From positions 2,753-66,752 of the forward strand of contig JAQVCT010000012.1 of the NCBI GenBank assembly GCA_028689655.1: a stretch of 64,000 nt of DNA. Direction: 5' to 3'. Of this stretch, positions 1 to 64,000 are shown one piece after another. The notes beneath the pieces were generated by a model. It had not been told where the DNA came from, made no database searches, and saw nothing but the letters and a program-made list of their open reading frames with translations. The position numbers and the translations under genes are program-made. Positions within the stretch are counted from its first letter, which is position 1, and the number at the start of each line of letters is the position of its first letter. Source of the stretch: Lachnospiraceae bacterium (GTDB taxonomy: Bacteria; Bacillota; Clostridia; Lachnospirales; Lachnospiraceae).

Positions 1-529
1 TGGAATGGAATTGGAGGGGGCAGTGGAAGAGGGGGAAGAGAACCTCAACCACATCCATTTTTCCCTGTTTTCCAAGGGGGAACTGGCTAAGAATACCCTG
101 TATCTCCTGCCAAGGATACTGACCATCGGAATCGGATGCAGAAGAGGGGCATCCTATGAAAAAATTGAAAATGCGGTGGTGCAGAGCATGATGCGGCTGG
201 GATCGGAAAATCATCACAGCGTAAAACATATGCTGCAGAGTACGTTACAGATCGCCAGCATTGATCTGAAAAAGGATGAAATCGGAATCAGACAGTTTGC
301 AGAGAAATATCGACTGCCCTTTCTCACGTTTTCCGCGGAGGAACTGGAACAGGCACCGGGTGAATTTTCTCATTCAGATTTCGTAAATCAGACGGCGGGT
401 GTGGATAATGTGTGCGAGCGCGCCGCCATGAAAGCCTGCGGGACGGGGAAACTCATACATAAAAAGACAGTATATGACGGCGTGACCATAGCCATAGCAA
501 TGGCAGACTGGAGTGTAGACTTTGTATAA
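1..529 (+). CDS. cbiG: Cobalt-precorrin-5A hydrolase CbiG, C-terminal part (5' end is upstream of the window)
   Basis: The ORF is open to the window edge. It has C-terminal CbiG/CobE-type signatures: LTIGIGCRRG, IASIDLKKDE, GVDNVCERAAM. Its stop overlaps the cbiH start. Confidence 0.75.
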   Translation, partial: GMELEGAVEEGEENLNHIHFSLFSKGELAKNTLYLLPRILTIGIGCRRGASYEKIENAVVQSMMRLGSENHHSVKHMLQSTLQIASIDLKKDEIGIRQFAEKYRLPFLTFSAEELEQAPGEFSHSDFVNQTAGVDNVCERAAMKACGTGKLIHKKTVYDGVTIAIAMADWSVDFV

Positions 530-1253
530 ATTATATGTAGTAGGCATAGGGCCGGGAGCTTATGAGGATATGACCATAAGGGCATCCCGCTGCCTTGATA
601 ACAGTGACGTGATCATTGGATATACGGTGTATGTGGATCTGGTCAAAGCATACTTTCCGAAAAAACGGTATCTGACCACCCCTATGAAGCAGGAGATAGA
701 ACGGTGTCATATGGCATTTCAAGAGGCGCAAAAGGGAAATACAGTCTCTATGATCTGCAGCGGCGATGCAGGCGTTTACGGGATGGCGGGCCCCATTCTG
801 GAACTGTCAGAGCAGTATCCGGAAGTGGAAGTGGAAGTGATACCGGGAGTGACGGCGGCATTAAGTGGTGCGGCACTGCTGGGGGCACCACTGACCCACG
901 ATTTCGCTGTGATCAGTCTCAGCGATCTGCTGACGCCCTGGGATGTGATCGTAAAGCGGATTGAGATGGCATCAAAAGCTGATTTTACTATGTGTATCTA
1001 TAATCCCTCCAGCAAAAAGAGGGCGGATTATCTGGAAAAGGCGTGTGATATCATAGGACAATATCGAAGCTTAGACACAGTATGCGGCATCGCCTGGCAC
1101 ATTGGCAGGGAGGGGGAGAAGATTCAGCAATTGACCCTGAGAGAACTGCGAGGAACACAGGTGGATATGTTTGCCACGGTATTTATCGGAAATGCCACCA
1201 CCAAAAATGTAAAAACAGGAATCGTAACGCCGAGGGGGTACCATACAAAGTGA
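522..1253 (+). CDS. cbiH: Cobalt-precorrin-3B C17-methyltransferase CbiH
   Basis: 243 aa. The TTG start overlaps the cbiG stop. The N-terminus YVVGIGPGAYEDMT and the overall tetrapyrrole-methylase pattern are typical of CbiH/CobJ. Confidence 0.85.
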   Translation: MYKLYVVGIGPGAYEDMTIRASRCLDNSDVIIGYTVYVDLVKAYFPKKRYLTTPMKQEIERCHMAFQEAQKGNTVSMICSGDAGVYGMAGPILELSEQYPEVEVEVIPGVTAALSGAALLGAPLTHDFAVISLSDLLTPWDVIVKRIEMASKADFTMCIYNPSSKKRADYLEKACDIIGQYRSLDTVCGIAWHIGREGEKIQQLTLRELRGTQVDMFATVFIGNATTKNVKTGIVTPRGYHTK

Positions 1254-3619
1254 GGAAGATCTTACTTTTTGCAGGAACAGAAGAGGGAAAACAGATCGCC
1301 ATATATCTGAAAAAGCACAGGATACCAGTCCATGTATGTGTGGCGACGGATTATGGCAAGGAACTATTGCAGGAATCCATGGAAGACGACCACGACCATG
1401 AGATGCGGGCAGACGTATCGGAACAGGATGGAACACTGGATATTTCGGCTCACCGCTATGATGAGTCCCAGATGAAAGCATTGATGGAGGGAGAGCAGTA
1501 TGAACTGGTGATCGATGCCACCCATCCCTATGCAAAGCTGGTGACAGAGAATTGCAGAAGGGCATGTGATTCCTGTGGGATTACCTATCTGCGGGTGGTA
1601 CGGGAAAGCCTGCAATGCCAGGAAAGGGATGGAAAGATCCGATTTGTATCCTCCATGGAGGAGGCGATGGTGTACCTGGAACACACGGAGGGCACCATCC
1701 TTGCCACCACCGGGAGCAAGGAGATGGAGACATATCTATCCCTAACGAATGGGAAAGAGCGGGTCTATCACCGCGTCCTGTCCACTTTGCCGGTATTGGA
1801 GCGATGCAGGGATCTTGGAATCGAGGGCAGACATCTCTTTGCCATGCAGGGACCATTCAGTGAAGAACTGAATTATGCCATGCTGCAGGAGATCGGTGCA
1901 TCCTATCTGGTGACGAAGGAATCCGGACAGGCAGGAGGCTTTGCAGAAAAGATCAATGGTGCAAAGCGTGCAGGGGTAACCACGGTGGTCATAGGGAGAC
2001 CTGTGGAAGAGACAGGATATACCCTGGAGGAGATGCTATCATATCTACGAGACCATTATGTAGAAAGTACGGATACGGCAGAAACGCATGAGAAAGAAGC
2101 GATTTCCATTTCCGGGACGGAAGAAGTTCAGAGGGAAAAAGAGAGTTCTATTTCTGGGACGGAAGAAGTTCAGAGGGAAAAAGAGAGTTCTATTTCTGGG
2201 ACGGAAGAAGTTTGGAAGAAAAAAGCGGTTTCTGGAAGGAAAGAAGACAGCGGATCACAGGAGGGACGTTCTGTGCAGTTGGTGGGCATCGGGACAGGTT
2301 CCAGACAGAATATGACTCTGGAGGCGGTGGATGCCATATCCGGGGCAGACTTGATCTTCGGTGCCAGTCGGATGTTATCTGCCGTAAAAGATATGGCAAA
2401 GAGATCTGCAAAGCTACAGTGCGAATATAACCCGGATAAGATTCTGCAATTTATCCAGGTTCATAGGGAATATGAATCTATCGCGGTGCTTTATTCAGGG
2501 GACATTGGATTTTACAGCGGTGCGAAGAAACTGTTGGAAAAGTTAAGAGAAGTGGAAGATTCCCATCATGATAATATAAGATATCACTGCATTCCGGGAA
2601 TCTCATCGCCGGTGTATCTCCTGGCAAGACTGGGAATCTCCTGGGAGGATGTGGAACTGACCAGCATCCATGGGAGAGAAGAGAATCTGGTGTCCAAGGT
2701 GCGTACCCATGAAAAGGTGATGACACTGTTAGGGGGAGATCAGGCAGTCAGGGAACTATGTGAAACCTTATTGGAAAATCATCTGGAGCAGGTGAGAATC
2801 ACCATCGGTGAAAAGCTGTCCTATCCGGAGGAACGGATCATCACAGGGACACCGGGGGAGTTATGCGCCATGAGATGTGATACTCTGGCGGTGGCTTATA
2901 TAGAGAACCCCCTGGCGGGGCACACCATTGTCACCCATGGAATGGAGGATGAAGCATTTCTGCGGGACAAGGTTCCAATGACTAAGATGGAGGTCAGAAG
3001 TGTATCGGTATCGAAATTGCAGCTTACCAGAGATGCCATCTGCTATGATCTGGGTGCCGGAACAGGAAGTGTTACCGTGGAGATGGCACAGCAGGCATCG
3101 GAGGGTTTTGTATACGCGGTGGAGAAGGAAGTACTTGCGAGAGATATCATGGCACAGAACCTTCATAAATTTGGAATCACCAATGTGAAGATCGTGGCAG
3201 GGAGAGCAAAAGAGGAAATGGATGCTTTGCCCATTCCCACCCATGCATTTATCGGAGGCAGCTCCGGTGAGATTGCATGGATGATTCAGCATCTGTTTCA
3301 ACGCAATCCCAATATCCGTATCGTAGCCAACGTGATCGCACTGGATACCTTGAGTGAGATCCTGAACTGTGTGAAAAATATGTCAAATACAGGAATTAGT
3401 AATGCAAGGATTAATAATGCAGGGATTGATAATGCAGGAATGGAAAATATAGGAACCACAAATATAGGAATCGAATATGTGCAGCTTTCTGTGGCTAAGA
3501 GCAAACGGGTGGGCTCTTATGAGATGATGATGGGACAGAACCCGGTATACATCGTGACCATATTCAACAAAGATGCAGAGAAACATAAAAGGAGGAACCC
3601 CAATTGCCACGTATTATGA
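1250..3619 (+). CDS. cbiJ-cbiET: Fusion protein: precorrin-6 reductase (CbiJ/CobK) + CbiE methyltransferase + CbiT decarboxylating methyltransferase
   Basis: GTG at 1250 is in frame and overlaps the cbiH stop. N-terminal domain: KILLFAGTEEGKQIA ... IDATHPYA (CobK). Middle domain: VQLVGIGTGSRQNMTLEAVDAISGADLIFG (CbiE). C-terminal domain: MTKMEVRSVSVSKLQL...YDLGAGTGSVTVEMA (CbiT SAM-binding motif). The frame is uninterrupted for 789 aa. Confidence 0.8.
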   Translation: MRKILLFAGTEEGKQIAIYLKKHRIPVHVCVATDYGKELLQESMEDDHDHEMRADVSEQDGTLDISAHRYDESQMKALMEGEQYELVIDATHPYAKLVTENCRRACDSCGITYLRVVRESLQCQERDGKIRFVSSMEEAMVYLEHTEGTILATTGSKEMETYLSLTNGKERVYHRVLSTLPVLERCRDLGIEGRHLFAMQGPFSEELNYAMLQEIGASYLVTKESGQAGGFAEKINGAKRAGVTTVVIGRPVEETGYTLEEMLSYLRDHYVESTDTAETHEKEAISISGTEEVQREKESSISGTEEVQREKESSISGTEEVWKKKAVSGRKEDSGSQEGRSVQLVGIGTGSRQNMTLEAVDAISGADLIFGASRMLSAVKDMAKRSAKLQCEYNPDKILQFIQVHREYESIAVLYSGDIGFYSGAKKLLEKLREVEDSHHDNIRYHCIPGISSPVYLLARLGISWEDVELTSIHGREENLVSKVRTHEKVMTLLGGDQAVRELCETLLENHLEQVRITIGEKLSYPEERIITGTPGELCAMRCDTLAVAYIENPLAGHTIVTHGMEDEAFLRDKVPMTKMEVRSVSVSKLQLTRDAICYDLGAGTGSVTVEMAQQASEGFVYAVEKEVLARDIMAQNLHKFGITNVKIVAGRAKEEMDALPIPTHAFIGGSSGEIAWMIQHLFQRNPNIRIVANVIALDTLSEILNCVKNMSNTGISNARINNAGIDNAGMENIGTTNIGIEYVQLSVAKSKRVGSYEMMMGQNPVYIVTIFNKDAEKHKRRNPNCHVL
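2108..2212 (+). repeat. 42-bp in-frame tandem repeat, 2.5 copies, encoding ISGTEEVQREKESS, in the CbiJ-CbiE linker
   Basis: Copies at 2108-2149 and 2150-2191 differ at one base. A third partial copy lies at 2192-2212. Confidence 0.95.
3386..3475 (+). repeat. 15-bp in-frame degenerate tandem repeat, about 6 units (NTGIS NARIN NAGID NAGME NIGTT NIGIE), inside the CbiT domain
   Basis: The pentapeptide periodicity is visible in both the DNA and the translation. Confidence 0.85.
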
Positions 3620-5037
3620 TAGCTGCACCCAGCAGTGGAAGCGGAAAGACAACAATTGTATGTGGTCTCCTACAGGCACTGCTTGACAGAGACAGGAAGG
3701 TGCACTGCTTCAAATGTGGGCCGGATTATATTGATCCCATGTTTCACAGAACCGTATTGGGGATTCCCACGGGAAACCTGGATTCCTTTTTCGTAAATAC
3801 CCGGATGTTACGATATCTATTGCAGGAAAAGGATCAGGAATGCCTGGAGGAGCCAGCGATTTCGGAGAATTTAGAGGATAAGAGAATCACTGTATTGGAG
3901 GGCGTCATGGGCTACTATGATGGCAAGTCGGTGAACACCATCGAGGGGAGTTCCTATGATCTTGCCAGAAAACTGGATACCCCGGTGCTCCTGGTGGTTA
4001 ATGGAAAGGGAGCCAGTCTGTCTATCGTGGCTATGATACAGGGATTTCTATCCTACCAAAGTCCCAGTATGATACAGGGAATCTTGCTAAATCAGGTATC
4101 TGCCAGTATTTATCAGGGACTAAAGCACCAAATCGAAGAGACACTTCACGTGCCAGTGGTGGGATATTTGCCAGTGCAGCAGGATCTTGTGCTGTCTGGC
4201 AGGCATCTGGGGCTGGTGAGTCCAGATGAAATAGGGGATGTGCACACCAAGATCAGGCAATTGGCGAAGCGGATGGAAGAGACCATAGATGTGGAACAGA
4301 TCATAGAGATTGCCAATCAGACAGAGGATATCTCCGATACCGTTCCAATAGAAGTAGAAGGATATGAAGGTTTTTGCAGAGCTATAAAGGGGCAACGGGA
4401 GGGTATCCGCATTGCCATTGCAAGGGATTCTGCCTTTTGCTTCTATTATCAGGAGAATATCAGATTTCTCCAAAAGGCAGGAGTAACACTTGCTCCGTTT
4501 TCCCCCATAGGGGATGAAAAGCTTCCAGAAAATATTCAGGGACTTTTACTGGGGGGCGGTTATCCGGAATTACATGCCAGAGCACTTTCAGAGAATCAAT
4601 CCATGATGAGGCAGATCAGATCCTGTCTGGAACAGGGTCTGCCCTGTCTTGCGGAATGCGGCGGTTACCTTTATCTACAGGAAACATTGGAGGATGATGG
4701 AGGAGATACCTATCCCATGGTAGGATTTTTCACGGGACATGGAAAACGGGCGGAGAAAAGAACACGTTTTGGCTATATAGACATACGCATGAATGGGGAC
4801 AGTATCCTGGGGAAAGCAGGAACTTCATTGCCAGGGCATGAGTTCCATTACTGGGAGAGCGACCAGGAGGGGGATCAGGCGGTGGCGTACAAGCCGGACA
4901 ATGTGCGGAGCTGGAATTGTGAGCGCAGTAAGGCACAGACCCTTGCGGGATTTCCCCATTACTATTTTCCAGGGAATCTGGTGGCGTTGCAGAACTTTAT
5001 ACAGTGCTGCCTGGATTATGGATTGCAGAGTTTATAG
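3616..5037 (+). CDS. cbiA: Cobyrinate a,c-diamide synthase CbiA
   Basis: ATG 3616 overlaps the upstream stop (ATGA). An alternative TTG lies at 3604. Motifs: AAPSSGSGKTT nucleotide-binding loop, GPDYIDP, and a C-terminal amidotransferase region LAECGGYLYL. Confidence 0.85.
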   Translation: MIAAPSSGSGKTTIVCGLLQALLDRDRKVHCFKCGPDYIDPMFHRTVLGIPTGNLDSFFVNTRMLRYLLQEKDQECLEEPAISENLEDKRITVLEGVMGYYDGKSVNTIEGSSYDLARKLDTPVLLVVNGKGASLSIVAMIQGFLSYQSPSMIQGILLNQVSASIYQGLKHQIEETLHVPVVGYLPVQQDLVLSGRHLGLVSPDEIGDVHTKIRQLAKRMEETIDVEQIIEIANQTEDISDTVPIEVEGYEGFCRAIKGQREGIRIAIARDSAFCFYYQENIRFLQKAGVTLAPFSPIGDEKLPENIQGLLLGGGYPELHARALSENQSMMRQIRSCLEQGLPCLAECGGYLYLQETLEDDGGDTYPMVGFFTGHGKRAEKRTRFGYIDIRMNGDSILGKAGTSLPGHEFHYWESDQEGDQAVAYKPDNVRSWNCERSKAQTLAGFPHYYFPGNLVALQNFIQCCLDYGLQSL

Positions 5038-5385
5038 AATGCAGAGGTTTATAGAATGCAGAGACAGATAGGTTGTAGAAGTTTGTAGAACGCAGACACG
5101 GAGATAGGTTGTAGAGGTTTATAGAACGTAGAAGTACATAAGTTGCAGAAGTTCACAGACAACAGAAGTTCATAGATAACAGGAGTTCATGGATAACAGA
5201 AGTTCATAGATAACAGAAGTTCATAGATAACAGAAGTTCATAGATAACAGGAGTTCATGGATAACAGAAGTTCATAGATAACAGAAGTTCATAGATAACA
5301 GAAGTTCATAGATAACAGAAGTTTATAGATAGCAGAAGTTCATGAATAATAGAAAATTATAGATTATAGAAGTTATAGAGAATAG
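5024..5385. repeat. 17-bp minisatellite, about 21 units with about 12 well conserved; core unit cagaagttcatagataa
   Basis: Unit starts fall at 5146, 5163, 5180 ... 5333 with an exact 17-bp period. Variant units caggagttcatggataa at 5180 and 5248 give a 68-bp higher-order repeat. The first degenerate unit contains the cbiA stop codon. Confidence 0.95.
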
Positions 5386-5452
5386 TCATCACAAAAAAAA
5401 TAAGTGGAACAGAGAGCAAATCGGGGAAGCACGGGAAAAGGATGGTAGCAGG

Positions 5453-6001
5453 ATGGTGGTGCTGGTCACAGGGGGCAGTGGAAGTGGTAAATCTGAATAT
5501 GCGGAGAACAGATTGCTGGAATTGAGGGCAGACTGGAGTAGAAAGGGAATTGAATTACCCAGGAGTTTCTATATCGCCACCATGTATCCCTACGATGAGG
5601 AAAGCAGGGAAAGAGTTAAAAAGCATCAGCATATGCGCGCCACGAAGCAGTTCGATACGCTGGAGTGCTACACCAATCTCAAACAGCTCAAGCTGCAACA
5701 GGATTGCTTTCTACTGGTGGAATGCATGTCTAATCTCATCGCCAATGAGCGGTATATGGACGAAGGATGCAGGCTGGAGGGAGAAGCTTTTGTAGGTTAT
5801 GTGATGGAGGGCGTGAAGCACTGCATTCCCGTGGCGAGCCATGTGGTCATCGTGACGAACGAGGTAAATAGTGATGGGATAGCTTATGACCGGGAGACTA
5901 TGGAATATATGCGTCTGATCGGGCAGGTAAATCAGCGTCTGGCTGCATTGGCGGACGAAGTGGTGGAGATTGTCTATGGGATTCCGGTAAAACTAAAATA
6001 G
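5453..6001 (+). CDS. cobU: Adenosylcobinamide kinase / adenosylcobinamide-phosphate guanylyltransferase CobU
   Basis: 182 aa with P-loop VTGGSGSGKSEYAE and a C-terminal VTNEV...YGIP pattern typical of CobU/CobP. Confidence 0.85.
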   Translation: MVVLVTGGSGSGKSEYAENRLLELRADWSRKGIELPRSFYIATMYPYDEESRERVKKHQHMRATKQFDTLECYTNLKQLKLQQDCFLLVECMSNLIANERYMDEGCRLEGEAFVGYVMEGVKHCIPVASHVVIVTNEVNSDGIAYDRETMEYMRLIGQVNQRLAALADEVVEIVYGIPVKLK

Positions 6002-6013
6002 GGAGAGAACAGA

Positions 6014-6850
6014 ATGTCATCTTTTATAATTGCATTTGCAATGTACTCTAAGATACCCATGCCGAAAGTGACATGGAATGAAAAAAATATGAGATATGCC
6101 ATATGCTATTTTCCTCTGATCGGTGTGGTGATCGCTTTGCTGGAAGTGGTTGCATACCGGCTCTGTGAGGTGTTACAATGCACGCCGATACTGCGGGGAA
6201 TCCTTCTCACGGTGATCCCCTTGCTGGTCACAGGGGGAATTCATATGGATGGATTTCTGGATACCGTGGATGCCAGAAGTTCTTATGGAGACCGGGTAAA
6301 AAAGCTGGAAATATTAAAAGATCCCCACACAGGAGCCTTTGCCATTATAAAAGGAATCCTGTATATCATTTTACAGGTTGGATTTTTCAGTGAGATATCC
6401 TGGCAGGGTATCGTGATCTACAGTTGGATCTTCATGCTGTCACGGGCGATGAGCGGCTTTGCACTGGCGAACTTTCGTGGAGCGAAGAAGGACGGTCTCC
6501 TAGCCACTTTCGCAAAGGGGGCGAATAAGACAGTGGTAACCTTCACGATGGTGTTGTATTATGTATTAGGAATCACAGGGTTTGTAATAGCGATGGTAAT
6601 GAAAGCTCCTTTCATGGATACTATGGGCGTGGATCATTTTCAGAGCATGAGTCAGATACTCCTGCTGATCTTGCTGGAAATGGCAGTGTACGGATGTACG
6701 ATCTTAGTCTTCTGGTATTATCATTCGTTCTCTTATAGGGAATTTGGGGGTATTACGGGAGATCTGGCGGGGTATTTCGTGCAGATCCTGGAGCTGGTTA
6801 CATTAATAACGATCGTTATTATAGAGAAGGTGTGGATATGGAGTTTATAA
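6014..6850 (+). CDS. cobS: Adenosylcobinamide-GDP ribazoletransferase (cobalamin synthase) CobS
   Basis: Polytopic membrane protein. Motifs: FAMYSKIPMP, YFPLIGVVIA, HMDGFLDTVD. Confidence 0.85.
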   Translation: MSSFIIAFAMYSKIPMPKVTWNEKNMRYAICYFPLIGVVIALLEVVAYRLCEVLQCTPILRGILLTVIPLLVTGGIHMDGFLDTVDARSSYGDRVKKLEILKDPHTGAFAIIKGILYIILQVGFFSEISWQGIVIYSWIFMLSRAMSGFALANFRGAKKDGLLATFAKGANKTVVTFTMVLYYVLGITGFVIAMVMKAPFMDTMGVDHFQSMSQILLLILLEMAVYGCTILVFWYYHSFSYREFGGITGDLAGYFVQILELVTLITIVIIEKVWIWSL

Positions 6851-7263
6851 TAGGAGGTTCTTATCAGGGAAAGTATGAATATGCCCTGAAAAGGATTCGG
6901 GAAAAGAATCAAATAAAGGGATGTGAAAAGAAGGATGGAAACTCACTGACTGTGCTGGATGGAGCAATCTGCCAGGATGTGATCCCGGAGACGGTCCAGA
7001 TATGGAATCATTTTCATCTCTATGTGAAACGCATGTTATATCATGGGAAGAGTAGGGAAGATATCCTGGAACAGGTAGAAAAAGCATATAAATATAATCC
7101 TGATTTAATAATTATATCGGATGAAATCGGATATGGAATCGTCCCTGTGGATGCAGAAGAGCGAAGATACCGCGAAGAGGTGGGAAGAATCTCCTGTGTG
7201 CTGGCACAGTGGGCAGACCACGTGACGCGGGTGATCTGTGGCTTGGGAACGGTCATTAAGTAG
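6838..7263 (+). CDS. CobU-like protein with a degenerate P-loop
   Basis: IIGGSYQGKYEYA aligns with the CobU P-loop VTGGSGSGKSEYA, but the GKS/T is lost. The C-terminal SDEIGYGIVPVD...YREEVGRISCVLAQWADHV parallels CobU TNEVNSDGIAYD...YMRLIGQVNQRLAALADEV. ATG 6838 lies 7 nt after AGAGAAGG. An alternative GTG lies at 6832. Confidence 0.6.
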   Translation: MEFIIGGSYQGKYEYALKRIREKNQIKGCEKKDGNSLTVLDGAICQDVIPETVQIWNHFHLYVKRMLYHGKSREDILEQVEKAYKYNPDLIIISDEIGYGIVPVDAEERRYREEVGRISCVLAQWADHVTRVICGLGTVIK

Positions 7264-7321
7264 ATGTGCATATATGATATAGATCAAAGTATTGCAAAAA
7301 GTTGTAGGAAAAGGTAACGGC

Positions 7322-8179
7322 ATGAAGATTATTTTAATGCGCCATGGCAGGACAAAAGGGAATACAGAGAAGCGATATGTGGGGACAACAGAGGAATCCC
7401 TCCTGCCGGAGGAAATCAGTTCAGCGGAGCAGCTATGGATGTATCCAATCTGTGAGGAAGCACATATCAGCGAAAATGCAGGAAGTGAAAATGTCGGAAG
7501 TGAAAATACTGGAAGTGAAAATGTCGGAAGTGAAAATACTGGAAGTGTAAATGTTGAAAGTGAAAATACGGAAAGAGAAAAAAAATGTGGTGTAAATGAG
7601 TATAATGGTCATGCAATGAATGTCAATGGAGCGTGCGGTAATCGTGTTTTCAGGGCATGGGCTCTCTATAGGGAAATGATGAAATCCACAAGAAAAAAAG
7701 TGTATGTCAGCCCTATGTTACGCTGTGTTGAGACTGCAAAGATGATCTTCCCAGGGATTCCATATACAACCGTGGAACAAATGAGAGAGTGCGATTTTGG
7801 AGATTTTGAATATAAGAACTACCTGGAACTCTCAGAAGACCCAAGATATCAGGCGTGGATCGACAGCAACGGAACCTTGCCCTTTCCAAATGGTGAATCA
7901 GTGCCGGAATTTAAGAAACGATGCCAGAAGGCCTTTGAAAAGTGCATGAATCAGGCATTTACTCAACGAGCAGATATGGTAACCTTCGTGGTTCATGGGG
8001 GAACGATCATGTCTGTTATGGAAAAATATGCAATCCCCAAAAAGGAATATTACCAGTGGCAGGTGGGTAATCTGGAAGGGTTTGCAGGAGAGATTGAACA
8101 GACCACATCAGGCATATATCAGATACAGGGGATACAGAAGATTGTCAAATCCAAGGAAGAGTTGAGTGAACAGGCATAA
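7322..8179 (+). CDS. cobC: Alpha-ribazole phosphatase CobC (histidine phosphatase family) with a large repeat-containing insertion
   Basis: MKIILMRHGRTKGN carries the RHG motif, and VVHGGTIM is the second catalytic-His region. The gene sits in the cobUS-cobC-cbiB context. An upstream in-frame ATG at 7292 is possible. Confidence 0.75.
   Translation: MKIILMRHGRTKGNTEKRYVGTTEESLLPEEISSAEQLWMYPICEEAHISENAGSENVGSENTGSENVGSENTGSVNVESENTEREKKCGVNEYNGHAMNVNGACGNRVFRAWALYREMMKSTRKKVYVSPMLRCVETAKMIFPGIPYTTVEQMRECDFGDFEYKNYLELSEDPRYQAWIDSNGTLPFPNGESVPEFKKRCQKAFEKCMNQAFTQRADMVTFVVHGGTIMSVMEKYAIPKKEYYQWQVGNLEGFAGEIEQTTSGIYQIQGIQKIVKSKEELSEQA
7469..7573 (+). repeat. 15-bp (30-bp higher-order) in-frame tandem repeat encoding SENAG/SENVG/SENTG units inside cobC
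   Basis: ggaagtgaaaatgtcggaagtgaaaatact occurs twice exactly, flanked by degenerate units. Confidence 0.95.
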
Positions 8180-8196
8180 GGCAATATAGAAATAAG

Positions 8197-8349
8197 GTAA
8201 CTATTCAGAACCCCATGCGCAAAATCGCTTCTTCGAAGCTATTCTTTTGCTTATGTGGTTACTTCGCCAAATAAATTCACAAAAATCAGCTAAATCATGC
8301 AAGCATGATTCGCATATTTTTATGAATTTGCTTGGCTCTGAATAGTTAC
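8197..8349. repeat. 153-bp MITE/REP-like element with 16-bp terminal inverted repeats (TIRs) and nested internal palindromes
   Basis: The left end gtaactattcagaacc matches the reverse complement of the right end ggctctgaatagttac at 15 of 16 positions. Internal palindromes are aatcatgc-aa-gcatgatt and aaattcacaaaaat...atttttatgaattt. Partial copies lie at 16228, 18288 and 31057. Confidence 0.6.
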
Positions 8350-8350
8350 A

Positions 8351-8478
8351 AAATAAGTAAAGAATACAGAGAAAAGTAAGAAAATACAGAATAAGTAAGA
8401 AATACGAAATAAGTAAGGAATCAGAGAGAAGTAAGAAATACAGAATAAGTAAGAAAACATAAAGATAAATAAGGAGTA
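8351..8478. repeat. Degenerate A/G-rich tandem repeat with an approximately 18-bp unit resembling aataagtaagaaatacag, about 6-7 units
   Basis: Visible periodic recurrence of aataagtaag/aagtaagaaatacag between the MITE-like element and the cbiB RBS. Confidence 0.75.
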
Positions 8479-8486
8479 ACAGATCC

Positions 8487-9464
8487 ATGACCATATGGGA
8501 GTATCAGTGTATCGTGGTGATGGCGGCATCACTGCTGGATGTTTTGTTCGGTGATCCGGAATGGATGCCACATTTCATCAGAATTATGGGAAAGGCAATT
8601 GCCCTTGGAACGAAGTGGATTAGAGCCGGTCTTCCCAAAACAGCATACTATGAACGGCTTGGGGGTAAATTATTGGTAATTTTCATGCTGCTGTTATTTG
8701 GGCTGCCGTGTCTTGGTATCCTATACGGCACTTATCTGATCGATCCTGCCCTGTCAGTAGTGATTGGGTCAATAATCGGCTATCAGATGTTAGCCATGAA
8801 AGATTTGAAAAAGGAAAGTATGAACGTTTACAGGGCATTGGCGAACAAAAGTGAAGATTCCATTCAGAATGGGAGAAAAGCAGTAGCACGTATTGTAGGG
8901 CGTGATACCGCACAGTTGGATGAAAAGGGAATTATAAAAGCAACGGTGGAGACGGTGGCTGAGAATACTTCGGATGGTGTCATTGCACCACTGCTTTATC
9001 TGGCAATAGGGGGACCTGTCCTGGGAGTCCTCTATAAAGTGGTAAATACCATGGATTCCATGATTGGCTATAAAAATGAGGAATATTTGCATTTTGGGCG
9101 TGCAGCAGCGAAGATGGATGATGTGTGGAATTATGTCCCGGCGAGGCTTGCGGCTTATGCCATGGTCCTGGCAAGCGGGATACTGGGATATGGCATCAGG
9201 GATGCGTATCGAATCTACAAGCGGGATCGTTATTGTCATGCCAGTCCCAACTCAGCACAGACAGAAGCGGTAATGGCAGGTGCCCTGGGTGTGCAGTTAG
9301 CGGGCGATGCCTATTATTTTGGCAAGTTATATCAGAAGCCCACCATCGGTGATGTCAGAAGAGATATCACCTGCGAGGACATTAAGAGGGCGAATATGCT
9401 CTTATACGTTACAGCTTTGGTTCTGTTCACAGGTATCCTGTTTATCTACAAATTTCTCATATGA
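8487..9464 (+). CDS. cbiB: Adenosylcobinamide-phosphate synthase CbiB
   Basis: The N-terminal LLDVLFGDPEWMPHFIRIMGK matches the CbiB/CobD signature. It is a polytopic membrane protein. The RBS AAGGAG lies upstream. Confidence 0.85.
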   Translation: MTIWEYQCIVVMAASLLDVLFGDPEWMPHFIRIMGKAIALGTKWIRAGLPKTAYYERLGGKLLVIFMLLLFGLPCLGILYGTYLIDPALSVVIGSIIGYQMLAMKDLKKESMNVYRALANKSEDSIQNGRKAVARIVGRDTAQLDEKGIIKATVETVAENTSDGVIAPLLYLAIGGPVLGVLYKVVNTMDSMIGYKNEEYLHFGRAAAKMDDVWNYVPARLAAYAMVLASGILGYGIRDAYRIYKRDRYCHASPNSAQTEAVMAGALGVQLAGDAYYFGKLYQKPTIGDVRRDITCEDIKRANMLLYVTALVLFTGILFIYKFLI

Positions 9465-9552
9465 AATAATGCAGAATCCTCCGAATGTGATGGAAAGAAA
9501 TGAGATATGAAAATGATATTATTTCAATATTTAAAGATAGAAGAATAGATAG

Positions 9553-10089
9553 AAGGATGCATACTTTGAACAATTAGCATATTTAATCAAGCATTCTGTG
9601 ATTGGTACACTGGTGGCACAGCGCCTTCACAGGGAAATGGTACCACGTCCATTTCTATCCTGCTGTATAGAAGAATGCATGATTAAGGGCAAGGATCTCA
9701 GTCAGGGCGGAGCAAAATATAATATCGGACCAGTCATTACAGGAATTGGCCTGGCTGTTGTAGCCAATTCACTGGCTGTGATTCATAAGCTTGTATTTGA
9801 AGAGAAGACAACCACCCTTCAGGAAATATGTGATGCTACAGCGGCAAACTGGAAGGGATATGAGAAACTTCGCAAACAGGTGCAGGAAGTACCAAAATAC
9901 GGAAATGATGATGACTATGTGGATTCCCTTGCAGTAGAGATTGCCAACTTTTACTACAAAGAGGTACACCAGTACAAAGATATATTTGGCTCACCATTTA
10001 TAACAGCGTTCATGGGAATCTCCAATTATATTCCTAAGGTGGAGAAAATGGCATATGATAGAAAGATTAAAATAGTTTCGTATCGCTAG
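9553..10089 (+). pseudogene. Internal fragment of a glycyl radical enzyme (PFL2 / glycerol-dehydratase / choline-lyase-like family)
   Basis: PFLSCCIEECMIKGKDLSQGGAKYN and YGNDDDYVD resemble conserved mid-protein blocks of roughly 800-aa glycyl radical enzymes. Only about 175 codons are open. There is no N-terminus, catalytic Cys loop or C-terminal Gly-radical motif. The frame diverges after NYIP. Confidence 0.55.
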
Positions 10090-10243
10090 GCATTGCGTGG
10101 GGTTGGTGCTAACTGACAATGTTTGGATGAGTTCATGCTACCTGGCCCAATTTGAAGGATTTGTGCAAAAGAGAGAAGATTGGCATCAAAAAATGATTTT
10201 CGTGGTAAAAATATCTAAAAATTAAATTTTTATAAAAAAGATA

Positions 10244-10272
10244 TTGCAAAATGTAAAATACGGTTCTATAAT
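10244..10272 (+). promoter_or_regulatory. Sigma-70-type promoter for the liv-like operon
   Basis: TTGCAA (10244-10249), a 17-nt spacer, then TATAAT (10267-10272). It lies about 230 nt upstream of the SBP (substrate-binding protein) start codon. Confidence 0.5.
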
Positions 10273-10437
10273 GAGCAACATCAAAGCAAAAGCAAATCAG
10301 AAGTTTGACAATTTAGAAAGGCACTTGGCATTAGAGTTGCATGAATAACAAGTTAGAAGTGTAACGAATGCATCACAAGTTCCAGAAACAAAAGGGTTTC
10401 AACGTTTATCAATGCAATCTGTAAGGATTCTGTTGAT

Positions 10438-10460
10438 AAGGGCTGAAGCTCTTTTTTTTA
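10438..10460 (+). terminator. Possible leader attenuator/terminator upstream of the liv-like SBP gene
   Basis: aagggc-tgaa-gctctt stem of 6 bp including one G-U pair, followed by T8. An upstream competing hairpin ttatcaa...ttgataa (10405-10439) shares bases with the 5' arm. Confidence 0.3.
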
Positions 10461-10501
10461 TCTTTGTACCAAAAGAAGTTCCAAACAAAAGGAGGAAGAT
10501 T

Positions 10502-11725
10502 ATGAAGAGAAAAATGTTATCCGTGATTTTGGCAACAGCAATGGTAGCCAGTGTGGTGTCAGGATGTGGTAGTACAGCATCAACAAGTGATACAGCAGCA
10601 CCAGCAGCTACAGAAGAAGCAACTGGTACTACAGAAGCAGCAGCTACACCTGTTGCAGCAGGAAAAGAGGACAATATCATCAAGATCGGTGCTGTATGTG
10701 CCATGACAGGTGGTAGCGCTATCTACGGAGAAGGCGCACAGAATGCAGTTGATATGGCAGTGGAAGAGATCAATGCAGCAGGCGGCGACTACACAGTAGA
10801 GATTGTAAACGGAGGAAAAGTAGTAGATGATGCCAAAGATTCCAAACAGGCAGTCAATGCATACAACAGCTTGATTCCAGATGGTCCGGAAGCAGTAATC
10901 GGTTCCTTCTTCTCATCCGTAACATTACCAATGGCAGAGCTTGCGAATGACCAGGGTATGTTATTACTGGCATGTGGAGCTACCAATACGAATGTTACAT
11001 TAACAGGACCTACTATTTTCAGAGATTGCTTCATTGATCCTTATCAAGGCAAGATGGCAGCAAAATTCGCATCAGAAAAAGGAGCAGCAAAAGCAGCAGT
11101 CATCTATGCAAAAGATGATGATTATTCAAACGGACTGATGGAAGCTTTTGTAGAGAATGCAGAGGCTGGTGGCATCGAAGTGGTATACACAGGTGAATGT
11201 ACCACAACAGATACAGACTTTACAGCACAGGCTTCACAGGCAGTTGCATCAGGAGCAGACTTCGTATTCTATCCTTGCTTCCTTGATACTGTTCCACTTT
11301 TCGTACAGCAGGTAAGAGATGCTGGATTTGAAGGAATGATCATGGGTGGTGATGGTTGGGATGGTTCTGATACAACAGGACTTGAAACATACTTCGATAA
11401 CTGCTACTTCACCAATCACTATTCTTCAGAGGATACATCAGAAGCAGTTCAGTCATTTGTTAGCAAATACACAGAGAAATACGGAACAGAAAGCCTGACA
11501 GCATGTGCAGCATTATACTATGATGCAATCTACATGTTAGTAGAGGCAGCTAAGAATGGTGGCGGAACAGATACAGCTTCCTTAGTATCAGGAATGACAG
11601 GCATGACATTCACAGGTGTTGGTGGAACATTTACAATGGATGAGAACGGTGATCCGGAAAAAGCTATTGTAGTAAATACTTACGACAATGGACAGATCAA
11701 ATGGTTAGAGACATTACAGCCATAG
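10502..11725 (+). CDS. Branched-chain/hydrophobic amino-acid ABC transporter substrate-binding lipoprotein (LivJ/K family)
   Basis: Lipoprotein signal MKRKMLSVILATAMVASVVSGCGS followed by a Thr/Ala-rich tether. It has a type-I periplasmic-binding-protein pattern, the RBS AAAGGAGG, and is followed by livHMGF. Confidence 0.85.
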   Translation: MKRKMLSVILATAMVASVVSGCGSTASTSDTAAPAATEEATGTTEAAATPVAAGKEDNIIKIGAVCAMTGGSAIYGEGAQNAVDMAVEEINAAGGDYTVEIVNGGKVVDDAKDSKQAVNAYNSLIPDGPEAVIGSFFSSVTLPMAELANDQGMLLLACGATNTNVTLTGPTIFRDCFIDPYQGKMAAKFASEKGAAKAAVIYAKDDDYSNGLMEAFVENAEAGGIEVVYTGECTTTDTDFTAQASQAVASGADFVFYPCFLDTVPLFVQQVRDAGFEGMIMGGDGWDGSDTTGLETYFDNCYFTNHYSSEDTSEAVQSFVSKYTEKYGTESLTACAALYYDAIYMLVEAAKNGGGTDTASLVSGMTGMTFTGVGGTFTMDENGDPEKAIVVNTYDNGQIKWLETLQP

Positions 11726-11733
11726 GGATATAA

Positions 11734-11867
11734 AAAAAGGAGCACATGGCATTAAAATTGCACTAGCGTGCAAGCCATGTACGTAGGCAATGCATTTGAG
11801 AAAAAGGAGCACATGGCATTAGAATTGCACTAGCGTGCAAGCCATGTGCGTAGGCAAAGCATTTGAA
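11734..11867. repeat. Tandem duplication of a 67-bp unit, each copy containing a 9-bp-stem hairpin (gcacatggc ... gccatgtgc)
   Basis: Copies at 11734-11800 and 11801-11867 are nearly identical. Confidence 0.9.
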
Positions 11868-11900
11868 AAGCAATGCTTTACAAATTACAAGTGGCAAAGG

Positions 11901-11934
11901 CGCCAGGACAGATAAAATAGGTCCTGGCGTTTTT
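11901..11934 (+). terminator. Rho-independent terminator/attenuator between the SBP gene and livH
   Basis: cgccaggac - 11-nt loop - gtcctggcg, followed by TTTTT. Confidence 0.8.
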
Positions 11935-12029
11935 GTATTTAGATAAAAGTATCGAATTCGGGAGAGCACAGAAAGCATTCTGTTTTTTCTCGAATTCGAT
12001 AAAATGAAAAAGAAGGGAAGGTGACACAC

Positions 12030-12917
12030 ATGTCATTATTTATACAAAGTATCGTAAACGGACTAAACCAGGGAGCGATATATGCATTGATTGCACTGGG
12101 CTACACCATGGTATATGGAATTATCCGAATGATTAATTTCGCACATGGTGATTTTATCATGGTTGGTGCTTACACATTGTTTTACACAATTCCGCTGATG
12201 ATCAGCGCGGGAATGCCTGCATGGTTAGCGGTCATCATAGCCATCGTAATCTGTAGCGTCATTGGTGTGATGGTAGAAGTAATCGCCTATAGACCTGTAC
12301 GTCGATCAGGTTCTATGTCAGCATTGATTACAGCATTGGCAATGAGTGTATTTCTGGAAAATCTGGCAATGGTTCTCTTTGGAGCAAATCCAAAATCTGT
12401 GCCAGCTATTTTTAATTTACCGGCAGTTGAAATATTAGGTGCGAAGCTGCAGCTCAAATACCTGCTTACATTGGGAATTGGAATTCTCATCATGGTAGGC
12501 CTTCAGTTGTTTGTCAAATTCACCAAGCTTGGAAAAGCAATGAGAGCAGTACCACAGGATAAACAGGCAGCCACACTTGTGGGAATCAAAGTAAATAAGA
12601 TTATTACCACAACCTTTGCCATTGGTTCTGGATTAGCTGCTGTTGCAGCACTAATGTATTGCAGTACCTACCCAAGATGTACCACAGATATGGGAAGCAT
12701 GATGGGACTGAAAGCATTTATTGCAGCAGTACTTGGAGGAATCGGGGTGATTCCAGGTGCTATGATTGGTGGATTAATCGTAGGTCTGGTAGAGATATTT
12801 GTAAAAGTATACATCGCTCCTGGATGGTATGAAGCTATTACATACAGCATATTGATAATCGTGCTTCTCATAAAGCCTTCTGGTATCTTAGGAAAAAATG
12901 TGGGTGAGAAAGTATAA
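12030..12917 (+). CDS. livH: Branched-chain amino-acid ABC transporter permease LivH
   Basis: N-terminal QSIVNGLNQGAIYALIALGYTMVYG is a typical LivH signature. It is a polytopic membrane protein. The ATG at 12030 follows GAAGGGAAGG. Confidence 0.85.
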   Translation: MSLFIQSIVNGLNQGAIYALIALGYTMVYGIIRMINFAHGDFIMVGAYTLFYTIPLMISAGMPAWLAVIIAIVICSVIGVMVEVIAYRPVRRSGSMSALITALAMSVFLENLAMVLFGANPKSVPAIFNLPAVEILGAKLQLKYLLTLGIGILIMVGLQLFVKFTKLGKAMRAVPQDKQAATLVGIKVNKIITTTFAIGSGLAAVAALMYCSTYPRCTTDMGSMMGLKAFIAAVLGGIGVIPGAMIGGLIVGLVEIFVKVYIAPGWYEAITYSILIIVLLIKPSGILGKNVGEKV

Positions 12918-12961
12918 AAATCTAGGATGTACTGATGTTCAAATGTGGGAGGAGCAATCGT

Positions 12962-13987
12962 ATGAAAAAAATAGAAAGTAAAAAAGTAGCATATTTACTG
13001 AATTTCATAGCAATATGCATCTTTTTTGGAATATTGATGATTTTATTTAAAAAAGAAGTATTTGGATCACGAACCAGTTATTTCCAGGGTATCTGCACAA
13101 CAGCATGCTACACCATTATCATGGTGGCATCCTTGAATCTGCTAACAGGATTCATGGGTGAATTCTCACTGGGGCATGCAGGATTTATGTCTGTAGGAGC
13201 ATTTAGCTCCGCCATTCTCACCAACTATTTGGCAGAAAGTGGAATTCCTTCCTTCGTATTATTTTTAATGTGCTTACTGGTAGGCGGTATTGCCGCTGGT
13301 ATTACCGGCATTGCGGTAGGTGTTCCGGCACTTCGACTGAGAGGCGATTATCTGTGTATCGTTACAGTGGCCTTCGCAGAGATTATTCGTGTAGCATTTT
13401 GTAACTTTAAGATCACAGGTGGTGGTAAGACCATGAGTGGCATTACCAGATTATCTAATTTTTACTGGGTTTTCTGGGTAATGGTCATCTGTGTTACCAT
13501 CATGTACATGTATGTGAGATCCAGATATGGCAGAACTGTAATGGCTATTCGTGAGGATTATATTGCAGCCTCTGCAAGTGGCATTAATGTCACCTACTAC
13601 AAGGTGCTGACCTTTACCATATCAGCTTTTTTCGCAGGGATTGCGGGAGCTATCTATGCACATTACATGACAGCAATTATTCCTACGAACTTTAACTTTA
13701 ACTATTCGGCAGAGTTCCTGACAGAGGTTATTATCGGAGGAACGGGTTCTCTTACAGGTTCCGTAATCGGTGCCGCTTTCCTGTCAGCATTACCTGAGCT
13801 TATGAGACAGTTCTCTAATTATAGAATGTTAGCCTACTCCATCGTATTGGTATTGGTAATGATCTTCAAGCCAAGCGGAATCTTCGGTACCTATGAATTC
13901 TCCCTAGTGAGAGTCATTAACCGTCTCTTGGGGAAATCTACAACAGGATCTACAGCATCAAAAAAAACGGTTCAGGAGGTGGAGTAA
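12962..13987 (+). CDS. livM: Branched-chain amino-acid ABC transporter permease LivM
   Basis: GEFSLGHAGFMSVGAF and LRLRGDYLCIVTVAFAEIIR are LivM-type motifs. ATG 12962 follows GGGAGGAG. The ORF is open from 12935. Confidence 0.85.
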   Translation: MKKIESKKVAYLLNFIAICIFFGILMILFKKEVFGSRTSYFQGICTTACYTIIMVASLNLLTGFMGEFSLGHAGFMSVGAFSSAILTNYLAESGIPSFVLFLMCLLVGGIAAGITGIAVGVPALRLRGDYLCIVTVAFAEIIRVAFCNFKITGGGKTMSGITRLSNFYWVFWVMVICVTIMYMYVRSRYGRTVMAIREDYIAASASGINVTYYKVLTFTISAFFAGIAGAIYAHYMTAIIPTNFNFNYSAEFLTEVIIGGTGSLTGSVIGAAFLSALPELMRQFSNYRMLAYSIVLVLVMIFKPSGIFGTYEFSLVRVINRLLGKSTTGSTASKKTVQEVE

Positions 13988-14782
13988 ATGGGCGCAGCAA
14001 CAGAACCAGTATTAAAAGCAGTTCATCTGGGAATCAGCTTTGGTGGATTGAAGGCAGTGAGTGACTTCAGCATCGAAATCGGAGAAAGTGAATTATTCGG
14101 GTTAATCGGTCCCAATGGTGCAGGTAAGACTACCGTATTTAATCTCCTTACAGGTGTATATCAGCCTACAGAAGGCGGCTTCTACCTGAATGGAGAGAAG
14201 ATGAATGGTAAGAAAACCCACCAGGTGGTCGAAGCAGGAATTGCCAGAACATTTCAGAATATCAGACTTTTTAAGAAAATGACTGCCCTGGAAAATGTCA
14301 AGGTAGCGATGAATATGAAGATGAAATACAATCTGGTGGATGCTATTTTCAGAACCCCTACTTATTGGGCAGAAGAAAAAGCAGTGGAAGAGAAGGCACT
14401 GGAATTACTAAAAGTAGTACATCTGGAGGATAAAGCAGACACTGTGGCAGAGAATCTTCCTTATGGTCAGCAGAGAAGACTTGAAATCGCCAGAGCACTG
14501 GCTACCCATATGAAGCTCCTATTATTAGATGAACCGGCAGCAGGTATGAACCCTACGGAGACAGCAGAGTTATTGGATATCATCAGTGTCATCAGAAATC
14601 ATTTTAAGATATCTGTGCTACTCATTGAGCACGATATGAGTCTGGTCATGAAGATCTGTGAGAAGATACAGGTCATTGATTATGGTGAAACCATTGCATT
14701 CGGCACACCAGAAGAGATTGCCAATCATCCAAGAGTAATAGAAGCATATCTTGGAAAGGATGAGGAGGAAAACGAATGTTAG
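13988..14782 (+). CDS. livG: Branched-chain amino-acid ABC transporter ATP-binding protein LivG
   Basis: Walker A GPNGAGKTT, signature YGQQRRLEIARAL, Walker B LLLLDEPAAG. Confidence 0.9.
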   Translation: MGAATEPVLKAVHLGISFGGLKAVSDFSIEIGESELFGLIGPNGAGKTTVFNLLTGVYQPTEGGFYLNGEKMNGKKTHQVVEAGIARTFQNIRLFKKMTALENVKVAMNMKMKYNLVDAIFRTPTYWAEEKAVEEKALELLKVVHLEDKADTVAENLPYGQQRRLEIARALATHMKLLLLDEPAAGMNPTETAELLDIISVIRNHFKISVLLIEHDMSLVMKICEKIQVIDYGETIAFGTPEEIANHPRVIEAYLGKDEEENEC

Positions 14783-15483
14783 AGTTGAAGGACGTAAATG
14801 TATCCTATGGTGCCATTCATGCCATCCATGATGCAAGCCTCACAGTACAGGATGGAGAGATCGTGTCATTGATCGGAGCCAATGGAGCAGGAAAGACAAC
14901 AATATTACATACCATTACAGGATTAAAGGAAGCCACCAGCGGAAGCATTCGATACAATGATCTGGATCTGAGAGCCACAGATGCATCCAAGCTAATCAGC
15001 TATGGAATCGCTCATGTGCCAGAAGGAAGACATATTTTCCCAGGCATGACTGTATTGGAGAACCTGGAGATGGGAGCATATTCCCAGGGCAAGAACACAG
15101 AATTATTGGAGAAAAATAAAGCACTTGTATTTGAACGTTTTCCCAGATTAAAAGAGCGTTACCGCCAGCTGGCAGGAACCCTTTCAGGTGGAGAACAGCA
15201 GATGTTAGCCATGGGCAGAGCTTTAATGGGCAATCCCAAGATTCTCTTACTGGATGAACCATCCATGGGTCTCTCACCACTTCTGGTAAAAGAGATATTC
15301 AGTATCATAAAATATTGCCACGAGATGGGAATCACCATTCTGCTGGTGGAACAGAATGCCAAGATGGCATTGGGCATCGCTGACAGAGCATACGTATTAG
15401 AGACAGGGAATATTACCATCAGTGGAGATGCGAAAGAATTACTGGCAGATGAACGCGTCAAGAAAGCATATTTGGGACAGTAG
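14776..15483 (+). CDS. livF: Branched-chain amino-acid ABC transporter ATP-binding protein LivF
   Basis: Walker A GANGAGKTT, signature LSGGEQQMLAMGRAL, Walker B ILLLDEPS. Confidence 0.9.
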   Translation: MLELKDVNVSYGAIHAIHDASLTVQDGEIVSLIGANGAGKTTILHTITGLKEATSGSIRYNDLDLRATDASKLISYGIAHVPEGRHIFPGMTVLENLEMGAYSQGKNTELLEKNKALVFERFPRLKERYRQLAGTLSGGEQQMLAMGRALMGNPKILLLDEPSMGLSPLLVKEIFSIIKYCHEMGITILLVEQNAKMALGIADRAYVLETGNITISGDAKELLADERVKKAYLGQ

Positions 15484-15526
15484 ATGTGTGAAGTTTGTCC
15501 CGATTCTATTGGAATCGGAGACTCTG

Positions 15527-15568
15527 ACATCAGTCCATTGTCGAAGACAATTTTAGATGGACTGATGT
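15527..15568. other. 12-bp-stem hairpin after livF (acatcagtccat ... atggactgatgt) with the inner palindrome ttgtcgaagacaa
   Basis: The perfect inverted repeat is read directly from the sequence. There is no T-tract, so terminator function is uncertain. Confidence 0.5.
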
Positions 15569-15599
15569 TCACGTAATTGTGTGAAGGAAGGGCAAAAAT

Positions 15600-16223
15600 A
15601 TGGAACGATTTATTATAGCAATCACCAGAACCTGTGGAAGCGGGGCAACCACCGTCAGCAAGATGCTGGCAGATGAATACGGCATTGATCTCTATGACAG
15701 AAAGCTGTTACGTCTGGCATCGGAAGACAGTGGAATTAATGAAGCACTATTTGGTAAGGCAGATGAGAAAGTGAAAAAGACGCTTTTGTATCATGCGTCC
15801 AGAAAAGTATATAACGGGGAATTAATCCCGCCAGAATCAGATGATTTCGCATCGGATAATAACTTATTTAATTATCAGGCAAAGGTATTAAAGGAATTGG
15901 CAAATCAGGAGTCTTATATTGTTATAGGACGTGGAGCAGATTACATCTTAAGGGATAATCCCAACATGATATCTGTTTTTCTTACAGCAGATCTAGAGAC
16001 ACGTATCACCCATGAGATGGAGAGAATGTGCTGTGATCGTAAGGAAGCCACCAAGTACATTCACAAGATGGATAAGTTCAGAAGTGAATACTATACCTAT
16101 CACACAGGTAAGAAGTGGAAAGATACGGAGAATTATGATCTTACACTAAATACAGCAAAGCTTGGCTATGACAAATGTGTAGAACTGATTAAGAACTATG
16201 TAAGCTATAGAACAGAGAAGTGA
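15600..16223 (+). CDS. Cytidylate-kinase-like family protein (P-loop NTPase of unknown function)
   Basis: IIAITRTCGSGATTVSKMLADEYGIDLYDRKLL resembles the clostridial cytidylate kinase-like family. It is distinct from the genuine cmk at 46191. Confidence 0.65.
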   Translation: MERFIIAITRTCGSGATTVSKMLADEYGIDLYDRKLLRLASEDSGINEALFGKADEKVKKTLLYHASRKVYNGELIPPESDDFASDNNLFNYQAKVLKELANQESYIVIGRGADYILRDNPNMISVFLTADLETRITHEMERMCCDRKEATKYIHKMDKFRSEYYTYHTGKKWKDTENYDLTLNTAKLGYDKCVELIKNYVSYRTEK

Positions 16224-16227
16224 AACA

Positions 16228-16259
16228 GCGTTTTTGCGAATGTGGTTCTGAATAGTTAT
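16228..16259. repeat. Partial copy (one end, inverted) of the MITE/REP-like element
   Basis: gcgtttttgcgaatgtggttctgaatagttat matches the reverse complement of 8198-8229 at about 27 of 32 positions. Confidence 0.6.
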
Positions 16260-16310
16260 AGAGGCAATTTAAAAATAAAAAAATAAAGAATCTGAAAAGA
16301 GGAACGAAAC

Positions 16311-17150
16311 ATGAAAAATTTAGGATATTACAATGGACAGTATGATGAAATCGAGAATATGGTGATTCCATTTGATGACAGATCACACTATTACGGAGAT
16401 GGTGTGTATGATGCAACCTGCGCCAGAAACGGTGTTATTTTCAACCTGGATGAGCATATAGATCGTTTCTTCAACAGTGCTGGATTATTGAAAATTGAGA
16501 TTCCACATACGAAGGCAGAAATAAAGGCAATCTTAAATGAGATGATCCAGAAGGTGGATTCTGAGACTAACTTCGTATATTGGCAGGTTACCAGAGCAAC
16601 AGCACCTAGAAAACATGTATTTCCTGATGCAAAAGCAAACTTCTGGATTATGATTCGCCCAGAGAAAATTGGCGATTACAAGAAGCTTTATAAATTGATC
16701 ACCGTGGAAGACACCAGATTCTTACACTGCAATATCAAAACCCTGAATCTGATCCCTAATGTTATGGCAGCACAGCAGACAAAGGAAGCTGGCTGTGATG
16801 AATGTGTATTCCATAGAGGAGAGAGAGTTACAGAATGTGCCCACTGCAACATAAGTATTATCAAGGATGGGAAATTCATTACCCCACCAACAGATCATTA
16901 TATTTTACCAGGTATTGCAAGAGCACATCTTATTAAAATGAGCAAAAAACTCGGTATTCCAGTGGATGAGACACCTTTCACAGTGAAAGAGCTCATGGAA
17001 GCAGATGAAGTAGTAATCAGCTCCTCCAGTAATTTCTGTATGCAGGCTTCTGAAGTCGATGGAGTAGCAGTTGGTGGAAAGGCTCCAGAATTATTGAAAA
17101 AATTACAGGATGCACTTTTGGAAGAATACCTGGAAGCTACCAATAAATAA
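16311..17150 (+). CDS. dat: D-amino-acid (D-alanine) aminotransferase, class IV PLP enzyme
   Basis: The protein is collinear with Bacillus Dat as I recall it: YYGDGVYD (compare FGDGVYE), EHIDRFFNSA, WQVTRA, EDTRFLHCNIKTLNLIPNVMAAQ (compare EDIRWLRCDIKSLNLL). Confidence 0.85.
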   Translation: MKNLGYYNGQYDEIENMVIPFDDRSHYYGDGVYDATCARNGVIFNLDEHIDRFFNSAGLLKIEIPHTKAEIKAILNEMIQKVDSETNFVYWQVTRATAPRKHVFPDAKANFWIMIRPEKIGDYKKLYKLITVEDTRFLHCNIKTLNLIPNVMAAQQTKEAGCDECVFHRGERVTECAHCNISIIKDGKFITPPTDHYILPGIARAHLIKMSKKLGIPVDETPFTVKELMEADEVVISSSSNFCMQASEVDGVAVGGKAPELLKKLQDALLEEYLEATNK

Positions 17151-17214
17151 AAGTCAGTAATAGGAATCGTAATAGGAATAAAAATGAAAATCTAACGGGA
17201 AGACGTGAATTGTT

Positions 17215-18276
17215 ATGACAAAAGGAGAATTAGAGGAATTAAATATTGGTGAGAACCTGGATGCATTGATGAATCTTGATCCTAGAGGCTATGGCGTATG
17301 CAGGATTCTCTATGCAGGAAGTAGGGCTTATACAGGAGAACCTATTGCCATGCATGCAGCGAAGCAACTGGTAAAGACAGTACACCAGGGTGATTTCGTA
17401 TACATTCTCACAGGGTTTGTGTTAAGACCACATAAGGTTCCTGAGATGGATGGTATCGTAAGCTCCATGCTGTTAGCCAGGGCATTGGTACAGGCCTTCG
17501 ATGCGAAGCCTGTTATTATCTGCTCTGAATTAAATAAAGCGGCAGTGATTAAGATGGCACCTGTAGTAGGGCTTCATTGCTATGAGGACCTTGACACGGT
17601 TGCTGAGCTTCCAATATCCATGGGCGTAATATGTTTTACAACAGATCCTGAGACTGCCAAGACGCAGACAGAGGATATTATGAAGAAAAAGCTTCCCACA
17701 GCAGTGATTGCAATCGAAGCACCAGGTGCCAACGAGAAGGGTGAATATCACAATGCTATAGGATTGAATGTGACGGAGCTGGAGACCAAGTCTGACATCC
17801 TATTCCAGGCATTGAAGGACAGAGGAATCCTGAATATCGCCATTGGTGATCTGGGCAACGAGACAGGTATGGGAACCATAGCAGATCACATTCGTAAGTA
17901 TGTGCCTTACACAGCAGCAAATGAATGTAAATGTGATTGCCATGGCGGAATCCTGGCAGCCACCTGCGCAGATCATATCATAACAGCCACGGTGTCTGAC
18001 TGGGGCTGTTATGCCATGATGGCAGCACTTGCTTTTCTGAAAAATGATCTGGATATCTTCCATAAAGGGGAGATGGAGCAGGAAGCAATGCGTGTGGCCA
18101 CCAGAAGTGGAATGATTGATATGACAGGCTCACTGATTCCTGGTATTGATGGATTTAACACGAAGATGAATGTTAACATCGTAGAGCTTATGCGTCAGTG
18201 TGTTGGATATGCCAGAAAATATGAAGGAAAATCAGACCATTGGTTTTCATCAGTATTGGAAAAGGAATTTTTCTAA
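17215..18276 (+). CDS. DUF4392-like protein (glutamate-cyclase-domain family), tentative
   Basis: 353 aa. The N-terminal LDALMNLDPRGYG pattern and the gene's position between dat and pxpB suggest DUF4392. The assignment is from memory only. Confidence 0.45.
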   Translation: MTKGELEELNIGENLDALMNLDPRGYGVCRILYAGSRAYTGEPIAMHAAKQLVKTVHQGDFVYILTGFVLRPHKVPEMDGIVSSMLLARALVQAFDAKPVIICSELNKAAVIKMAPVVGLHCYEDLDTVAELPISMGVICFTTDPETAKTQTEDIMKKKLPTAVIAIEAPGANEKGEYHNAIGLNVTELETKSDILFQALKDRGILNIAIGDLGNETGMGTIADHIRKYVPYTAANECKCDCHGGILAATCADHIITATVSDWGCYAMMAALAFLKNDLDIFHKGEMEQEAMRVATRSGMIDMTGSLIPGIDGFNTKMNVNIVELMRQCVGYARKYEGKSDHWFSSVLEKEFF

Positions 18277-18287
18277 GCTTTGACAAA

Positions 18288-18325
18288 ACTACTCAGAACT
18301 ATGGGAATGGAGGTTCTGAATAGTT
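18288..18325. repeat. Minimal copy of the MITE/REP-like termini (both inverted-repeat ends, 12-nt centre)
   Basis: aactactcagaac - 12 nt - gttctgaatagtt. Confidence 0.55.
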
Positions 18326-18355
18326 ATGATTTGACATTTAAAAAGAGGAATTTAT

Positions 18356-19078
18356 ATGGAAAAGATAAGAATTGTTCCAGAAGGTGATCTGGCAGTACTG
18401 GTAGAATTCGAGAATGAGATCAGCACAGAATGTAATCACAAGGTTTCAACCCTCAACAGGGAAATCATAAATGCAAATATTATAGGCGTTCAGGAGACCG
18501 TGCCAACATTCCGTTCCCTATTGATCTATTATGACGCTTGTGTCATATCCTATGGAAGATTAGTGAGAACGCTAAAAAAGCTCATGAAGCAGAAGGATGT
18601 CAGCGGTTCCCGGCAACAGAGAATAATCAGACTTCCCGTGTGTTATGGAGGAAAATATGGTGTGGATATGGCGGATGTGTGCAGCCATACAGGCTTGACA
18701 GAGGATGAAGTGATTAAGCTGCATACAGAGCCTGATTATCTAATCTATATGCTGGGCTTCTTACCAGGCTTTCCATATCTTGGAGGCTTAGACAAGAGGC
18801 TGATAACTCCCAGACTGGAGAACCCCAGAACTGTGATTCCAGCAGGAGCTGTAGGAATCGGAGGAGAACAGACTGGTGTGTATCCCCTGGCTTCGCCAGG
18901 AGGCTGGAGACTAATCGGTCAGACCCCTGTCTGTCTCTATGATGCGGAAAGAGAGACTCCTATACTCTATAAAGCAGGAGATATGATTCACTTCTATGCC
19001 ATAGGAGAAGAGGAATACCTGGGAATAGAACAACAGGTAAGAGAAGGGAGCTTCCCATATGAAAGCTTGTATGTGTAG
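18356..19078 (+). CDS. pxpB: 5-oxoprolinase subunit PxpB (KipI / allophanate hydrolase subunit 1 family)
   Basis: 240 aa. Motifs IVPEGDLAVLVEF and MLGFLPGFPYLGGLD are typical of the family. It is adjacent to pxpC. Confidence 0.8.
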   Translation: MEKIRIVPEGDLAVLVEFENEISTECNHKVSTLNREIINANIIGVQETVPTFRSLLIYYDACVISYGRLVRTLKKLMKQKDVSGSRQQRIIRLPVCYGGKYGVDMADVCSHTGLTEDEVIKLHTEPDYLIYMLGFLPGFPYLGGLDKRLITPRLENPRTVIPAGAVGIGGEQTGVYPLASPGGWRLIGQTPVCLYDAERETPILYKAGDMIHFYAIGEEEYLGIEQQVREGSFPYESLYV

Positions 19079-19082
19079 TAAT

Positions 19083-20051
19083 ATGGAAAACAAAATCAAA
19101 ATAAGATCAGCTGGTGCTTTGACCACCATACAGGATTATGGAAGACTGGGATATCAAAGTCAGGGATTTTCTCCCTCGGGAGTGGTAGATCAGGAAGCCA
19201 TGGAAATCGGAAATATATTAGTAGGAAATCCTTTGGAGGAAGCGGTACTGGAATGTACGTTAATAGGACCTGGAATCGAATTCATGACAGATACCAGAAT
19301 AGCCCTAACCGGGGCGGACATGCAGGCTAAGATCGGAGACCGTCAGATTCCTACATGCCAGTGTATTCCTGTAGCAGCGGGAGATGTATTGACAATGGGC
19401 GTAGCAGCAAAAGGCTGTAGAGCCTACATTGCTATTGCTGGAGGATTTCAGGTTCCTCTCGTCCTGGGAAGCAAGTCTTTGAATCAAAAATGTAAGATTG
19501 GTGGAGGGTATGGAAGACCTTTACAGGCTGGAGATATGCTGTCAACAGGTGAGAACACAGCCAGCACAATCAGGAATCCAGAAGCACTTCAACAGGAAGT
19601 ACAGTCATCTAAGAGCAAAATGGAAGAAAAGCTTCATACGGTACATGTAATCATGGGACCTCAGGAAACGTTATTTACAAAAGAGGGAAGAAAGACTTTT
19701 CTTCATAATACCTATGAGATTACCAATGATTCCAACCGTATGGCATGTAAGCTACAGGGTAAACCCATAGAGAGCGTACATGGATCAGATATTATATCAG
19801 ATGGAATTGCAATGGGTGCCATTCAGGTAGCCAGTAATGGGCAACCGATTGTGATGCTTTCAGATCGTCAGACCACAGGCGGGTATGGGAAAATGGCTAC
19901 AGTTATCTCTACTGATATTCCCATTTTCGCCCAGTGCAGACCAGGAGATCAGGTAGTGTTCCAGGCAGTTTCACTGCGATGGGCACAAAAGCAATACAGG
20001 AAAAAAAGAAAAAGAATACAAGCAGAAGGAAGGAATACCCATGGACTATAG
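19083..20051 (+). CDS. pxpC: 5-oxoprolinase subunit PxpC (KipA / allophanate hydrolase subunit 2 family)
   Basis: LTTIQDYGRLGYQSQGFSPSGVVD and SDRQTTGGY are typical motifs. The start may be ATG 19083 or the upstream in-frame ATG 19059. Confidence 0.8.
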   Translation: MENKIKIRSAGALTTIQDYGRLGYQSQGFSPSGVVDQEAMEIGNILVGNPLEEAVLECTLIGPGIEFMTDTRIALTGADMQAKIGDRQIPTCQCIPVAAGDVLTMGVAAKGCRAYIAIAGGFQVPLVLGSKSLNQKCKIGGGYGRPLQAGDMLSTGENTASTIRNPEALQQEVQSSKSKMEEKLHTVHVIMGPQETLFTKEGRKTFLHNTYEITNDSNRMACKLQGKPIESVHGSDIISDGIAMGAIQVASNGQPIVMLSDRQTTGGYGKMATVISTDIPIFAQCRPGDQVVFQAVSLRWAQKQYRKKRKRIQAEGRNTHGL

Positions 20052-20823
20052 TAAGGAGTTACCATGTGAAGTACGAAAACTAATCAGGGAAGGGAATATT
20101 ACAGGACAGACATCTGGGATGTGTGCAGGATATGCCCAGGCTAATCTGGTGGTATTGCCCAAAGAGTTATCCTATGATTTTTTACTTTTTGCCCAAAGAA
20201 ATCCAAAATCCTGCCCCATATTAGAAGTGTTAGATGAGGGATCCAGGTATACAAAATTTATGGCAAAGGACGGAAATATCGCCACAGACATTCCCCGCTA
20301 CCGCATCTATGAATACGGTAAAATGGTTGGAGAGTATACAGATGTCACACAATTCTGGAGAGAGGATTTGGTTGGCTTCCTCATAGGCTGCAGCTTTTCT
20401 TTTGAATCCGAATTGCTGGAGGCTGGTATTCCTGTGAGACAAATAGAGGAGCGCTGCAATGTACCAATGTACAATACGAATATTCCTTGTGCTGAAGCAG
20501 GAATATTCAAGGGAAACATGGTGGTAAGCATGCGACCGATTCCTTATGCAGATGTGCCAAGAGCGGTAGAGGTTACTGCTGCAATGCCTAGAGTACACGG
20601 AGCGCCTATTCACATAGGGAACCCAGCAGCCATCGGAATTAATGACCTGCAGCATCCCGACTATGGTGACATGGTTACCATAAGAGAAGGGGAAGCGCCA
20701 GTGTTCTGGCCATGCGGTGTGACACCACAGGCAGTGCTCATGGCTTCCAAGCCTGCCTTTGCCATTACCCATGCTCCAGGACATATGTTTATCACAGACG
20801 TGAAAAATGTTCGACTGAAGTAA
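20041..20823 (+). CDS. DUF1445 / UPF0317 putative hydro-lyase (YcsI-like; D-glutamate-cyclase N-domain family)
   Basis: 260 aa. Motifs TSGMCAGYAQANLVVLP, NPKSCPILEV and HGAPIHIGNP match the UPF0317 pattern as I recall it. Confidence 0.7.
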   Translation: MDYSKELPCEVRKLIREGNITGQTSGMCAGYAQANLVVLPKELSYDFLLFAQRNPKSCPILEVLDEGSRYTKFMAKDGNIATDIPRYRIYEYGKMVGEYTDVTQFWREDLVGFLIGCSFSFESELLEAGIPVRQIEERCNVPMYNTNIPCAEAGIFKGNMVVSMRPIPYADVPRAVEVTAAMPRVHGAPIHIGNPAAIGINDLQHPDYGDMVTIREGEAPVFWPCGVTPQAVLMASKPAFAITHAPGHMFITDVKNVRLK

Positions 20824-20893
20824 TAACGAACAGGGCAGATTTCCAATGGTTGTATAATTGTAAGAGCATGGAAATGTGAAACAATTCGTAGGT

Positions 20894-20941
20894 ATCAGAA
20901 ATAAAATCAGAAATAAAATCAGAAATAAAATCAGAAAGAAG
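20894..20941. repeat. 12-bp tandem repeat atcagaaataaa, 3 copies plus a degenerate fourth, in the pxpA leader
   Basis: Exact copies at 20894, 20906 and 20918. Confidence 0.9.
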
Positions 20942-20950
20942 AGAAAACTT

Positions 20951-21700
20951 ATGTATACAATAGATATGAACTGTGACCTGGGCGAAAGCTTTGGTCGTTT
21001 TACAATAGGAAGAGACGAGGAAGTAATTCCTTATATTACATCAGCCAATGTGGCATGTGGATATCATGCATCTGATCCCATGGTCATGGGTAAAACAGTC
21101 CAGATTGCCAAGAAAAATGGAGTTCATGTGGGAGCACATATTGGATTTCCTGACCTTATGGGCTTTGGACGAAGAAATATGGTAATATCCCCAGAGGAAG
21201 CCAAGACCTATACCATGTATCAGATGGGTGCCCTCATGGGATTCCTGGCAGCAGAGCATATGACACTTTCCCATGTAAAGCCACATGGGGCCTTCTACAA
21301 CATGGCGGCCAAGGATTATCAGATGTCTCTGGCAATCTGTGAAGGAATCAAAGCAATTGATTCCAAAGTGGCACTTATGGGATTAGCAGGCAGTGAGATG
21401 ATAAGAGCTGCAAAAGCGGTGGGCATTCCTGTAATCCAGGAAGTGTTCGCAGATCGTGCCTATGAAGAGGATGGAACACTGGTAGCCCGTAGTAAGCCAG
21501 GAGCCATGATAGAAGATGAGAATGAAGCGATTCAAAGAGTCATCCGCATGGTAAAGGATAGAAAAGTAAATGCAATTACTGGCAAAGATGTGGATATTCA
21601 GCCAGATTCCGTGTGTGTCCATGGGGATGGTAAAGCAGCCTTACTATTTGTGAAAAAAATAAGAGAAGCACTAGAAAGAGAAGGAATTCTGATAAAATAG
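20951..21700 (+). CDS. pxpA: 5-oxoprolinase subunit PxpA (LamB/YcsF family)
   Basis: YTIDMNCDLGESFG, ANVACGYHASDP and KPHGAFYN are LamB/YcsF signatures. The longer ORF from 20876 would translate the 12-bp repeat and is unlikely. Confidence 0.85.
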   Translation: MYTIDMNCDLGESFGRFTIGRDEEVIPYITSANVACGYHASDPMVMGKTVQIAKKNGVHVGAHIGFPDLMGFGRRNMVISPEEAKTYTMYQMGALMGFLAAEHMTLSHVKPHGAFYNMAAKDYQMSLAICEGIKAIDSKVALMGLAGSEMIRAAKAVGIPVIQEVFADRAYEEDGTLVARSKPGAMIEDENEAIQRVIRMVKDRKVNAITGKDVDIQPDSVCVHGDGKAALLFVKKIREALEREGILIK

Positions 21701-21718
21701 AGTTCCTTCTCTTTTTTT
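21675..21718 (+). terminator. Rho-independent terminator overlapping the pxpA 3' end
   Basis: aaagagaaggaa - 16-nt loop - ttccttctcttt, followed by TTTT. Confidence 0.75.
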
Positions 21719-21787
21719 AGAATGGAAAAAATATGTCAGAAAAGCTTACATAACTAATTACGGCGAAACTGTAACGTTCATTATTCC

Positions 21788-22282
21788 ATGCCCGTACGAT
21801 GCATAGTATATGATGCGTTGGAATACATGAAACAGGTGAAAGAAATTATCCGCAGGAATAAGCAGGATAAAAGGCAGAAAACCTCAGAAGAATTCTTGTC
21901 CGGGATGTACCGCACAGACATGCTGGTACCTGTGATTACCTTTGTATTTTATCATGGAAATGAGCCGTATGACGGTTGTACAGATCTTCATGGTATGTTA
22001 GACTTAAGTGGAATCAGGGATCAATATCGGAACCTGATTCCTAACTATAAGATGAATCTCATCACCCTGGAAGATATTGATGAGATGCAGATGAAAACAG
22101 GCTTGCGTGAAGTAATCGGAGCCCTTAAGAGAAGTAAAGACAAAGAAGCATTCTTACACTATGTGCAGGAAAATCAGAATCGTTTCCAACAGCTGGACGA
22201 AGAGACCTGCCATACTATAGGAGTCGTGTTGAAACAGGATAACCTGCAAGAAATTCAAAGTGCCACAAGACGATATTATTGA
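21788..22282 (+). mobile_element. 5'-truncated Rpn-family / PD-(D/E)XK nuclease-type transposase-like gene (C-terminal portion only)
   Basis: It begins at MPVRCIVYDALEYMKQV, a block that lies mid-protein in this family. VITFVFYHG also matches. The N-terminal nuclease half is absent. Confidence 0.55.
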
Positions 22283-22426
22283 ACAACTTTTAGAGGAATA
22301 TAAACTTCCGATAGAGAATGCCCGGAGTATTGTAATCAAATACTGGGACTTAGCGTAATCTTCTAAGAGGAGAGCATAGGAATATAGACTACCAGGAAGA
22401 AGCTTCTTACGCCCATAGAGATCCGT

Positions 22427-22534
22427 GGAAGGGGCGACCCAAAGCCGATCCATAAAATCAAAGTATGAGCCGAGAGGAGGAAGGGACGAAAGAGGGCATC
22501 CGATAAGAGCCGCAAGGACATGGTCCCGTTTCAG
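22427..22534 (-). pseudogene. Short transposase-N-terminus-like fragment (very tentative)
   Basis: The minus-strand translation LKRDHVLAALIGCPLSSLPPLGSYFDFMDRLW resembles the N-terminal region of some Firmicute DDE transposases. No catalytic domain follows. Confidence 0.25.
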
Positions 22535-22768
22535 GCGTGCGACCCATGTAGTAAGGGAAGGCGGAGTAAGTCCCATAGAGAGCAACAAAAAGAAAAGAAC
22601 AAATGCGCCGCACAATTCAGAAACAATGTCAATAGTTTTCTGAAAACAGTTCAAAAATGTTTCTCGCCTTATGGAGGGAACGAAAAAAAGATAGCAAAAA
22701 AAGAGCGTAAACTCGGGCTTTAAAGAGTTTCCGAGACCGCTCTAAGATAAAGATGGAGGAAACTGTAA

Positions 22769-23830
22769 TTGTACATACATGGAGGGATTCATTTTGAACA
22801 GCCCAATTTTATAGATTTCAGTGCGAATATCAACCCCTTTGGTATGCCGGATGCGGTGCGGGAAGCGGCGGAACGCGGCGTTCAGGACGCTGTTTACTAC
22901 CCGGATACAGTGTGTAGAGAATTGCGGGATGCCATAGGGATACAGGAGAAGAGATCATCGGATGAGATCATCGTGGGGAATGGCGCGGCGGAACTGCTGT
23001 TTCGTATCTGTCAGAGCGTCAGGCCTGAAAACGCACTCATCATTGCACCGTCCTTTCAGGAATATGAGCAGGCACTGAAAAGTGTTTCCTGTATCTGCCA
23101 CTATTATGATCTGCCGGAAGCAGAGGATTTTCACGTGGAGGTGGAGGAACTGGTGGGAAGGTTACCGGGTATGGAACTGCTGTTTCTGTGCAATCCTAAC
23201 AATCCAACAGGAGAATTATTGTCGGGGGAAAAGATCTGTCACATATTGGATGCCTGCGTGGAATACGGGGTACGGTGCGTGTTAGATGAATGCTTTTTGG
23301 AATTTTGCGAAGGAGAGAGCATGGTTCCCTATCTGGGAAAATATGAGAATCTGTTTATCATAAAGGCATTTACAAAGCTCTATGCCATGCCAGGACTGAG
23401 ATTGGGATATGGACTGACTGCTGACCGGAAGCTTCTGCATAAAATGAATCTTGCAGGACAACCCTGGAGTGTGTCTGTGCCGGCGCAGTATGCAGGAGTT
23501 GCAGCCTTGCAGGAAAGAGAATATGTGAAGCGAAGCATTGCGTATATCAGCAATGAGCGGGAGTATCTTCTGTCAGAGATGAGACAACACATGTTATGTA
23601 AAAGAATATTTGATTCCAGGGCAAATTATATCTTCTTTCGGGCGGAGGAAACGTTAGGAGCATATCTCTATGAAAGGGGTTATGCCATAAGAGATTGCAG
23701 CAATTACAGGAATCTTCAAAAGGGGTATTACAGAATTGCCGTGAGACTTCATGAAGAAAATATGGCATTGTTACAAGAATGGAAAGAATACAAAAAACAT
23801 TACAGTAAAGAAAAAATAGAAACAAAGTAA
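22769..23830 (+). CDS. cobD: L-threonine-O-3-phosphate decarboxylase CobD (class I/II aminotransferase fold)
   Basis: TTG start 8 nt after GATGGAGGA. Motifs: IHGG ... IDFSANINPFGMP, CNPNNPTG, IKAFTKLYAMPGLRLGY (PLP lysine region). Confidence 0.8.
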   Translation: MYIHGGIHFEQPNFIDFSANINPFGMPDAVREAAERGVQDAVYYPDTVCRELRDAIGIQEKRSSDEIIVGNGAAELLFRICQSVRPENALIIAPSFQEYEQALKSVSCICHYYDLPEAEDFHVEVEELVGRLPGMELLFLCNPNNPTGELLSGEKICHILDACVEYGVRCVLDECFLEFCEGESMVPYLGKYENLFIIKAFTKLYAMPGLRLGYGLTADRKLLHKMNLAGQPWSVSVPAQYAGVAALQEREYVKRSIAYISNEREYLLSEMRQHMLCKRIFDSRANYIFFRAEETLGAYLYERGYAIRDCSNYRNLQKGYYRIAVRLHEENMALLQEWKEYKKHYSKEKIETK

Positions 23831-23910
23831 GATATGGAAATAAACTGTACCCTAGATTAAATATAGAAAATATAAAATCAAAGAAAGAATATAAAAATAG
23901 AGGAAAAAGC

Positions 23911-25467
23911 ATGGGTGAGAATAAGTGTAAAAACATGGCGAAGGTGATCATGATACAGGGAACAATGTCCAATGCAGGTAAGACCTTCCTCTGTGCAGGG
24001 CTATGCAGAATCCTAAAACAGGATGGGTACCGTGTGGCTCCTTTCAAATCCCAGAATATGGCACTGAATTCCTTTATCACCAAGGAAGGTTTGGAAATGG
24101 GCAGGGCACAGGTCATGCAGGCGGAGGCGGCAGGCGTGGAACCGGAGGTAGCCATGAATCCCATTCTCCTGAAACCCACCAGCAATATGGGTTCCCAGGT
24201 CATCGTCAATGGGGAAGTGCAGGGCAATATGATGGCAAAGGACTATTTCGCCCATAAAAAGAAATTATTGCCTACTATTCAAAAGGCCTATGACAGTCTG
24301 GCAGAACGATATGATGTAATCGTCATTGAGGGGGCGGGAAGCCCGGCGGAGATCAATCTGAAAAAGGATGATATCGTAAATATGGGAATGGCGAAGCTGG
24401 TGGATGCACCTGTGCTGCTAGTGGGAGATATCGATCGAGGCGGAGTCTTCGCACAGCTTTACGGCACTGTGGAATTACTGGAAGCTGAGGAACGGGAACG
24501 GATCAGGGGGCTCATCATCAATAAATTTCGCGGAGACAAAAGTATACTCGAGCCGGGACTTGCCATGCTGGAGGATAAATGTAAGATACCGGTGGTGGGA
24601 GTGATTCCCTATGAGAAGATTGACGTGGACGATGAGGACAGCCTTGCAGAACGCTTGCAGGAAGAGGAAGAAGAGCTGGAAAATAATAAAATAACAACTG
24701 TTATACGCATAAAAGTGATCAAACTTCCCAGAATCTCCAATTTTACGGACATGAATGCCTTGTCTATGATGGAGGGGGTATCGGTGTTCTATGTGGAGAA
24801 GGTGTCAGAGCTGGAAGGGGCGGACATGATCATCATTCCCGGCAGTAAGAATACCATCTCAGATCTATTGTGGATGAGACAGAATGGTCTGGAAGCCACC
24901 ATCAAGAAGGAAGCGGACAAAGGGACACTGATCTGGGGAATCTGTGGAGGATACCAGATGTTAGGCAGGAATCTTCTGGATCCCCTTCATGTGGAGAGCG
25001 ATACCACGGACCGCATAAAGGGGATGGGTCTGCTATCTGTGGATACTGTCATGGAGGAAGAAAAGGTAAGGACCAGAATCCAGGGAAGACTTCCACAGGA
25101 CATAACAGGCAATTATGGTGTGCTGTCAGAAGTTCCCTATGAGGGATACGAGATTCACATGGGATGTACACGGGCAGAGAAGGATGCGGACATCAGCAGT
25201 GAGAATCGGCTGTTTTCCTGGAAAAGAAACATCTTTGGTACTTATATTCACGGTATCTTTGACAAGGAGGAGATGCGGACAGCGATTTATAATATGATCG
25301 CAGAGCAGAAAGAACTTCCTGCCTACGGTGAGCGCGTGATGTCTATGGAGGAATATAAGAATCAGCAATATGATCTGCTGGCTGAAAATGTGAGAGAAAA
25401 CCTGGATATGCATCGAATCTATGAGATTATCGGACTCACATCTTCTAAAATGAGAGAGAAAGAATAA
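23911..25467 (+). CDS. cobQ: Cobyric acid synthase CobQ/CbiP
   Basis: IMIQGTMSNAGKT, EGAGSPAEINL, and a C-terminal GATase region ICGGYQMLG ... YIHG. Confidence 0.9.
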   Translation: MGENKCKNMAKVIMIQGTMSNAGKTFLCAGLCRILKQDGYRVAPFKSQNMALNSFITKEGLEMGRAQVMQAEAAGVEPEVAMNPILLKPTSNMGSQVIVNGEVQGNMMAKDYFAHKKKLLPTIQKAYDSLAERYDVIVIEGAGSPAEINLKKDDIVNMGMAKLVDAPVLLVGDIDRGGVFAQLYGTVELLEAEERERIRGLIINKFRGDKSILEPGLAMLEDKCKIPVVGVIPYEKIDVDDEDSLAERLQEEEEELENNKITTVIRIKVIKLPRISNFTDMNALSMMEGVSVFYVEKVSELEGADMIIIPGSKNTISDLLWMRQNGLEATIKKEADKGTLIWGICGGYQMLGRNLLDPLHVESDTTDRIKGMGLLSVDTVMEEEKVRTRIQGRLPQDITGNYGVLSEVPYEGYEIHMGCTRAEKDADISSENRLFSWKRNIFGTYIHGIFDKEEMRTAIYNMIAEQKELPAYGERVMSMEEYKNQQYDLLAENVRENLDMHRIYEIIGLTSSKMREKE

Positions 25468-25505
25468 AAATGAATCATAAAGCAGTAGAATCGTAAAAAC
25501 AGGAA

Positions 25506-25655
25506 TAACAGTTTAGAAAAGCAGAATAGAAAATGTAAGAATCACAATTCAGAAAAGTAGAATAGAAAATGTAAGAATCACAGTTTGGAAAAGCACAATA
25601 GAAAATGCAAGAATCACAATTTAGAAAAGCAGAATAGAAAATGTAAGAATCATAA
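25506..25655. repeat. 36-bp tandem repeat, about 4 copies (unit resembles tttagaaaagcagaatagaaaatgtaagaatcacaa)
   Basis: Unit starts at 25511, 25547, 25583 and 25619 with an exact 36-bp period and a few substitutions. Confidence 0.9.
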
Positions 25656-25748
25656 TTCGGACAGGCAGAGTAGAAGAATTATGGATAACAATGTAAAATA
25701 GTAATACAGGATACGTGACATTATGCAAATAACAAAACGAGGAAAATC

Positions 25749-26402
25749 ATGATTCAAAAAGACAAATATGGTCTGGAACAGGTGAGACCGGCAGAAATAG
25801 AAAAAAGAAGCTTTGAGATTATCACGGAAGAATTGCAGGGACGTACATTTCCCCAGGAACAGGAATCCATCATAAAGAGAGTGATCCACACCTCTGCAGA
25901 TTTTGAGTATGCGGATACCCTCTATTTCTCAGAGGGAGCGGTAGCATATGCTCTGGATGCTCTGCGCAGGGGTGCCTGCATCGTCAGTGACACCACCATG
26001 GTACAGTCGGGAATCCATAAGAAGACCCTGCATCGTCTGGGGGGAGAAGCCATCTGCTATATCGGGGATGAGGGAGTGGCTGCCCTGGCGAAGGAGAAGG
26101 GTGTCACTCGTTCTGCGGTGTCCATGGAAATGGCGGCAAAGCTGGATCGTCCATTGATCTTCGCCATTGGAAATGCCCCCACAGCGCTGGTACAGCTCTA
26201 TGAGATGATACAGAATGGAAAATTAAAGCCAGAATTAATTATTGGAGTTCCGGTGGGATTTGTGAATGTGGTGCAGTCCAAAGAACTCATTATGCAGACG
26301 GATGTGCCGGTCATCGTAGCCCGTGGCAGAAAGGGAGGCAGCAATATTGCCGCTGCCATCTGTAATGCACTGTTATATAAGATCGATAATGATAGAGAGT
26401 AG
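25749..26402 (+). CDS. cbiC: Cobalt-precorrin-8 methylmutase CbiC
   Basis: EIEKRSFEIITEEL, VIHTSADFEY, GNAPTAL and GVPVGFV are CbiC/CobH signatures. Confidence 0.85.
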   Translation: MIQKDKYGLEQVRPAEIEKRSFEIITEELQGRTFPQEQESIIKRVIHTSADFEYADTLYFSEGAVAYALDALRRGACIVSDTTMVQSGIHKKTLHRLGGEAICYIGDEGVAALAKEKGVTRSAVSMEMAAKLDRPLIFAIGNAPTALVQLYEMIQNGKLKPELIIGVPVGFVNVVQSKELIMQTDVPVIVARGRKGGSNIAAAICNALLYKIDNDRE

Positions 26403-26712
26403 TGAGCGGCTGGGAAGTCCTTGCTTTTTATAAAAAAGTTTTTTGACTTCGTGTAATTATGGGTTTTGGAGCAAATAAAACTTTAACAGGTGGCTTAGCC
26501 TTACAGATAAGTGAAACATACAAAGAGTTTATCGGTACAAGTGATATTTCTTCCGCTTTTATGACCCAGATAAACATATTATCGAAGGTGGAGGAAACAT
26601 GAAAATAGTATGCGAGCGTTTCTTAAATAGCGGAATGACACCAGAACAAGTTGCAGAACGCATGGACGTGCCTATGAAATTTATTAATGCCTGTATGAGA
26701 TATTGTTTGTAG

Positions 26713-26738
26713 AAGTCAATAATTACAAAGATAAATTT
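26713..26738. repeat. Left copy of a 26-bp direct repeat (aagtcaataattacaaagataaattt)
   Basis: Matches 28114-28139 at 24 of 26 positions. Confidence 0.8.
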
Positions 26739-26758
26739 TAAGTTAGGGGACTGGTACT

Positions 26759-27301
26759 ATGAAAGGATTTGAACGTAAAAACCAATTATTTTCTCTTTGC
26801 GGATTGAATTGCGGACTATGCCCTATGCTTTTGGGAAATTACTGTTGCGGTTGTGGAAATGGTAATCAATCATGTAGAATTGCGAAATGTAGTCTTGAAC
26901 ATGGAAAGATTGAATATTGCTATGAATGCAGACAATATCCATGCGAAAAATATCAACACATTGATGATTACGATTCTTTCATCACGCATAAACGACGAAA
27001 AGCAGATTTAGAAAGAGCAAAAAACATAGGTATTGAGCAATATAATCTTGAACAGCAGGAAAAAACACAAATTCTTTCTTACTTACTTTCTAACTATAAT
27101 GACGGGCGTAGAAAGACTTTCTTTTGTGTGGCAGTCAATTTATTAGAACTTTCAGAATTACAAGAAGCAATTAAACAAATACAATCCAATGACGAATTGT
27201 CCTTACTACCATTTAAGGCACAATGCTTGTATGTAGTGGAGGTGTTTCAGAAGATTGCTGAAAAAAGAAATATAAAACTGAAACTTATCAAGAAAAAGTG
27301 A
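26759..27301 (+). CDS. DUF3795-type cysteine-rich protein
   Basis: N-terminal CGLNCGLCPML..YCCGCG...C..AKC......YCYEC..YPCEKY cysteine pattern. Confidence 0.65.
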   Translation: MKGFERKNQLFSLCGLNCGLCPMLLGNYCCGCGNGNQSCRIAKCSLEHGKIEYCYECRQYPCEKYQHIDDYDSFITHKRRKADLERAKNIGIEQYNLEQQEKTQILSYLLSNYNDGRRKTFFCVAVNLLELSELQEAIKQIQSNDELSLLPFKAQCLYVVEVFQKIAEKRNIKLKLIKKK

Positions 27302-27335
27302 TTTTAAATTTGAATTTGAAGGGAGTATGCAGGCT

Positions 27336-28097
27336 ATGGATAACTGGTTTACAATAGATAGAGTAGATGATAATACTTATATTATCAGTGAATATCGACA
27401 TTGGGAAGAAACGCATTGCTATTTATTAAATGGAAGCGAGCGAAGCCTGCTTATTGACACAGGACTTGGCATTTCAAACATATACGATGAAGTTATAAAA
27501 TTCACAAATAAGCCTATTACGGCAGTTGCAACACACATTCATTGGGACCATATTGGTGGACACCAATATTTTCCGGATTTTTATGTTCATGCTGGAGAAT
27601 TGGATTGGCTTAATGGAAAATTTCCCCTATCGATGGAAACAATCAGGAAAATGGTGATTGACCGCTGCGATTTACCCAATAACTTCAATGTAGATGATTA
27701 CAAGCTTTTTCAAGGGATGCCAACAAAAATTGTAGCAGACCATGATGTGATTGATCTTGGCGGACGGCAGATTGAAGTGCTGCATACGCCTGGACATTCA
27801 CCGGGGCATTTGTGCTTTTGGGAAAAAGACAAAGGGTATTTGTTTACTGGCGATTTGGTATATAAAGATATCCTGTTTGCATACTATCCTTCTACTGACC
27901 CTGAAGCATATCTTGCTTCATTGAAAAAGATTTCTGAATTGCCAGTAAAAAAAGTATTCCCTGCACATCATTCATTGGATATACAGCCGGAAATTTTAAT
28001 CCGTATGCGAAAAGCATTTGAGGAACTTAAAGAAGATGGGAAACTCTGTCATGGCAGTGGCACATTTAATTATGACGATTGGGGCGTTTGGTTATAA
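27336..28097 (+). CDS. MBL-fold metallo-hydrolase
   Basis: HIHWDHIGG (HxHxDH motif) and HTPGHSPGH. ATG 27336 is better spaced from GAAGGGAG than ATG 27327. Confidence 0.8.
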   Translation: MDNWFTIDRVDDNTYIISEYRHWEETHCYLLNGSERSLLIDTGLGISNIYDEVIKFTNKPITAVATHIHWDHIGGHQYFPDFYVHAGELDWLNGKFPLSMETIRKMVIDRCDLPNNFNVDDYKLFQGMPTKIVADHDVIDLGGRQIEVLHTPGHSPGHLCFWEKDKGYLFTGDLVYKDILFAYYPSTDPEAYLASLKKISELPVKKVFPAHHSLDIQPEILIRMRKAFEELKEDGKLCHGSGTFNYDDWGVWL

Positions 28098-28355
28098 AAA
28101 TCCCATTTTGTAAAAGTCAATAAATGCAAAGATAAATTTGTATCTGAAGAAGTTACTATACTTGGTATAGCTTTGGATAATCCTATGTATATTTCAGAAG
28201 AAAAACAACGATATGATGTAGGTATCGTTATTTTGGACAAAGAGAGTATCTATGATTTACCTGTTCGTAATATTGCTAGTGGTCGCTACGCTATATTTGA
28301 AGTTGAGCCTACTGAGGAATGTGTATCAGATTTTTGGAGTAAGCTTTTAATCTAA
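28098..28355 (+). pseudogene. C-terminal fragment of a GyrI-like / AraC-effector-binding-domain protein
   Basis: The frame is open immediately after the MBL stop. ILGIALDNP...RYDVGIVI...SGRYAIFEV resembles the second half of a GyrI-like domain. There is no plausible full-length N-terminus. Confidence 0.4.
28114..28139. repeat. Right copy of the 26-bp direct repeat (aagtcaataaatgcaaagataaattt)
   Basis: It lies in frame inside the truncated GyrI-like reading frame. Confidence 0.8.
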
Positions 28356-29363
28356 AAAGGCAACGGATTGACGCTCTATGATCTCCACATCCAGCATAAC
28401 GGTGGTCTTCTCCACCGTTCCTTTCTCCAGCTTTTCCAATAGAAGAGCCACGGCGCGCTCTGCCTTTGCAGTGATGTGCTGTGACACGGTGGTGAGCTTT
28501 GGCGTGGTGTAGCGGCACAGATCCAGATTATCGAAACCGATGACGGACAGATCAGAGGGAATCCGTAGTCCACCCAGTCTGGCCCCTTCCATGATTCCAA
28601 TGGAGCAGATATCAGCGGTGGACATGGCGGCAGTCACGGGATCTGTGCGCTCTGCCAGTTGTTTTCCTGTCTGGATACCATCTTCATAGGTAGGAGCATT
28701 GAAGTAGACCCAGTCTTCCTGAAATCTAATCCTGCTCTCTGTGAGAGCGTCCCGATATCCCCGATAACGTTCCAACAGAATAACACTGTCACGATAGTCT
28801 GCAACAAAGGCTATTTTTTTATGTCCATGATTGATGAGATACTTTGCAGCGATGTAACCGCCCTTATAATCGTCCGTCTTTACGTTCATAATGGAACGAT
28901 TGTCTGAACGACTGTCGAAGAATACAAGAGGAAAATCATTTTCCGAGAGCAGAGAGTCAATCATTGTCTCGAAGGATGGAATCAAAAAGAGTGCTCCGGC
29001 GACATTCCAGTTCTTCAGCAACCGGGTGATATCCCCCTTTGTACCAACGGATCGAATGATAACGTAATAGCCATATTCACGAAGCTTTTTTTCCATGACA
29101 CCGATCATGGTACTGATATAAGGGTTCTCAAAAAAGTTAATATCATTTTCGGTTTCCCCAAAGGGAACGATGACAGCCACCAGATTGGAGCTTTTGGCGG
29201 TGAGACTTTTTGCGGTGAGATTCGGGACATAGTGATATTTATTTACGATGGCCATTACTTTTTCAATGGTTGCAGAGGAGACTTTGTCATGCTTGCCATT
29301 CACTACGTTGGAGACAGTCATGACACTGACATGTGCTTCTGCTGCGATATCTTTTAAAGTCAT
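28347..29363 (-). CDS. LacI-family transcriptional regulator
   Basis: MTLKDIAAEAHVSVMTVSNVVNG is the helix-turn-helix (HTH) region. It is followed by a periplasmic-binding-protein-like sugar-binding core. The longer ORF back to 29507 is AT-rich and hydrophobic and was ignored. Confidence 0.85.
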   Translation of the reverse strand: MTLKDIAAEAHVSVMTVSNVVNGKHDKVSSATIEKVMAIVNKYHYVPNLTAKSLTAKSSNLVAVIVPFGETENDINFFENPYISTMIGVMEKKLREYGYYVIIRSVGTKGDITRLLKNWNVAGALFLIPSFETMIDSLLSENDFPLVFFDSRSDNRSIMNVKTDDYKGGYIAAKYLINHGHKKIAFVADYRDSVILLERYRGYRDALTESRIRFQEDWVYFNAPTYEDGIQTGKQLAERTDPVTAAMSTADICSIGIMEGARLGGLRIPSDLSVIGFDNLDLCRYTTPKLTTVSQHITAKAERAVALLLEKLEKGTVEKTTVMLDVEIIERQSVAFLD

Positions 29364-29583
29364 ATGAGAATACCTTTTCTTTCTTATCATAATAATCATA
29401 CTTATCATGTATATCATACTTGTCATATAAAGTTTAACGATATAATATATTATAAGTGTACCGACTCCTAAATGCAATGAAAATGAAGAAAATGGGAAAA
29501 AATACATAATAAATTCGGAAAAAAACTTAAAAAATAAGACAAAGTAATTGACATATGAAAATCCAAGTGGTATTTTATAATTA

Positions 29584-29597
29584 GTTTAACGTTAAAC
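29584..29597. promoter_or_regulatory. Candidate LacI-family operator
   Basis: Perfect 14-bp palindrome gtttaacgttaaac with a central CG. It lies between the divergent lacI-like gene and the sugar ABC operon, downstream of a TTGACA box at 29549. Confidence 0.5.
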
Positions 29598-29652
29598 CTT
29601 AAACGAGACGAAACAGAAAACGGTATAGCAAAACATTTTCAGGAGGGAAAAG

Positions 29653-31059
29653 ATGAGAAAGAGATTAGTAAGTATGTTACTGGCAGGATGCATGGTAGTG
29701 TCCTTATGTGGATGTGGCAAGACAGCGGCAGGAGATACAGCCACAGATACAACATCTACAGACAGCGGTACAGAAGAGGCGGCTACGGAAGAGGCAGCTG
29801 CGGTACCAGGGGAAGTGTTTGGAGATACAGTGCAGTATGATCCAAACGTACCCATTAACAACGGTGAAGATATTAAGATTGATTTCTGGGAGTGGGGCAG
29901 TGATGAATTGTTCCAGCAGATCGTGGATGGATACACGGCGATTCACCCTAATGTACAGATCGAGCTTGTGAATAACCCATGGGAAGATTACTGGACAAAG
30001 CTTCCACTGGCATTGGACGGTAAAGATGGCCCTGCAATCTTTAACATACATAATAGTTATCATCAGAATATCGTTAATTACTGTGCACCCTATGATATTC
30101 CTACGGAAGATCTGGAGAAAGATTTCAATGGTGTGGCAGCCCATGTGATCGACGGAAATGTTTACTATATTGATTATGGCATAATGACCGGCTCTGTTTA
30201 TTACAATAAGGATATGTGGGAAGCTGCCGGATTGACAGACGCTGATATTCCAAAAACCTGGGATGATATGATCGCGGTTGCAAAGAAACTGACCATCAAA
30301 GATGGCGATAATATCGTGCAGGCTGGATGGAGCTTCAACGATAATGTGAACAGCAATTATCTCATGGGTGTGAACTATCAGCTGGGACAGAATCTCTTTG
30401 ATACAGATAATAAGACCTGTGTGGTGGATAACGATGCAACGAAAAAAGTATTTCAGATGTTGATCGATGCATATGACAAAGAGGGTGTGGGATCCAAAGA
30501 TTTCGGAACCTCCGCAACAGACAGCTTCGGTCAGGGTCAGGCTGCTATGGCAATCGCCTGGGGCTGGTTCAATAACACCTTACAGAGTGATTATCCGGAC
30601 ATTAATTACGGCGTATTCGAGATTCCTACTTTTGACGGAGATCCTTATGCATATAACCGTTACAATGGCGAATCCACTTTTGGTATCAATAAAAATGCAG
30701 ATGAGAAACAGCAGGCAGTTGCACAGGATATCGTGAAATACTTCCTGGCAAATGATGAGTTACAGGTAAAATTCAACCTTGCCATGAACACGTTCCCAGC
30801 AAAAACTTCTCTTGCAGACAATGAAGAGATCCTGAGCAATAAAGCAATGGCTGCCATCGCAGATCATATTGACAAGTACATCTGGCCAGGCCCAGTTCCT
30901 GCAACCGTGGAAGATTCCCTTAAAATTGCAGCAGAGAATGTATTCTACAATGACATGAGCATAGATGAAGCTCTGAAGACAGCTCAGGATACCATTAACA
31001 ATGATTTGAAGTCCAAGAATTTTGAAGCGGTAGAATCTCTCTACAAATATGCAAAATAA
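29653..31059 (+). CDS. Carbohydrate ABC transporter substrate-binding lipoprotein (family 1 solute-binding protein)
   Basis: Lipobox VSLCGCGK, a Thr/Glu/Ala-rich tether, 468 aa, RBS AGGAGGGA. It is followed by two MalF/G-type permeases. Confidence 0.85.
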   Translation: MRKRLVSMLLAGCMVVSLCGCGKTAAGDTATDTTSTDSGTEEAATEEAAAVPGEVFGDTVQYDPNVPINNGEDIKIDFWEWGSDELFQQIVDGYTAIHPNVQIELVNNPWEDYWTKLPLALDGKDGPAIFNIHNSYHQNIVNYCAPYDIPTEDLEKDFNGVAAHVIDGNVYYIDYGIMTGSVYYNKDMWEAAGLTDADIPKTWDDMIAVAKKLTIKDGDNIVQAGWSFNDNVNSNYLMGVNYQLGQNLFDTDNKTCVVDNDATKKVFQMLIDAYDKEGVGSKDFGTSATDSFGQGQAAMAIAWGWFNNTLQSDYPDINYGVFEIPTFDGDPYAYNRYNGESTFGINKNADEKQQAVAQDIVKYFLANDELQVKFNLAMNTFPAKTSLADNEEILSNKAMAAIADHIDKYIWPGPVPATVEDSLKIAAENVFYNDMSIDEALKTAQDTINNDLKSKNFEAVESLYKYAK

Positions 31060-31133
31060 ATTCACAAAATCAGCTCATTCATGCAAGTATGATTCTCATA
31101 TTTTTATGAATTTGCCTGGCTCTGAATAATTAC
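31057..31133. repeat. Half copy of the MITE/REP-like element (corresponds to 8272-8349)
   Basis: taaattcacaaaatcagctcattcatgcaagtatgattctcatatttttatgaatttgcctggctctgaataattac aligns with the right half of the 8197-8349 element with few mismatches. Confidence 0.75.
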
Positions 31134-31152
31134 AATAAAAGAATAAACAGAA

Positions 31153-31190
31153 CAGCAGATACATTTGTTTCGTATAAAATGTATCTGCTG
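31153..31190. other. 13-bp-stem hairpin between the SBP and permease genes
   Basis: cagcagatacatt - 12 nt - aatgtatctgctg. There is no T-tract. It probably stabilises the mRNA 3' end or acts as a partial attenuator. Confidence 0.5.
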
Positions 31191-31207
31191 GTAAGAAAGG
31201 ACATGGA

Positions 31208-32086
31208 ATGTTTAAAAAACAACATGCACTTCAAAGCAAAAGTGAAATAGCGCTTCGCAATATTGTGGTCTCGGGAACACTTATTTTTTATCTTATATTT
31301 TTGATCGTTCCCATTGGAATAGCGTTGGTAGGAAGTTTTCACGAATGGAACCCGCTGGACGGTACATACCGTTTCTTAGGTTTGGAAAATTATATTAATA
31401 TTATGAAAAGTGGAGATTTCTGGAATTCAATATGGAATACAATCCTATTTTCGGTGGTGGTTATTTTCTTTCGCGTGGGACTGGGATTTCTCTGTGCTTA
31501 TGCGATTTTCTCATCACTGATTAAGTTTAAAGGTTTTTATAGAGCCATTTATTATATGCCTGTGGTCACTCCTATGATTGCAGTGGCATATGTCTGGAAA
31601 TTCATATACCATCCACAGATTGGGCTTCTGAATCATCTTCTGGGAACCCATGTGAACTGGCTAATGAATGCCAACACGGCACTGATCGCCATCATGGCAA
31701 TGACCATCTGGAAGGATTTTGGATATGCGGTGGTCATGTTCATGGCTGGACTTTATTCCCTGCCGGAGGATGCTATGGAGGCGGCGAAAGTGGATGGGTG
31801 CACGGGGGTACAGTTGTTGCGCTATGTGACATTGCCCTTATTGAAGCCCATGACATTATTTGTAGTGGTAACTTCCATCATCAATTATCTGCAGGCATAT
31901 GTGCAAGTCATGGTAATGACGGAAGGAGGACCTGGAAAGGCGACTTATCTATCCTCCTATATCATCTACAATGAAGCGTTCGTAAAATATAACTTTGGTT
32001 ATGCATCTGCGATGGCATTTATCCTGTTTGTAGTGACAGCAGTACTGACGGTGATCTCTTTCCGTGTGTCCGCAGACAAAGTTTAA
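31208..32086 (+). CDS. Carbohydrate ABC transporter permease (MalF/UgpA-like)
   Basis: Polytopic membrane protein with EAA loop EAAKVDGCTGVQLLRYVTLPLLKP. Confidence 0.85.
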   Translation: MFKKQHALQSKSEIALRNIVVSGTLIFYLIFLIVPIGIALVGSFHEWNPLDGTYRFLGLENYINIMKSGDFWNSIWNTILFSVVVIFFRVGLGFLCAYAIFSSLIKFKGFYRAIYYMPVVTPMIAVAYVWKFIYHPQIGLLNHLLGTHVNWLMNANTALIAIMAMTIWKDFGYAVVMFMAGLYSLPEDAMEAAKVDGCTGVQLLRYVTLPLLKPMTLFVVVTSIINYLQAYVQVMVMTEGGPGKATYLSSYIIYNEAFVKYNFGYASAMAFILFVVTAVLTVISFRVSADKV

Positions 32087-32101
32087 ATATGTCAGAAAGG
32101 C

Positions 32102-32935
32102 ATGGTATTGATCATGAAAAAGAAAATACAAAGTATTGTACTTAATATAATATTGATTTCCATTGGAATCGTCACGATGATTCCCTTTTTATGGATGGTG
32201 GCATCCTCCTTCAAGGCAAATAAGGAGATCACGGCTCTATATCAGACGTTTCTGCCAAAAGCGTTTACGCTGCAAAATTATGTGTCCATGAACAGTCATT
32301 TTAATTTTATGCGATTTTTTGCCAACAGTTTATTTATCACCATTACCTTGACGGTGATCGTAGTGTATAGCAGCACCATCTGCGGATTTGTGTTGGGTAA
32401 ATATCGTTTCCGTGGAAGAGAGTTATTATTTGGACTGATCCTGTCCACCATGATGATTCCCTGGTGTGTGACGATCATCCCCAAATATACCATGATCAAA
32501 GCCTTTGGATGGCTGAACAGCTACAAGGCATTGATCATTCCGGGACTTTTCAGTGGCTTTGGTATCTTCATGATGAAACAGCACATGGAGACCATTCCCG
32601 ATGAGATTCTGGAGGCGGCAAGAATCGATGGAGCCAATGAATTCTATATTTTCCATAAGATTGTATTACCCATGTCTAAAAATGGAATTGCAAGCATCGC
32701 CATCTTTCAGTTCCTCTGGACCTGGGAGGATTACCTTTGGCCGTATCTTGCCATCAGTGACCGCAATAAACAACTCCTGTCAGTGGGACTTCGCATGTTC
32801 AGTGGACAGTATGCCACAGATTTTGGAGCCATGTTTGCAGCGACGGCGATTTCCATTATTCCGGTACTGCTGACATATCTGATTTTCCAGAAGCAGTTTA
32901 TCGCAGGTATTGCGGCATCAGCGGTGAAGGGATAG
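32102..32935 (+). CDS. Carbohydrate ABC transporter permease (MalG/UgpE-like)
   Basis: Polytopic membrane protein with EAA loop EAARIDGANEFYIFHKIVLPMSKN. An alternative start lies at 32114. Confidence 0.85.
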   Translation: MVLIMKKKIQSIVLNIILISIGIVTMIPFLWMVASSFKANKEITALYQTFLPKAFTLQNYVSMNSHFNFMRFFANSLFITITLTVIVVYSSTICGFVLGKYRFRGRELLFGLILSTMMIPWCVTIIPKYTMIKAFGWLNSYKALIIPGLFSGFGIFMMKQHMETIPDEILEAARIDGANEFYIFHKIVLPMSKNGIASIAIFQFLWTWEDYLWPYLAISDRNKQLLSVGLRMFSGQYATDFGAMFAATAISIIPVLLTYLIFQKQFIAGIAASAVKG

Positions 32936-32999
32936 AAATGAATTGGAAAGATATCAATTCCGATAAAAGACGACCGTGTGGAAAAGGAGAAGAGGATAA

Positions 33000-35351
33000 G
33001 TGAAAACAAATATAGTACAGGGAACGACCTATCGTATCACAGTGCTGACAGAGCGCCTGATACGCTTGGAATATGACGCTGAGGGAATCTTCGAGGATAG
33101 AAAGACACAGACGGTACAGGACAGAGACTTTGAAGAGGTATCCTTTCGCGTGAATGAAAGTGCAGAAAGTCTGGAGATCACCACCTCCTATTTACATCTG
33201 ATCTACGATAAGAAAATATTTTCAAGAAACGGACTCTCCATAGAGGTCAATGGCAACTTGAGTGCCTATCACAGCAAATGGATCTATGGGGAGGAAATAC
33301 ATGATTTACTGGGGACAGCCAGGACATTGGATGAGGCGGACGGAGCAATTCCGCTGGATCACGGTATCCTGTCCAGGGATGGCTATGCACTGCTGGATGA
33401 CAGCAAGTCGCTGATCCTCACGGAGGATAACTGGGTAGAGGCACGGAGAAAAGATGTGAAGGATCTCTATTTCTGGGGATATGGACATGCATACCAGGAA
33501 GCATTGGATGATTATCATAAACTGACGGGAAAGACCCCCATGCTGCCAAGATATGCCCTTGGAAACTGGTGGAGCAGATACTATGCCTATACGGAAGAAA
33601 GCTATATGGAATTGATGGAACGTTTTTCCCAGGAAGGGATTCCCTTTACCGTTGCAGTCATAGATATGGATTGGCATCTGGTGGATATTGATCCCAAATA
33701 TGGCAGCGGCTGGACAGGATTTACATGGAATACGGAGCTTTTCCCGGATCCAAAGCGATTCCTGGCATGGCTGCATGAACGGGGCATGAAAGTTACTTTG
33801 AATCTTCATCCGGCATCGGGTATTCGGGCACATGAGAAGATGTATCGAGAGATGGCGGAGAAGCTGGGCATTGATTATGAGCATGAGGAGCCCATCGCCT
33901 ACGATGTGACTGACCCGGCATTTTTAAATACATATTTTGACTTAGTGAGTCATCCTTATGAAAAGGAAGGCGTTGATTTCTGGTGGCTGGACTGGCAACA
34001 GGAAAGTACCTCACGGATAGAAGGACTTGATCCTCTGTGGATGATCAATCATTTCTATTACCGGGATAACGGAAGAGATGGAAAAAGAGCGCTGACTTTT
34101 TCCAGATATGCAGGACCGGGAAGCCACAGATACCCCGTTGGCTTTTCAGGAGATTCCATCATCACCTGGGAATCTTTACAGTTCCAGCCTTATTTCACAG
34201 TGAATGCTTCCAATATCGGCTACGGATGGTGGAGCAATGATATCGGCGGACATATGAGGGGGATCAAGGATGAAGAGATGGCAGGAAGATGGCTGCAATT
34301 TGGTGTATTTTCACCCATTATGAGACTGCACAGCTCCAAGAGCATTTTCAATGGAAAAGAGCCCTGGAGGTATGGCGTGGAGATTCAACAGATGATGAAC
34401 CGTTTCCTGCGCCTGCGTCATGAGATGATGCCATACCTATATACGATGAATTATCTCACGTACCAGCAAAATCAATCCTTACTGCGTCCCATGTACTATG
34501 AATATCCGGAGGAAGAGTGTGCGTATTCGGTACCTAATGAATATTTCTTTGGCACGGAACTCATCGCCATACCCATCACCACACCACAGATTCCGAAGTA
34601 TCATAAGGCGAAAGTAAAGGGCTGGATTCCTGAGGGTGAGTACATTGATATCTTCAATGGAAGACGATATAGGGGAGATAGAATGATGACTTTCTACCGA
34701 AGCATTGATACATTTCCGGTACTGGCAAAGGTGGGAAGTATCCTGCCTATGACGGAGGAGATCATGGATGGAAAAGTGCTTCAGAATCCGGAGAAACTGG
34801 TCTTACAGGTATTTACCGGAGGAGATGGCAGTTTTACCCTCTATGAGGATGACAATGAATCCATGGAGTATCAGAGGGGCGATGGAGTGACCACGCAGAT
34901 GCAGTTGATCTGGGGGACTAACCCGGTACTTACCATAGAGTCTGCAAAAGGAAATCGGGATCTCCTGCCGAAAGAACGGGATTATGAGATTCGATTTATC
35001 GGCTGTGGGGACGGGGAGGTGGAACTCATGGTGGGAGATATGAATGTACCCGTGGAAAAGATCTTCCAGGACCAGAAGGATACCTGTATCGTGAAATTAT
35101 CCCGGATACCAATAGACAAAAACGTGGTGATTCGCTGGAGTACGGAGATACATACCACGGAGAACCACACGGAAGCAGAGATTTACCAGTTCCTGAATCG
35201 CGCAGAGATATCTTTTACACAAAAGGAACGAATCTTCCAGCTGGTGCAGGAGAATCTTACGAATAAGAGTATCCTGTTGAGTAAACTTATGGCGGAGGAA
35301 CTGGAGGAAGATCTGCTGCAGATTCTCAGTGAGTATATCTGTGCTATATAA
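33000..35351 (+). CDS. Glycoside hydrolase family 31 (alpha-glucosidase / alpha-xylosidase type)
   Basis: 783 aa with a GTG start after AAAAGGAGAAGAGG. Motifs VAVIDMDWH, GVDFWWLDWQQ and GFSGDSIITW are typical of GH31 catalytic barrels. Confidence 0.8.
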   Translation: MKTNIVQGTTYRITVLTERLIRLEYDAEGIFEDRKTQTVQDRDFEEVSFRVNESAESLEITTSYLHLIYDKKIFSRNGLSIEVNGNLSAYHSKWIYGEEIHDLLGTARTLDEADGAIPLDHGILSRDGYALLDDSKSLILTEDNWVEARRKDVKDLYFWGYGHAYQEALDDYHKLTGKTPMLPRYALGNWWSRYYAYTEESYMELMERFSQEGIPFTVAVIDMDWHLVDIDPKYGSGWTGFTWNTELFPDPKRFLAWLHERGMKVTLNLHPASGIRAHEKMYREMAEKLGIDYEHEEPIAYDVTDPAFLNTYFDLVSHPYEKEGVDFWWLDWQQESTSRIEGLDPLWMINHFYYRDNGRDGKRALTFSRYAGPGSHRYPVGFSGDSIITWESLQFQPYFTVNASNIGYGWWSNDIGGHMRGIKDEEMAGRWLQFGVFSPIMRLHSSKSIFNGKEPWRYGVEIQQMMNRFLRLRHEMMPYLYTMNYLTYQQNQSLLRPMYYEYPEEECAYSVPNEYFFGTELIAIPITTPQIPKYHKAKVKGWIPEGEYIDIFNGRRYRGDRMMTFYRSIDTFPVLAKVGSILPMTEEIMDGKVLQNPEKLVLQVFTGGDGSFTLYEDDNESMEYQRGDGVTTQMQLIWGTNPVLTIESAKGNRDLLPKERDYEIRFIGCGDGEVELMVGDMNVPVEKIFQDQKDTCIVKLSRIPIDKNVVIRWSTEIHTTENHTEAEIYQFLNRAEISFTQKERIFQLVQENLTNKSILLSKLMAEELEEDLLQILSEYICAI

Positions 35352-35925
35352 ATTCCTTTAGTACCTGATAAACATGGGCTGCCGGGAGGCCGACTACGTT
35401 ATTATAATCGCCGTTTATCTTCTCAATAAAGGCGGCACAGGCGCCCTGAATCCCGTAGGCACCAGCCTTATCCAAGGGATCTCCGGTGGCAATATAAGCA
35501 AGAATCTCAGTATCTGACATGGGATACATGGTGACTTCGGTCAACTCTGTAAAGGTCAGAATCTGGGGTTCTTTTTGCGTGCGGATCAAAGTGACACCGG
35601 TGTACACCTGATGAGTCCTGCCCTGGAGAGCCTTTAACATGCGAAAGGCGTCCGGTTCATCTTTTGGTTTTCCCATGATCTGTGCGTCCAGGGCTACAAT
35701 GGTGTCCGCTCCCAATATGATCTGTTCCGTTCCAATGAAGCGGGGAAGGGATGCGATCTCCGTGGCTTTTTGCAGGGATAGCTGTGATACCACGTCAGGT
35801 GGAAAAATCTGATCGGTAAGTTCCTCCCCTTTTGCAGGCAGTACCTCAAAGGAAATGCCAATCTGTGTCAGCAGTTCACGCCTTCTGGGGGAGCCGGAGG
35901 CGAGGATGATCTTTGGAATACTCAT
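35344..35925 (-). CDS. maf: Maf-family nucleoside triphosphate pyrophosphatase
   Basis: ILASGSPRRRELL, GADTIV and KAGAYGIQG are Maf signatures. Confidence 0.85.
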   Translation of the reverse strand: MSIPKIILASGSPRRRELLTQIGISFEVLPAKGEELTDQIFPPDVVSQLSLQKATEIASLPRFIGTEQIILGADTIVALDAQIMGKPKDEPDAFRMLKALQGRTHQVYTGVTLIRTQKEPQILTFTELTEVTMYPMSDTEILAYIATGDPLDKAGAYGIQGACAAFIEKINGDYNNVVGLPAAHVYQVLKEFI

Positions 35926-36194
35926 GTAATAGTCCTTTCTAAAAACGAAGTTTGAATCAATAAGAATAAAATATCAATTATCATAAAGGATACAGGGAAA
36001 CGGAAAGGAAAGCAAGAGAGAAGAACGATAATGGAAATTCTTTTCTTCTTATCTTATTATTTTATTATGAAGCATTACTGTTTACATTTATTTACATCAC
36101 AGGAACATTTTAATAGGAAGAAACGGAATATAAAAAGTACATGTTAAGAAAGCGTAAAAAAATAAATTTTTAGCTATGATATTTTGAAAATATA

Positions 36195-36203
36195 TGTTAT
36201 AAT
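36195..36203 (+). promoter_or_regulatory. Extended -10 promoter element (TGtTATAAT) upstream of the decarboxylase operon
   Basis: tgttataat at 36195-36203, about 90 nt upstream of the first gene. It is followed by a leader hairpin gcgggaaca...tgttcccgc. Confidence 0.35.
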
Positions 36204-36291
36204 CCTCTAGGTACGCGGGAACAGTGCATTCTATGGATTGTTCCCGCAAAAAAAGTTATTTTTTATTTTAATATAAAATGGAGGGCTAAAA

Positions 36292-37725
36292 ATGAGTACT
36301 ACTTCAACAAGCTTGGCGAGTCAAAGAATAGCAGCTTTACTCGATGAAAACAGTTTCGTTGAGATCGGAGCACTTGTGACTGCAAGAGCAACAGATTTTA
36401 ACATGAAACAAAACGAAACTCCAGCCGACGGTGTTGTAACCGGATACGGAGTGATTGACGGCAATCTCGTTTATGTATACAGCCAGGACGTAAGTGTTTT
36501 GAACGGTTCTGTTGGTGAGATGCATGCGAAAAAAATTGCAAACCTCTATGATCTGGCACTGAAAACTGGAGCACCAGTGATCGGTCTTATCGAGTCTGCC
36601 GGACTTAGATTACAGGAAGCAACAGACGCTCTGAACGGATTTGGTGAAATCTATTTAAAACAGACGATGGCTTCAGGTGTGATTCCACAGATTACAGCAA
36701 TCTTTGGTTCATGCGGTGGTGGATTAGCATTGATCCCTACTTTGACAGACTTTACTTTCATGGAAGGAAGCAAAGCAAAATTATTCGTAAATGCACCAAA
36801 CGCATTGGAAGGAAATGAAATTTCAAAATGTGACACTTCAAGCGCTGATTTCCAGAGTGAGAATGGTGTGGTAGATGTTGTTGCAGATGAAGCAACGATC
36901 ATGACACAGATTCGTCAGTTAGTAGATCTGCTTCCAGAGAACAACGAAGATGACGCATCTTACGATGAGTGCACAGATGATCTGAACAGAGCATCCGCAG
37001 AGCTTGCTAACTGTGTGGGAGATACCTCCATCGCACTTTCTACTATTTCAGATGACAATATTTTCTTCGAAATAAAAGAAAACTACGCAAAAGATATGGT
37101 GACAGGATTTATCAAATTAAACGGTATGACTGTTGGTGCTGTTGCAAACCGTACTGAAGTATACAATGCGGAGGGCGAAGTGACAGACAAGTTTGATGCA
37201 GTGTTATCCGTAAAAGGATGCCGCAAAGCAGCAGATTTCATCAATTTCTGTGATGCATTTGAGATCCCTGTGTTGACACTGACAAACGTAAAAGGATATG
37301 AAGCTACAAAATGTTCTGAGAAGAATATTGCTGTTGCAGCAGCACGTCTTACATATGCATTTGCAAATGCTACAGTTCCTAAAGTAAACGTTGTGATTGG
37401 AAAAGCTTACGGAAGTGCTTACGTAGCTATGAATTCAAAAGCAATCGGTGCAGACATCACAATGGCTTGGCCTACAGCAGAGATCGGTTCCATGGATGCT
37501 AAATTAGCAGCTAAGATCATGTACGAAGGACAGGGCGCTGATGTGATCGATGAAAAAGCAGCTGAATATGCAGCACTTCAGACAAGTGTTACAAGCGCAG
37601 CTAAGAGAGGATATGTAGATCAGATTATTGAAGCAGCAGATACAAGAAAGTATGTGATCGGTGCTTTCGAAATGTTGTTTTCAAAGAGAGAAGATCGTCC
37701 AAGCAAAAAACACGGCACGATCTAG
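36292..37725 (+). CDS. Acyl-CoA carboxyltransferase subunit (divergent MmdA/GcdA/12S-like)
   Basis: Collinear with methylmalonyl-CoA decarboxylase alpha as I recall it: LLDENSFVEIG, GVVTGYGVIDG, GEMHAKKI, GVIPQI, FINFCDAFEIPV, KKHGTI. The conserved Gly-rich loops are altered (AGLRLQE, GSCGGGLA). Confidence 0.75.
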   Translation: MSTTSTSLASQRIAALLDENSFVEIGALVTARATDFNMKQNETPADGVVTGYGVIDGNLVYVYSQDVSVLNGSVGEMHAKKIANLYDLALKTGAPVIGLIESAGLRLQEATDALNGFGEIYLKQTMASGVIPQITAIFGSCGGGLALIPTLTDFTFMEGSKAKLFVNAPNALEGNEISKCDTSSADFQSENGVVDVVADEATIMTQIRQLVDLLPENNEDDASYDECTDDLNRASAELANCVGDTSIALSTISDDNIFFEIKENYAKDMVTGFIKLNGMTVGAVANRTEVYNAEGEVTDKFDAVLSVKGCRKAADFINFCDAFEIPVLTLTNVKGYEATKCSEKNIAVAAARLTYAFANATVPKVNVVIGKAYGSAYVAMNSKAIGADITMAWPTAEIGSMDAKLAAKIMYEGQGADVIDEKAAEYAALQTSVTSAAKRGYVDQIIEAADTRKYVIGAFEMLFSKREDRPSKKHGTI

Positions 37726-37742
37726 AAAGGGTGATTTTTAAA

Positions 37743-38528
37743 ATGAAAAAATTCTTAACAGTTTTATGTATGATTACCTGTATCTTTGGATTAACAGCAT
37801 GTGGTACACAGAAAGAAAATATGAGTTTTGATAAAGCAGAGGTTGAATCCATCAGCCAGATGGTATATCAGAATGTTTGCATGGATAATGCAGCAGATGC
37901 AGCAGCTCAGCTTCAGGCAATGGATGAGGATGAACTTGCACAGGTCGAAGCTTTATTCAAACAATACAATATTAAAATCAAAGGTGATGTATTAGCGTCA
38001 GCATTATCTTCCTATGTATCAGCACAGGAGGAAATTGGAACCTTATCAGATGTTCAGAAATATGACATCATAGCAGACAAAGATTCCTTAGATGTTAAGA
38101 TGCTGGTAAAAGGTGAGAAACACGATGCAGAGCTTGAAATCCTATTTGATGACAAGATGAATGTGACAAGTGTTGTAGTAAACCCTCAGTATTCATTTGC
38201 AGAGAAAATGGAAAAAGCAGCTTTAAATACTCTTATGGGTATGGGAACTGTATTCTGTGTATTGATCCTGATCAGCCTGATCATTTCATGCTTTACTTTC
38301 ATTCCAAAGATTCAAGAAGCATTTTCTAAGAAGAAGGAAGATGCCAAAGCGGAAGCAGTTGACAACACAATTGCCCAGATTATTGAAAAAGAAGAACTGT
38401 CAGATGATTCTGAACTGGTAGCAGTTATCGCAGCAGCGATTGCGGCAAGCGAAGGCGCAGCATCTACAGACGGATTCGTAGTTCGTTCCATTAAAAGAGC
38501 CAATACAAAGAAATGGCAGAACGCATAG
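37743..38528 (+). CDS. Lipoprotein-like domain fused to an OadG-type decarboxylase small subunit
   Basis: N-terminal signal and lipobox MKKFLTVLCMITCIFGLTACGT. A C-terminal TM (transmembrane) segment MGMGTVFCVLILISLIISCF is followed by VAVIAAAIAASEG, which is OadG-like. An alternative GTG start lies at 37731. Confidence 0.55.
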   Translation: MKKFLTVLCMITCIFGLTACGTQKENMSFDKAEVESISQMVYQNVCMDNAADAAAQLQAMDEDELAQVEALFKQYNIKIKGDVLASALSSYVSAQEEIGTLSDVQKYDIIADKDSLDVKMLVKGEKHDAELEILFDDKMNVTSVVVNPQYSFAEKMEKAALNTLMGMGTVFCVLILISLIISCFTFIPKIQEAFSKKKEDAKAEAVDNTIAQIIEKEELSDDSELVAVIAAAIAASEGAASTDGFVVRSIKRANTKKWQNA

Positions 38529-38560
38529 TATATTTAATTTAAATTACAGGAGGATTCAAA

Positions 38561-38929
38561 ATGAAAAATTATACAATTACCGTAAATGGCAACGTATATG
38601 ATGTAGTAGTAGAAGAAGGAGCATCTACAGGCGCAACAACAGCAGCTCCTAAAGCAGCACCAAAGGCAGCTCCTAAAGCAGCAGCTCCAGCAGCAAAAGC
38701 AGCAGGTGCAGCAGGAAGCCTTAAGATCGAAGCTGGTGCAGCTGGTAAGGTATTCAAATTAGAAGCAAGCGTAGGACAGGCAGTGAAAGCTGGAGATACA
38801 GTAGTAGTTCTGGAAGCAATGAAAATGGAAATCCCAGTTGTTGCTCCTCAGGACGGTACAGTAGCAAGCATTGACGTAGCAGTTGGTGATCCTGTTGAAG
38901 CAGGTGCTTTACTTGCAACCTTAAACTAA
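38561..38929 (+). CDS. Biotin carboxyl carrier protein (decarboxylase gamma / 1.3S-like subunit)
   Basis: Ala/Pro/Lys-rich linker and biotinylation motif LEAMKMEIPV. 122 aa. Confidence 0.85.
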   Translation: MKNYTITVNGNVYDVVVEEGASTGATTAAPKAAPKAAPKAAAPAAKAAGAAGSLKIEAGAAGKVFKLEASVGQAVKAGDTVVVLEAMKMEIPVVAPQDGTVASIDVAVGDPVEAGALLATLN

Positions 38930-39018
38930 AGTCAAGTGAAGCCTGGACTTTTTTCCATAAGCCCTTGCACACAACGGGAGAACAATTCCCAAAACAATAA
39001 TCATGGGAGGTCAAAAAA

Positions 39019-40170
39019 ATGTCTTATGTAGCAAATACATTAAGTAACTTATTGCATCAGACAGCTTTCTTCAATTTAACTTGGGGAAACTACATTATGA
39101 TTGCAGTAGCTTGCTTGTTCCTTTATTTAGCAATTGCAAAAGATTACGAACCATTACTTCTGGTTCCCATCGCTTTTGGTATGTTGCTTGTAAACATTTA
39201 TCCGGATATTATGCTTCACGCTGATGAGTCAGCAAATGGCGTCGGAGGTTTACTGTATTATTTCTATGTTCTGGATGAATGGGCAATCTTGCCATCACTT
39301 ATCTTTATGGGTGTTGGTGCGATGACTGACTTCGGTCCGTTGATTGCCAATCCCAAAAGTTTCTTATTAGGTGCTGCAGCACAGTTCGGTATCTTTGCAG
39401 CATACTTTGGTGCAATCGCACTTGGATTTAATGATAAAGCAGCAGCAGCTGTATCTATCATTGGTGGAGCAGATGGCCCTACATCAATCTTCCTGGCTGG
39501 TAAGTTAGGTCAGACAAGTATCTTAGGACCAATCGCAGTAGCGGCATATTCCTATATGTCACTGGTTCCTATTATCCAGCCACCTATTATGAAATTATTA
39601 ACAACGGAAAAAGAAAGAAAAATCAAGATGGGTCAGCTACGTCCAGTATCCAAACTTGAGAAAATCTTATTCCCAATTCTTGTTACCATCGTTGTATGTC
39701 TGATTCTTCCTACAACAGCACCATTGGTTGGTATGTTGATGCTCGGTAACTTATTCAGAGAATCAGGAGTAGTTAGACAGCTTACAGATACAGCTAGTAA
39801 CGCACTTATGTACATCGTAGTTATCTTACTAGGTACATCCGTTGGTGCTACTACGAGTGCAGAAGCATTCCTGAACATGGCGACCATCAAGATCGTTGTT
39901 CTTGGTCTGATCGCATTCTGTTTTGGTACTGCCGCAGGTGTATTATTTGGTAAACTAATGTGTGTTGTTACACACGGTCAGGTGAACCCATTGATCGGCT
40001 CCGCTGGTGTATCAGCCGTTCCTATGGCTGCCAGAGTATCACAAAAAGTTGGTGCAGAAGCAGATCCTACAAACTTCTTACTTATGCATGCGATGGGACC
40101 TAACGTAGCAGGTGTTATCGGTACAGCAGTAGCAGCCGGAACATTCATGGCTATTTTCGGAGTCATGTAA
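39019..40170 (+). CDS. Na+-translocating decarboxylase beta subunit (OadB/MmdB/GcdB family)
   Basis: 383-aa polytopic membrane protein. Motifs [28 protein letters not shown] and [13 protein letters not shown] are typical of the family. Confidence 0.85.
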
Positions 40171-40194
40171 AAATTATAATAGGAGGATATGTAA

Positions 40195-41622
40195 ATGTCA
40201 GAAATAGTTAAAAAACCAATTGGAATTACAGAGACAATCTTACGTGATGCGCATCAATCATTGATCGCTACCAGAATGCCTACTGAATTAATGCTTCCAA
40301 TCGTGGATAAAATGGATAAAGTTGGATATCACTCAGTAGAATGCTGGGGTGGTGCAACATTTGATGCTTCTCTTCGTTTCTTAAAAGAAGATCCATGGGA
40401 GCGTCTCAGAAAATTAAGAGATGGCTTCAAAAACACAAAATTACAGATGTTATTCAGAGGTCAGAATATCTTAGGATACAGACCATACGCTGATGACGTT
40501 GTTGATTATTTCGTACAGAAATCAGTATCAAATGGTATTGATATCATCAGAATCTTTGACTGCTTAAATGACCTTCGTAACTTGCAGGAAGCAGTTAACG
40601 CTACAAACAAAGTAAAAGCACAGGAAGGAAGGGGACATGCACAGGTAGCTCTTTCCTATACATTAGGTGATGCTTATACAATGGATTACTGGATGAAAAT
40701 GGCTAAAAATATTGAAGAGATGGGTGCAGATTCTATCTGTATCAAAGATATGGCTGGTCTGTTAGTTCCTTACAAAGCAACTGAGTTAATCACATCTATG
40801 AAACAGGCTACAAAGCTTCCAATACAGTTACATACACACTATACTTCAGGTGTAGCCAGCATGACATACCTGAAAGCTGTTGAAGCTGGTGTTGATGTAA
40901 TCGACTGTGCAATGTCACCATTTGCTATGGGTACATCACAGCCTGCTACAGAAGTAATGGTAGAGACATTCAAGGGAACAGAATATGATCCTGGATATGA
41001 TCAGAAATTACTTGCTGAGATCGCTGATTACTTCAGACCATACAGAGACGAATGTCTTGCTAACGGATTATTAAATCCTAAGGTTATGGGCGTTGATATC
41101 AAGACTTTATTATACCAGGTACCAGGTGGTATGTTATCAAACATGGTTAGCCAGTTGAAAGAGCAGAATGCTGAAGATAAATATTATGATGTATTAAGAG
41201 AAATCCCGGCAGTTCGTAAAGATCTCGGTGAGCCACCACTTGTTACACCATCTTCACAGATCGTTGGTACACAGGCTGTATTTAATGTACTGATGGGTGA
41301 GAGATATAAGATGGCAACTGACCAGACAAAAGACGTATTGCGTGGAAAATATGGTCAGACTGTAAAACCTATGAACCAGGAAGTAATTGATAAGGTTATT
41401 CCAGGGGAAGAGAGAATCACATGTCGTCCAGCCGATCTGATTGAGAACGAATTAGATAAACTTGAAGGTGAGATGAAAGAATGGAAACAGCAGGATGAGG
41501 ACGTATTATCATACGCATTATTCCCACAGGTTGCTACAGACTTCTTCAAATATCGTCAGGCACAGCAGGAAAAAGTTGACATGACACAGGCAGATACCAA
41601 AAACGGAGCATATCCAGTTTAA
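40195..41622 (+). CDS. Oxaloacetate decarboxylase alpha / transcarboxylase 5S-type carboxyltransferase, without a biotinyl domain
   Basis: ITETILRDAHQSL, ECWGGATFD and IKDMAGLL are OadA/PycB/5S motifs. The protein is 475 aa and ends without an AMKM biotin domain. Confidence 0.85.
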   Translation: MSEIVKKPIGITETILRDAHQSLIATRMPTELMLPIVDKMDKVGYHSVECWGGATFDASLRFLKEDPWERLRKLRDGFKNTKLQMLFRGQNILGYRPYADDVVDYFVQKSVSNGIDIIRIFDCLNDLRNLQEAVNATNKVKAQEGRGHAQVALSYTLGDAYTMDYWMKMAKNIEEMGADSICIKDMAGLLVPYKATELITSMKQATKLPIQLHTHYTSGVASMTYLKAVEAGVDVIDCAMSPFAMGTSQPATEVMVETFKGTEYDPGYDQKLLAEIADYFRPYRDECLANGLLNPKVMGVDIKTLLYQVPGGMLSNMVSQLKEQNAEDKYYDVLREIPAVRKDLGEPPLVTPSSQIVGTQAVFNVLMGERYKMATDQTKDVLRGKYGQTVKPMNQEVIDKVIPGEERITCRPADLIENELDKLEGEMKEWKQQDEDVLSYALFPQVATDFFKYRQAQQEKVDMTQADTKNGAYPV

Positions 41623-41681
41623 TATTTGTTGTATGTTTATGCAATAAACGTACAACAGGAAGTCGCTTGTCGGCTGAAAAA

Positions 41682-41718
41682 AGAACTTACAAGTTTAAAT
41701 GCTTGTAAGTTCTTTTTT
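41682..41718 (+). terminator. Rho-independent terminator of the decarboxylase operon
   Basis: agaacttacaag - 8-nt loop - cttgtaagttct, followed by TTTTT. Confidence 0.8.
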
Positions 41719-41784
41719 ATGGTATGATATCATTAAATAGGAGCGGTTATAAGAAACAGCCACGGCTTTCTTCAAAAGAAAACC

Positions 41785-42126
41785 TTATTTACTGTTTTTC
41801 TCATCCGGTGTGGCACTCTCTTCATTTTTAATCTCCCAGTGAATCAGGAAAGTAAGCAATGCTCTTAATGAGATGATACTTGCCACAATAAAAATTTCTT
41901 TAAATTCTCTGACAACGACAGTCCTCAGAATCTCACTTCCCAGCTTGAATTCCAATCCCATAGCCATACCCTTTGCCAGATTCAGACGGGTCACAGGGGA
42001 ACAGTGCACATATTCCCAGATTCCCCGAAGACAGGCGATGATGATAATAATTACACCCGTGTATTCAAAGAGAAGTATGGCATATTCAATAATAATATTT
42101 AGTATCTGATTTAAAATTTCTGTCAT
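41785..42126 (-). CDS. DUF1622-type small membrane protein
   Basis: ATG at 42126 lies 7 nt after AGGAG. There are hydrophobic helices and a KGMAMGLEFKLGSEILRTV block, as in DUF1622. Confidence 0.6.
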   Translation of the reverse strand: MTEILNQILNIIIEYAILLFEYTGVIIIIIACLRGIWEYVHCSPVTRLNLAKGMAMGLEFKLGSEILRTVVVREFKEIFIVASIISLRALLTFLIHWEIKNEESATPDEKNSK

Positions 42127-42276
42127 TTGAGAGCTCCTGTTCAAGTAAAGTATTTTAATTGTTTTAATGAGAATACAATATGTTTTATATCACTTATTAT
42201 GATGGAAATGTCAGATAAAAGCAAGTATATAGAAATAGAAAATAATTTACAACTATATTTTTGTAACTTATTAACA

Positions 42277-42306
42277 TTGATAAAGTTTCCCATAGAATGA
42301 TATAAT
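42277..42306 (+). promoter_or_regulatory. Sigma-70-type promoter with no annotated gene immediately downstream
   Basis: TTGATA (42277-42282), an 18-nt spacer, then TATAAT (42301-42306). Confidence 0.45.
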
Positions 42307-42451
42307 ATGACCAGATTATAAGGTAAATTGTGTCATAGTTTGAGTATCTAATAGGTGGACGAACACGAAAAGGAAAATGAATTGCGTAAAGTAAAGAAAA
42401 AATTTAATTATATGTAATAACTGTAAAAATACGATTACATATTTAGGTTAC

Positions 42452-42477
42452 AAAAGACCATGCAAATGGTCTTTTTG
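42452..42477. terminator. Small, potentially bidirectional intrinsic terminator
   Basis: aaaagaccat - gcaa - atggtctttt t. An A-tract precedes and a T-tract follows the GC core. Confidence 0.45.
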
Positions 42478-42525
42478 CATATATAGGAGTTAGTGTGATA
42501 AGATATTGGTAAGGAAGGTGATATT

Positions 42526-42819
42526 ATGAATGAAAATGATATGATCAATGAAGTAATCCGACATCTGGATGGACAAGTGCATAAGAACGTTGGCAGGATG
42601 AGCGTGAACTTTACAGATAAGGATACAGAAAAAGAGGTATCTTACAAATGCTGTCATATGTATGGACGCGCTGCTAATGAGACTGTGGGCTTACTGGATA
42701 TGTATACAGATAGCTGCGTGAATCAACCGGATAATGAATATCAGAGCAAAGAAAAAATGAAACAAAACGATACAAAACAAAATAAACAAAATAAACAAAA
42801 AATGAAAAATGAAAAATGA
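42526..42819 (+). CDS. Hypothetical 97-aa protein with a Lys/Asn/Gln-rich tail
   Basis: RBS AAGGAAGG 7 nt upstream of the ATG. I recognise no family. The C-terminal tail is encoded by low-complexity A-rich repeats. Confidence 0.4.
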   Translation: MNENDMINEVIRHLDGQVHKNVGRMSVNFTDKDTEKEVSYKCCHMYGRAANETVGLLDMYTDSCVNQPDNEYQSKEKMKQNDTKQNKQNKQKMKNEK

Positions 42820-42865
42820 AAAAAGAGGAATAAAGAATAAGGAATAAGGAATAAGGAATAAGGAA
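42773..42865. repeat. Consecutive short A-rich microsatellites (aaacaaaat x3, atgaaaa x3, aataagg x4)
   Basis: Read directly from the sequence. They span the 3' end of the 97-aa ORF and the spacer that follows. Confidence 0.85.
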
Positions 42866-43037
42866 GTGTGATATTCCGCAAAAAAAGAGAAGTGTGAGGA
42901 CAATATGAAATAAGAATGCTTGACAATTCTGTCGTAAGATATTAACATAACATATGTTATTATAGAAATGGAAACAACTTTGCAGTGAAGATTCTACAAC
43001 TGATATGTAGATATCTTAGAAAGGGTATGGGACTCAT

Positions 43038-43589
43038 ATGCCAAGAAAAGAAACAATTACACGTGATATGCTAATAGAGGCAGCCTTCTCACTTTTACAA
43101 GAGGAAGGAATAGAACAGGTCACAGCCAGGAAACTTGCTGCAAAGGTAGGATGTTCTACACAGCCTATTTTTCGTTTATATAAAAGTATGGAGGAATTGC
43201 AGGTCGAACTCACAGACAGGATGATCGCTTATTTTGAAACCTATTATGAGGAATTTACGGAGCGGGATGCTACACCGTTTGTCAATCTGGGACTGGCTTA
43301 TATCCATTTCGCAGAAAGTGAGAAAAATATTTTTAAAGCACTTTTTCTGTCTCAGGACAGAGGTGGGAAAAGCCTGTATGAGTTACTCAATGGCTCCAAG
43401 GGAGCAGTGATCAGAGAGATTCAAAAAGCAAAAGAAGACGGAAAGAGCAATCCCAGTGAACTGTTTATGAAAATGTGGATATTTATTCACGGAGCTGCAT
43501 GCATGACCATTACAGGAGATTATGATCTGTTGGAAGGGGAGACTTTATCGTTATTGAGAGATTCCTATGCCGCTTATTGTAGAAAATAG
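43038..43589 (+). CDS. TetR/AcrR-family transcriptional regulator
   Basis: N-terminal HTH LIEAAFSLLQEEGIEQVTARKLAAKVGCSTQPIFRLY. 183 aa. Confidence 0.85.
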   Translation: MPRKETITRDMLIEAAFSLLQEEGIEQVTARKLAAKVGCSTQPIFRLYKSMEELQVELTDRMIAYFETYYEEFTERDATPFVNLGLAYIHFAESEKNIFKALFLSQDRGGKSLYELLNGSKGAVIREIQKAKEDGKSNPSELFMKMWIFIHGAACMTITGDYDLLEGETLSLLRDSYAAYCRK

Positions 43590-43652
43590 AATCATGATCA
43601 GTGATACGACATCATGGGAAAATGGAATAATCATAGAATGCAGGAGTAGAAA

Positions 43653-44777
43653 ATGCAATTAGAAATCTTAAAAAGACATCAGAATCATGAAAATAGGAAT
43701 CCCGAAAATACGGATACTGGTATAAGGGATGCTGTGACTAAAGCATCTATGCAGGAAAATAGTTTAGAAGAGGATTTTAAAAATGGAAGTTACGGGAGAG
43801 ATGACTCTGGGATAGAAAATTCCTCCAATGAAAAGGGTACGGATGAAAGCGTTGCAGATCAGGATATCCTTACCCGAATGAACGAACGATATGCCAAGAT
43901 GAGCAAAAGCCATAAGATTATTGCAAGCTTTATATCAGATCATTATGAGCAGGCTGTTTTCATGACGGCGGCGAAGCTGGGGGAGACGCTGGATATCAGT
44001 GAATCAACAGTAGTCAGGTTTGCGTCGGGGATTGGATATGATGGATATCCGGAATTTCAGAAAGCATTGGAAGAGTGGGTAAAAAACAAGCTTAATTCTG
44101 TACAGAAGATCAATGTGAAATATGGTAACAGCACGCAGTCGGAGATTCTTACAGATGTGCTCACTTCTGATATGGAAAAGATCTCTGATACGATGCAGAA
44201 TCTGGATCCGGCGGCATTTGAAACAGCGGTTGATATTATACTGAATGCAAAGACGATCTATATTGTAGGAATCAGAAGTTGTGAACCATTGGCTGACTTT
44301 ATGAGTTTTTATCTGAACATGATTCGCGGAAATGTGCAGCTGCTTCGAACTACCAGTGTCAGTGAGATGTTCGAGCAGATGATTCGCATCAATGAACATG
44401 ATGCAATCATAGGAATCAGTTTCCCAAGGTATTCCATGCGAACATTGAAAGCCATGGAATTTGCCAATGATCGCAATGCAAAAGTAATTACCATCACAGA
44501 TTCCGTACATTCCCCCATGAACTTGTATTCCTCCTGCAATCTGCTGGCAAGGTCTGACATGGTTTCCATCGTGGATTCTCTTGTGGCGCCCCTGAGTGTG
44601 ATCAATGCACTGGTGGTGGCATTATGCTTGAAACGCCCACAGGAGGTGAAGGATAATCTGGAGACATTGGAGCAGGTGTGGAATAATTATCAGGTATATC
44701 TCAATGACGAGATTAACTTTATTGATGAGGATACCATGTTAAATTATTCGTTGAAAAAGGAGACAGACCATGAGTAA
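43653..44777 (+). CDS. RpiR/MurR-family regulator (HTH_6 + SIS domain) with an N-terminal extension of about 70 aa
   Basis: MSKSHKIIASFISDHYEQAVFMTAAKLGETLDISESTVVRFASGIGYDGY is the RpiR HTH. The SIS region contains IYIVGIRSC. The RBS AGGAG lies 6 nt before ATG 43653. Confidence 0.8.
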   Translation: MQLEILKRHQNHENRNPENTDTGIRDAVTKASMQENSLEEDFKNGSYGRDDSGIENSSNEKGTDESVADQDILTRMNERYAKMSKSHKIIASFISDHYEQAVFMTAAKLGETLDISESTVVRFASGIGYDGYPEFQKALEEWVKNKLNSVQKINVKYGNSTQSEILTDVLTSDMEKISDTMQNLDPAAFETAVDIILNAKTIYIVGIRSCEPLADFMSFYLNMIRGNVQLLRTTSVSEMFEQMIRINEHDAIIGISFPRYSMRTLKAMEFANDRNAKVITITDSVHSPMNLYSSCNLLARSDMVSIVDSLVAPLSVINALVVALCLKRPQEVKDNLETLEQVWNNYQVYLNDEINFIDEDTMLNYSLKKETDHE

Positions 44778-46002
44778 AATAATCGTAATAGGCGGTGGCG
44801 CGGCAGGTATGATGGCGGCAATCTATGCGGCACGTGGCGGACATCAGGTGGATCTCTACGAGAAAAATGAAAAACTGGGAAAGAAGTTATTCATTACTGG
44901 AAAGGGAAGATGCAATGTTACCAATGCGTGTGATGTGGAATCTCTTTTTCAAAATGTGATCAGCAATCCTAAATTCCTGTACAGCGGTTTCTACGGATTC
45001 GACAATCAGATGACCATGCATTTTTTTGAAGAAGCAGGGTGCAAACTGAAAGTGGAAAGAGGAGATCGCGTATTTCCGGTATCAGACCATTCCTCCGATA
45101 TTATTCGTGTGTTGCAGAATGAATTGAAGGATAACCGGGTATCCATTCATCTGAATACTCCCATAAAAGATCTCAAGGTGCAGGATGACTGTATACAGGG
45201 AATTGTATGCAGGGATGGCACAAGGGTCACAGCGGATAAAGTCATCATTGCCACCGGGGGAAATTCCTATCAACTGACAGGCTCCACCGGGGACGGATAT
45301 GGATTTGCGCGGAGTACAGGGCATAGAGTTACCGACCTCAAGCCAGCGTTAGTTCCCTTTTCTATAGAAGAATCTTATTGCAGGGATCTGATGGGATTAT
45401 CCCTGAGAAATGTCAAGGCGGCTGTATTGGACGATGGAAAAGAAATCTACAGTGGGTTTGGAGAGATGCTTTTTACCCATTATGGTGTCAGCGGTCCGCT
45501 GATCCTGAGCGCCAGCAGTTTCTATGGTAAAAAGAAAAAAGAGAATGGCAAAAAGGCAATCCTGCAACTGGATCTGAAGCCGGCACTCAGCGAAGAACAA
45601 TTGGACAAGAGAGTGTTACGGGATTTTGATGAAAACCATAACAAACACTTCAAAAATGCGGTAAATGGATTATTCCCTGGCAAAATGATACCTGTTATGA
45701 TACAGTTATCAGGAATCGACCCTGAGAAACCGGTGCATGAGATCAGCAGGGAAGAGCGAAAAGAGTTCGTCCACATGATCAAGAACTGGAATATGACCAT
45801 TCGTGGATTACGGGACTTTGACGAGGCAATCATCACCCAGGGCGGTGTATCCACAAAGGATGTGAATCCGTCCACCATGGAATCCAGGAAAATAAAGAAT
45901 CTTTATTTCGCAGGGGAGGTCATGGATCTGGATGCACTCACAGGAGGTTTCAATCTGCAGATTGCCTGGTCCACAGGATATCTGGCTGGTATAAATGTCT
46001 GA
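44770..46002 (+). CDS. HI0933/YhiN/BaiN-like FAD-dependent oxidoreductase
   Basis: IIVIGGGAAGMMAAIYAARGG (GxGxxG), KLFITGKGRCNVTN and YFAGEVMDLDALTGGFNLQ are typical of the family. Confidence 0.8.
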   Translation: MSKIIVIGGGAAGMMAAIYAARGGHQVDLYEKNEKLGKKLFITGKGRCNVTNACDVESLFQNVISNPKFLYSGFYGFDNQMTMHFFEEAGCKLKVERGDRVFPVSDHSSDIIRVLQNELKDNRVSIHLNTPIKDLKVQDDCIQGIVCRDGTRVTADKVIIATGGNSYQLTGSTGDGYGFARSTGHRVTDLKPALVPFSIEESYCRDLMGLSLRNVKAAVLDDGKEIYSGFGEMLFTHYGVSGPLILSASSFYGKKKKENGKKAILQLDLKPALSEEQLDKRVLRDFDENHNKHFKNAVNGLFPGKMIPVMIQLSGIDPEKPVHEISREERKEFVHMIKNWNMTIRGLRDFDEAIITQGGVSTKDVNPSTMESRKIKNLYFAGEVMDLDALTGGFNLQIAWSTGYLAGINV

Positions 46003-46190
46003 ATTGATAAGGTCACAGAGTTATAGAATACACAAGGGATACAGGATATGTATATGGTATAATTGCGTGCGGAAGATACTTTGAAAGTAAGAGAAAATTC
46101 TGAAACTAAAATAAGCATTATTTCATTAAAATATAGGATGAATATAAATAGAGATACAATAAACAGATCAATAGAAAAGGTGGAATCAGT

Positions 46191-46862
46191 ATGAGTTTTA
46201 ATGTAGCAATCGATGGACCGGCAGGCGCCGGAAAAAGTACAATCGCCAAAAAAATCGCAAAGAAAATGGGATATATTTATGTGGATACGGGGGCAATGTA
46301 CCGTGCCATGGCACTTTTTTTCATAGAAAATGGTATCAAAGCGGAAGAAACGGATAAAATAAATACAAAATGCAAAGATGCTGACATTACTATCACGCAT
46401 GAGAACGGAGAGCAGATCGTTCTGTTAAATGGCAAAAATGTAAATGGTATGATACGCACCGAAGAAGTGGGTAACATGGCAAGTGCCTCCTCCGTAAATC
46501 GTGAAGTACGGGAGAAGCTGGTGGAGTTACAGCAAAAACTGGCAAAGAAAACGGACGTTATCATGGACGGCAGGGATATCGGAACTGTGGTGCTGCCACA
46601 GGCGGATGTGAAAATCTATCTCACCGCCAGCAGTGCAGTGCGTGCAAAGAGACGTTACGATGAACTGACCGCAAAGGGCGAACGCGTTGACTTTGATCAT
46701 ATTGAGCAGCGTATTATTGAAAGAGATCATCGTGATATGACCAGAGAGATTTCCCCACTGAAACAGGCGGAGGATGCCATACGGGTGGATTCCTCTGACA
46801 TGGGAATCGATGAAGTGGTGGATACCATCATAAAACTATGCCAGAATAAGCAGTCTAAATAA
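46191..46862 (+). CDS. cmk: Cytidylate kinase
   Basis: VAIDGPAGAGKSTIAK, YVDTGAMYRA, DGRDIGTVV. Confidence 0.9.
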   Translation: MSFNVAIDGPAGAGKSTIAKKIAKKMGYIYVDTGAMYRAMALFFIENGIKAEETDKINTKCKDADITITHENGEQIVLLNGKNVNGMIRTEEVGNMASASSVNREVREKLVELQQKLAKKTDVIMDGRDIGTVVLPQADVKIYLTASSAVRAKRRYDELTAKGERVDFDHIEQRIIERDHRDMTREISPLKQAEDAIRVDSSDMGIDEVVDTIIKLCQNKQSK

Positions 46863-46975
46863 GTAGTGTGAATAAGGAATCAGAGTAAGAGAATCATAAG
46901 AATAGATTCTCTAAGTATCAATTTACAATATTGATTGAAATCAGAGAAAAGAAAAATAATCGAACGAGGTTATCA

Positions 46976-47824
46976 ATGGAAGTAATATTAGCAAAGTCAG
47001 CGGGCTTTTGTTTTGGCGTGAAACGAGCCGTGGAGCAGGTATATGAGCAGACAGATACCAGAAAAAATATCTATACTTACGGACCGATCATTCACAATGA
47101 AGAGGTCGTAAAAGATCTGGAGCGGAAGGGTGTTACGGTGGTTAATGATCTGGACGAACTGACAGATGTGTCATCAGGTACAGTCATTATTCGATCCCAC
47201 GGTGTATCAGCCAATGTTTTTCATGCCATAGAGGAGACTGGACTGGAGTGTGTGGATGCCACCTGTCCTTTTGTGAAAAGAATTCATAAAACAGTGGAAA
47301 AAGAGAGCATGAATGGCCGCAAGATCGTCATTATAGGTAACGATGGACACCCGGAAGTAGAGGGGATCAAAGGATGGTCAAAAACGCCGGCGGTGGTAAT
47401 TGAGTCGAGAGAAGAAGCAGAGAATTTTGAAAATTTAGAGAATCAAAAGCTATGTATTGTATCACAGACGACATTTAACTACAATAAATTTCAAGATTTA
47501 GTTGAAATTTTTCAGAAAAAAGGTTATGATATACTTGTTGTGAATACGATATGTAGTGCAACAGAAGAACGACAGACAGAGGCGAGAAAGATCGCTGCGA
47601 CTGTCGATGCTATGATAGTAATAGGCGGTACTCACAGTTCTAATACAAGAAAACTGTATGAAATATGCAGTAAGGAATGTGAGAACACTTATTTTATACA
47701 GACACTAGATGACTTGCATTTAGATTTACCTAAATCTGTTCGACTGGTGGGTATTACGGCAGGGGCTTCTACCCCAAATAATATAATTGAGGAGGTTCAA
47801 AATTATGTCAGAATTAACTTTTGA
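46976..47824 (+). CDS. ispH: 4-hydroxy-3-methylbut-2-enyl diphosphate reductase IspH
   Basis: AKSAGFCFGVKRAV, DATCPFV, NTICSATEERQ, GGTHSSNT. The ATG at 46976 follows GAGG. Confidence 0.9.
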   Translation: MEVILAKSAGFCFGVKRAVEQVYEQTDTRKNIYTYGPIIHNEEVVKDLERKGVTVVNDLDELTDVSSGTVIIRSHGVSANVFHAIEETGLECVDATCPFVKRIHKTVEKESMNGRKIVIIGNDGHPEVEGIKGWSKTPAVVIESREEAENFENLENQKLCIVSQTTFNYNKFQDLVEIFQKKGYDILVVNTICSATEERQTEARKIAATVDAMIVIGGTHSSNTRKLYEICSKECENTYFIQTLDDLHLDLPKSVRLVGITAGASTPNNIIEEVQNYVRINF

Positions 47825-48941
47825 ACAAATGTTAGACGAATCATTTAAGACAATACACACAGGAGAGGTTATTGAAGGTACAATCATCGATGTCAAGCCA
47901 GACGAAGCAGTATTGAACATCGGCTATAAGTCAGACGGTATTCTTACAAAGAATGAATATACCAATGAATCAAACGTAGATTTAACAACTGTACTCACTG
48001 TTGGTGACAAGATGGAAGTAAAAGTCTTAAAAGTAAACGATGGTGAAGGACAAGTCTTATTAACTTATAAGAGACTTACAGCAGATCGTGGTAATAAGAG
48101 AATTGAAGAAGCATTCAATAATAAAGAAGTGTTGACAGCAAAAGTATCCCAGGTATTAGATGGTGGTCTTTGTGTTGTTGTGGAAGAGATCAGAATCTTC
48201 ATTCCGGCAAGTCTTGTATCAGATTCCTACGAAAAAGATTTGAATAAATATGCCGGACAGGATATCAGCTTTGTAATCAGTGAATACAATCCTAAGAGAA
48301 GAAGATATATCGGAGATCGTAAGCAGCTGATCGTTGCTGAGAAAGCAGAGATGCAAAAAGAATTATTCGCAAGAATCAAAGAAGGCGATGTAGTAGAAGG
48401 TACAGTTAAAAATGTGACTGACTTTGGTGCATTCATTGATCTTGGCGGTGCTGATGGATTACTTCACATTTCAGAAATGTCATGGGGAAGAGTTGAAAAT
48501 CCTAAGAAAGTATTTAAAGTTGGCGATAATGTAAATGTATTGATCAAAGAGATCCAGGGAACTAAAATTGCACTCAGCTTAAAATTTGATGATGCAAATC
48601 CATGGAAAGATGCAACAGCTAAATATGCAGTAGGAAATGTTGTAACTGGTGTAGTAGCCAGAATGACAGATTTTGGTGCGTTCGTAGAGTTAGAGCCAGG
48701 CGTTGATGCATTATTACATGTATCACAGATTTCAAAAGAACATATTGAGAAACCTTCAGATGTATTGAGGACTGGCGAAGAAGTAACAGCAAAAGTTGTT
48801 GATTTCAATGAAGTAGACAGAAAGATCAGCTTGAGTGTGAAAGCTTTATTAGCTCCTGAACCTGTTGAAGCTGCACCAGAAGAAGATGCAGATGTGGTAT
48901 CGGTTGATATTGAAGCAGCTATCGCTGAAGACAATCAGTAG
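47805..48941 (+). CDS. rpsA: 30S ribosomal protein S1 (four S1 domains)
   Basis: RBS GAGGAGG upstream. Repeated S1 motifs: GTIIDV, GTVKNVTDFGAFIDL, GVVARMTDFGAFVEL. It overlaps the ispH 3' end by 20 nt. Confidence 0.85.
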   Translation: MSELTFEQMLDESFKTIHTGEVIEGTIIDVKPDEAVLNIGYKSDGILTKNEYTNESNVDLTTVLTVGDKMEVKVLKVNDGEGQVLLTYKRLTADRGNKRIEEAFNNKEVLTAKVSQVLDGGLCVVVEEIRIFIPASLVSDSYEKDLNKYAGQDISFVISEYNPKRRRYIGDRKQLIVAEKAEMQKELFARIKEGDVVEGTVKNVTDFGAFIDLGGADGLLHISEMSWGRVENPKKVFKVGDNVNVLIKEIQGTKIALSLKFDDANPWKDATAKYAVGNVVTGVVARMTDFGAFVELEPGVDALLHVSQISKEHIEKPSDVLRTGEEVTAKVVDFNEVDRKISLSVKALLAPEPVEAAPEEDADVVSVDIEAAIAEDNQ

Positions 48942-49011
48942 TATCGATATTAATAACACTATGTGGCATTGGGTTGTTTTTAATTTAGGATAAGGCTAGG
49001 TGGATAGGCAT

Positions 49012-49788
49012 ATGGCATATGATTATGAGCAATTCAAAAAAGCAATTTTTGATATGACGAAGATTGATTTGAGCGCTTACAAAGAGAAACAGATGAAGCG
49101 TAGAATTGACACTATGATATTGAAGAATAAGATTGATGGATACGAAAATTTCGTAAAAACCATTAAGACAGATAAGAAGTTGTTCGAAGAGTTTGTCACA
49201 TATTTGACTATTAATGTTTCTGAGTTCTATCGTAACCCGGAACAGTGGGCATTACTTGATAAGGAAGTTTTTCCGGAACTGATTCAGAAGTTTGGAAACG
49301 GACTAAAGATATGGAGCGCAGCATGCTCTACTGGTGATGAGCCATATTCCTTAGTGATGGCATTATCCAGGTATCTACCACTGAATAAGATTAAGATTTA
49401 TGCCACGGATTTGGACAAGGTGGTAATAGAGAAGGCAAAGACAGGTCTGTACAATGCCAGAAGTATTGCAGGCGTACCTGCCGATTTGAAGAAAAAGTTT
49501 TTCACTCAGATTGGTCCTTCTTATAAGATTGCTGATGAAGTGAAGGCATGTGTTCAATTCAAAGAACATAATTTATTAAAGGATACATATCCCACAAATT
49601 ATGATCTCATTGTATGCCGAAATGTTTTGATCTATTTTACAGAGGAAGCAAAAGACGAAGTATTTGTTAAGTTTTTAAAATCCTTAAAATCTGGTGGTGT
49701 GCTATTTATTGGCAGCACCGAACAGATCGTAAATTATCGTGAACTGGGATATGAAAGAAAAAATTCATTCTTCTATGAGAAACCATGA
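49012..49788 (+). CDS. cheR: Chemotaxis protein methyltransferase CheR
   Basis: INVSEFYRNPEQW, IWSAACSTGDEPYS, CRNVLIYF. Confidence 0.85.
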   Translation: MAYDYEQFKKAIFDMTKIDLSAYKEKQMKRRIDTMILKNKIDGYENFVKTIKTDKKLFEEFVTYLTINVSEFYRNPEQWALLDKEVFPELIQKFGNGLKIWSAACSTGDEPYSLVMALSRYLPLNKIKIYATDLDKVVIEKAKTGLYNARSIAGVPADLKKKFFTQIGPSYKIADEVKACVQFKEHNLLKDTYPTNYDLIVCRNVLIYFTEEAKDEVFVKFLKSLKSGGVLFIGSTEQIVNYRELGYERKNSFFYEKP

Positions 49789-49826
49789 AAATCGAATGAA
49801 TATTGCAGTAGAATATAACGTATTGA

Positions 49827-49857
49827 AACCACTCAGGGTAACTTCTGAGTGGTTTTT
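49827..49857 (+). terminator. Rho-independent terminator after cheR
   Basis: aaccactcag - loop - ctgagtggtt, followed by TTT. Confidence 0.7.
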
Positions 49858-49957
49858 AAATACCATAAAATAGTACATAAAATCGTATTTTTATGGTATT
49901 TATTTTGGAACATAGATATGATATTCTTATAAATAGAAATAAAATATTGGGGGTACC

Positions 49958-51172
49958 ATGAGGAATCGAATCAGTGTGATGATTTTATTACTATTATGTT
50001 GTATATTTGTCAGTGGATCTTTGCAGGCACAGGCCAGGGAAGCTGGTGGAGCAGAGCAGATTCCCATGAGAGGTGTCTGGGTAGGTACCGTAAACCATAT
50101 TGATTATCCGTCAATACCAACGAAAGATTCCAAAATCCTGAAGAGGGAAATTGACACTGTCATCAAGAATTGTAAAGCGGAGGGTTTCAATGCTATTTTT
50201 CTCCAGGTACGTCCTGACAGTGATGCCATCTATCCCTCGGAAGTCTATCCGTGGAGTGCCTATCTGACGGGTGTCCAGGGGCTGGCACCAATCGATGGAT
50301 TTGATCCGTTGGCATACTGGGTACAGCAGGCACATGCCAATGAGATGCAGCTGCATGCATGGATCAATCCCTATCGGATCACCACCAACGGTGTGGAAGA
50401 GTGGAATGCACTTTCTCAGCAGAATCCGGCGAAGCTTCACCCAGACTGGGTAATTCAGTATAGCAATCAAAACTTTTATTATAATCCAGCCTTACCGGAA
50501 GTCCGAGCGTTGATCGAGGCGGGGGTCATGGAAATTGTTCATAATTATGATGTGGATGGAATCCATATGGATGATTATTTCTATCCGGGTAAAGATTTCC
50601 CGGATCAGGCATATTATATGGCACTCAATCAGGGTCAGTTCTCTACGATAGAGGATTGGCGAAGAAACAATGTAAACATATTGATACAGGAGATCGATCA
50701 ACAGGTACATGAGGTAAGAGCGGATATCCAATGGGGAATCAGCCCTTCCGGGGTATGGGAAAATCAGTCAGCAAATCCATTGGGAAGTGATACTCAGGGA
50801 GGAAATCCTTCCTATTCTAAACTTTATGCGGATACAAGATTGTGGGCACTTTCAGGGTGGATCGATTATATAGCACCCCAGATCTACTGGAATATCGGTC
50901 ATGACAAGGCGGACTATACGAAGCTGGTAAATTGGTGGTCAGACACCTTAAAAGATAGTCCAACGAAGCTTTATATCGGTCTGGCAGATTATAAAGCTTA
51001 TCAGGTAAAGCCGGGAAATGTATGGTATGGTGGAACAGAACTTTGCAGACAGATGAAGCTAAATCAGGACAATGAAAAGGTCGCAGGAGAGATTCATTTT
51101 AGATATCAATTGATAATGAGTGATCCAATGATAAAAAGGGTTATCTCAGATACATATACGAAAGAAAAATGA
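49958..51172 (+). CDS. Secreted glycoside-hydrolase-like family 10 protein (GHL10 / DUF187, YngK-like)
   Basis: Signal peptide [30 protein letters not shown]...[17 protein letters not shown] and [10 protein letters not shown] are typical of GHL10. Confidence 0.75.
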
Positions 51173-53136
51173 AAAAGGAGCTTGCATCAATGAAAACAGA
51201 AAATCTTATTTACACAAACGAGTCGTGTATTGGATGTAACCGTTGTATTTCTGTCTGTCCGGTATTGACAGCGAATCGCGCAATTACGGAAAATGGAAAG
51301 GACAGAATCGAGGTAAATCCAGAACAGTGCATAGCATGTGGAGCCTGTATGGATGCCTGTGAGCATAGGGCAAGAAATTATTATGATGATACGGAAAAGT
51401 TCTTCGAAGATTTGCGGACAGATAAAAAACTCTCTCTTTTGGTGGCACCGGCATTCCCGGCAAATTATCCAAAAGAATACAAGGCAATTCTGGGAGGATT
51501 AAAAAAGTGTGGCGTAAATCATATCTATAGTGTGGGATTCGGTGCAGACATTACCACCTGGGCGTATGTGAATTATATCACAAAGAATAATTTTGCAGGC
51601 GGTGTATCACAGCCCTGCCCGGCTATCGTAAATTACATAGAGCGTTATGAACCGAAGTTACTTGGTAAACTGATGCCAATACATTCTCCGCTAATGTGTG
51701 CTGCAGTTTATGTGAAGAAATATCTGAATGTAACAGACAGCCTGGCATTTATCAGTCCCTGTGTGGCAAAGAAAACAGAAATTGATGATCCCAATACCCA
51801 GGGAATGGTCCAATACAATGTTACATTTCAGAATCTTATGGAATATGTAAGGAAAAATCATATCTCAGATAATTCCTATGAAGAGGATCTGGAAGGCGGT
51901 CTGGGTGCTGTGTATCCAATGCCAGGCGGGTTGAAGGAGAATGTGTACTGGTTCTGCGGAAATGATACCTTTGTGCAGCAGGTGGAAGGAGAGCGTGAGG
52001 TATACAAATATCTGTCCAGATATCGGGAGAGAATCGAAGCAAAGAAAGAACTTCCATTCATGGTGGATGCCCTTAACTGTTCTGGCGGATGTATCTACGG
52101 AACAGGAATTGAGGAAGCAAAGACGGAAAATGAAGATATCGAATACGAGATACAGAGGATCAGAAATCGAAGTGAGAGTGCTGCGGGAAAATCTGCGTTC
52201 AATAAAAAGCTGTCCCCGGAAAAGAGACTGAAACGATTAAATCAACAGTTCAATTCCTTAAAATTAGAGGATTTTATAAGAAAATATACGGATAAATCAG
52301 AGAAGGTGAAGATCAAACGACCATCCCAGGAGGAATTAAAGGAAATATTCCAGACCATGGGTAAAAACACAAGGGAAGAACAGACCATTAACTGTGGAGC
52401 CTGTGGATATGACAGTTGTAAAGAAATGGCAACAGCCATCTTAAATGGTACCAACAATAGTCGTTCCTGTCTCCACTATATCAAAGAACTGGCAGAGCAG
52501 GAGGAACGGCAGGCAAAAGAAGCAGCAGAACAGATTAAACAGGCAAATGAAGAGGAAATGCGCAGAGTACAGGTATTACAGGAAGTTATGGCTGAAGTAA
52601 GTAAAGACTTTGAGAGCCTGAATCATTCCATTACGGAGCTGACTGCCGGAAATGCAAATAATGCGGAGGAAAGTTCTTCCATCAGCAATCATATGGGTGA
52701 GGTGAACCAGTTCTGCGAGGAGGTGCAGCAATCACTCACCTCTGTGACAGAGCTGCTTGGCAGGTTGGAGAAGAATAATAATGACATTACAAGTGTTGCA
52801 AATCAGACGAATCTCTTATCCTTAAATGCTTCCATAGAGGCTGCAAGAGCTGGAGCAGCGGGAAAAGGCTTTGCTGTGGTGGCAAGCGAGATCAAAGCGC
52901 TGTCAGATGTGAGCAAGAATACAGCCACCGACAGTAATAATAATAAGGACGCCATATCCGAGACCTTGAATCGAGTAATGCAGGAGACAGAAAGCCTGGT
53001 AAAAATCGTGAAAGAAGTGGAACAGCTGATCACAAATCTTGCTGCAAGCACGGAAGAAATTGCCGCATCCTCAGATATGATAGAGGATCTGTCCAAAGGA
53101 TTAGAAGACAAGATGAAGCGATTGCTGGAAAGATAA
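51169..53136 (+). CDS. [FeFe]-hydrogenase-like sensory domain fused to a methyl-accepting chemotaxis signalling domain (soluble chemoreceptor)
   Basis: Two ferredoxin motifs: [12 protein letters not shown] and [13 protein letters not shown]-cluster-like motifs: [19 protein letters not shown] and [11 protein letters not shown]. An extra Cys cluster [13 protein letters not shown] follows. After a coiled coil comes the MCP hairpin core [37 protein letters not shown] saw no TM segment. The alternative start ATG 51190 has a better RBS (AAGGAG, 9 nt). Confidence 0.8.
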
Positions 53137-53139
53137 CAA

Positions 53140-54243
53140 TTATAAATTTTCGAACAGCATTTGTAGTACATGGTTGGCGTATCTGGAGAAATCATCACGC
53201 TGCTTTTTGAATTCATCGGTGAGTTCAAAATACAACTCTTTACTGCGGTAATCTTCTTTAAAAAATGGCTGGAACAAGACATCCCACTGTGGCAAATAGG
53301 AGGATGTCTTTTTCGTATAGCAATTGGAGGCAGTTGCCTTGATGCGGTGGTCATGGTCCACAAAATGGGCAACAGACTTATGGATGGAACAATCTTCCAG
53401 GGGAAGATAATAATAATCCCTGTAATTGGCATAGAAATATTTTAATTCACCCTGAAAGATGGGAACTTTTAAGGTGCCTTCCATATCAAAACCGGTAAAA
53501 TAGCAATTATTCACACCCTGTGACACCGCCACAGGAAGTGGATTTTTGAAACGCAGCTTCATCAATACTTCCTGCTTTTTATCACCGACATAATCCGTAT
53601 AGTAGTTAGCCTGTACTTTTGTGACCCTCACTGTATTCAGGAATAGATCACAGTAGGACAGAACGGGCAACAGTGAGACAAGTCCCTGAATATCATCCGC
53701 ATTGTGCAGCAGTAAGATCTGTAAATTGGATTCGGAAGGTGCCTTTACATATTCGTGATAAACGCTGATGAGTTCCCCGCCGTGAAAGGTGTCCTCACGA
53801 TTTACATTCAGAAAGATTTCAATGGTCTTCTGCTTACAGTTTGGCAATTTCAGAAATTCTTTAAAAGGAGCGATACGGCGGTAGAGATCCAGCGCCTCAA
53901 AATGATCAAAGGTATCTGGAAGCCCATATTGTATTGCTTTCTGCTGCAGATAGGGGATATCGAAATTATTTCCATTAAAGTGAACAAGGTAGGAATAATC
54001 CTGGACAAAGCGGAAAAATTCCCTTAATACCTGGACTTCGTCATCGTAATGATCAGCGAACCATTGAATCAGATGAAAGGAATTATTTTTCTGGTAAATA
54101 CAGCCGATGAGATAGAGGGAAGACCCCTTTGCTGTAAAACCGGTGGTCTCAATATCTATAAATAATGTTTTCTCTAACTCCATTGTCTCGTCCAATGGAT
54201 AATTTAATTTTATATTGGATAATTCTGACTTGATTATTTTCAT
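53140..54243 (-). CDS. RNase H-fold 3'-5' exonuclease-like protein (YprB-like)
   Basis: LFIDIETTGF (DxE exonuclease I motif), VHFNGNNFD and LLHNADD. The RBS AAGGAG lies upstream. Confidence 0.7.
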   Translation of the reverse strand: MKIIKSELSNIKLNYPLDETMELEKTLFIDIETTGFTAKGSSLYLIGCIYQKNNSFHLIQWFADHYDDEVQVLREFFRFVQDYSYLVHFNGNNFDIPYLQQKAIQYGLPDTFDHFEALDLYRRIAPFKEFLKLPNCKQKTIEIFLNVNREDTFHGGELISVYHEYVKAPSESNLQILLLHNADDIQGLVSLLPVLSYCDLFLNTVRVTKVQANYYTDYVGDKKQEVLMKLRFKNPLPVAVSQGVNNCYFTGFDMEGTLKVPIFQGELKYFYANYRDYYYLPLEDCSIHKSVAHFVDHDHRIKATASNCYTKKTSSYLPQWDVLFQPFFKEDYRSKELYFELTDEFKKQRDDFSRYANHVLQMLFENL

Positions 54244-54275
54244 AGGTACTCCTTGAGATTATAATTTTTTATTTG

Positions 54276-54512
54276 ATGGGAAATTCCTCTGAAATTTCCC
54301 ATTGGCAGTACAAGAGTGTAGAAGACACTTTGTTCTTTAATAGGAAATTCCTTCGAAATTTCCTATTGGAAGCAGCTTCGATACTGCTAAACTTGTAATA
54401 CTTCCAAAGGAAGTATTATCCCGTAGGGATTATGCATCTTATAGATGCATAACATTGCCCAAAGTGTCAGTAAAGTAGTGTCGACATAAGAGTGTCGAAG
54501 ACACTTTGTTCT
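54276..54512. repeat. Cluster of at least six perfect or near-perfect hairpins, plus two internal direct repeats, in the yprB-like/rnfC divergent spacer
   Basis: A1 54276-54302 atgggaaatt/aatttcccat. A2 54339-54367 aataggaaatt/aatttcctatt. D 54396-54418 taatacttcc/ggaagtatta. E0 54418-54430 atccc/gggat. E 54430-54452 ttatgcatct/agatgcataa. B1 54312-54336 and B2 54488-54512 are 25-bp direct repeats containing agtgtcgaagacact. Confidence 0.85.
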
Positions 54513-54681
54513 CAAATAGATACTTTGATAATAGCATAATTTTCAAATTAGCAGTAGTATTTTTTGGAGAAAAATAGTATATTTAATAGGTAATGCATGG
54601 AGGTTTTTAGTAAATCTGCTGTATTCATTGAGGTATGTTTTTCAGGACATATTTAAAATAGGGAAGGAAGAAGGTTAGAAA

Positions 54682-56001
54682 ATGGCAAAATTTACATTTG
54701 TTGGTGGAATACATCCATATGATGGTAAAGATTTATCAAAAGATAAACCGATCAAAGAAATCCTGCCAAAGGGCGATTTATATTATCCACTTTCTCAACA
54801 TATTGGTGCACCTGCCACGGCGATTGTAGCAAAAGGTGATCATGTATTGACCGGACAGAAAATTGCTGATGCGACAGGCTTTGTATCCGCACCAATTTAC
54901 GCCACTGTATCGGGAACAGTAAAAGGAATCGAACCACACAGAATTGCGGTGGGAGACACCGTGAATTGTATTGTGATCCAGAATGATGGTCTCTATGAAG
55001 AAGTGAACTATGAGGCAATTGAAAATCTGTCAGACATCAGTAAGGAAGAGATCCTGAATCGAATCAGGGAGGCTGGTGTTGTAGGAATGGGTGGTGCAGG
55101 ATTTCCTACCCATGTGAAATTATCTCCCAAGGAACCGGATAAAATTGAATATGTAATCGTGAACTGTGCAGAATGTGAGCCTTATCTCACATCTGATTAC
55201 CGTAGAATGTTAGAGGAACCGGAGAAACTGATTCAGGGCCTGAAAGCCTCGCTGCGCCTGTTCGACAATGCCAAAGGTGTTCTGGCAGTGGAGGATAATA
55301 AGCCAGATTGTATCGCATTATTGAAAAAGCTCACAAAAGAGGAACCGGATATCAGCGTGGCAGCTTTGAAGACGAAGTATCCACAGGGATCAGAACGTCA
55401 ATTGATCTATGCGGTTACGGGACGTGCCATCAATTCCACCATGCTGCCGGCAGATGCAGGCTGTGTAGTGAATAATGTAGACACGGTGGTGGCTATTTAT
55501 AATGCAGTTATGTTAGGAAGACCATTGATGCAGAGAATCGTCACTGTTACAGGGGATGCCATCAATGATCCAAGAAATTTTGCAGTGCGTGTAGGTACTA
55601 TTTATGAGGAATTGATTGAGGAGGCAGGGGGATTTAAGACAGAGCCGGAGAAGATCGTCTCCGGTGGTCCCATGATGGGATTTGCTCTATTTGATACGAA
55701 TGTGCCGGTTACCAAGACATCCTCGGCGTTACTTTGCATGACAAAGGATGAGGTGGCAGCATATGAACCAAGTGCATGTATCAACTGCGGTATGTGTGTG
55801 GAAGCATGTCCGGGGCGTATTATCCCCAGCCGTCTGGCAGATTATGCAGAGCATGGCGATATGGAGCAGTTTGAGGCACATAACGGTATGGAGTGTTGTG
55901 AGTGCGGATGCTGTAGCTTTGTCTGTCCGGCAAAACGACAGTTAACACAGTCCATCAAATCCATGAGAAAAATGGTATTGGCTGAGAGAAAGAAAAAATA
56001 A
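54682..56001 (+). CDS. rnfC: Rnf electron-transport complex subunit C
   Basis: GMGGAGFPTHVK, SGGPMMG, and two 4Fe-4S motifs CINCGMCVEACP and CCECGCCSFVCP. Confidence 0.9.
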   Translation: MAKFTFVGGIHPYDGKDLSKDKPIKEILPKGDLYYPLSQHIGAPATAIVAKGDHVLTGQKIADATGFVSAPIYATVSGTVKGIEPHRIAVGDTVNCIVIQNDGLYEEVNYEAIENLSDISKEEILNRIREAGVVGMGGAGFPTHVKLSPKEPDKIEYVIVNCAECEPYLTSDYRRMLEEPEKLIQGLKASLRLFDNAKGVLAVEDNKPDCIALLKKLTKEEPDISVAALKTKYPQGSERQLIYAVTGRAINSTMLPADAGCVVNNVDTVVAIYNAVMLGRPLMQRIVTVTGDAINDPRNFAVRVGTIYEELIEEAGGFKTEPEKIVSGGPMMGFALFDTNVPVTKTSSALLCMTKDEVAAYEPSACINCGMCVEACPGRIIPSRLADYAEHGDMEQFEAHNGMECCECGCCSFVCPAKRQLTQSIKSMRKMVLAERKKK

Positions 56002-56018
56002 AGGAGGAAGCAAGACTT

Positions 56019-56951
56019 ATGAGTAATTTGATGAAAGTATCTTCAAATCCACATATTAGATCTAAAGTTACGACAAGTTCTATTATGTCAGCAGTCGTCA
56101 TTGCTTTACTTCCCGCGACTTGCTTTGGTATCTATAATTTTGGATTACATGCCCTATTGCTGATTCTGGTAACGGTGGCTTCAACAGTATTGTCAGAGCT
56201 GATCTATGAAAAAGCAATGAAGCAGAAAGTGACCATAAAGGATTTGTCAGCGGTTGTGACAGGTCTGCTGCTGGCACTGAACCTGCCTCCGAAAGCACCT
56301 TTATGGATCGGCGTGATCGGTGGAGCATTTGCAATTATTGTAGTAAAAATGTTATTTGGCGGACTGGGACAGAACTTTATGAACCCGGCTCTTGGTGCCA
56401 GATGTTTCTTATTGATCTCCTTTACTTCGATTATGACGAATTTTGATTGTGACGCCTATACAGGTGCTACGCCGTTAGCGTCTATCAAGATGGGAGAAAG
56501 TGTAAATGTATTAAATATGGTGATCGGAAAGACTGCAGGTACCATCGGCGAGACATCCGTGATCGCCATCATAATCGGAGCCTGCTTCCTCATCATGGTG
56601 GGAGCCATCGATCTTCGTGTTCCAGGAAGTTATATTGTAACCTTCGTTGTATTCCTGATCTTATTTAGCGGTCATGGTCTGGATGGTTCCTACATATCCG
56701 CAGAACTTTCCGGTGGCGGATTGATGCTGGGTGCATTTTTCATGGCGACGGATTATGTGACCAGACCCATCACGAAAAATGGACAATACCTATTTGGAAT
56801 CCTTCTGGGTATTCTCACCGGTATCTTTCGAATCTTTGGTGCCTCCGCAGAGGGCGTGAGCTATGCGATTATCATTGGCAACCTGTTAGTGCCATTGATT
56901 GAGAAAATTACATATCCCAAGGCATTTGGCAAAGGAGGGGAAAGAGCATGA
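56019..56951 (+). CDS. rnfD: Rnf complex subunit D
   Basis: Polytopic membrane protein with NPALGARCFL, a YTGATPLA FMN-attachment-type motif, and FMATDYVT. Confidence 0.9.
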   Translation: MSNLMKVSSNPHIRSKVTTSSIMSAVVIALLPATCFGIYNFGLHALLLILVTVASTVLSELIYEKAMKQKVTIKDLSAVVTGLLLALNLPPKAPLWIGVIGGAFAIIVVKMLFGGLGQNFMNPALGARCFLLISFTSIMTNFDCDAYTGATPLASIKMGESVNVLNMVIGKTAGTIGETSVIAIIIGACFLIMVGAIDLRVPGSYIVTFVVFLILFSGHGLDGSYISAELSGGGLMLGAFFMATDYVTRPITKNGQYLFGILLGILTGIFRIFGASAEGVSYAIIIGNLLVPLIEKITYPKAFGKGGERA

Positions 56952-57571
56952 ATGAGCAGATTAAGAGCATGTTGAGAGATGCATTGATTCTTCTGGCGAT
57001 TACCCTTGTAGCCGGACTTGCCCTGGGTTTTGTCTATGAAGTGACAAAAGCGCCTATTGCAAATCAGGAATTGAAGGCAAAAAATGATGCATGTGCAGAG
57101 GTATTTAAGGATGCAACATCTTTTGAGTCCTATGAATTTGACGGGGATGCTGCCAGAGCAGTGCTGGATGACGCAGGGCTGGCAGAGGAGGATATTGATG
57201 AAGTCATGACAGCCCTGGATGATGGCGGCAATCAGATCGGTTATGTACTGACAGTGACCAGTCATGAAGGCTATGGTGGAGATATCACTTTCTCCATGGG
57301 TGTAAAAAATGATGGTACCTTGAATGGAATTTCCATTTTATCCATCTCGGAGACTGCCGGACTGGGTATGAAAGCCAAGACGGATGAGTTCGGAGAGCAA
57401 TGGAAAGATAAAAAAGTGGACAAATTTGAATATACAAAATCCGGTGCGACTGCGGACAATCAGATCGATGCTATCAGCGGCGCTACCATCACCACCAACG
57501 CAATGACTAATGGAGTCAATGCAGGACTTGCTTACTTTGCCAGTATAGAAGGAGGTAGCGGGAATGAATAA
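56948..57571 (+). CDS. rnfG: Rnf complex subunit G
   Basis: N-terminal TM segment. ETAGLG and DAISGATITTNA (FMN-binding motif). Confidence 0.85.
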   Translation: MNEQIKSMLRDALILLAITLVAGLALGFVYEVTKAPIANQELKAKNDACAEVFKDATSFESYEFDGDAARAVLDDAGLAEEDIDEVMTALDDGGNQIGYVLTVTSHEGYGGDITFSMGVKNDGTLNGISILSISETAGLGMKAKTDEFGEQWKDKKVDKFEYTKSGATADNQIDAISGATITTNAMTNGVNAGLAYFASIEGGSGNE

Positions 57572-58313
57572 AGCAGGAGAACGTTTATTTAATGGTTTGA
57601 TCAAGGAAAATCCAACCTTTGTGTTAATGTTGGGTATGTGTCCAACACTGGCGGTGACCACATCTGCCATCAACGGATGCGGTATGGGGCTTACCACCAC
57701 AGCGGTACTTGTCATGAGCAATATGATCATTGCATTGCTTCGCAATATTATTCCGGACAAAGTTCGTATTCCGGCATTCATCGTCATCATTGCAAGTTTT
57801 GTAACAGTGCTGGAGCTTTTATTGGAGGGATTCTTACCAAGTCTGTATGATGCCCTGGGTCTTTATATCCCATTGATCGTAGTAAACTGTATCATATTAG
57901 GACGTGCGGAGGCTTACGCTTCCAAAAATCCAGTGATTCCATCTCTGTTTGATGGTCTCGGTATGGGACTTGGATTTACACTGGGACTTACCTGTATCGG
58001 TATTGTGAGAGAATTGATCGGGGCGGGACAGATCTTTGGAATACAGATCCTGCCACTGGCTGATGCCAGCAAGGGAATCGCCGGATATACACCGGTAAGT
58101 ATCTTTATCCTGGCTCCTGGTGCCTTTTTCGTACTGGCATGTCTCACCGCACTTCAGAATAAGGTGAGGATGTCCGCAGCGGCAAAGGGCGATATGGATG
58201 CAGCGAAAAAGTTATCCTGTGGAACAGATTGTGCAACTTGTGGAAATACGGGATGTGGTGGAAAATTTTATGATACCAGCGCATCTGCTACGACTAAAAG
58301 ATCAGAAGAATAG
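57564..58313 (+). CDS. rnfE: Rnf complex subunit E, with a Cys-rich C-terminal tail
   Basis: NPTFVLMLGMCPTLAVT and LYIPLIVVNCIILGRAEA. The extra tail is SCGTDCATCGNTGCGG. Confidence 0.9.
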   Translation: MNKAGERLFNGLIKENPTFVLMLGMCPTLAVTTSAINGCGMGLTTTAVLVMSNMIIALLRNIIPDKVRIPAFIVIIASFVTVLELLLEGFLPSLYDALGLYIPLIVVNCIILGRAEAYASKNPVIPSLFDGLGMGLGFTLGLTCIGIVRELIGAGQIFGIQILPLADASKGIAGYTPVSIFILAPGAFFVLACLTALQNKVRMSAAAKGDMDAAKKLSCGTDCATCGNTGCGGKFYDTSASATTKRSEE

Positions 58314-58326
58314 GAGGTAAGTACAG

Positions 58327-58902
58327 ATGAAAGAATTATTGATCATTGCAATTGGTTCAGCACTTGTGAATAACGTCGTACTTAGCCAGTTCTTAGGATT
58401 GTGTCCATTCTTAGGTGTATCAAAGAAAGTGGAAACCGCGGCAGGTATGGGAACAGCTGTTATCTTTGTCATTACATTGGCGTCGGCAGTGACAGGCACT
58501 ATTTATCAGTTCGTATTGACACCTTTGAACATTACTTATTTACAGACCATCGTATTTATCCTGGTCATTGCAGCACTGGTACAATTCGTGGAAATGTTCC
58601 TGAAAAAGTTCATGCAGCCACTCTATCAGGCACTTGGCGTGTATCTGCCATTGATCACTACCAACTGTGCAGTACTTGGCGTGGCACTTACCAATGTTCA
58701 GAAATCTTATGGTATTCTGACCGGTATCGTAAATGGATGTGCTACGGCCGTGGGCTTTACCATTTCCATCATCATATTGGCGGGCTTACGTGAGAAAATG
58801 GAATATAATGATGTACCAAAAGCATTTCAGGGAATGCCCATCGTATTAGTGACTGCCGGTCTTATGGCAATTGCTTTCTGTGGTTTCTCTGGATTATTAT
58901 AG
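58327..58902 (+). CDS. rnfA: Rnf complex subunit A
   Basis: NNVVLSQFLGLCPFLGVS and VYLPLITTNCAVLG. Confidence 0.9.
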   Translation: MKELLIIAIGSALVNNVVLSQFLGLCPFLGVSKKVETAAGMGTAVIFVITLASAVTGTIYQFVLTPLNITYLQTIVFILVIAALVQFVEMFLKKFMQPLYQALGVYLPLITTNCAVLGVALTNVQKSYGILTGIVNGCATAVGFTISIIILAGLREKMEYNDVPKAFQGMPIVLVTAGLMAIAFCGFSGLL

Positions 58903-58916
58903 GAGCGAGGTGCGAT

Positions 58917-59708
58917 ATGAACATAACAGGTATCATAATTGCAGTTGCAGTTGTCGGAGGAATCGGTCTGTTCATCGGATTATTTCTGGGCATTGCAGCC
59001 ATCAAATTTAAAGTAGAAGTAGATGAAAAAGAAGAGGCTATCGCAGGTGTCCTTCCTGGAAATAACTGCGGTGGCTGTGGGTATGCCGGATGTGCCAATC
59101 TGGCGGCAGCCATTGCCAAAGGGGAGGCTCCGGTAAATGCCTGTCCCGTAGGCGGTGACCCGGTGGGAGCAAAAGTGGCAGAGATCATGGGCGTGGATGC
59201 AGGAGAGAGCAGGAAGATGGTGGCTTTCGTGAAATGCAACGGAACCTGTGAGATGACCACCTCCCAGTATGAATACAGCGGTGTCAGGGATTGCAAGCTG
59301 GTGGGATTTGTGCCGGACGGCGGCCCGAAGAGCTGTAATTACGGCTGTCTTGGATATGGAAACTGCGTAAAAGTTTGTCCCTTCGATGCAATTCATATTG
59401 AAAATGGAATTGCTGTTGTGGATAAAGAAAAGTGTAAGGCGTGTGGAAAATGTATCGCTGAATGTCCAAAACACCTCATTGAATTAATCCCATATGATGC
59501 AAAACATGTGGTACAATGCAGCTCGGCAGACAAGGGGCCTGTCACCATGAAAGCCTGTCAGACCGGGTGTATCGGCTGCGGACTTTGTGTGAAAGCATGC
59601 CCTGTGGGAGCAGTTACCGTGGAGAATTTCCATGCCCACATCGATCAGGATAAATGTACCGGATGTGGCGCATGTAAAGAGAAGTGCCCAAAGAAAATCA
59701 TAGTGTAG
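58917..59708 (+). CDS. rnfB: Rnf complex subunit B
   Basis: N-terminal TM segment, NCGGCGYAGC, and several CxxCxxCxxxCP ferredoxin motifs. Confidence 0.9.
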   Translation: MNITGIIIAVAVVGGIGLFIGLFLGIAAIKFKVEVDEKEEAIAGVLPGNNCGGCGYAGCANLAAAIAKGEAPVNACPVGGDPVGAKVAEIMGVDAGESRKMVAFVKCNGTCEMTTSQYEYSGVRDCKLVGFVPDGGPKSCNYGCLGYGNCVKVCPFDAIHIENGIAVVDKEKCKACGKCIAECPKHLIELIPYDAKHVVQCSSADKGPVTMKACQTGCIGCGLCVKACPVGAVTVENFHAHIDQDKCTGCGACKEKCPKKIIV

Positions 59709-59723
59709 AACAAGGAGTCTCAT

Positions 59724-60341
59724 ATGAATCGAAATTGTATCGTTGGAATTGCTGGTGGAACAGCATCTGGAAAAACGACTATCGTCAATCGCATCAAGGA
59801 AAGTTTTGGAGAAAATATTGTGGTAATCAGCCATGATTCCTATTATAAGGCTCACAATGATATGAACTATGAGGAGCGTTCCCATCTGAATTACGATCAT
59901 CCATCTTCCTTCGATACGGAGCGCATGATCGCAGATATCATGAAGTTGAAAAATAACGAAGAAGTGGATATTCCAGTGTATGATTACACCATCCATAATC
60001 GTTCCAGTGAGACGATGCATGTGATTCCGAAGCCGGTGATCATCATCGAGGGAATCCTGATTCTGGAGAATAAAGGCTTGAGGGATCTCATGGACATCAA
60101 AGTATTCGTGGATGCAGATGCGGATGAGCGGCTGATGCGCAGAATCGTACGTGACATGGCAGAGCGTGCCAGAAGTGTGGAATCCATTATTAATCAGTAC
60201 AAGGACACCGTGAAGCCCATGCACGAGCAGTTCATAGAACCCTCCAAGAAATATGCGGATATCATTATTCCCCGGGGTGGAGAGAACACCACGGGAATCC
60301 ATATCCTCCAGGAACACTTGAAACACATGTTGGAGACATAA
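59724..60341 (+). CDS. udk: Uridine kinase
   Basis: P-loop GIAGGTASGKTT, NYDHPSSFD, IIIEGILIL and RRIVRD. Confidence 0.9.
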   Translation: MNRNCIVGIAGGTASGKTTIVNRIKESFGENIVVISHDSYYKAHNDMNYEERSHLNYDHPSSFDTERMIADIMKLKNNEEVDIPVYDYTIHNRSSETMHVIPKPVIIIEGILILENKGLRDLMDIKVFVDADADERLMRRIVRDMAERARSVESIINQYKDTVKPMHEQFIEPSKKYADIIIPRGGENTTGIHILQEHLKHMLET

Positions 60342-60374
60342 ACGGATATGATAGAAAAAGATGGAGACAGGAGT

Positions 60375-61370
60375 TTACGGCTGTGGAAACCCGGAGGAGT
60401 AATGTAATTCATAATCATCTGTGATGAACAGTGCTTCCACATGATCCAGGGACTCAATCAATTCCATGCCTTTGTCCAGACCCAGCACGAAACAGGAGGT
60501 GCTCAGTCCATCCCCCTCCACGGAGGTATGGGAGAGAATGGATACGCCCAGTAAGTGATTCTCATAGGGATACCCGGTAAAAGGATCGAGGATATGATGA
60601 TACAACTTGCCGTTTTCCTCAAAGTATCGTTCATAGACACCGGAGGAGACCATGGAGGAATCCGATACGGGAACCGTCACGATAGGGGTATTACGGCTGT
60701 CAAAGGGCTTTTGGATACCGATCTGATAGGTGGAGTGGTCGGGTTTATCCCCGATGGTCAGGACATTTCCCCCCAGGTTGATGATACCGGATGTCACGCC
60801 ATGTGCCAGAAGATAGGTCTTTAGCTGGTCGGCAATATACCCCTTTGCGATAAAGCCAAGATCTATGGCGGCATTGGGATTGGACAGGGTAACGGTATTG
60901 CCGGATACGGTAACGGCGTGATAATCCACATTTTTCAGACAATTCTTGACAGCGTCATCAACGGGAATATGTTTTGGTGCATCAGAAGAAAAATTCCACA
61001 AATCACTCAGTGGCGCCAGCGTAATATCAATGGCGCCATTTGTGATGTCACAATAGGAGAGTGAAGTACTGATCAAGGACGCCGTCTCGGGGGCAACGGT
61101 GACAGGATTCCCCTGACTGTGATTGATGTTCCAGATGTCACTGCCCTCCAGAGTTCGACTTAACAGGTGCTCATATCGGTCACATTCCTGGAAGGCATCA
61201 TCGATGAGAGCTTCTTTTGACTGGTCATATAATGTGATGGAGATCACTGTATCAAAATAGAATCCGGTCTTTGAGACGGGGTCCTGATTTACATTGCAGC
61301 CACTTAATAATGGAAATAGAAGTAATGAGAGTATGACAGGGATTGTTATTTGTTTTTTTAAACATTTCAT
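60375..61370 (-). CDS. apbE: FAD:protein FMN transferase ApbE (lipoprotein)
   Basis: Lipobox LLSGCN. AIDLGFIAKGY and YHHILDPFTGYP are ApbE signatures. Confidence 0.85.
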   Translation of the reverse strand: MKCLKKQITIPVILSLLLFPLLSGCNVNQDPVSKTGFYFDTVISITLYDQSKEALIDDAFQECDRYEHLLSRTLEGSDIWNINHSQGNPVTVAPETASLISTSLSYCDITNGAIDITLAPLSDLWNFSSDAPKHIPVDDAVKNCLKNVDYHAVTVSGNTVTLSNPNAAIDLGFIAKGYIADQLKTYLLAHGVTSGIINLGGNVLTIGDKPDHSTYQIGIQKPFDSRNTPIVTVPVSDSSMVSSGVYERYFEENGKLYHHILDPFTGYPYENHLLGVSILSHTSVEGDGLSTSCFVLGLDKGMELIESLDHVEALFITDDYELHYSSGFPQP

Positions 61371-61569
61371 GATGGTTCCTCTTCTTTGATCCGGTATTTA
61401 TTATAATATAATTCTTTATTATGGTAGAATTTTCGCTGGTCAGTTTTGATTCTTTTCTTTTTTTATGATACGACATAGTGTATACTTTATGAGAAAGTAA
61501 AATCTGGTTATTGTTTATGTACTTATTGATAGTACTACATTATGGATGAAAACGAAAGGTAGGATTGCA

Positions 61570-62742
61570 ATGCGCTTAGAGGATGATTATGAAGAATATG
61601 ATGATGATCAGCCTTCTGAAAGTAACAGAATGTTGAAACATCTGGCGGTAGGTGTCTTTGTGGCACTGGCGGCTGTCATTGGAATCGTGGCTGCCATAAA
61701 TTATGAGAAAGGAATTCATAAAAAGATAAAAACGGAAGACAGCTCCATGCAGGCAAATACACAGGATATGGACAAGGAAGTGCAGGCACTGCATGAAAGT
61801 GTGCAGGCGCTGGTGGAGAATGATGGACTGACCTCAGATCAATTGGATTTTTGGGATATCTATAAAGATTCAGGGGAGGAACAGGATGAGAACAGTGTCA
61901 GTACCGATGATTCCTCAACGAAAAAAAGTGAGGAGGAGAGTACGACCACTGCAAGTGATGGAACCACAGATGCGGAGACGGATCATGTAAATCAGACCAT
62001 GATAGAAAGTGCGGATGGCACGGAAGAGTGGGTCAATATCAGTCCTTTTATCACCAAGAATAAATATGATGTGAAAAATTTTGAGTATAAAGCTCCTGTG
62101 ATGAAATATTATGATGGAGGGAAATGTATCTCCTATCTGGGTGTAGATATTTCAAAAGATACAGGGGAAGTGGATTTTCATAAGTTGAAAAAGGCAGGCG
62201 TGCAGTTCGTCATGATACGGGCGGGGGCACGGGGATATGGTACAGGTCAGTTGGAACTGGACAGTGCATTTCTGGATAATCTCCAGGGAGCCACGGAAGC
62301 AGGACTTGACATCGGTGTCACTTTTTATTCCCAGGCGATCACCAAGGATGAGGCAGTGGAGGAAGCAACGCTGGTGTATGATCATATACAGGAGTATCTG
62401 ATTACCTATCCCATCGCTTTTGATATGGAAAAAGTATCCGGTGATATTGCCAGAACAGATCGTCTGACCAGGGAGGAAAAAAGTAATATTGCCTTGAATT
62501 TCCTGGATGCATTAAAGGCAGTGGGCTATAAGGGAATCATATATGGGAACAAGGAATGGCTCATCAAAGAGATCAATCTATCCACGGTGGGTTCCTATGA
62601 TATCTGGCTGTCCCAGAGTGGAGATACACCGGATTATCCATACAAATTTTCCATGTGGCAATATACCCAGAGGGGTACCATTGACGGGATCAAGGGGGAT
62701 GCCCACCTGAACATCTGCTTCATTAATTACAATATGAAGTAG
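61570..62742 (+). CDS. Membrane-anchored GH25 lysozyme (muramidase)
   Basis: N-terminal TM segment HLAVGVFVALAAVIGIVAAI followed by an acidic linker. The GH25 core is GVDISKDTGEVDFHKLKKAGVQFVMIRAG ... WQYT. ATG 61570 has an RBS. The ORF is open from 61546. Confidence 0.8.
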   Translation: MRLEDDYEEYDDDQPSESNRMLKHLAVGVFVALAAVIGIVAAINYEKGIHKKIKTEDSSMQANTQDMDKEVQALHESVQALVENDGLTSDQLDFWDIYKDSGEEQDENSVSTDDSSTKKSEEESTTTASDGTTDAETDHVNQTMIESADGTEEWVNISPFITKNKYDVKNFEYKAPVMKYYDGGKCISYLGVDISKDTGEVDFHKLKKAGVQFVMIRAGARGYGTGQLELDSAFLDNLQGATEAGLDIGVTFYSQAITKDEAVEEATLVYDHIQEYLITYPIAFDMEKVSGDIARTDRLTREEKSNIALNFLDALKAVGYKGIIYGNKEWLIKEINLSTVGSYDIWLSQSGDTPDYPYKFSMWQYTQRGTIDGIKGDAHLNICFINYNMK

Positions 62743-62749
62743 TAGAACA

Positions 62750-63565
62750 TTATTTTAGCTTGATGGTGTCCGGGGTCAGTGTATATAATTTAGCAGAAAC
62801 AGGAAGGGTAGCATAGATCTCAGCGTATTCCAGATTGGATATGGTATCGATAAAATTCACCGCATAATTTTTATGAATTCCATTTTGACGCAGGATGTCC
62901 ACCGCTTTATTGTAAGCGATGGCCGCCTGCGTTTCTTCTTTATAGACACCCACCTGGTAATAGCTGCGCACATGGATCTTCACTTTATATCGGATGCCAT
63001 CCCTGGTATTGATCTGGGTGATGCCGTGGAACTGATTCATAATTACGATATTTTCATAGCGAAAATCATGAGGATTGCCGTTGGCAAAGCGGTAGTCACG
63101 ATTCAGAACGGAATAGTTTTTGATTCCATAACGATTCAGAATATTGTACTGCATCCCATAATCTGACACGAAGAGATGTCCCTTGCGCTGCATGAGTTTA
63201 TGGGAAGAATAATAGAAGAGATCGTCGATATCGAAGATCAGCGGCATATCAGGGGACAAATAATAATAGAAATAGTTCTGCCGGGTATAGATGGGATTGG
63301 CAAAATAGATGCCATTATCCCGGTAATTGATCAGGGACACCCACTTGTCAAAGGAGAGTAGCTGAAGTGGATGATAATCCTCGATGGAACAGTCTGTATG
63401 AAGAACAGACATCCCCTCCCGATAGGCGAGATGTGCTTTTGCCATGGTGTCAAAGCTTCCAAGACTGATATGCTTTCGATGGAAGGTGAGAGAGGAACGA
63501 TAATAGATAGTCTGGTCTTTTTTCCTGGCAATGAATACGCCGGGGAGTTTTTGATCTTTATGCAT
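62750..63565 (-). CDS. Protein with two AP2-like DNA-binding domains and a degenerate HNH-like centre
   Basis: The N-terminal GVF..(11)..YYRSSLTFHRKHISLGSFDTMAKAHLAY and C-terminal GITQINTRDGIRYKVKIHVRSYYQVGVYKEETQAAIAYNKA both fit the AP2 pattern (G[VI]...Y/W.a.i....k...lG.f.t.eeAa.AY). The central FANGNPHDFRYENIVI resembles an HNH_3 motif without the catalytic His. The RBS AGGAG lies 5 nt upstream. Confidence 0.55.
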   Translation of the reverse strand: MHKDQKLPGVFIARKKDQTIYYRSSLTFHRKHISLGSFDTMAKAHLAYREGMSVLHTDCSIEDYHPLQLLSFDKWVSLINYRDNGIYFANPIYTRQNYFYYYLSPDMPLIFDIDDLFYYSSHKLMQRKGHLFVSDYGMQYNILNRYGIKNYSVLNRDYRFANGNPHDFRYENIVIMNQFHGITQINTRDGIRYKVKIHVRSYYQVGVYKEETQAAIAYNKAVDILRQNGIHKNYAVNFIDTISNLEYAEIYATLPVSAKLYTLTPDTIKLK

Positions 63566-63590
63566 GTGGTCTCCTGAATGAATTATTAGG

Positions 63591-63646
63591 TGCTTCGCAG
63601 CCTAGGCAAAGTTTGCCATACGCCTGCTTCGCAGCCTAGGCAAAGT
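63591..63646. repeat. Two exact 22-bp direct repeats (tgcttcgcagcctaggcaaagt), starts 34 bp apart, in a divergent promoter region
   Basis: Copies at 63591-63612 and 63625-63646. Each contains the palindrome gcctaggc. They form a GC-rich island in an AT-rich spacer. Confidence 0.9.
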
Positions 63647-63747
63647 ATATCATTATTAAAAGTTTTTTACAATTTTGTAATGTTTTTGAAATATTTTTCC
63701 CCGTACATGTATAAAATAATAGTACGAGCTTTAAGGAGGAAAAGATA

Positions 63748-64000
63748 TTGAAGCAAAAACATGGTATAAATCAAAAAATGTCCATCGTACAAAAATATGC
63801 ATTATATATTAGTCTTTTTTATAGTATTCTGACCATAGCTACCGGAAGTGCCATAGCCATCAAGAGTACGAGATATGCCAGCAGCTCCGTGTATCAGATG
63901 CGCCTGACCAGTGAGAGTAAGACCAGGATGAACAGACAGAACAGCATTCCATTCCTGTCCTCCGGTCAAAGAAAGATCGATTATCAGCAGTTGGAGCGGA
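63748..64000 (+). CDS. N-terminal part of a membrane protein of unknown function (runs off the window)
   Basis: TTG at 63748 lies 8 nt after AAGGAGG. The frame is open to the window end (84 codons) with one predicted TM segment YALYISLFYSILTIATGSAIAI. Confidence 0.35.
   Translation, partial: MKQKHGINQKMSIVQKYALYISLFYSILTIATGSAIAIKSTRYASSSVYQMRLTSESKTRMNRQNSIPFLSSGQRKIDYQQLER

What the first reader, a model, noticed from the sequence alone, without database searches (positions are those of the whole stretch)
16311..21700. Split D-glutamate-cyclase domains interleaved with PxpABC and preceded by Dat: a candidate D-glutamate / 5-oxo-D-proline module
Seen in sequence: the co-directional, tightly packed genes are dat (class IV D-amino-acid aminotransferase), a DUF4392-like protein, pxpB, pxpC, a DUF1445 protein and pxpA. 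The pxpC/DUF1445 junction overlaps by 11 nt. A liv-type amino-acid ABC transporter lies immediately upstream and a strong terminator downstream. Established knowledge: PxpABC is the prokaryotic ATP-dependent 5-oxoprolinase. Mammalian D-glutamate cyclase is a fusion of DUF1445 and DUF4392. B. subtilis ycsI (DUF1445) lies in the ycsF-kipIA (pxp) operon. Inference: both halves of the cyclase are present here as separate genes inside a pxp operon that also carries a D-amino-acid transaminase. That suggests a pathway linking D-glutamate, 5-oxo-D-proline and 2-oxoglutarate. It may serve to salvage peptidoglycan-derived D-Glu, with the Liv-like transporter as importer. As far as I know, the role of bacterial DUF1445/DUF4392 proteins and the stereospecificity of the associated Pxp enzymes have not been resolved experimentally.
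Basis: partly seen in the sequence, partly recalled or inferred. Interest (0 to 1): 0.6.

Follow-up and report, generated by a model that had tools for sequence, protein, structure and literature searches.

The report
Mobile D-glutamate / pyroglutamate salvage gene island
A 13-kb inserted gene block combines an amino-acid importer, a D-amino-acid transaminase, the bacterial 5-oxoproline-opening enzyme and both halves of the animal D-glutamate cyclase, pointing to a bacterial route for D-glutamate and its ring form that nobody has yet tested.

Summary
Pfam and NCBIfam confirm dat (class IV), DUF4392 (PF14336), pxpB, pxpC, DUF1445 (PF07286) and pxpA. The 11-nt pxpC/DUF1445 overlap and the strong terminator are real.

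Corrections:
- pxpA most likely starts at 20951.
- A conserved PF13189 "cytidylate-kinase-like" gene lies between the transporter and dat.
- The whole 12-gene unit is a 13.3-kb insertion that splits a cbiB-cobD junction which is intact in 6 of 6 relatives.

Comparative evidence supports a functional unit:
- The 12-gene order recurs in about 33 Clostridia loci.
- In 401 genomes of the phylum, DUF1445 almost never occurs without PxpA (67 of 68). DUF4392 goes with DUF1445 (38 of 52) and lies next to it in 25 genomes.
- Natural fusions exist: PxpC-DUF1445, DUF4392-DUF1445, and DUF4392-MurD-like-DUF1445.
- Dat appears only where all three families sit together.
- The DUF4392 metal ligands and the Dat active-site residues are intact.
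- MurI and Alr are encoded elsewhere, so the island is not needed to make D-Glu.

Most likely this is a salvage module that funnels D-glutamate and 5-oxoproline (D and/or L) to 2-oxoglutarate or glutamate. Reaction direction and stereochemistry are untested. I rate it a new variant of known kinds, of moderate to good interest.

The parts
9465..22768 (.). 13.3-kb inserted island between cbiB (8487-9464) and the cobD-type aminotransferase (22769-23830).
   Evidence: In 6 of 6 relatives (same genus, family and order), cbiB is followed within about 50-180 nt by cobD; cobQ and/or cbiC follow where the fetched stretch shows them (5 of 6). The left junction is spanned by contigs in two independent samples, and depth is even at 41-45x across it.
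9598..10089 (+). Remnant of a glycyl-radical enzyme (PFL-like) gene; internal fragment only.
   Evidence: PF02901 positions 503-645 of 647. It matches residues 447-592 of a 733-aa GRE ORF upstream of the same module in L053, at 71% identity. A variant with a 293-bp deletion occurs in sample X2.
10244..10272 (+). Sigma-70-like promoter candidate upstream of the SBP gene (TTGCAA-17-TATAAT).
   Evidence: 10 of 12 matches. This is a consensus match only.
10412..11725 (+). LIV-family (HAAT) substrate-binding lipoprotein.
   Evidence: Peripla_BP_6, 5e-54. The closest solved structures are branched-chain and general amino-acid binders. It keeps the LivK Ser79 and Thr102 equivalents and has Asp for Glu226; Tyr202 is Phe.
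11734..11867 (+). Two tandem 67-nt hairpin-containing repeats in the SBP-livH spacer, each with a sigma-54-like TGGCAT-N5-TTGCA motif. A terminator-like hairpin follows.
   Evidence: Not conserved in 32 related loci.
12021..15483 (+). livH-like permease (12021-12917), livM-like permease (12935-13987), livG-like ATPase (13988-14782) and livF-like ATPase (14776-15483).
   Evidence: BPD_transp_2 twice, ABC_tran twice, BCA_ABC_TP_C. 68-86% identical in related loci.
15600..16223 (+). PF13189 cytidylate-kinase-like protein of unknown function. Its P-loop lacks the Lys (GSGATT).
   Evidence: Cytidylate_kin2, 6e-54. PDB 3HDT 'putative kinase', 7e-42. Conserved between livF and dat in about 35 loci. 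It overlaps dat by 4 nt in L012. Eight copies in the genome counting this one, i.e. seven paralogs elsewhere.
16311..17150 (+). Class IV, D-amino-acid-transaminase-like enzyme (Dat).
   Evidence: PF01063, 1.5e-48. Best NCBIfam hit is TIGR01121, below its cut-off. The equivalents of Y31, R98, H100, K145, E177 and L201 of Bacillus DAAT are conserved.
17215..18276 (+). DUF4392 / GLUCM-like_C protein, homologous to the C-terminal half of vertebrate D-glutamate cyclase, with an intact binuclear metal site.
   Evidence: PF14336, 1.1e-87. TON_0340 homologue. Ligands E77, D79, E168, D212, E216 and D312 are all present and at least 95% conserved in 93 sequences (PMC5132392).
18356..19078 (+). PxpB (5-oxoprolinase subunit; KipI-type).
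   Evidence: CT_C_D, 6.8e-75; TIGR00370 above its cut-off.
19059..20051 (+). PxpC (5-oxoprolinase subunit; KipA-type). An alternative start is possible at 19083.
   Evidence: CT_A_B, 2.6e-90; TIGR00724, 298 bits against a cut-off of 230.
20041..20823 (+). DUF1445 / UPF0317 'putative hydro-lyase', homologous to the N-terminal half of vertebrate D-glutamate cyclase. It overlaps pxpC by 11 nt.
   Evidence: PF07286, 8.4e-70; NF003969, 414 bits. PDB 3DB9 and 2PIF at about 1e-90. Model pLDDT 92. Invariant or nearly invariant (at least 95% of 94 sequences): C58, C117, C225, H186, H244, D46, D83, D207, R12, R165.
20894..20940 (+). Three copies of a 12-nt tandem repeat (ATCAGAAATAAA) in the DUF1445-pxpA spacer.
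   Evidence: One copy fewer in samples X2 and X3.
20951..21700 (+). PxpA (LamB/YcsF-type 5-oxoprolinase subunit). The likely true start is ATG 20951.
   Evidence: LamB_YcsF, 8.5e-102; NF003814, 363.5 bits. The models begin at residue 26-29 of the GTG ORF.
21671..21718 (+). Intrinsic terminator: an 18-bp stem followed by a T-run.
   Evidence: -24.3 kcal/mol, z -5.24, 0 of 200 shuffles fold as well.
21788..22282 (+). Truncated Transposase_31 (YhgA/Rpn-like) remnant at the right edge of the island.
   Evidence: PF04754 positions 105-194 of 203 only. A 319-residue open frame (stop to stop) holding a paralog on C8 is 63% identical over the middle part.

Best explanation
The 13.3-kb block is an acquired or translocated catabolic (salvage) island. 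I think it feeds D-glutamate and 5-oxoproline (pyroglutamate, D and/or L form) into central metabolism.

Proposed steps:
1. A LIV-family ABC importer takes up the substrate, probably an alpha-amino acid such as D-Glu and possibly also pyroglutamate. This step is inferred.
2. DUF1445 and DUF4392 together act as the split bacterial counterpart of D-glutamate cyclase. They interconvert D-Glu and 5-oxo-D-proline at a Mn2+/Mg2+ site. This rests on homology, on fusions and on co-occurrence.
3. PxpABC opens 5-oxoproline rings at the cost of ATP. DUF1445 works physically with PxpB/PxpC. The family assignment is shown; the partnership is inferred from 67 of 68 genome co-occurrence and from PxpC-DUF1445 fusions.
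4. Dat transaminates D-Glu with pyruvate to 2-oxoglutarate plus D-Ala. The chromosomal Alr returns the D-Ala to L-Ala. The conserved residues are shown; the reaction is inferred.

The transaminase supplies the thermodynamic pull that lets 5-oxo-D-proline drain through D-Glu. PxpABC deals with the L form, and perhaps with the D form too.

The PF13189 kinase-like protein is a conserved part of the unit, but I cannot assign it a role.
For: **Family assignments**
- All six enzyme genes and the transporter genes are assigned by Pfam and NCBIfam.

**Conserved gene order**
- The order SBP-livHMGF-CKlike-dat-DUF4392-pxpB-pxpC-DUF1445-pxpA recurs in about 33 of 56 related loci from Lachnospiraceae and Oscillospiraceae.
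- The five-gene core occurs in nearly all of them.

**Phylum sample of 401 genomes**
- DUF1445 occurs with PxpA in 67 of 68 genomes (odds ratio 293, p 1e-38).
- DUF4392 occurs with DUF1445 in 38 of 52 genomes (odds ratio 29, p 4e-23).
- The two genes are adjacent in 25 of those 38 genomes.

**Natural fusions**
- PxpC-DUF1445 in three diverged forms: P0001, P0002 (52% identity) and P0005 (39% identity).
- DUF4392-DUF1445 proteins of about 545-551 aa. The domain order is the reverse of the vertebrate enzyme, so this is an independent fusion.
- DUF4392-MurD_N-Mur_ligase_M-DUF1445 (P0073, P0074). MurD is the D-Glu-adding ligase.

**Dat association**
- Dat lies only in clusters that hold DUF4392, DUF1445 and pxp together: 3 of 6, against 0 of 39 DUF1445-pxp clusters without DUF4392 (Fisher p 0.0014).

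**Active sites**
- The six TON_0340 metal ligands are intact (PMC5132392).
- The DAAT carboxylate trap and the catalytic Lys are intact.

**Host genome context**
- MurI and Alr are encoded elsewhere, so the island is not needed for D-Glu synthesis.
- The island carries the genome's only pxpABC, DUF1445, DUF4392 and dat.

**Other support**
- LIV-type ABC genes also sit in or beside pxp-DUF1445 clusters of other families: L145, L157, L178, L184.
- RNA-derived contigs of a relative cross the CK-like/dat, dat/DUF4392 and pxpB/pxpC junctions.
- Mouse DGLUCY (DUF1445 plus DUF4392) converts D-Glu to 5-oxo-D-proline (PMC5339696).
Against: - No biochemical datum exists for any bacterial DUF1445 or DUF4392 protein in the searchable literature.
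- TON_0340, the only DUF4392 protein studied in vitro, showed Mn-dependent phosphatase activity, not cyclase activity (PMC5132392).
- A cyclase combined with an oxoprolinase acting on the same enantiomer would waste ATP.
- DUF1445 accompanies Pxp in 27 genomes that have neither DUF4392 nor an adjacent Dat. At least part of its job is therefore independent of D-Glu transamination.
- 14 genomes have DUF4392 without DUF1445, in unrelated contexts. The family is not monofunctional.
- Dat scores below NCBI's equivalog cut-off.
- Pxp-type enzymes can act on other lactams. A P. putida paralog hydrolyses butyrolactam (10.1101/2021.12.09.472016).
- The SBP ligand is unknown.
- In a relative's RNA data the transporter genes are barely covered while the enzyme genes are.
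Confidence: 0.5

Rival explanations
1. This is ordinary 5-oxo-L-proline detoxification or utilisation. PxpABC does the known job. DUF1445 is an accessory subunit of Pxp, as ycsI may be in B. subtilis. DUF4392 and Dat are unrelated passengers, for example Dat making D-Ala or D-Glu for the cell wall.
For: - PxpA, PxpB and PxpC are typical family members.
- DUF1445 accompanies Pxp in 27 genomes without DUF4392 or Dat.
- Growth on 5-oxo-L-proline through pxp genes plus a transporter is known in C. glutamicum and C. difficile (PMC13274462; 10.1101/2024.05.01.592088).
Against: - Dat is found only in clusters that contain DUF4392 (3 of 6 against 0 of 39), and its order is conserved in 39 of 56 close loci.
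- DUF4392 and DUF1445 are fused or adjacent far more often than chance allows.
- MurI and Alr already cover cell-wall D-amino acids.
Confidence: 0.17
2. The module acts on a different lactam / D-amino-acid pair. Candidates are a C6 analogue such as 6-oxopipecolate with D-2-aminoadipate, or another cyclic amide. Pxp would serve as a lactamase of altered specificity, and the DUF pair as the matching cyclase or hydrolase.
For: - Pxp paralogs differ in lactam specificity; P. putida PP_2920-2 acts on butyrolactam.
- PxpC falls below the PxpC equivalog cut-off (249.6 against 500) and Dat below its own cut-off.
- The SBP belongs to the broad LIV family.
Against: - It is the only pxpABC in the genome.
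- DUF1445 is 50-55% identical to family members that sit in classical pxp operons.
- The MurD-like fusions point to D-Glu specifically.
- The mammalian homologue acts on D-Glu (PMC5339696).
Confidence: 0.13
3. The module performs ATP-driven stereoinversion: D-Glu is cyclised, the lactam is epimerised, and PxpABC opens the L-lactam irreversibly to give L-Glu. DUF1445 would be the epimerase.
For: - It explains why a cyclase is tied to an ATP-dependent ring-opener without a futile cycle.
- It fits the near-obligate co-occurrence of DUF1445 with Pxp and the PxpC-DUF1445 fusions.
- DUF1445 has invariant Cys117 and Cys225. These could act as acid/base pairs; that is speculation.
Against: - The DUF1445 fold shows no similarity to any known racemase. 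It matches only its own family plus a weak NrpR-like hit.
- The mouse enzyme was reported to give 5-oxo-D-proline and showed no racemase activity on glutamate (PMC5339696).
- Dat would be superfluous in this scheme.
Confidence: 0.1

Closest known systems
Prokaryotic ATP-dependent 5-oxoprolinase PxpABC and its operons (E. coli ybgJKL; B. subtilis pxpA(ycsF)-ycsG-ycsI-kipI-kipA; C. glutamicum pxpTABC; C. difficile kipOTIA)
   Same: - All three subunits are present with typical family scores.
- A DUF1445 (ycsI-type) gene sits inside the operon, as in B. subtilis.
- A dedicated importer lies next to it, as in C. glutamicum and C. difficile.
   Different: - The operon additionally carries DUF4392, a D-amino-acid transaminase and a PF13189 protein.
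- The importer is a five-gene LIV-type ABC system, not a secondary carrier.
- The whole unit is an island inserted into a cob operon.
Vertebrate mitochondrial D-glutamate cyclase (DGLUCY / C14orf159 / 9030617O03Rik; EC 4.2.1.48)
   Same: Both constituent domains (PF07286 and PF14336) are present. The acidic metal-binding residues of the DUF4392 part are conserved.
   Different: - Here the two domains are separate proteins, with pxpB and pxpC encoded between them.
- They are linked to an ATP-dependent ring-opener and a transaminase, neither of which is part of the animal system.
- The activity is untested.
TON_0340 of Thermococcus onnurineus (DUF4392; PDB 4DWZ, 4FC5, 5GKX)
   Same: It is homologous over the core (E about 1e-15), with all six metal-binding Asp/Glu residues conserved.
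   Different: - TON_0340 is a stand-alone archaeal protein described as a Mn2+-dependent phosphatase with no known substrate.
- The window's protein is about 85 residues longer and sits in a pxp/dat operon.
Bacillus D-amino-acid transaminase (Dat; PDB 1DAA, 3DAA)
   Same: It has the class IV fold. The catalytic Lys145, Glu177, the carboxylate trap Tyr31/Arg98/His100, and Leu201 are all conserved.
   Different: - It scores below the TIGR01121 equivalog cut-off.
- The Ser180/Ser181 equivalents are His and Cys.
- Its context is catabolic or salvage rather than cell-wall synthesis.

Membership tests
PxpABC 5-oxoprolinase | All three subunit families are present and adjacent: LamB/YcsF, CT_C_D (KipI) and CT_A_B (KipA). 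| tested here: met
   One search gives E-values of 8.5e-102, 6.8e-75 and 2.6e-90. The genes lie at 18356-21700.
PxpABC 5-oxoprolinase | Scores above the curated NCBIfam cut-offs. | tested here: met
   
- PxpB: TIGR00370, 225.6 against 145.55.
- PxpA: NF003814, 363.5 against 226.
- PxpC: TIGR00724, 298.3 against 230.2.
- The narrower PxpC equivalog NF045499 is not reached (249.6 against 500).
PxpABC 5-oxoprolinase | ATP-dependent hydrolysis of 5-oxo-L-proline to L-Glu. | not testable with these tools
   This needs an enzyme assay.
D-glutamate cyclase (DGLUCY, EC 4.2.1.48) | Contains the PF07286 (DUF1445) domain. | tested here: met
   8.4e-70, profile positions 1-143 of 143.
D-glutamate cyclase (DGLUCY, EC 4.2.1.48) | Contains the PF14336 (DUF4392) domain. 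| tested here: met
   1.1e-87, profile positions 1-291 of 291.
D-glutamate cyclase (DGLUCY, EC 4.2.1.48) | Both domains lie in one polypeptide (DUF1445 N-terminal, DUF4392 C-terminal). | tested here: not met
   They are separate genes at 17215-18276 and 20041-20823, with pxpB and pxpC between them. Microbial fusions do exist, but in the reverse domain order.
D-glutamate cyclase (DGLUCY, EC 4.2.1.48) | Divalent-metal site of the DUF4392 domain (six invariant Asp/Glu residues of TON_0340). | tested here: met
   E77, D79, E168, D212, E216 and D312 are present (PMC5132392).
D-glutamate cyclase (DGLUCY, EC 4.2.1.48) | Converts D-Glu to 5-oxo-D-proline. | not testable with these tools
   This needs an assay with chiral analysis.
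D-amino-acid transaminase (class IV, Dat) | Class IV aminotransferase fold. | tested here: met
   PF01063, 1.5e-48.
D-amino-acid transaminase (class IV, Dat) | Reaches the equivalog cut-off of TIGR01121. | tested here: not met
   238.6 bits against a cut-off of 277.45. It is nevertheless the best-scoring family, ahead of the BCAT and PabC models.
D-amino-acid transaminase (class IV, Dat) | Catalytic Lys145, Glu177, carboxylate trap Tyr31/Arg98/His100, and Leu201 (Bacillus YM-1 numbering). | tested here: met
   All are conserved in the alignment to 3DAA and 1DAA. Which residues define the family is taken from my own knowledge of the Bacillus enzyme.
LIV/HAAT-family ABC amino-acid importer | One SBP (Peripla_BP_6), two BPD_transp_2 permeases and two ABC ATPases, one of them with the BCA_ABC_TP_C tail. 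| tested here: met
LIV/HAAT-family ABC amino-acid importer | The SBP keeps the residues that bind the alpha-amino and alpha-carboxylate groups (LivK Ser79, Thr102, Tyr202, Glu226). | tested here: inconclusive
   Ser and Thr are kept, Glu226 is Asp, and Tyr202 is Phe. The residue list comes from memory of the LivJ/LivK structures.
Genomic island / inserted cassette | It interrupts a gene adjacency that is conserved in relatives, and is bounded by gene remnants. | tested here: met
   - cbiB-cobD is adjacent in 6 of 6 relatives.
- A GRE fragment and a Transposase_31 fragment lie at the edges.
- The junction is confirmed in a second sample.
- No flanking direct repeats were found.

The most novel reading that the evidence does not exclude
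DUF1445, helped by the metal enzyme DUF4392 where that is present, is a previously unrecognised fourth component of the bacterial oxoprolinase. It would extend the enzyme to the D enantiomer in one of two ways. Either it makes an ATP-dependent 5-oxo-D-prolinase whose product D-Glu is drained by a dedicated transaminase. Or it epimerises the lactam so that D-Glu is converted irreversibly to L-Glu without glutamate racemase. Either reading would define a new bacterial D-glutamate pathway. It would also assign functions to two widespread families of unknown function.
Probability: 0.2. Interest if true: 0.8.

Novelty: new variant of a known kind. Interest (0 to 1): 0.55.

Why it matters
- D-glutamate is one of the most abundant D-amino acids in nature, as a component of peptidoglycan and poly-gamma-glutamate. 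Few bacterial routes for breaking it down are known.
- No bacterial enzyme acting on 5-oxo-D-proline turned up in the literature searches made here.
- DUF1445 occurs in 68 and DUF4392 in 52 of the 401 sampled genomes of this phylum. Neither has an experimentally shown bacterial function.
- The co-occurrence figures, the fusions and the conserved 12-gene cassette make the question directly testable in cultured Lacrimispora, [Clostridium] aerotolerans and Mobilisporobacter strains.
- A result would also clarify what each domain of the human enzyme DGLUCY does.
- The insertion into a cobalamin operon shows that the whole capability moves as one block.

Tried and rejected
- **Rfam scan of 1-30000:** no riboswitch or other RNA family.
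- **RNA data for the window's own organism:** none. The source is a landfill-metagenome MAG and only DNA runs hold it.
- **Sigma-54 control:**
  - Three TGGCAT-N5-TTGCA motifs lie in the island, out of only 19 in the genome.
  - The genome has rpoN and three enhancer-binding proteins.
  - The motif is absent from the same spacers in 32 related loci.
  - Two of the three copies lie in a local 67-nt tandem repeat that is followed by a terminator-like hairpin.
  - I do not claim sigma-54 regulation.
- **Racemase-like fold for DUF1445:** rejected. Foldseek finds only 2PIF and 3DB9, plus a weak NrpR-like hit.
- **Chimeric assembly as the cause of the insertion:** rejected. Contigs span the junction in two samples and depth is even.
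- **Clear-cut HGT from a distant donor:** not shown.
  - The module tree puts the window in one 100/100 clade with a same-genus copy (L013) and with the Mobilisporobacter/Herbinix-type copies.
  - Its nearest neighbours are the latter (94/91).
  - L013 is a long branch.
  - I therefore say 'acquired or translocated'.
- **Upstream genes in the 14 close loci without dat:** the analysis was spoiled by spurious antisense ORFs in high-GC contigs.
- **Niehaus et al. 2017:** could not be read. Statements about it rest on my own knowledge and on citing papers.
- **CK-like paralog next to a second LIV system on contig C6:** it lies 2.4 kb away with unrelated genes between, so no transporter link can be claimed.

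Full report
**1. What is there**

| Coordinates | Gene | Key evidence |
|---|---|---|
| 16311-17150 | dat | Aminotran_4; best NCBIfam family is D-amino-acid transaminase, below its equivalog cut-off |
| 17215-18276 | DUF4392 | Full-length PF14336, 1.1e-87 |
| 18356-19078 | pxpB | Above curated cut-off |
| 19059-20051 | pxpC | Above curated cut-off |
| 20041-20823 | DUF1445 | PF07286; NF003969 'putative hydro-lyase' |
| to 21700 | pxpA | Above curated cut-off |

- The 11-nt pxpC/DUF1445 overlap is real.
- The terminator is real: an 18-bp stem, -24.3 kcal/mol.
- A LIV-type ABC system lies upstream at 10412-15483.

Three corrections apply.
- pxpA most likely starts at ATG 20951. The family models begin at residue 26 of the GTG ORF, and the stretch before it is a 12-nt tandem repeat whose copy number differs between samples.
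- A PF13189 'cytidylate-kinase-like' gene (15600-16223) lies between the transporter and dat. It is itself conserved in that position.
- Dat is below NCBI's equivalog cut-off. It does keep Tyr31, Arg98, His100, Lys145, Glu177 and Leu201 of the Bacillus enzyme.

**2. The block is an insertion**

- Left of the SBP gene lie cbiB (8487-9464) and a 163-aa internal fragment of a glycyl-radical enzyme.
- Right of pxpA lie a truncated Transposase_31 ORF and then a cobD-type aminotransferase, cobQ and cbiC.
- In six of six relatives (three of the same genus, two of the same family, one of the same order), cbiB is followed directly by cobD; cobQ and/or cbiC follow where the fetched stretch shows them (5 of 6). 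So 9465-22768 is a 13.3-kb insertion.
- It is not an assembly chimera.
  - In the source sample a 2.8-kb contig spans cbiB into the SBP gene, at the same depth (41-45x) as the island and cobD.
  - A second, independent sample carries the same junction, with a 293-bp deletion inside the GRE remnant.
- The GRE fragment matches residues 447-592 of a full-length GRE that precedes the same module in a Subdoligranulum MAG, L053. A piece of a donor-type neighbourhood seems to have travelled with the cassette.
- Four of eight same-genus genomes carry a more distant copy of the enzyme genes (DUF4392 62-66% identical). Two of these copies (G401, G404) lie on contigs other than the cob contig, and the two with a fetched locus (G401, G402 = L013, L011) lack the transporter there. 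One further genome has a pseudogene (L011, L013).
- In a three-protein tree the window sits in a 100/100 clade with that same-genus copy and with the Mobilisporobacter/Herbinix-type cassettes. It is nearest to the latter (94/91). I therefore call the island 'acquired or translocated' rather than proven long-range transfer.
- The island holds the genome's only pxpABC, DUF1445, DUF4392 and dat.
- MurI and Alr are encoded elsewhere. The island is therefore not needed for cell-wall D-Glu or D-Ala synthesis.

**3. Conservation**

A scan of species-representative genomes with the DUF4392 protein gave 56 loci, all from Clostridia: Lachnospiraceae, Oscillospiraceae and Acutalibacteraceae.
- About 33 of them have the full order SBP-livH-livM-livG-livF-CKlike-dat-DUF4392-pxpB-pxpC-DUF1445-pxpA.
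- 39 have dat directly before DUF4392.
- Nearly all have the core DUF4392-pxpB-pxpC-DUF1445-pxpA.

**4. Phylum-wide statistics**

I searched the same evenly drawn sample of 401 genomes for three families.

| Family | Genomes with it |
|---|---|
| PF14336 (DUF4392) | 52 |
| PF07286 (DUF1445) | 68 |
| PF03746 (PxpA) | 129 |

- DUF1445 co-occurs with PxpA in 67 of 68 genomes (odds ratio 293, p 1e-38).
- DUF4392 co-occurs with DUF1445 in 38 of 52 genomes (odds ratio 29, p 4e-23).

The arrangements fall into classes:

| Arrangement | Genomes |
|---|---|
| DUF1445 beside pxpA, no DUF4392 in the genome (B. subtilis type) | 27 |
| DUF1445-DUF4392 adjacent pair, pxpA elsewhere | 18 |
| DUF1445 beside pxpA, DUF4392 elsewhere | 13 |
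| All three together (including this genome) | 6 |
| DUF4392 without DUF1445, in unrelated neighbourhoods | 14 |
| DUF1445 and PxpA both present, not adjacent, no DUF4392 | 3 |
| DUF1445-DUF4392 adjacent pair, no PxpA found | 1 |

The unrelated neighbourhoods include a gamma-glutamyltransferase-like gene and an FGGY-kinase-like gene beside a SelA/DgaE-like gene; I read those names off the sequences and did not scan them.

These counts are not corrected for phylogeny. The effect sizes are large and the arrangements are rearranged between families, so shared ancestry alone is an unlikely cause.

Dat homologues were found only in the 'all together' class: 3 of 6, against 0 of 39 DUF1445-pxp clusters without DUF4392 and none beside the stand-alone pairs (Fisher p 0.0014).

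LIV-type ABC genes recur in or beside pxp-DUF1445 clusters of other families in different orders: L145, L157, L178 and L184.

**5. Fusions**

A search started from a PxpC-DUF1445 fusion ORF seen in locus L124. It returned the following.
- PxpC-DUF1445 proteins in three diverged versions, at 99%, 52% and 39% identity. Sequencing error is therefore an unlikely cause.
- Many DUF4392(N)-DUF1445(C) proteins of about 545-551 aa. This is the reverse of the vertebrate domain order and so an independent fusion.
- Two DUF4392-MurD_N-Mur_ligase_M-DUF1445 proteins. MurD is the ligase that adds D-Glu to the peptidoglycan precursor, which gives a link to D-Glu that does not depend on the mouse enzyme.
- PxpB+DUF1445 architectures also appear, but they look truncated and I give them little weight.

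**6. Active sites and folds**

- DUF4392 is homologous to TON_0340. All six metal-binding Asp/Glu residues described for that structure (PMC5132392) are present: E77, D79, E168, D212, E216 and D312. They are at least 95% conserved in the 93 DUF4392 sequences gathered here.
- DUF1445 models confidently (pLDDT 92) and matches only the two structural-genomics entries of its own family. There is also a weak similarity to an NrpR-like protein (TM 0.40-0.46). It shows no racemase-like fold.
- DUF1445 has many invariant or nearly invariant polar residues, including Cys58, Cys117, Cys225, His186 and His244.
- The SBP keeps the LivK Ser79 and Thr102 equivalents and an Asp at the Glu226 position. That fits a ligand with a free alpha-amino group. 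Tyr202 is Phe. This is weak evidence and the residue list comes from memory.

**7. Transcription**

- No RNA run holds the window's own sequence.
- For the homologous locus of [Clostridium] aerotolerans (L012), contigs from a true RNA-seq library of a roughly 93-95% identical organism cross the CK-like/dat, dat/DUF4392 and pxpB/pxpC junctions. They cover none of the transporter genes.
- A second probable RNA run gives continuous contigs from the 3' end of livF to beyond pxpA at depth 39-112, against 0-16 over the transporter.
- This fits a polycistronic CK-like-dat-...-pxpA unit and a separately controlled importer. However, contigs are not reads, and one metatranscriptome gave a 24-kb contig that probably reflects DNA.
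- In the window itself the gaps between genes are short. No terminator-like site stands between livH and pxpA apart from low-scoring consensus matches inside genes.
- The SBP-livH spacer holds a tandem repeat and a terminator-like hairpin.

**8. Literature**

- Mouse 9030617O03Rik (DGLUCY), made of DUF1445 plus DUF4392, converts D-Glu to 5-oxo-D-proline and showed no racemase or oxidase activity (PMC5339696).
- TON_0340 was described as a Mn-dependent phosphatase, and its authors noted the fusion with DUF1445 in animals (PMC5132392).
- A survey of human proteins with split gut-bacterial homologues lists DGLUCY with six split cases, without comment (PMC11580864).
- Work on pxp operons in C. glutamicum, C. 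difficile and B. subtilis deals only with 5-oxo-L-proline or with Mn transport by YcsG (PMC13274462; 10.1101/2024.05.01.592088; PMC10448178).
- A P. putida pxpABC paralog hydrolyses butyrolactam (10.1101/2021.12.09.472016).
- Full-text searches found no bacterial study of DUF1445, DUF4392 or 5-oxo-D-proline metabolism.
- Public annotations of the closest homologues read 'DUF4392 domain-containing protein' or 'hypothetical protein'.

**9. Interpretation**

What is shown:
- the gene content;
- the insertion;
- the co-conservation;
- the fusions;
- the intact catalytic residues.

What is inferred is the chemistry. My best reading (about 0.5) is a salvage island with these steps.
1. A LIV-type importer brings in D-Glu and/or pyroglutamate.
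2. DUF1445 and DUF4392 interconvert D-Glu and 5-oxo-D-proline.
3. PxpABC, working with DUF1445, opens 5-oxoproline rings with ATP.
4. Dat pulls D-Glu to 2-oxoglutarate, with Alr recycling the D-Ala.

The near-obligate presence of Pxp wherever DUF1445 occurs argues that the bacterial proteins are not a stand-alone cyclase making an end product, as in mammals.

The restriction of Dat to clusters that also hold DUF4392 ties the DUF4392 branch to D-Glu.

The rivals are set out in the report sections with their weights:
- plain L-oxoproline handling with passenger genes;
- another lactam / amino-acid pair;
- an ATP-driven D-to-L inversion.

The PF13189 protein is a conserved member of the unit whose role I cannot explain.

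**10. Verdict**

- The parts are known families. Their combination, with its strong comparative support and its mobility as a 12-gene cassette, is a new variant. It makes the function of two widespread unknown families testable.
- Earlier notes of this scan report similar modules in other phyla. I treat them as leads that agree with this report, not as independent proof.

Noticed in passing
window 10326-10341, 11747-11762, 11814-11829: Three sigma-54-like TGGCAT-N5-TTGCA motifs lie on the coding strand in the spacers before the SBP gene and livH. The whole 3.4-Mb genome has only 19, and it encodes rpoN and three enhancer-binding proteins. The motif is absent from the same spacers in 32 related loci, so these may be copies of a local repeat rather than promoters.
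   Followed up: partly
window 11734-11867 and 11890-12001: A 67-nt tandem duplication (94% identical) carries nested hairpins. It is followed by a terminator-like hairpin with a T-run and then a 24-nt-arm hairpin just before the livH ribosome-binding site. Related loci have a much shorter SBP-livH spacer.
   Followed up: partly
window 15600-16223: The PF13189 cytidylate-kinase-like protein has a P-loop without Lys (GSGATT). The genome holds eight copies of this family, counting this one. This copy is conserved between livF and dat in about 35 related loci and overlaps dat by 4 nt in [Clostridium] aerotolerans. Its function is unknown.
   Followed up: partly
window 20894-20940: A 12-nt tandem repeat (three copies) lies upstream of pxpA. 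Samples X2 and X3 carry one copy fewer.
   Followed up: partly
window 9501-9793: A second sample carries a 293-bp deletion inside the GRE remnant, which fits a decaying pseudogene.
   Followed up: yes
window 8000-8550: Contig depth here is about 50 times that of the flanks (2117 against 41), with many loose ends at 8197 and 8350. This fits a highly repeated MITE-like element between cobC and cbiB.
   Followed up: no
P0073, P0074 (proteins): Proteins of 864 and 913 aa have a MurD-like N-terminal domain and a Mur-ligase middle domain inserted between DUF4392 and DUF1445. Their origin is unknown (metagenomic).
   Followed up: partly
L102, L111, L116; L096, L114, L119; L105, L109, L110, L112, L113: DUF4392 paralogs without an adjacent DUF1445 sit in three kinds of neighbourhood (the neighbour names are read from the sequences by eye and were not scanned):
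- next to a gamma-glutamyltransferase-like gene plus an M14-like peptidase and a transporter;
- next to an FGGY-type kinase plus a SelA/DgaE-like enzyme and peptide ABC genes;
- next to TAXI-TRAP transporter, malic-enzyme-like and GntR genes.

The family clearly has further roles.
   Followed up: no
L145, L157, L178, L184: In other families of the phylum, LIV-type ABC transporter genes lie inside or directly beside pxp-DUF1445 clusters. In L157 they sit between DUF1445 and pxpB. The importer link therefore recurs independently.
   Followed up: partly
G407:C148:26424-26717: A same-genus genome holds a DUF4392 fragment with two in-frame TAA stops, indicating module decay in that lineage.
   Followed up: no
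DUF1445 model m239130a11778: The only structural similarity outside its own family is a weak match to the NrpR-like protein MJ0159 (3NEK; TM 0.40-0.46). From my own knowledge, NrpR proteins sense 2-oxoglutarate.
   Followed up: no

Follow-up and report, generated by a model that had tools for sequence, protein, structure and literature searches.

Sensory-type [FeFe] hydrogenases fused to chemotaxis proteins form a class that is already catalogued, as an earlier note on the DNA described here had stated for fusions of the Group C type. In the HydDB classification they appear under the name '[FeFe] group C2, Chemotactic (putative)' (PMC5037454; Sondergaard, Pedersen and Greening, 2016), and genes of this group, which occur in Clostridia, are counted routinely in gut and rumen metagenomes. 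The class is frequent in Lachnospiraceae of the gut and is presumed to serve steering by H2. Only TmHydS from Thermotoga maritima (group C, M2f) and TamHydS from Thermoanaerobacter mathranii (group D, M2e) are described as characterized, and a sensory role is still putative (PMC13104023, PMC8924675, PMC12578642). As the same note had supposed, we found no experimental test of a group C2 member in the literature searched.

Fermentation in the gut revolves around hydrogen, whose partial pressure determines the routes that are profitable. To our knowledge, no mechanism by which gut bacteria perceive H2 has been established. In human stool metagenomes, group C 'sensory' hydrogenases number ~0.11 copies per genome, and they have been flagged for characterization (PMC12578642). 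No hydrogenase class shifted more significantly in a Crohn's cohort than the H2 producers with group C2, which were strongly depleted according to a recent preprint (p = 3e-12; bioRxiv 10.64898/2026.06.24.733704). The MCP-fused form offers a direct readout, namely CheA kinase activity or swimming bias, that is lacking in the stand-alone TmHydS and TamHydS. Because this readout is measurable, such a fusion could settle both whether H2 is sensed and how the signal exits the H-domain.

Here we examine one such receptor, encoded on the forward (+) strand of a 64-kb window, which is the whole stretch of Lachnospiraceae bacterium DNA that was analyzed; all coordinates below refer to this strand. Judged by its sequence, the receptor is a typical member of the known [FeFe] group C2 class and not a new kind of system. 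A sensory H-domain and a PF00015 domain are joined in one polypeptide, and it is by this architecture that we place the receptor in a group that HydDB defines by sequence clustering only. What our analysis adds beyond the catalogue is one more ortholog, the shuffling of its sensor module among outputs, and an active-site residue pair like that of TamHydS.

Module architecture and active site

The longest open reading frame (ORF; 51169..53136) encodes 655 amino acids, and residue numbers follow this ORF except for the helices of the AF2 model, which are given in the numbering of a 648-residue protein. The first in-frame ATG is part of an ATGA (51169..51172) that overlaps the TGA stop codon of a GHL10-family gene directly upstream, and this overlap was the basis on which translational coupling of the two genes had been proposed. 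The overlap is real in the DNA, but coupling is doubtful because a likelier start, with its own ribosome binding site, lies 21 nucleotides further on. This second ATG (51190) is separated from the GHL10 stop codon by a 17-nucleotide gap and is preceded, 9 nucleotides to its 5′ side, by a perfect Shine-Dalgarno sequence AAGGAG (51175..51180, read from the junction sequence), whereas only a weak purine run precedes the first ATG. The protein read from it (51190..53136; 648 amino acids) is 100% identical to NCBI entry MDD2972197.1, which is annotated with this Met as its start, and the N-termini of homologs agree with it. Thus, the second ATG is probably the true start and the first is probably unused.

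The ORF combines four modules, much as the earlier note had read them, and a Pfam scan placed all four domain matches above their curated cut-offs. The N-terminal F-domain (residues 14-68; 51208..51372) is a Fer4-type dicluster with two ferredoxin-type [4Fe-4S] motifs, whose ligands Cys 20/23/26/30 and 54/57/60/64 are 97-100% conserved among 136 sensor modules. It is followed by the [FeFe]-hydrogenase H-domain (residues 87-311; 51427..52101) and by an accessory cluster motif, Cx2Cx4Cx16C (52387..52470), formed by Cys 409/412/417/434. An 11-residue stretch (residues 407-417) carries the Cx2Cx4C portion and Cys434 is the fourth cysteine; each is 99% conserved in the 136 modules. This region matches PF04060 (FeS, residues 407-434; 32.8 bits versus a cut-off of 23), a Pfam family to which the RnfB N-terminus also belongs. 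A helical linker and an MCP signalling hairpin complete the protein (residues 435-655; 52471..53133). Searches with the Fe_hyd_lg_C and MCPsignal models, which had been suggested as a check on the initial reading, returned scores over both cut-offs (PF02906, 99.1 bits versus 22.1; PF00015, residues 539-640, 76.2 bits versus 34.6). Of 84 related loci, 82 encode the four-module architecture in full, and it is also present in all of the best 120 database matches; therefore chance is not an issue.

No transmembrane segment is recognizable, in keeping with the initial reading of a soluble receptor: the highest Kyte-Doolittle mean over 19 residues is 1.33, whereas the N-terminus of the GHL10-family protein, which resembles a signal peptide, reaches 2.33 (residues 4-24). 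Moreover, the Pfam scan (E <= 0.01) detected no PAS family after the C-terminal cluster, and residues 435-471 form a plain helix in the AF2 model. The lack of a PAS domain excludes the M2f (TmHydS) subtype, though not group C2.

We examined the H-domain by HMMER alignment to hydrogenases of the PDB and by MAFFT alignment to CpI, whose sequence was checked to be 100% identical to PDB 1FEH/4XDC. The L1 motif SQPCP (residues 147-151; 51607..51621) supplies Cys150, equivalent to CpI C300, and places Pro149 at the position of the proton-relay Cys299. In the L2 motif SPCVAKKTE (residues 196-204; 51754..51780), Cys198, Lys201 and Glu204 correspond to C355, K358 and E361, and Ser196 stands in for M353. 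The L3 motif NCSGGC (residues 303-308; 52075..52092) provides Cys304 (C499) and Cys308 (C503), and the preceding Leu302 replaces M497. Among the 136 modules, the four H-cluster cysteines are 99-100% conserved and the substitutions Pro149, Ser196 and Leu302 are found in 81%, 85% and 91%, respectively. Both alignments agree that SQPCP sits where catalytic enzymes carry TSCCP, as had been noticed previously.

The residues that surround the [2Fe] subcluster in CpI (K358, E361, P231, S323-P324 and G421-G422) are all present in the window protein and are 95-99% conserved across the family. For the CN−-contacting pair, the values are 96% (K358) and 98% (E361) over all output types, and P231 (97%) and S323/P324 (99/98%) are comparable. 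The 136 modules share just 38-61% mutual identity, and only 8.6% of the alignment columns are at least 95% conserved; these columns include the four H-cluster cysteines and the [2Fe]-pocket residues. It seems likely from this pattern that the pocket is under selection. A degenerate [2Fe] pocket of the Nar1/NARF kind was considered and is not seen in these alignments, in which the residues lining the pocket belong to the best-conserved 9% of columns. The earlier note had named missing cluster ligands as an observation that would count against its reading; all ligands and the CN−-contacting Lys are conserved.

The proton pathway, in contrast to the ligands, has been replaced throughout. CpI residues C299/E279/S319/E282/R286 align with Pro, a deletion, Met, Ala and Tyr, respectively, and M353/M497 with Ser/Leu (MAFFT). 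All 23 aligned orthologs have Pro149, Tyr136 and the deletion at E279, and in them the E282 position holds A or G and the S319 position M, V or I, solely non-protonatable residues. With all proton-relay residues gone, a sensing variant is likelier than a turnover enzyme, as was originally proposed. Membership in the catalytic group A fails on the same grounds, since the proton pathway and M353/M497 are all replaced, and the models TIGR02512 and NF040762, used as a test for group A, score far under their cut-offs. In addition to the loss of C299 and the proton pathway, the receptor exhibits further features of HydS-type proteins, namely Ser for M353, where such proteins carry Gly, Ser or Thr, two N-terminal [4Fe-4S] motifs and the Cx2Cx4Cx16C cluster. 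Among the 'sensory' sequences of HydDB, Pro occurs in ~10% at position 299 and Ser in ~32% at position 353 (PMC10055695). Proline at the proton-relay position is thus a known minority state of such sequences and is not peculiar to this gene.

Foldseek comparison of the AF2 model, in which the sensor module mostly has pLDDT values of 82-94, matched the [FeFe]-hydrogenases DdH, CpI, CbA5H and TmHydA (E ~1e-14, target-normalized TM 0.61-0.64) over 380-485 columns at ~20% identity.

Signalling half, distribution and genomic setting

The 36-residue kinase-control tip motif (residues 545-580; 52801..52908) is largely invariant, with 19 of its first 24 residues unchanged in 60 orthologs. A candidate methylation pair on the N-arm, E500-E501 (52666..52671), is located 62-63 residues before the tip, and a strict match to the methylation consensus [ASTG]2-x2-[EQ]2-x2-[ASTG]2 on the C-arm (10 residues, 625-634; 53041..53070) is located 66-67 residues after it, such that the sites of the two arms are about equidistant from the tip. 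The first position of each pair alternates between E and Q (position 500: 37 E, 9 Q, 4 K and 4 N of 60 orthologs; position 629: 44 E and 16 Q of 60), and the second (E501, E630) is invariant. The hairpin is short, with its tip at approximately residue 563 and 13 heptads in the C-arm. The AF2 monomer model has helices 428-553 and 555-624 (648-residue numbering) and low confidence in the methylation region; it predicts that a single uninterrupted helix connects the sensor module to the hairpin. Matches in the PDB include the T. maritima MCPs 2CH7, 3G67 and 3G6B. From the tip motif and the candidate adaptation sites, this half of the protein appears to be a working MCP.

Relatives occur in no fewer than 471 species genomes, and the 80 best matches all come from gut Lachnospiraceae. 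The sensor module of ~440 residues is not restricted to MCPs, and can instead be joined to histidine kinase, GGDEF/EAL or HD-GYP outputs. Among the 150 closest clusters at 50% identity, there are 45 with MCPs, ~43 with histidine kinases, 20 with GGDEF-EAL, 17 with GGDEF and 2 with HD-GYP domains. A tree of the sensors has at least 39 changes of output class and suggests that MCP-linked sensors are mixed among kinase-linked ones instead of falling into clean clades.

A gene for the MCP methyltransferase CheR (49000..49788; PF01739, 190.9 bits, plus PF03705 CheR_N) lies 1.38 kb upstream of the receptor gene, close to the 1.4 kb given previously. Its presence shows that chemotaxis adaptation machinery exists in the genome, yet cheR is not a conserved neighbour. 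The GHL10-family gene (49958..51172; PF02638, 249.8 bits) is on the same strand and has no evident functional link to the receptor. An Rnf ferredoxin:NAD+ complex is encoded 1.5 kb downstream of the receptor gene. None of these three adjacencies (cheR, GHL10 and Rnf) is found in the 84 related loci, which also reveal no conserved neighbourhood tying the receptor gene to hydrogen metabolism and no flagellar or che core genes near it. The 64-kb window likewise holds no hydEFG, cheA/W/Y or flagellar genes.

Candidate cues and outputs

We consider it rather probable, on the sequence features described above, that the protein is a cytoplasmic group C2 MCP that senses H2 or the H2/ferredoxin couple. 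In this mechanism, H2 would diffuse freely into the cell, bind and be slowly split at a low-turnover H-cluster, whose reduced state might be stabilized as it is in the characterized relatives. The resulting redox or conformational change of the H-domain and accessory clusters would be relayed through the C-terminal cluster domain, whose fourth Cys ligand is predicted to occupy the N-terminal end of the signalling helix. The signal would then run along the coiled coil to the tip and modulate CheA/CheW, and the receptor would be adapted at its E/Q pairs by CheR and CheB, and possibly by CheD. An H2-producing gut fermenter would probably benefit by leaving sites of inhibitory H2 build-up or by approaching H2 consumers. 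Since the F-clusters can exchange electrons with ferredoxin, the cue may be the H2/ferredoxin redox couple and not H2 alone. The cofactor geometry could differ from that of the characterized sensors because the C299 position is occupied by Pro here and by Ala in both of them. In TamHydS, 1 atm H2 fails to reduce the C-terminal cluster, and mutation of this cluster hardly alters activity (PMC13104023). Therefore, a simple redox relay through this cluster is disfavoured.

More tentatively, the 'xQPCP' module (two [4Fe-4S] clusters, an H-domain bearing the relay-position Pro and the Ser/Leu pair, and the Cx2Cx4Cx16C cluster) might be a general cytoplasmic H2 input domain for all the major signalling outputs, namely chemotaxis, two-component kinases and c-di-GMP turnover, with the MCP form acting as an H2 chemoreceptor in flagellated gut Lachnospiraceae. 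If true, this would make the MCP version the first H2 chemoreceptor to be defined at the molecular level and would add a behavioural layer to interspecies hydrogen transfer in the gut, in which this version sets where H2-producing fermenters are located with respect to H2 consumers.

An unlikely alternative is energy or redox taxis, much as Aer reads the respiratory chain. In this case, the two surface-facing N-terminal ferredoxin-type clusters, with their 97-100% conserved ligands, would report on the ferredoxin pool, the H-cluster would be a mere electron sink or reference, and H2 would not be the cue. The Rnf complex 1.5 kb downstream could be taken to favour this view, since its presence makes ferredoxin poise central to energetics, but this adjacency occurs in 0 of 84 related loci. 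Reduction of an N-terminal cluster of TamHydS by H2 indicates that the H-cluster and F-clusters are electronically coupled, and because the H-cluster equilibrates both couples, the H2 and ferredoxin readings are hard to separate. However, sensing of ferredoxin only leaves the strict conservation of K358, E361, P231 and P324 unexplained.

It is decidedly unlikely that the protein is a Nar1-like FeS-only sensor, with a [4Fe-4S] cubane that lacks [2Fe] and, by its oxidation or loss, reports O2, ROS or NO for oxygen-avoidance taxis. The H-domain is indeed very divergent, as evident from its TIGR04105 score (132.9 bits versus a 450-bit cut-off) and its ~20% identity to known structures, and CpI with the M497L exchange did not incorporate [2Fe] correctly (PMC10055695). 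TamHydS nevertheless forms a normal H-cluster with the same Ser/Leu pair and without the relay, the loss of which might otherwise favour an FeS-only protein. Similarly, 96-98% of the modules, across all output types, retain the Lys that hydrogen bonds the distal CN− and the Glu with which it pairs. The window holds no maturase genes, but group B [FeFe]-hydrogenases require HydEFG maturases. Hydrogenases of this group are encoded and transcribed by gut Lachnospiraceae, Roseburia and Agathobacter among them (PMC12578642).

The sensor might also operate as described while its MCP pathway drives a non-flagellar output, such as c-di-GMP signalling, biofilm formation or pili, although we give this arrangement only a slight chance. 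Fusions of the input module to c-di-GMP enzymes and kinases are very frequent, the hairpin is short (13 C-arm heptads), and flagellar or che core genes are seen near the gene in no locus. Against this arrangement, MCP genes are commonly dispersed and lie apart from che and fla operons, both the tip motif and the methylation sites have a canonical form, the window contains cheR, and the host genera in the genome scan include the flagellated Roseburia. Finally, a catalytic H2-evolving or H2-consuming hydrogenase with an incidental coiled-coil tail is scarcely credible, despite the complete H-cluster ligand set and an electron-entry F-domain, given that every catalytic proton-pathway residue is absent, that relatives without the pathway are orders of magnitude less active (TamHydS is ~200-fold below CrHydA1 in a lysate screen), that the tail has the hallmarks of a bona fide MCP with adaptation sites, and that the module is swapped among signalling outputs.

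Comparison with known systems

The preferred reading, a chemoreceptor for H2 or the H2/ferredoxin couple, follows the same principle as the regulatory [NiFe]-hydrogenase of Cupriavidus necator (group 2b, HoxBC-HoxJ), in which a low-turnover hydrogenase site is the H2 sensor for a signalling protein (PMC5665086). That system differs in its unrelated metal site and fold, in its histidine kinase complex of separate subunits, and in its transcriptional output rather than taxis. Aer/Aer2, HemAT and H. pylori TlpD are, like the receptor, cofactor-bearing soluble or cytoplasm-facing MCPs for gas or redox cues, but their inputs are PAS-FAD, PAS-heme, globin and CZB zinc domains, and none has a hydrogenase H-cluster. 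The signalling module aligns over residues 461-633 with Tm14 (PDB 3G67/3G6B), a short soluble receptor of T. maritima, and it also aligns with TM1143.

TmHydS shares with the receptor a putative role in H2 sensing and a layout of three clusters plus the H-cluster, and TmHydS has low activity. Both proteins lack C299 and M353, yet positions 299/353/497 are Ala/Gly/Ser in TmHydS and Pro/Ser/Leu in the receptor. TmHydS signals via a C-terminal PAS domain, whereas the cluster domain of the receptor passes straight into the MCP coiled coil.

TamHydS is closer in its active site. It has the two N-terminal [4Fe-4S] motifs, the H-domain and the Cx2Cx4Cx16C cluster, a motif described for TamHydS and TmHydS (PMC6984386, PMC8163306), and it has no PAS domain. 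M353 is replaced by Ser and M497 by Leu in both TamHydS and the receptor, and the canonical proton pathway is missing from both. The C299 position is Ala in TamHydS and Pro in the receptor. A relay residue specific to group D, Glu252 of TamHydS, is said to replace a group A valine (PMC10407848). The equivalent of CpI V423 is Leu255 in the receptor (88% Leu in the 136 modules), where the correspondence of TamHydS E252 to V423 is drawn from the text of PMC10407848 and not from an alignment. Group D (M2e) proteins are defined as stand-alone, with relay Glu252/Glu289, and TamHydS has no output domain; the receptor is not of this stand-alone type because it is fused to an MCP. This fusion is the hallmark of HydDB group C2, in which a sensory-type [FeFe] H-domain is joined to a methyl-accepting chemotaxis domain, and from which the receptor has no substantive difference.

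Architecture and predicted fold of the receptor

The chemoreceptor ORF at 51169..53136 (+ strand, 655 aa) comprises four modules, as the earlier note had accurately described, and each is confirmed by a Pfam match above the curated cut-off: a ferredoxin-type dicluster (aa 14-68), an [FeFe]-hydrogenase domain (Fe_hyd_lg_C, aa 87-311, 99.1 bits), a PF04060 'FeS' domain (aa 407-434, 32.8 bits) and an MCPsignal domain (aa 539-640, 76.2 bits). Its cysteines are consistent with four clusters, namely two F-clusters (Cys 20/23/26/30 and Cys 54/57/60/64), an H-cluster (Cys 150, 198, 304 and 308) and a C-terminal cluster (Cys 409/412/417/434). The last had been noted as C-x2-C-x4-C, which is present but incomplete: a fourth ligand lies 16 residues further, yielding the Cx2Cx4Cx16C motif described for the characterised sensory hydrogenases TamHydS and TmHydS (PMC6984386, PMC8163306). 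The best NCBIfam model is TIGR04105 (monomeric [FeFe]-hydrogenase), whose score of 132.9 bits falls far under the 450-bit cut-off, and therefore the receptor is a hydrogenase homologue that has diverged from the standard enzymes. No membrane segment was found in the receptor, as evident by a highest 19-residue Kyte-Doolittle mean of only 1.33.

The ORF overlaps the stop codon of the preceding GHL10 gene in an ATGA, which had been taken to indicate translational coupling. This overlap is present in the DNA; however, the sequence AAGGAG lies 9 nt 5′ of a second in-frame ATG at 51190. An identical NCBI protein from a Lachnospiraceae MAG (MDD2972197.1, 648 aa) begins at this Met, and only 2-12 residues precede the conserved L-x-Y/F-T-N-x-x-C-I-G-C of orthologs. 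Position 51190 is therefore the likely start, and coupling through the ATGA was judged unlikely.

The hairpin tip of the signalling module is residue 563 (655-aa numbering), with a C-arm of 92 residues (13 heptads) and 129 residues between Cys434 and the tip. Residues 625-634, which include positions 66-67 past the tip, fit the strict methylation consensus, and opposite this site, 62-63 residues ahead of the tip, is a conserved EE pair (500/501). Among 60 orthologs, position 629 is E in 44 and Q in 16, position 500 is E in 37 and Q in nine, and the second residue of each pair is an invariant Glu. Genuine CheR/CheB(CheD) sites in MCPs typically show such E/Q alternation beside an invariant second Glu. 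The module also aligns with those of T. maritima TM1143 and the soluble receptor Tm14.

An AlphaFold2 model built on a 60-sequence alignment (mean pLDDT 77, pTM 0.65) is confident across most of the H-domain, where ten-residue blocks average 82-94, and in the C-terminal cluster domain. It predicts one continuous helix from the residue after the fourth cluster Cys to the hairpin tip (428-553 in the 648-aa numbering), followed by a return helix (555-624). Foldseek matched the model to [FeFe]-hydrogenase structures over 380-485 columns (E ~1e-14; target-normalised TM 0.61-0.64 against the D. desulfuricans enzyme), and no group C or D structure was among the 50 best matches listed.

Genomic surroundings

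Upstream of the receptor are genes for CheR (49000-49788) and a GHL10 protein with a signal-peptide-like N-terminus (49958-51172). The cheR gene is thus located where the earlier note had placed it, but it offers no contextual support, as it is absent from all 84 related loci that were compared. Likewise, GHL10, the downstream exonuclease and Rnf were not found within 10 kb in any of these loci. A conserved neighbourhood, whether an operon of cheR, GHL10 and the receptor or an association with Rnf, was consequently rejected, and this gene order is specific to the present genome. Only three ORFs recur beside the related genes: upstream, one resembling aspartokinase (29 loci) and one resembling homoserine dehydrogenase (21 loci), both identified by eye from the N-terminus, and downstream, one of 211 aa (26 loci). 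In two relatives on long contigs, the surroundings are housekeeping genes.

Genes for hydEFG, cheA/W/Y and flagella were not found within the 64-kb window. Scanning 48.8-54.7 kb for promoters and terminators was uninformative because it returned fewer sites than shuffled sequence. The receptor stop codon (ORF end 53136) is 3 nt from that of a convergent RNase H-like/PolB-exonuclease-like gene (53140-54243, minus strand), and no terminator-like hairpin was found between the two (53134-53142).

Several other features of the window were recorded. A run of six ORFs (54682-59708, +), 1.5 kb downstream of the receptor, reads as rnfCDGEAB (RnfB by Pfam, the others by eye) and is followed by udk (59724-60341, +) and a convergent apbE (60375-61370, -). 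The N-terminus of RnfB (58917-59708) is a PF04060 Cx2Cx4Cx16C domain (NNCGGCGYAGC..., 47.8 bits), as is the C-terminal cluster of the receptor. An 845-aa ORF (1082-3619, +) fuses precorrin-6x reductase (CbiJ, 225.9 bits) to a tetrapyrrole methylase domain. It belongs to a region for cobalamin synthesis, in which further cob/cbi-like ORFs were recognised by eye at ~3.6-9.5 kb and 22.8-26.4 kb. At 36292-41622 (+), five clustered genes encode a Na+-pumping decarboxylase that depends on biotin; they specify a carboxyltransferase, a biotin carrier, OAD gamma, OAD beta (513 bits) and an alpha subunit resembling OadA. Pfam gave no match at E ≤ 1e-4 for three ORFs: 26759-27301 (+), which is Cys-rich (CGLNCGLCP...CCGCGNGNQSC), 42526-42819 (+) and 62750-63565 (-). 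GC skew is positive in all 2-kb bins and the + strand holds nearly all genes, which is consistent with the leading strand of one replichore.

Distribution and portability of the sensor module

A word-indexed search (E ≤ 1e-20) returned 5,440 matches. The best 120 all share the architecture of the receptor at 55-63% identity and are 644-722 aa long (mostly ~650); one cluster holds 2,886 member sequences. Scanning a single genome for each species yielded at least 471 relatives, and the best 80 are all from gut or rumen Lachnospiraceae, including Roseburia, Acetatifactor, Kineothrix and the mouse isolates 28-4, IMSAGC_011 and 0.1xD8-71.

When only the N-terminal sensor module (aa 8-450) was used as query in an exhaustive HMMER search (E ≤ 1e-30), 819 clusters at 50% identity were recovered. 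The best 150 range from ~250-aa fragments to 1,693 aa, and their outputs comprise 45 MCPs, ~43 histidine kinases (34 of them hybrid), 20 GGDEF-EAL, 17 GGDEF (one with PAS) and two HD-GYP proteins. An HD-GYP fusion is the second-closest representative to the sensor of the receptor (59% identity). Modules carrying xQPCP, the motif at the proton-relay position (SQPCP, 147-151, in the receptor), are fused to c-di-GMP enzymes in P0122, P0123, P0125, P0139, P0142 and P0143, which are relatives of window positions 51190-52518. In HydDB, linkage to a diguanylate cyclase names a class among the [NiFe] enzymes only (group 2c), and none among the [FeFe] enzymes.

A neighbour-joining tree of the sensors shows at least 39 changes of output class, versus a mean of 69.6 in shuffles, a count that is approximate because the tree is a crude one built from a distance matrix. 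The sensor module thus acts like an input domain that can be moved among outputs, which lends independent support to a sensing role. Since outputs shuffle in this manner, the HydDB division into C1 and C2 according to partner may not correspond to clean phylogenetic groups.

Proposed sensing mechanism and comparison with characterised sensors

On its sequence, the receptor is a typical member of an already recognised class of putative H2 sensors, HydDB [FeFe] group C2 (chemotactic, putative), and the interpretation in the earlier note agrees with this accepted, if putative, view. The class is in routine use in surveys; one acetogen study dropped its matches as unvalidated, and H2 producers with 'sensory group C2' are reported to be strongly decreased in Crohn's disease (2026 preprint, bioRxiv 10.64898/2026.06.24.733704). 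A 2025 Nature Microbiology paper asks for sensory hydrogenases to be characterised (PMC12578642), and a 2026 Biochemistry paper gives TmHydS and TamHydS as the characterised examples. Neither experimental work on an MCP-linked member nor any H2 chemoreceptor was found in the literature searched. There is nothing unusual about this locus itself; its interest derives from gut H2 sensing as an open question and from the assayable output of an MCP fusion.

We propose that H2 would react slowly at an H-cluster with a stabilised reduced state, and that the resulting conformational or redox change would pass through the C-terminal cluster domain and the helix to the tip, which would control CheA, with adaptation by CheR and CheB. 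The evidence behind this proposal is the architecture, the conservation of ligands and pocket, the loss of the relay, the predicted helix, the adaptation sites and the portability of the module. Because electrons can pass between F-clusters and ferredoxin, the receptor could be reading the H2/ferredoxin couple instead of H2 alone, and a pure sensor of the ferredoxin pool is a rival explanation. The output might also be a chemosensory one other than motility.

A third rival, an FeS-only sensor of O2 or ROS, is opposed by the conservation of the [2Fe] pocket among 136 diverse sensor modules of every output type (38-61% identity). Columns with at least 95% conservation make up only 8.6% of the total, and these hold the four H-cluster ligands, K358 (96%), E361 (98%), P231, S323/P324 and G421/G422 (numbering of CpI, the catalytic reference hydrogenase), along with all twelve accessory-cluster Cys. 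Conservation this strict argues for a real [2Fe] subcluster and not a Nar1-like FeS-only protein. The M497L mutant of CpI lost [2Fe] or did not integrate it properly (PMC10055695); however, TamHydS naturally has Ser for M353 and Leu for M497, and it still forms an H-cluster, with the Hred state stabilised (PMC8163306). The argument that a protein with Leu at this position cannot hold [2Fe] was therefore rejected.

The weakest rival, a catalytic enzyme, is contradicted by an alignment of 23 orthologs to CpI (100% identical to PDB 1FEH/4XDC), in which the proton-relay C299 is Pro, E279 is deleted, E282 is Ala/Gly, S319 is Met/Val/Ile and R286 is Tyr, and thus the entire catalytic proton pathway is lost. 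In the same alignment, the ligands C300, C355, C499 and C503 are invariant, as are K358, E361, A230, P231, S323 and P324, while M353 is Ser and M497 is Leu.

'Sensory' sequences in HydDB carry Ala (~43%), Cys (17%), Pro (~10%) or Ser (~10%) at the position of C299, and M353 is replaced by Gly, Ser or Thr (PMC10055695). Pro is therefore a known minority state, and it occupies the relay position (Pro149, window 51613-51615) in 81% of the 136 sensor modules. We found no study of an enzyme with the exact pocket of the receptor in the literature searched. Both characterised sensors carry Ala at position 299 (PMC10407848), in contrast to the Pro of the receptor, and thus the pocket variant found most often in this large family is one that has not been studied. 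At positions 353 and 497, TamHydS has the same Ser/Leu pair as the receptor, and its H2 production was ~200-fold below that of CrHydA1 in a cell-lysate screen (PMC6984386).

Follow-up and report, generated by a model that had tools for sequence, protein, structure and literature searches.

The spacer between a YprB-like exonuclease gene and the divergently transcribed rnfC, in a 64-kb stretch of Lachnospiraceae DNA (the window, by which we mean the whole stretch analysed), is crowded with short perfect palindromes, and the question raised by this locus is whether they serve the two neighbouring genes or arrived there independently of them. A preliminary description of the window had placed three explanations side by side, namely a structured 5' UTR or non-coding RNA controlling Rnf expression, a multi-operator region for dimeric regulators, and a BIME-like cluster of REP hairpins. 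The last of these proved to be the right kind of answer. In our judgement the array consists, with good probability, of two copies (one mini, one long), set head to tail, of a dispersed repeat that is non-coding and rich in hairpins and that landed between yprB and rnfC where the spacer varies.

The length of 438 bp first given for the spacer is correct (54244-54681), and Pfam domains identify the genes on both sides (Table 1). The unusual density of stems was also confirmed: four perfect stems of at least 9 bp lie within 237 bp (54276-54512), compared with a mean of 0.007 and a maximum of 1 in 2000 dinucleotide shuffles, and the whole window holds nine perfect hairpins with stems of that length. 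These four are A1, A2, E0 and E, with stems of 10 to 11 bp; the remaining two of the six or more perfect palindromes originally counted in about 240 bp, D and the core of B, have stems of only 5 bp. A1 and A2 had been described as copies of one unit, and the compensated G-to-A and C-to-T difference between them is real, with a loop of 7 nt and not 6. B1 and B2 are indeed direct repeats, 91% identical, and the repeat spans 32 nt rather than 25. Variants that have a simple CAAAGTGTC-loop-GACACTTTG hairpin at the right end show that the palindrome in B forms the tip of a more extended helix at that end. The proposed kinship with a sequence after livF was not sustained: TTGTCGAAGACAA near 15538 lies within the loop of an unrelated terminator-like hairpin where blastn gives no match, and the genome contains 134 13-mers within 2 mismatches of a TTGTCGAAGACAA-type sequence.

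Table 1. Features of the yprB-rnfC spacer and its flanks, in positions of the window
Feature	Position	Strand	Description
YprB-like 3'-5' exonuclease gene	53140-54243	-	ORF; Pfam RNase_H_2 PF13482, E 2.4e-33; flank outside the repeat
T-rich left flank TTTTTTATTT	54265-54274	+	Site type preceding repeat copies
Repeat copy 1, 62-nt mini form	54275-54336	+	Hairpin A1, right-end hairpin B1, TTCT; both ends present
Hairpin A1	54276-54285 / 54293-54302		10-bp perfect stem, 7-nt loop
Repeat copy 2, 174-nt long form	54339-54512	+	A2, D, optional module, right-end helix, TTCT
Hairpin A2	54339-54349 / 54357-54367		11-bp perfect stem, 7-nt loop
Hairpin D	54371-54388		AGCAG/CTGCT, 5-bp stem
Optional internal module	54391-54456	+	E0 54396-54418, CCCGTAGGG 54420-54428, E 54430-54452; missing in the short form
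Hairpin E0	54396-54405 / 54409-54418		10-bp perfect stem, 3-nt loop
Hairpin E	54430-54439 / 54443-54452		10-bp perfect stem, 3-nt loop
Right-end helix of copy 2	CAAAGTGTC 54460-54468 / GACACTTTG 54500-54508	+	RNAalifold consensus of the genome's own copies
B core	54492-54504		GTGTC-GAA-GACAC, 5-bp stem
Conserved rnfC-upstream box TAGTATTTTTTGGAGAAAAATAGTATATTTA	54555-54585	+	Outside the repeat; wider block 54524-54586
rnfC	54682-56001	+	Pfam RnfC_N, Complex1_51K, SLBB and Fer4 domains; flank outside the repeat

The source genome, that of an uncultured member of the Lachnospiraceae (70 contigs, 3.41 Mb, 42.7% G+C, 94% complete), was searched with the individual hairpins, as the preliminary description had suggested, and many unrelated loci were matched. 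Exact matches number 13 for A2, 15 for E0 and 7 for E, and blastn with the spacer recovers 53 repeat loci, those being the window locus and 52 others, nearly all of them between ORFs. Since the hairpins stand at many unrelated loci, the array is not specific to rnf. Both ends are present in 31 copies, which fall into three size classes: a long form of 173-177 nt (10 copies), a short form of 113-117 nt, plus one of 130 nt, that has no E0/E block (17 copies), and a mini form of 62-101 nt (4 copies). When long and short copies are aligned the optional block is cleanly present or absent, and partial copies are simple truncations. The long copy of the window is 88-96% identical to 10 other long copies (blastn) and is separated from the mini copy by TT. 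A second copy with A and B only lies at C26:23722, and head-to-tail arrays like that of the window were found also at C58 and C53. The array at C58:23022-23313 (G000) comprises 2.5 tandem copies and stops 25 nt short of the start codon of a gene for a HAD-type hydrolase, so that a truncated copy forms the 5' region of this gene, and at C12:7368-7488 (G000) a copy occupies almost all of the 152-nt spacer before glmS.

The boundaries of the repeat are sharp in the aligned copies, (TTT)AATAGGAAATT... on the left and ...GACACTTTGTTCT on the right. These ends are not complementary, and the aligned copies thus have no terminal inverted repeats; neither was a target duplication seen, k-mers of 3-6 nt shared by the two flanks being no commoner than in shuffled pairings. 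The repeat lacks, in these respects, two defining characters of a MITE. The foot of the left hairpin reads TTT-AATAGG in the aligned copies, with no GTAG-type tetranucleotide. The repeat is modular: a hairpin forms its left end (ATAGGAAATT-loop-AATTTCCTAT), another hairpin comes next, then a block of three hairpins that may be missing, and last a right-end helix with TTCT behind it. A different, MITE-like family with 16-bp inverted ends had been noted in the window at 8197-8349, and is unrelated to this one as judged by the blastn search with the spacer, which gave no match there.

The sites at which copies are found have much in common. In all 31 complete copies the left flank is T-rich and ends in TTT, and in about 20 of the 31 a strong hairpin stands directly before the copy, being either a terminator or the end of another copy to the left. 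The flanks fold with a mean dG of -14.3 kcal/mol upstream and -7.9 kcal/mol downstream of copies (p 0.0035). Orientation is the same as that of the upstream ORF at 40 of 53 loci, and only 3 of the 53, the window's included, lie in divergent spacers. To the left of the window copy there is the T-run TTTTTTATTT alone, without a preceding terminator hairpin. The repeat thus sits behind T-runs, mostly those of intrinsic terminators, and in the orientation of the T-run. As its own right end is terminator-like, a hairpin with a T-rich tail, it can itself be followed by new copies in the same direction, which gives head-to-tail stacks like the one in the window.

Related genomes offered empty orthologous sites. 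In about 70 of 80 related loci yprB and rnfC are likewise divergent, and in the three closest the spacer measures 164-208 bp, against 438 bp here, and has no repeat. Alignment of the relatives' spacer with the window is confined to the part next to rnfC (54513-54681), and the 248-bp array therefore looks like an insertion. In seven congeners the region following rplQ contains the terminator and the convergent gene, and the repeat is missing. A search of 40 relatives did not find the full repeat, a 36-mer taken from it had no exact match in 185,579 species genomes (one per species), and an exact search with the YprB protein for further contigs of the same strain found none on record. Near-identical copies within one genome and none in sister species form the pattern of amplification and not of an inherited gene, and the repeat would accordingly be one that amplified in the source species and probably spreads as mobile DNA. 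Against mobility it counts that no presence/absence polymorphism within a species was found.

An rnf- or yprB-specific control region, whether as 5' UTR, ncRNA or operators for dimeric regulators, is in the light of these comparisons highly improbable. The array does lie in a divergent spacer, 170 nt upstream of rnfC, and a sigma-70-like TTTTCA-17-TATAAT (54237-54265) is directed into it, though such matches are just as numerous as expected from shuffled sequence. However, relatives with the same gene pair manage without the array, and across the 80 related rnfC loci the covariance model R1 described below has no match upstream of rnfC and a single match elsewhere, far from that gene; both results speak against such a control region, as does the recurrence of the same hairpins at 52 unrelated loci, and a loop that varies from 5 to 9 nt between genomes fits a rigid dimeric operator poorly. 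The truly conserved sequence upstream of rnfC, moreover, lies outside the array. This box (pattern TAGTAT-N15-TAGTATATTTA) is situated about 100 nt upstream of rnfC and 43 nt downstream of the array, and is conserved in the closest loci, L013-L015. Of 63 regions upstream of rnfC in Lachnospiraceae, 33 contain its core, and the box is unique in the source genome. It is the real rnf-linked signal and is likely an rnf promoter or operator, though it does not look like a canonical Rex box. Insertion of the repeat upstream of the box would have been a matter of chance, and the repeat itself presumably has no dedicated role in Rnf expression. Because the window copy lies where two divergent promoters are expected, it may still affect the expression of yprB or rnfC locally, as a side effect.

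The repeat has relatives well beyond its own genome. It shares its left hairpin (ATAGGAAATT...AATTTCCTAT) and its right end (hairpin plus TTTGTTCT) with a multi-hairpin element of about 140 nt. There the gene terminator and T-run are followed by an extended palindrome, an A-run and a GGATGCGCA box, and the box by GC-rich helices and a terminal hairpin, then TTTGTTCT. The same architecture is present in named Lachnospiraceae, and cultured carriers include Mediterraneibacter hominis NSJ-55, Lachnoclostridium phytofermentans, Faecalicatena contorta and Anaerosacchariphilus hominis NSJ-68. Of 201 Lachnospiraceae genera, 20 have multiple copies of the left-hairpin stem pattern TAGGRAATT-N5-9-AATTTCCTA, whereas a reversed control pattern has about zero matches in the same 201 genera. 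The loops vary, and their length differs between genomes (5 to 9 nt). When species genomes were scanned for the hairpin, more than 118 stretches were found, nearly all from Lachnospiraceae and other Clostridia, named isolates included. Plasmid and phage collections and viral contigs gave no matches, or just two at chance level.

A covariance model (R1) was built from a cross-genus alignment of 20 sequences, and up to 15 candidates per genome were scored. On this basis matches are present in at least 117 of 201 Lachnospiraceae genera, the strongest of them full-length and above 90 bits, and the source genome has at least 15 copies (best E 2.5e-10). In the window R1 aligns over its full length to 54330-54511 on the + strand (38.2 bits, E 2.2e-8) and matches hairpin A1 of the mini copy as well. 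The defining features of the model are all found in the window copy, these being the left palindrome with the ATAGGAAATT stem, the internal helices, and the terminal hairpin followed by TTTGTTCT. Outside the Lachnospiraceae only weak, palindrome-like matches were obtained. The repeat of the source genome is a diverged, AT-rich branch of a Lachnospiraceae-wide element of about 140 nt with the same two ends.

Structure is conserved across this superfamily. On the 20 aligned sequences 95.6% of cells are paired, compared with 81.4% after shuffling and 37-49% when the partners are slid, and double changes are seen in 17 of 32 pairs; ten pairs in the core of the hairpin do not vary, which follows from the way the search pattern was constructed. 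Covariation through all of the helices is more typical of functional RNA than of transposon ends. The elements might accordingly be functional structured RNAs, transcribed together with the upstream gene or independently of it, that serve for example to protect 3' ends, as back-up terminators or as a multi-copy small RNA, and whose hairpins are under selection at the RNA level, and with such a role one could connect the strong covariation in all five superfamily helices, the resemblance of the right end to an intrinsic terminator and the orientation shared with the upstream gene at the 40 loci noted above. We nevertheless consider this unlikely. The elements are positioned behind canonical terminators and not before them, the palindrome has no visible conserved promoter, and Rfam 15 gave no credible match for the window region (permissive thresholds) or for 12 cross-genus loci (gathering and permissive thresholds). 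Near-identical copies within a genome that are missing from sister species also speak for amplification and not for an inherited gene. As to the strand, the sense strand folds slightly better in 25 of 32 of the cross-genus set, but the antisense strand does so in 28 of 30 of the source genome's own copies; with the asymmetry opposite in the two data sets there is no consistent strand signal. A variable loop on a conserved stem suggests recognition as a folded single strand rather than as a duplex operator, and we infer that it is an enzyme that would recognise the repeat in this form.

A Y1 HUH transposase, acting on single-stranded hairpins at the replication fork, is one candidate for such an enzyme, and would make the repeat a REP/RAYT-type or IS200/IS605-derived (PATE) element. 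The lack of terminal inverted repeats and of target duplication, with hairpins at both ends, agrees with this origin, as may the distribution of R1 copies in the complete 5.1-Mb genome G172, where those at 0.16-2.18 Mb are all on the + strand (5/5) and those at 2.72-4.73 Mb all on the - strand (9/9), so that 14 of 14 are sorted by chromosome half; this sorting may reflect replication or gene orientation alone. In the source genome, on the other hand, orientation agrees with GC skew for 39 of 51 copies, which is no better than the 86% for genes, and the discordant cases split 5 against 5. The Y1/RAYT transposase family itself (PF01797) is absent from the source genome (94% complete) and from G017, which carries at least 15 copies. 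In carrier genomes that do have Y1 genes the hairpin does not flank them, and genomes with Y1 genes are not preferentially those with the hairpin. The hairpins of the two ends, furthermore, differ from each other and have no GTAG foot. Taken together, we regard a Y1-moved element as rather improbable. Other candidate movers were sought among the neighbours. No autonomous parent element or insertion sequence with the same ends was found in the source genome or beside 90 hairpins elsewhere, the gene between the C58 copies is the HAD hydrolase, and no neighbouring gene recurs in the source genome or at the 90 cross-genus loci, where only generic families were seen.

Comparison with known systems places the repeat close to several of them. 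Like REP, BIME and REPIN sequences it consists of short extragenic palindromes in dozens per genome, mostly at gene 3' ends and in clusters or arrays, with a species-specific sequence and with stems kept by compensatory changes. REP and BIME elements are, however, known from Proteobacteria and moved by RAYT, whereas the present host is a Firmicute without a RAYT/Y1 gene, and the repeat forms composite units of 62-177 nt with unlike ends and no GTAG foot, arranged head to tail and not as inverted doublets. The BOX elements of Streptococcus pneumoniae (boxA-boxB(n)-boxC) are similar in their fixed end modules, optional internal modules, intergenic position and strong predicted folding, and likewise have no known mover. 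This resemblance is one of architecture only. The end modules of the repeat are not mutually complementary and it settles behind terminators and T-runs; no sequence relation between the two is known.

With IS200/IS605 ends and PATEs the repeat has in common the absence of terminal inverted repeats and target duplication, the subterminal hairpins, and oriented insertion by a short sequence. Its two end hairpins are, in contrast, unrelated in sequence, neither a Y1 transposase nor a parent element was found, and its target is a T-run of variable sequence and not a fixed tetra- or pentanucleotide. Group II introns of class C likewise home just behind intrinsic terminators and in the orientation of the terminator, but these are ribozymes of several hundred nt or more that usually encode a reverse transcriptase, whereas the repeat has 62-177 nt and no Rfam intron match. 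Defining characters of each of the REP/RAYT, MITE, PATE and class C intron families, in the last case a ribozyme, are thus wanting in it, and we place it among the small non-autonomous hairpin repeats. It is most likely a selfish, probably mobile element of REP/BIME/BOX-like type that settles behind T-runs. More tentatively, it could belong to an undescribed Lachnospiraceae-wide class of mobile elements, multi-hairpin DNAs of about 60-180 nt that home to T-runs behind terminators without target duplication and are moved by an enzyme other than RAYT/Y1, possibly a host nuclease reading the single-stranded ATAGGAAATT hairpin.

With regard to rnfC this is an ordinary finding, in that the hairpins are not an Rnf switch and a false lead has been removed. 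The repeat family itself merits a proper description. The Lachnospiraceae are a dominant family of gut bacteria, and in more than half of the genera sampled there are many copies of a structured element, adjacent to terminators, that is not in Rfam and is unexplained by any known transposase, and of which no description was found in the literature searched on REP, MITE or terminator-targeting repeats of Lachnospiraceae. Repeats of this kind cause assemblies to break and are open to misreading as riboswitches or small RNAs. They can also bring in promoters and terminators or move them apart, and may be the sign of a new mode of moving DNA.

Some minor observations concern the sequence of the elements. 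The right-end palindrome GTGTCGAAGACAC contains TGTCGAA, in the window at 54492-54498 and in about 21 other copies in the genome. This heptamer is the consensus of the Spo0A 0A-box, and the repeat thereby scatters sites of this kind through the genome; a reading of the right end as a Spo0A box was dropped, as the right ends of other genera do not have TGTCGAA. At L118:535-645, just after a T-box leader, about ten tandem units of 11-12 nt with ATAGGAAAT, a half-site of the stem, stand directly before a complete hairpin element, and may represent slippage or an array of protein-binding half-sites. At L093:~1470-1550 (G041) the ATAGGAAATT hairpin is at the tip of a GC-rich palindrome with 27-bp arms, directly after a gene stop, a position that suggests the loop of this gene's terminator as the place where it is embedded.
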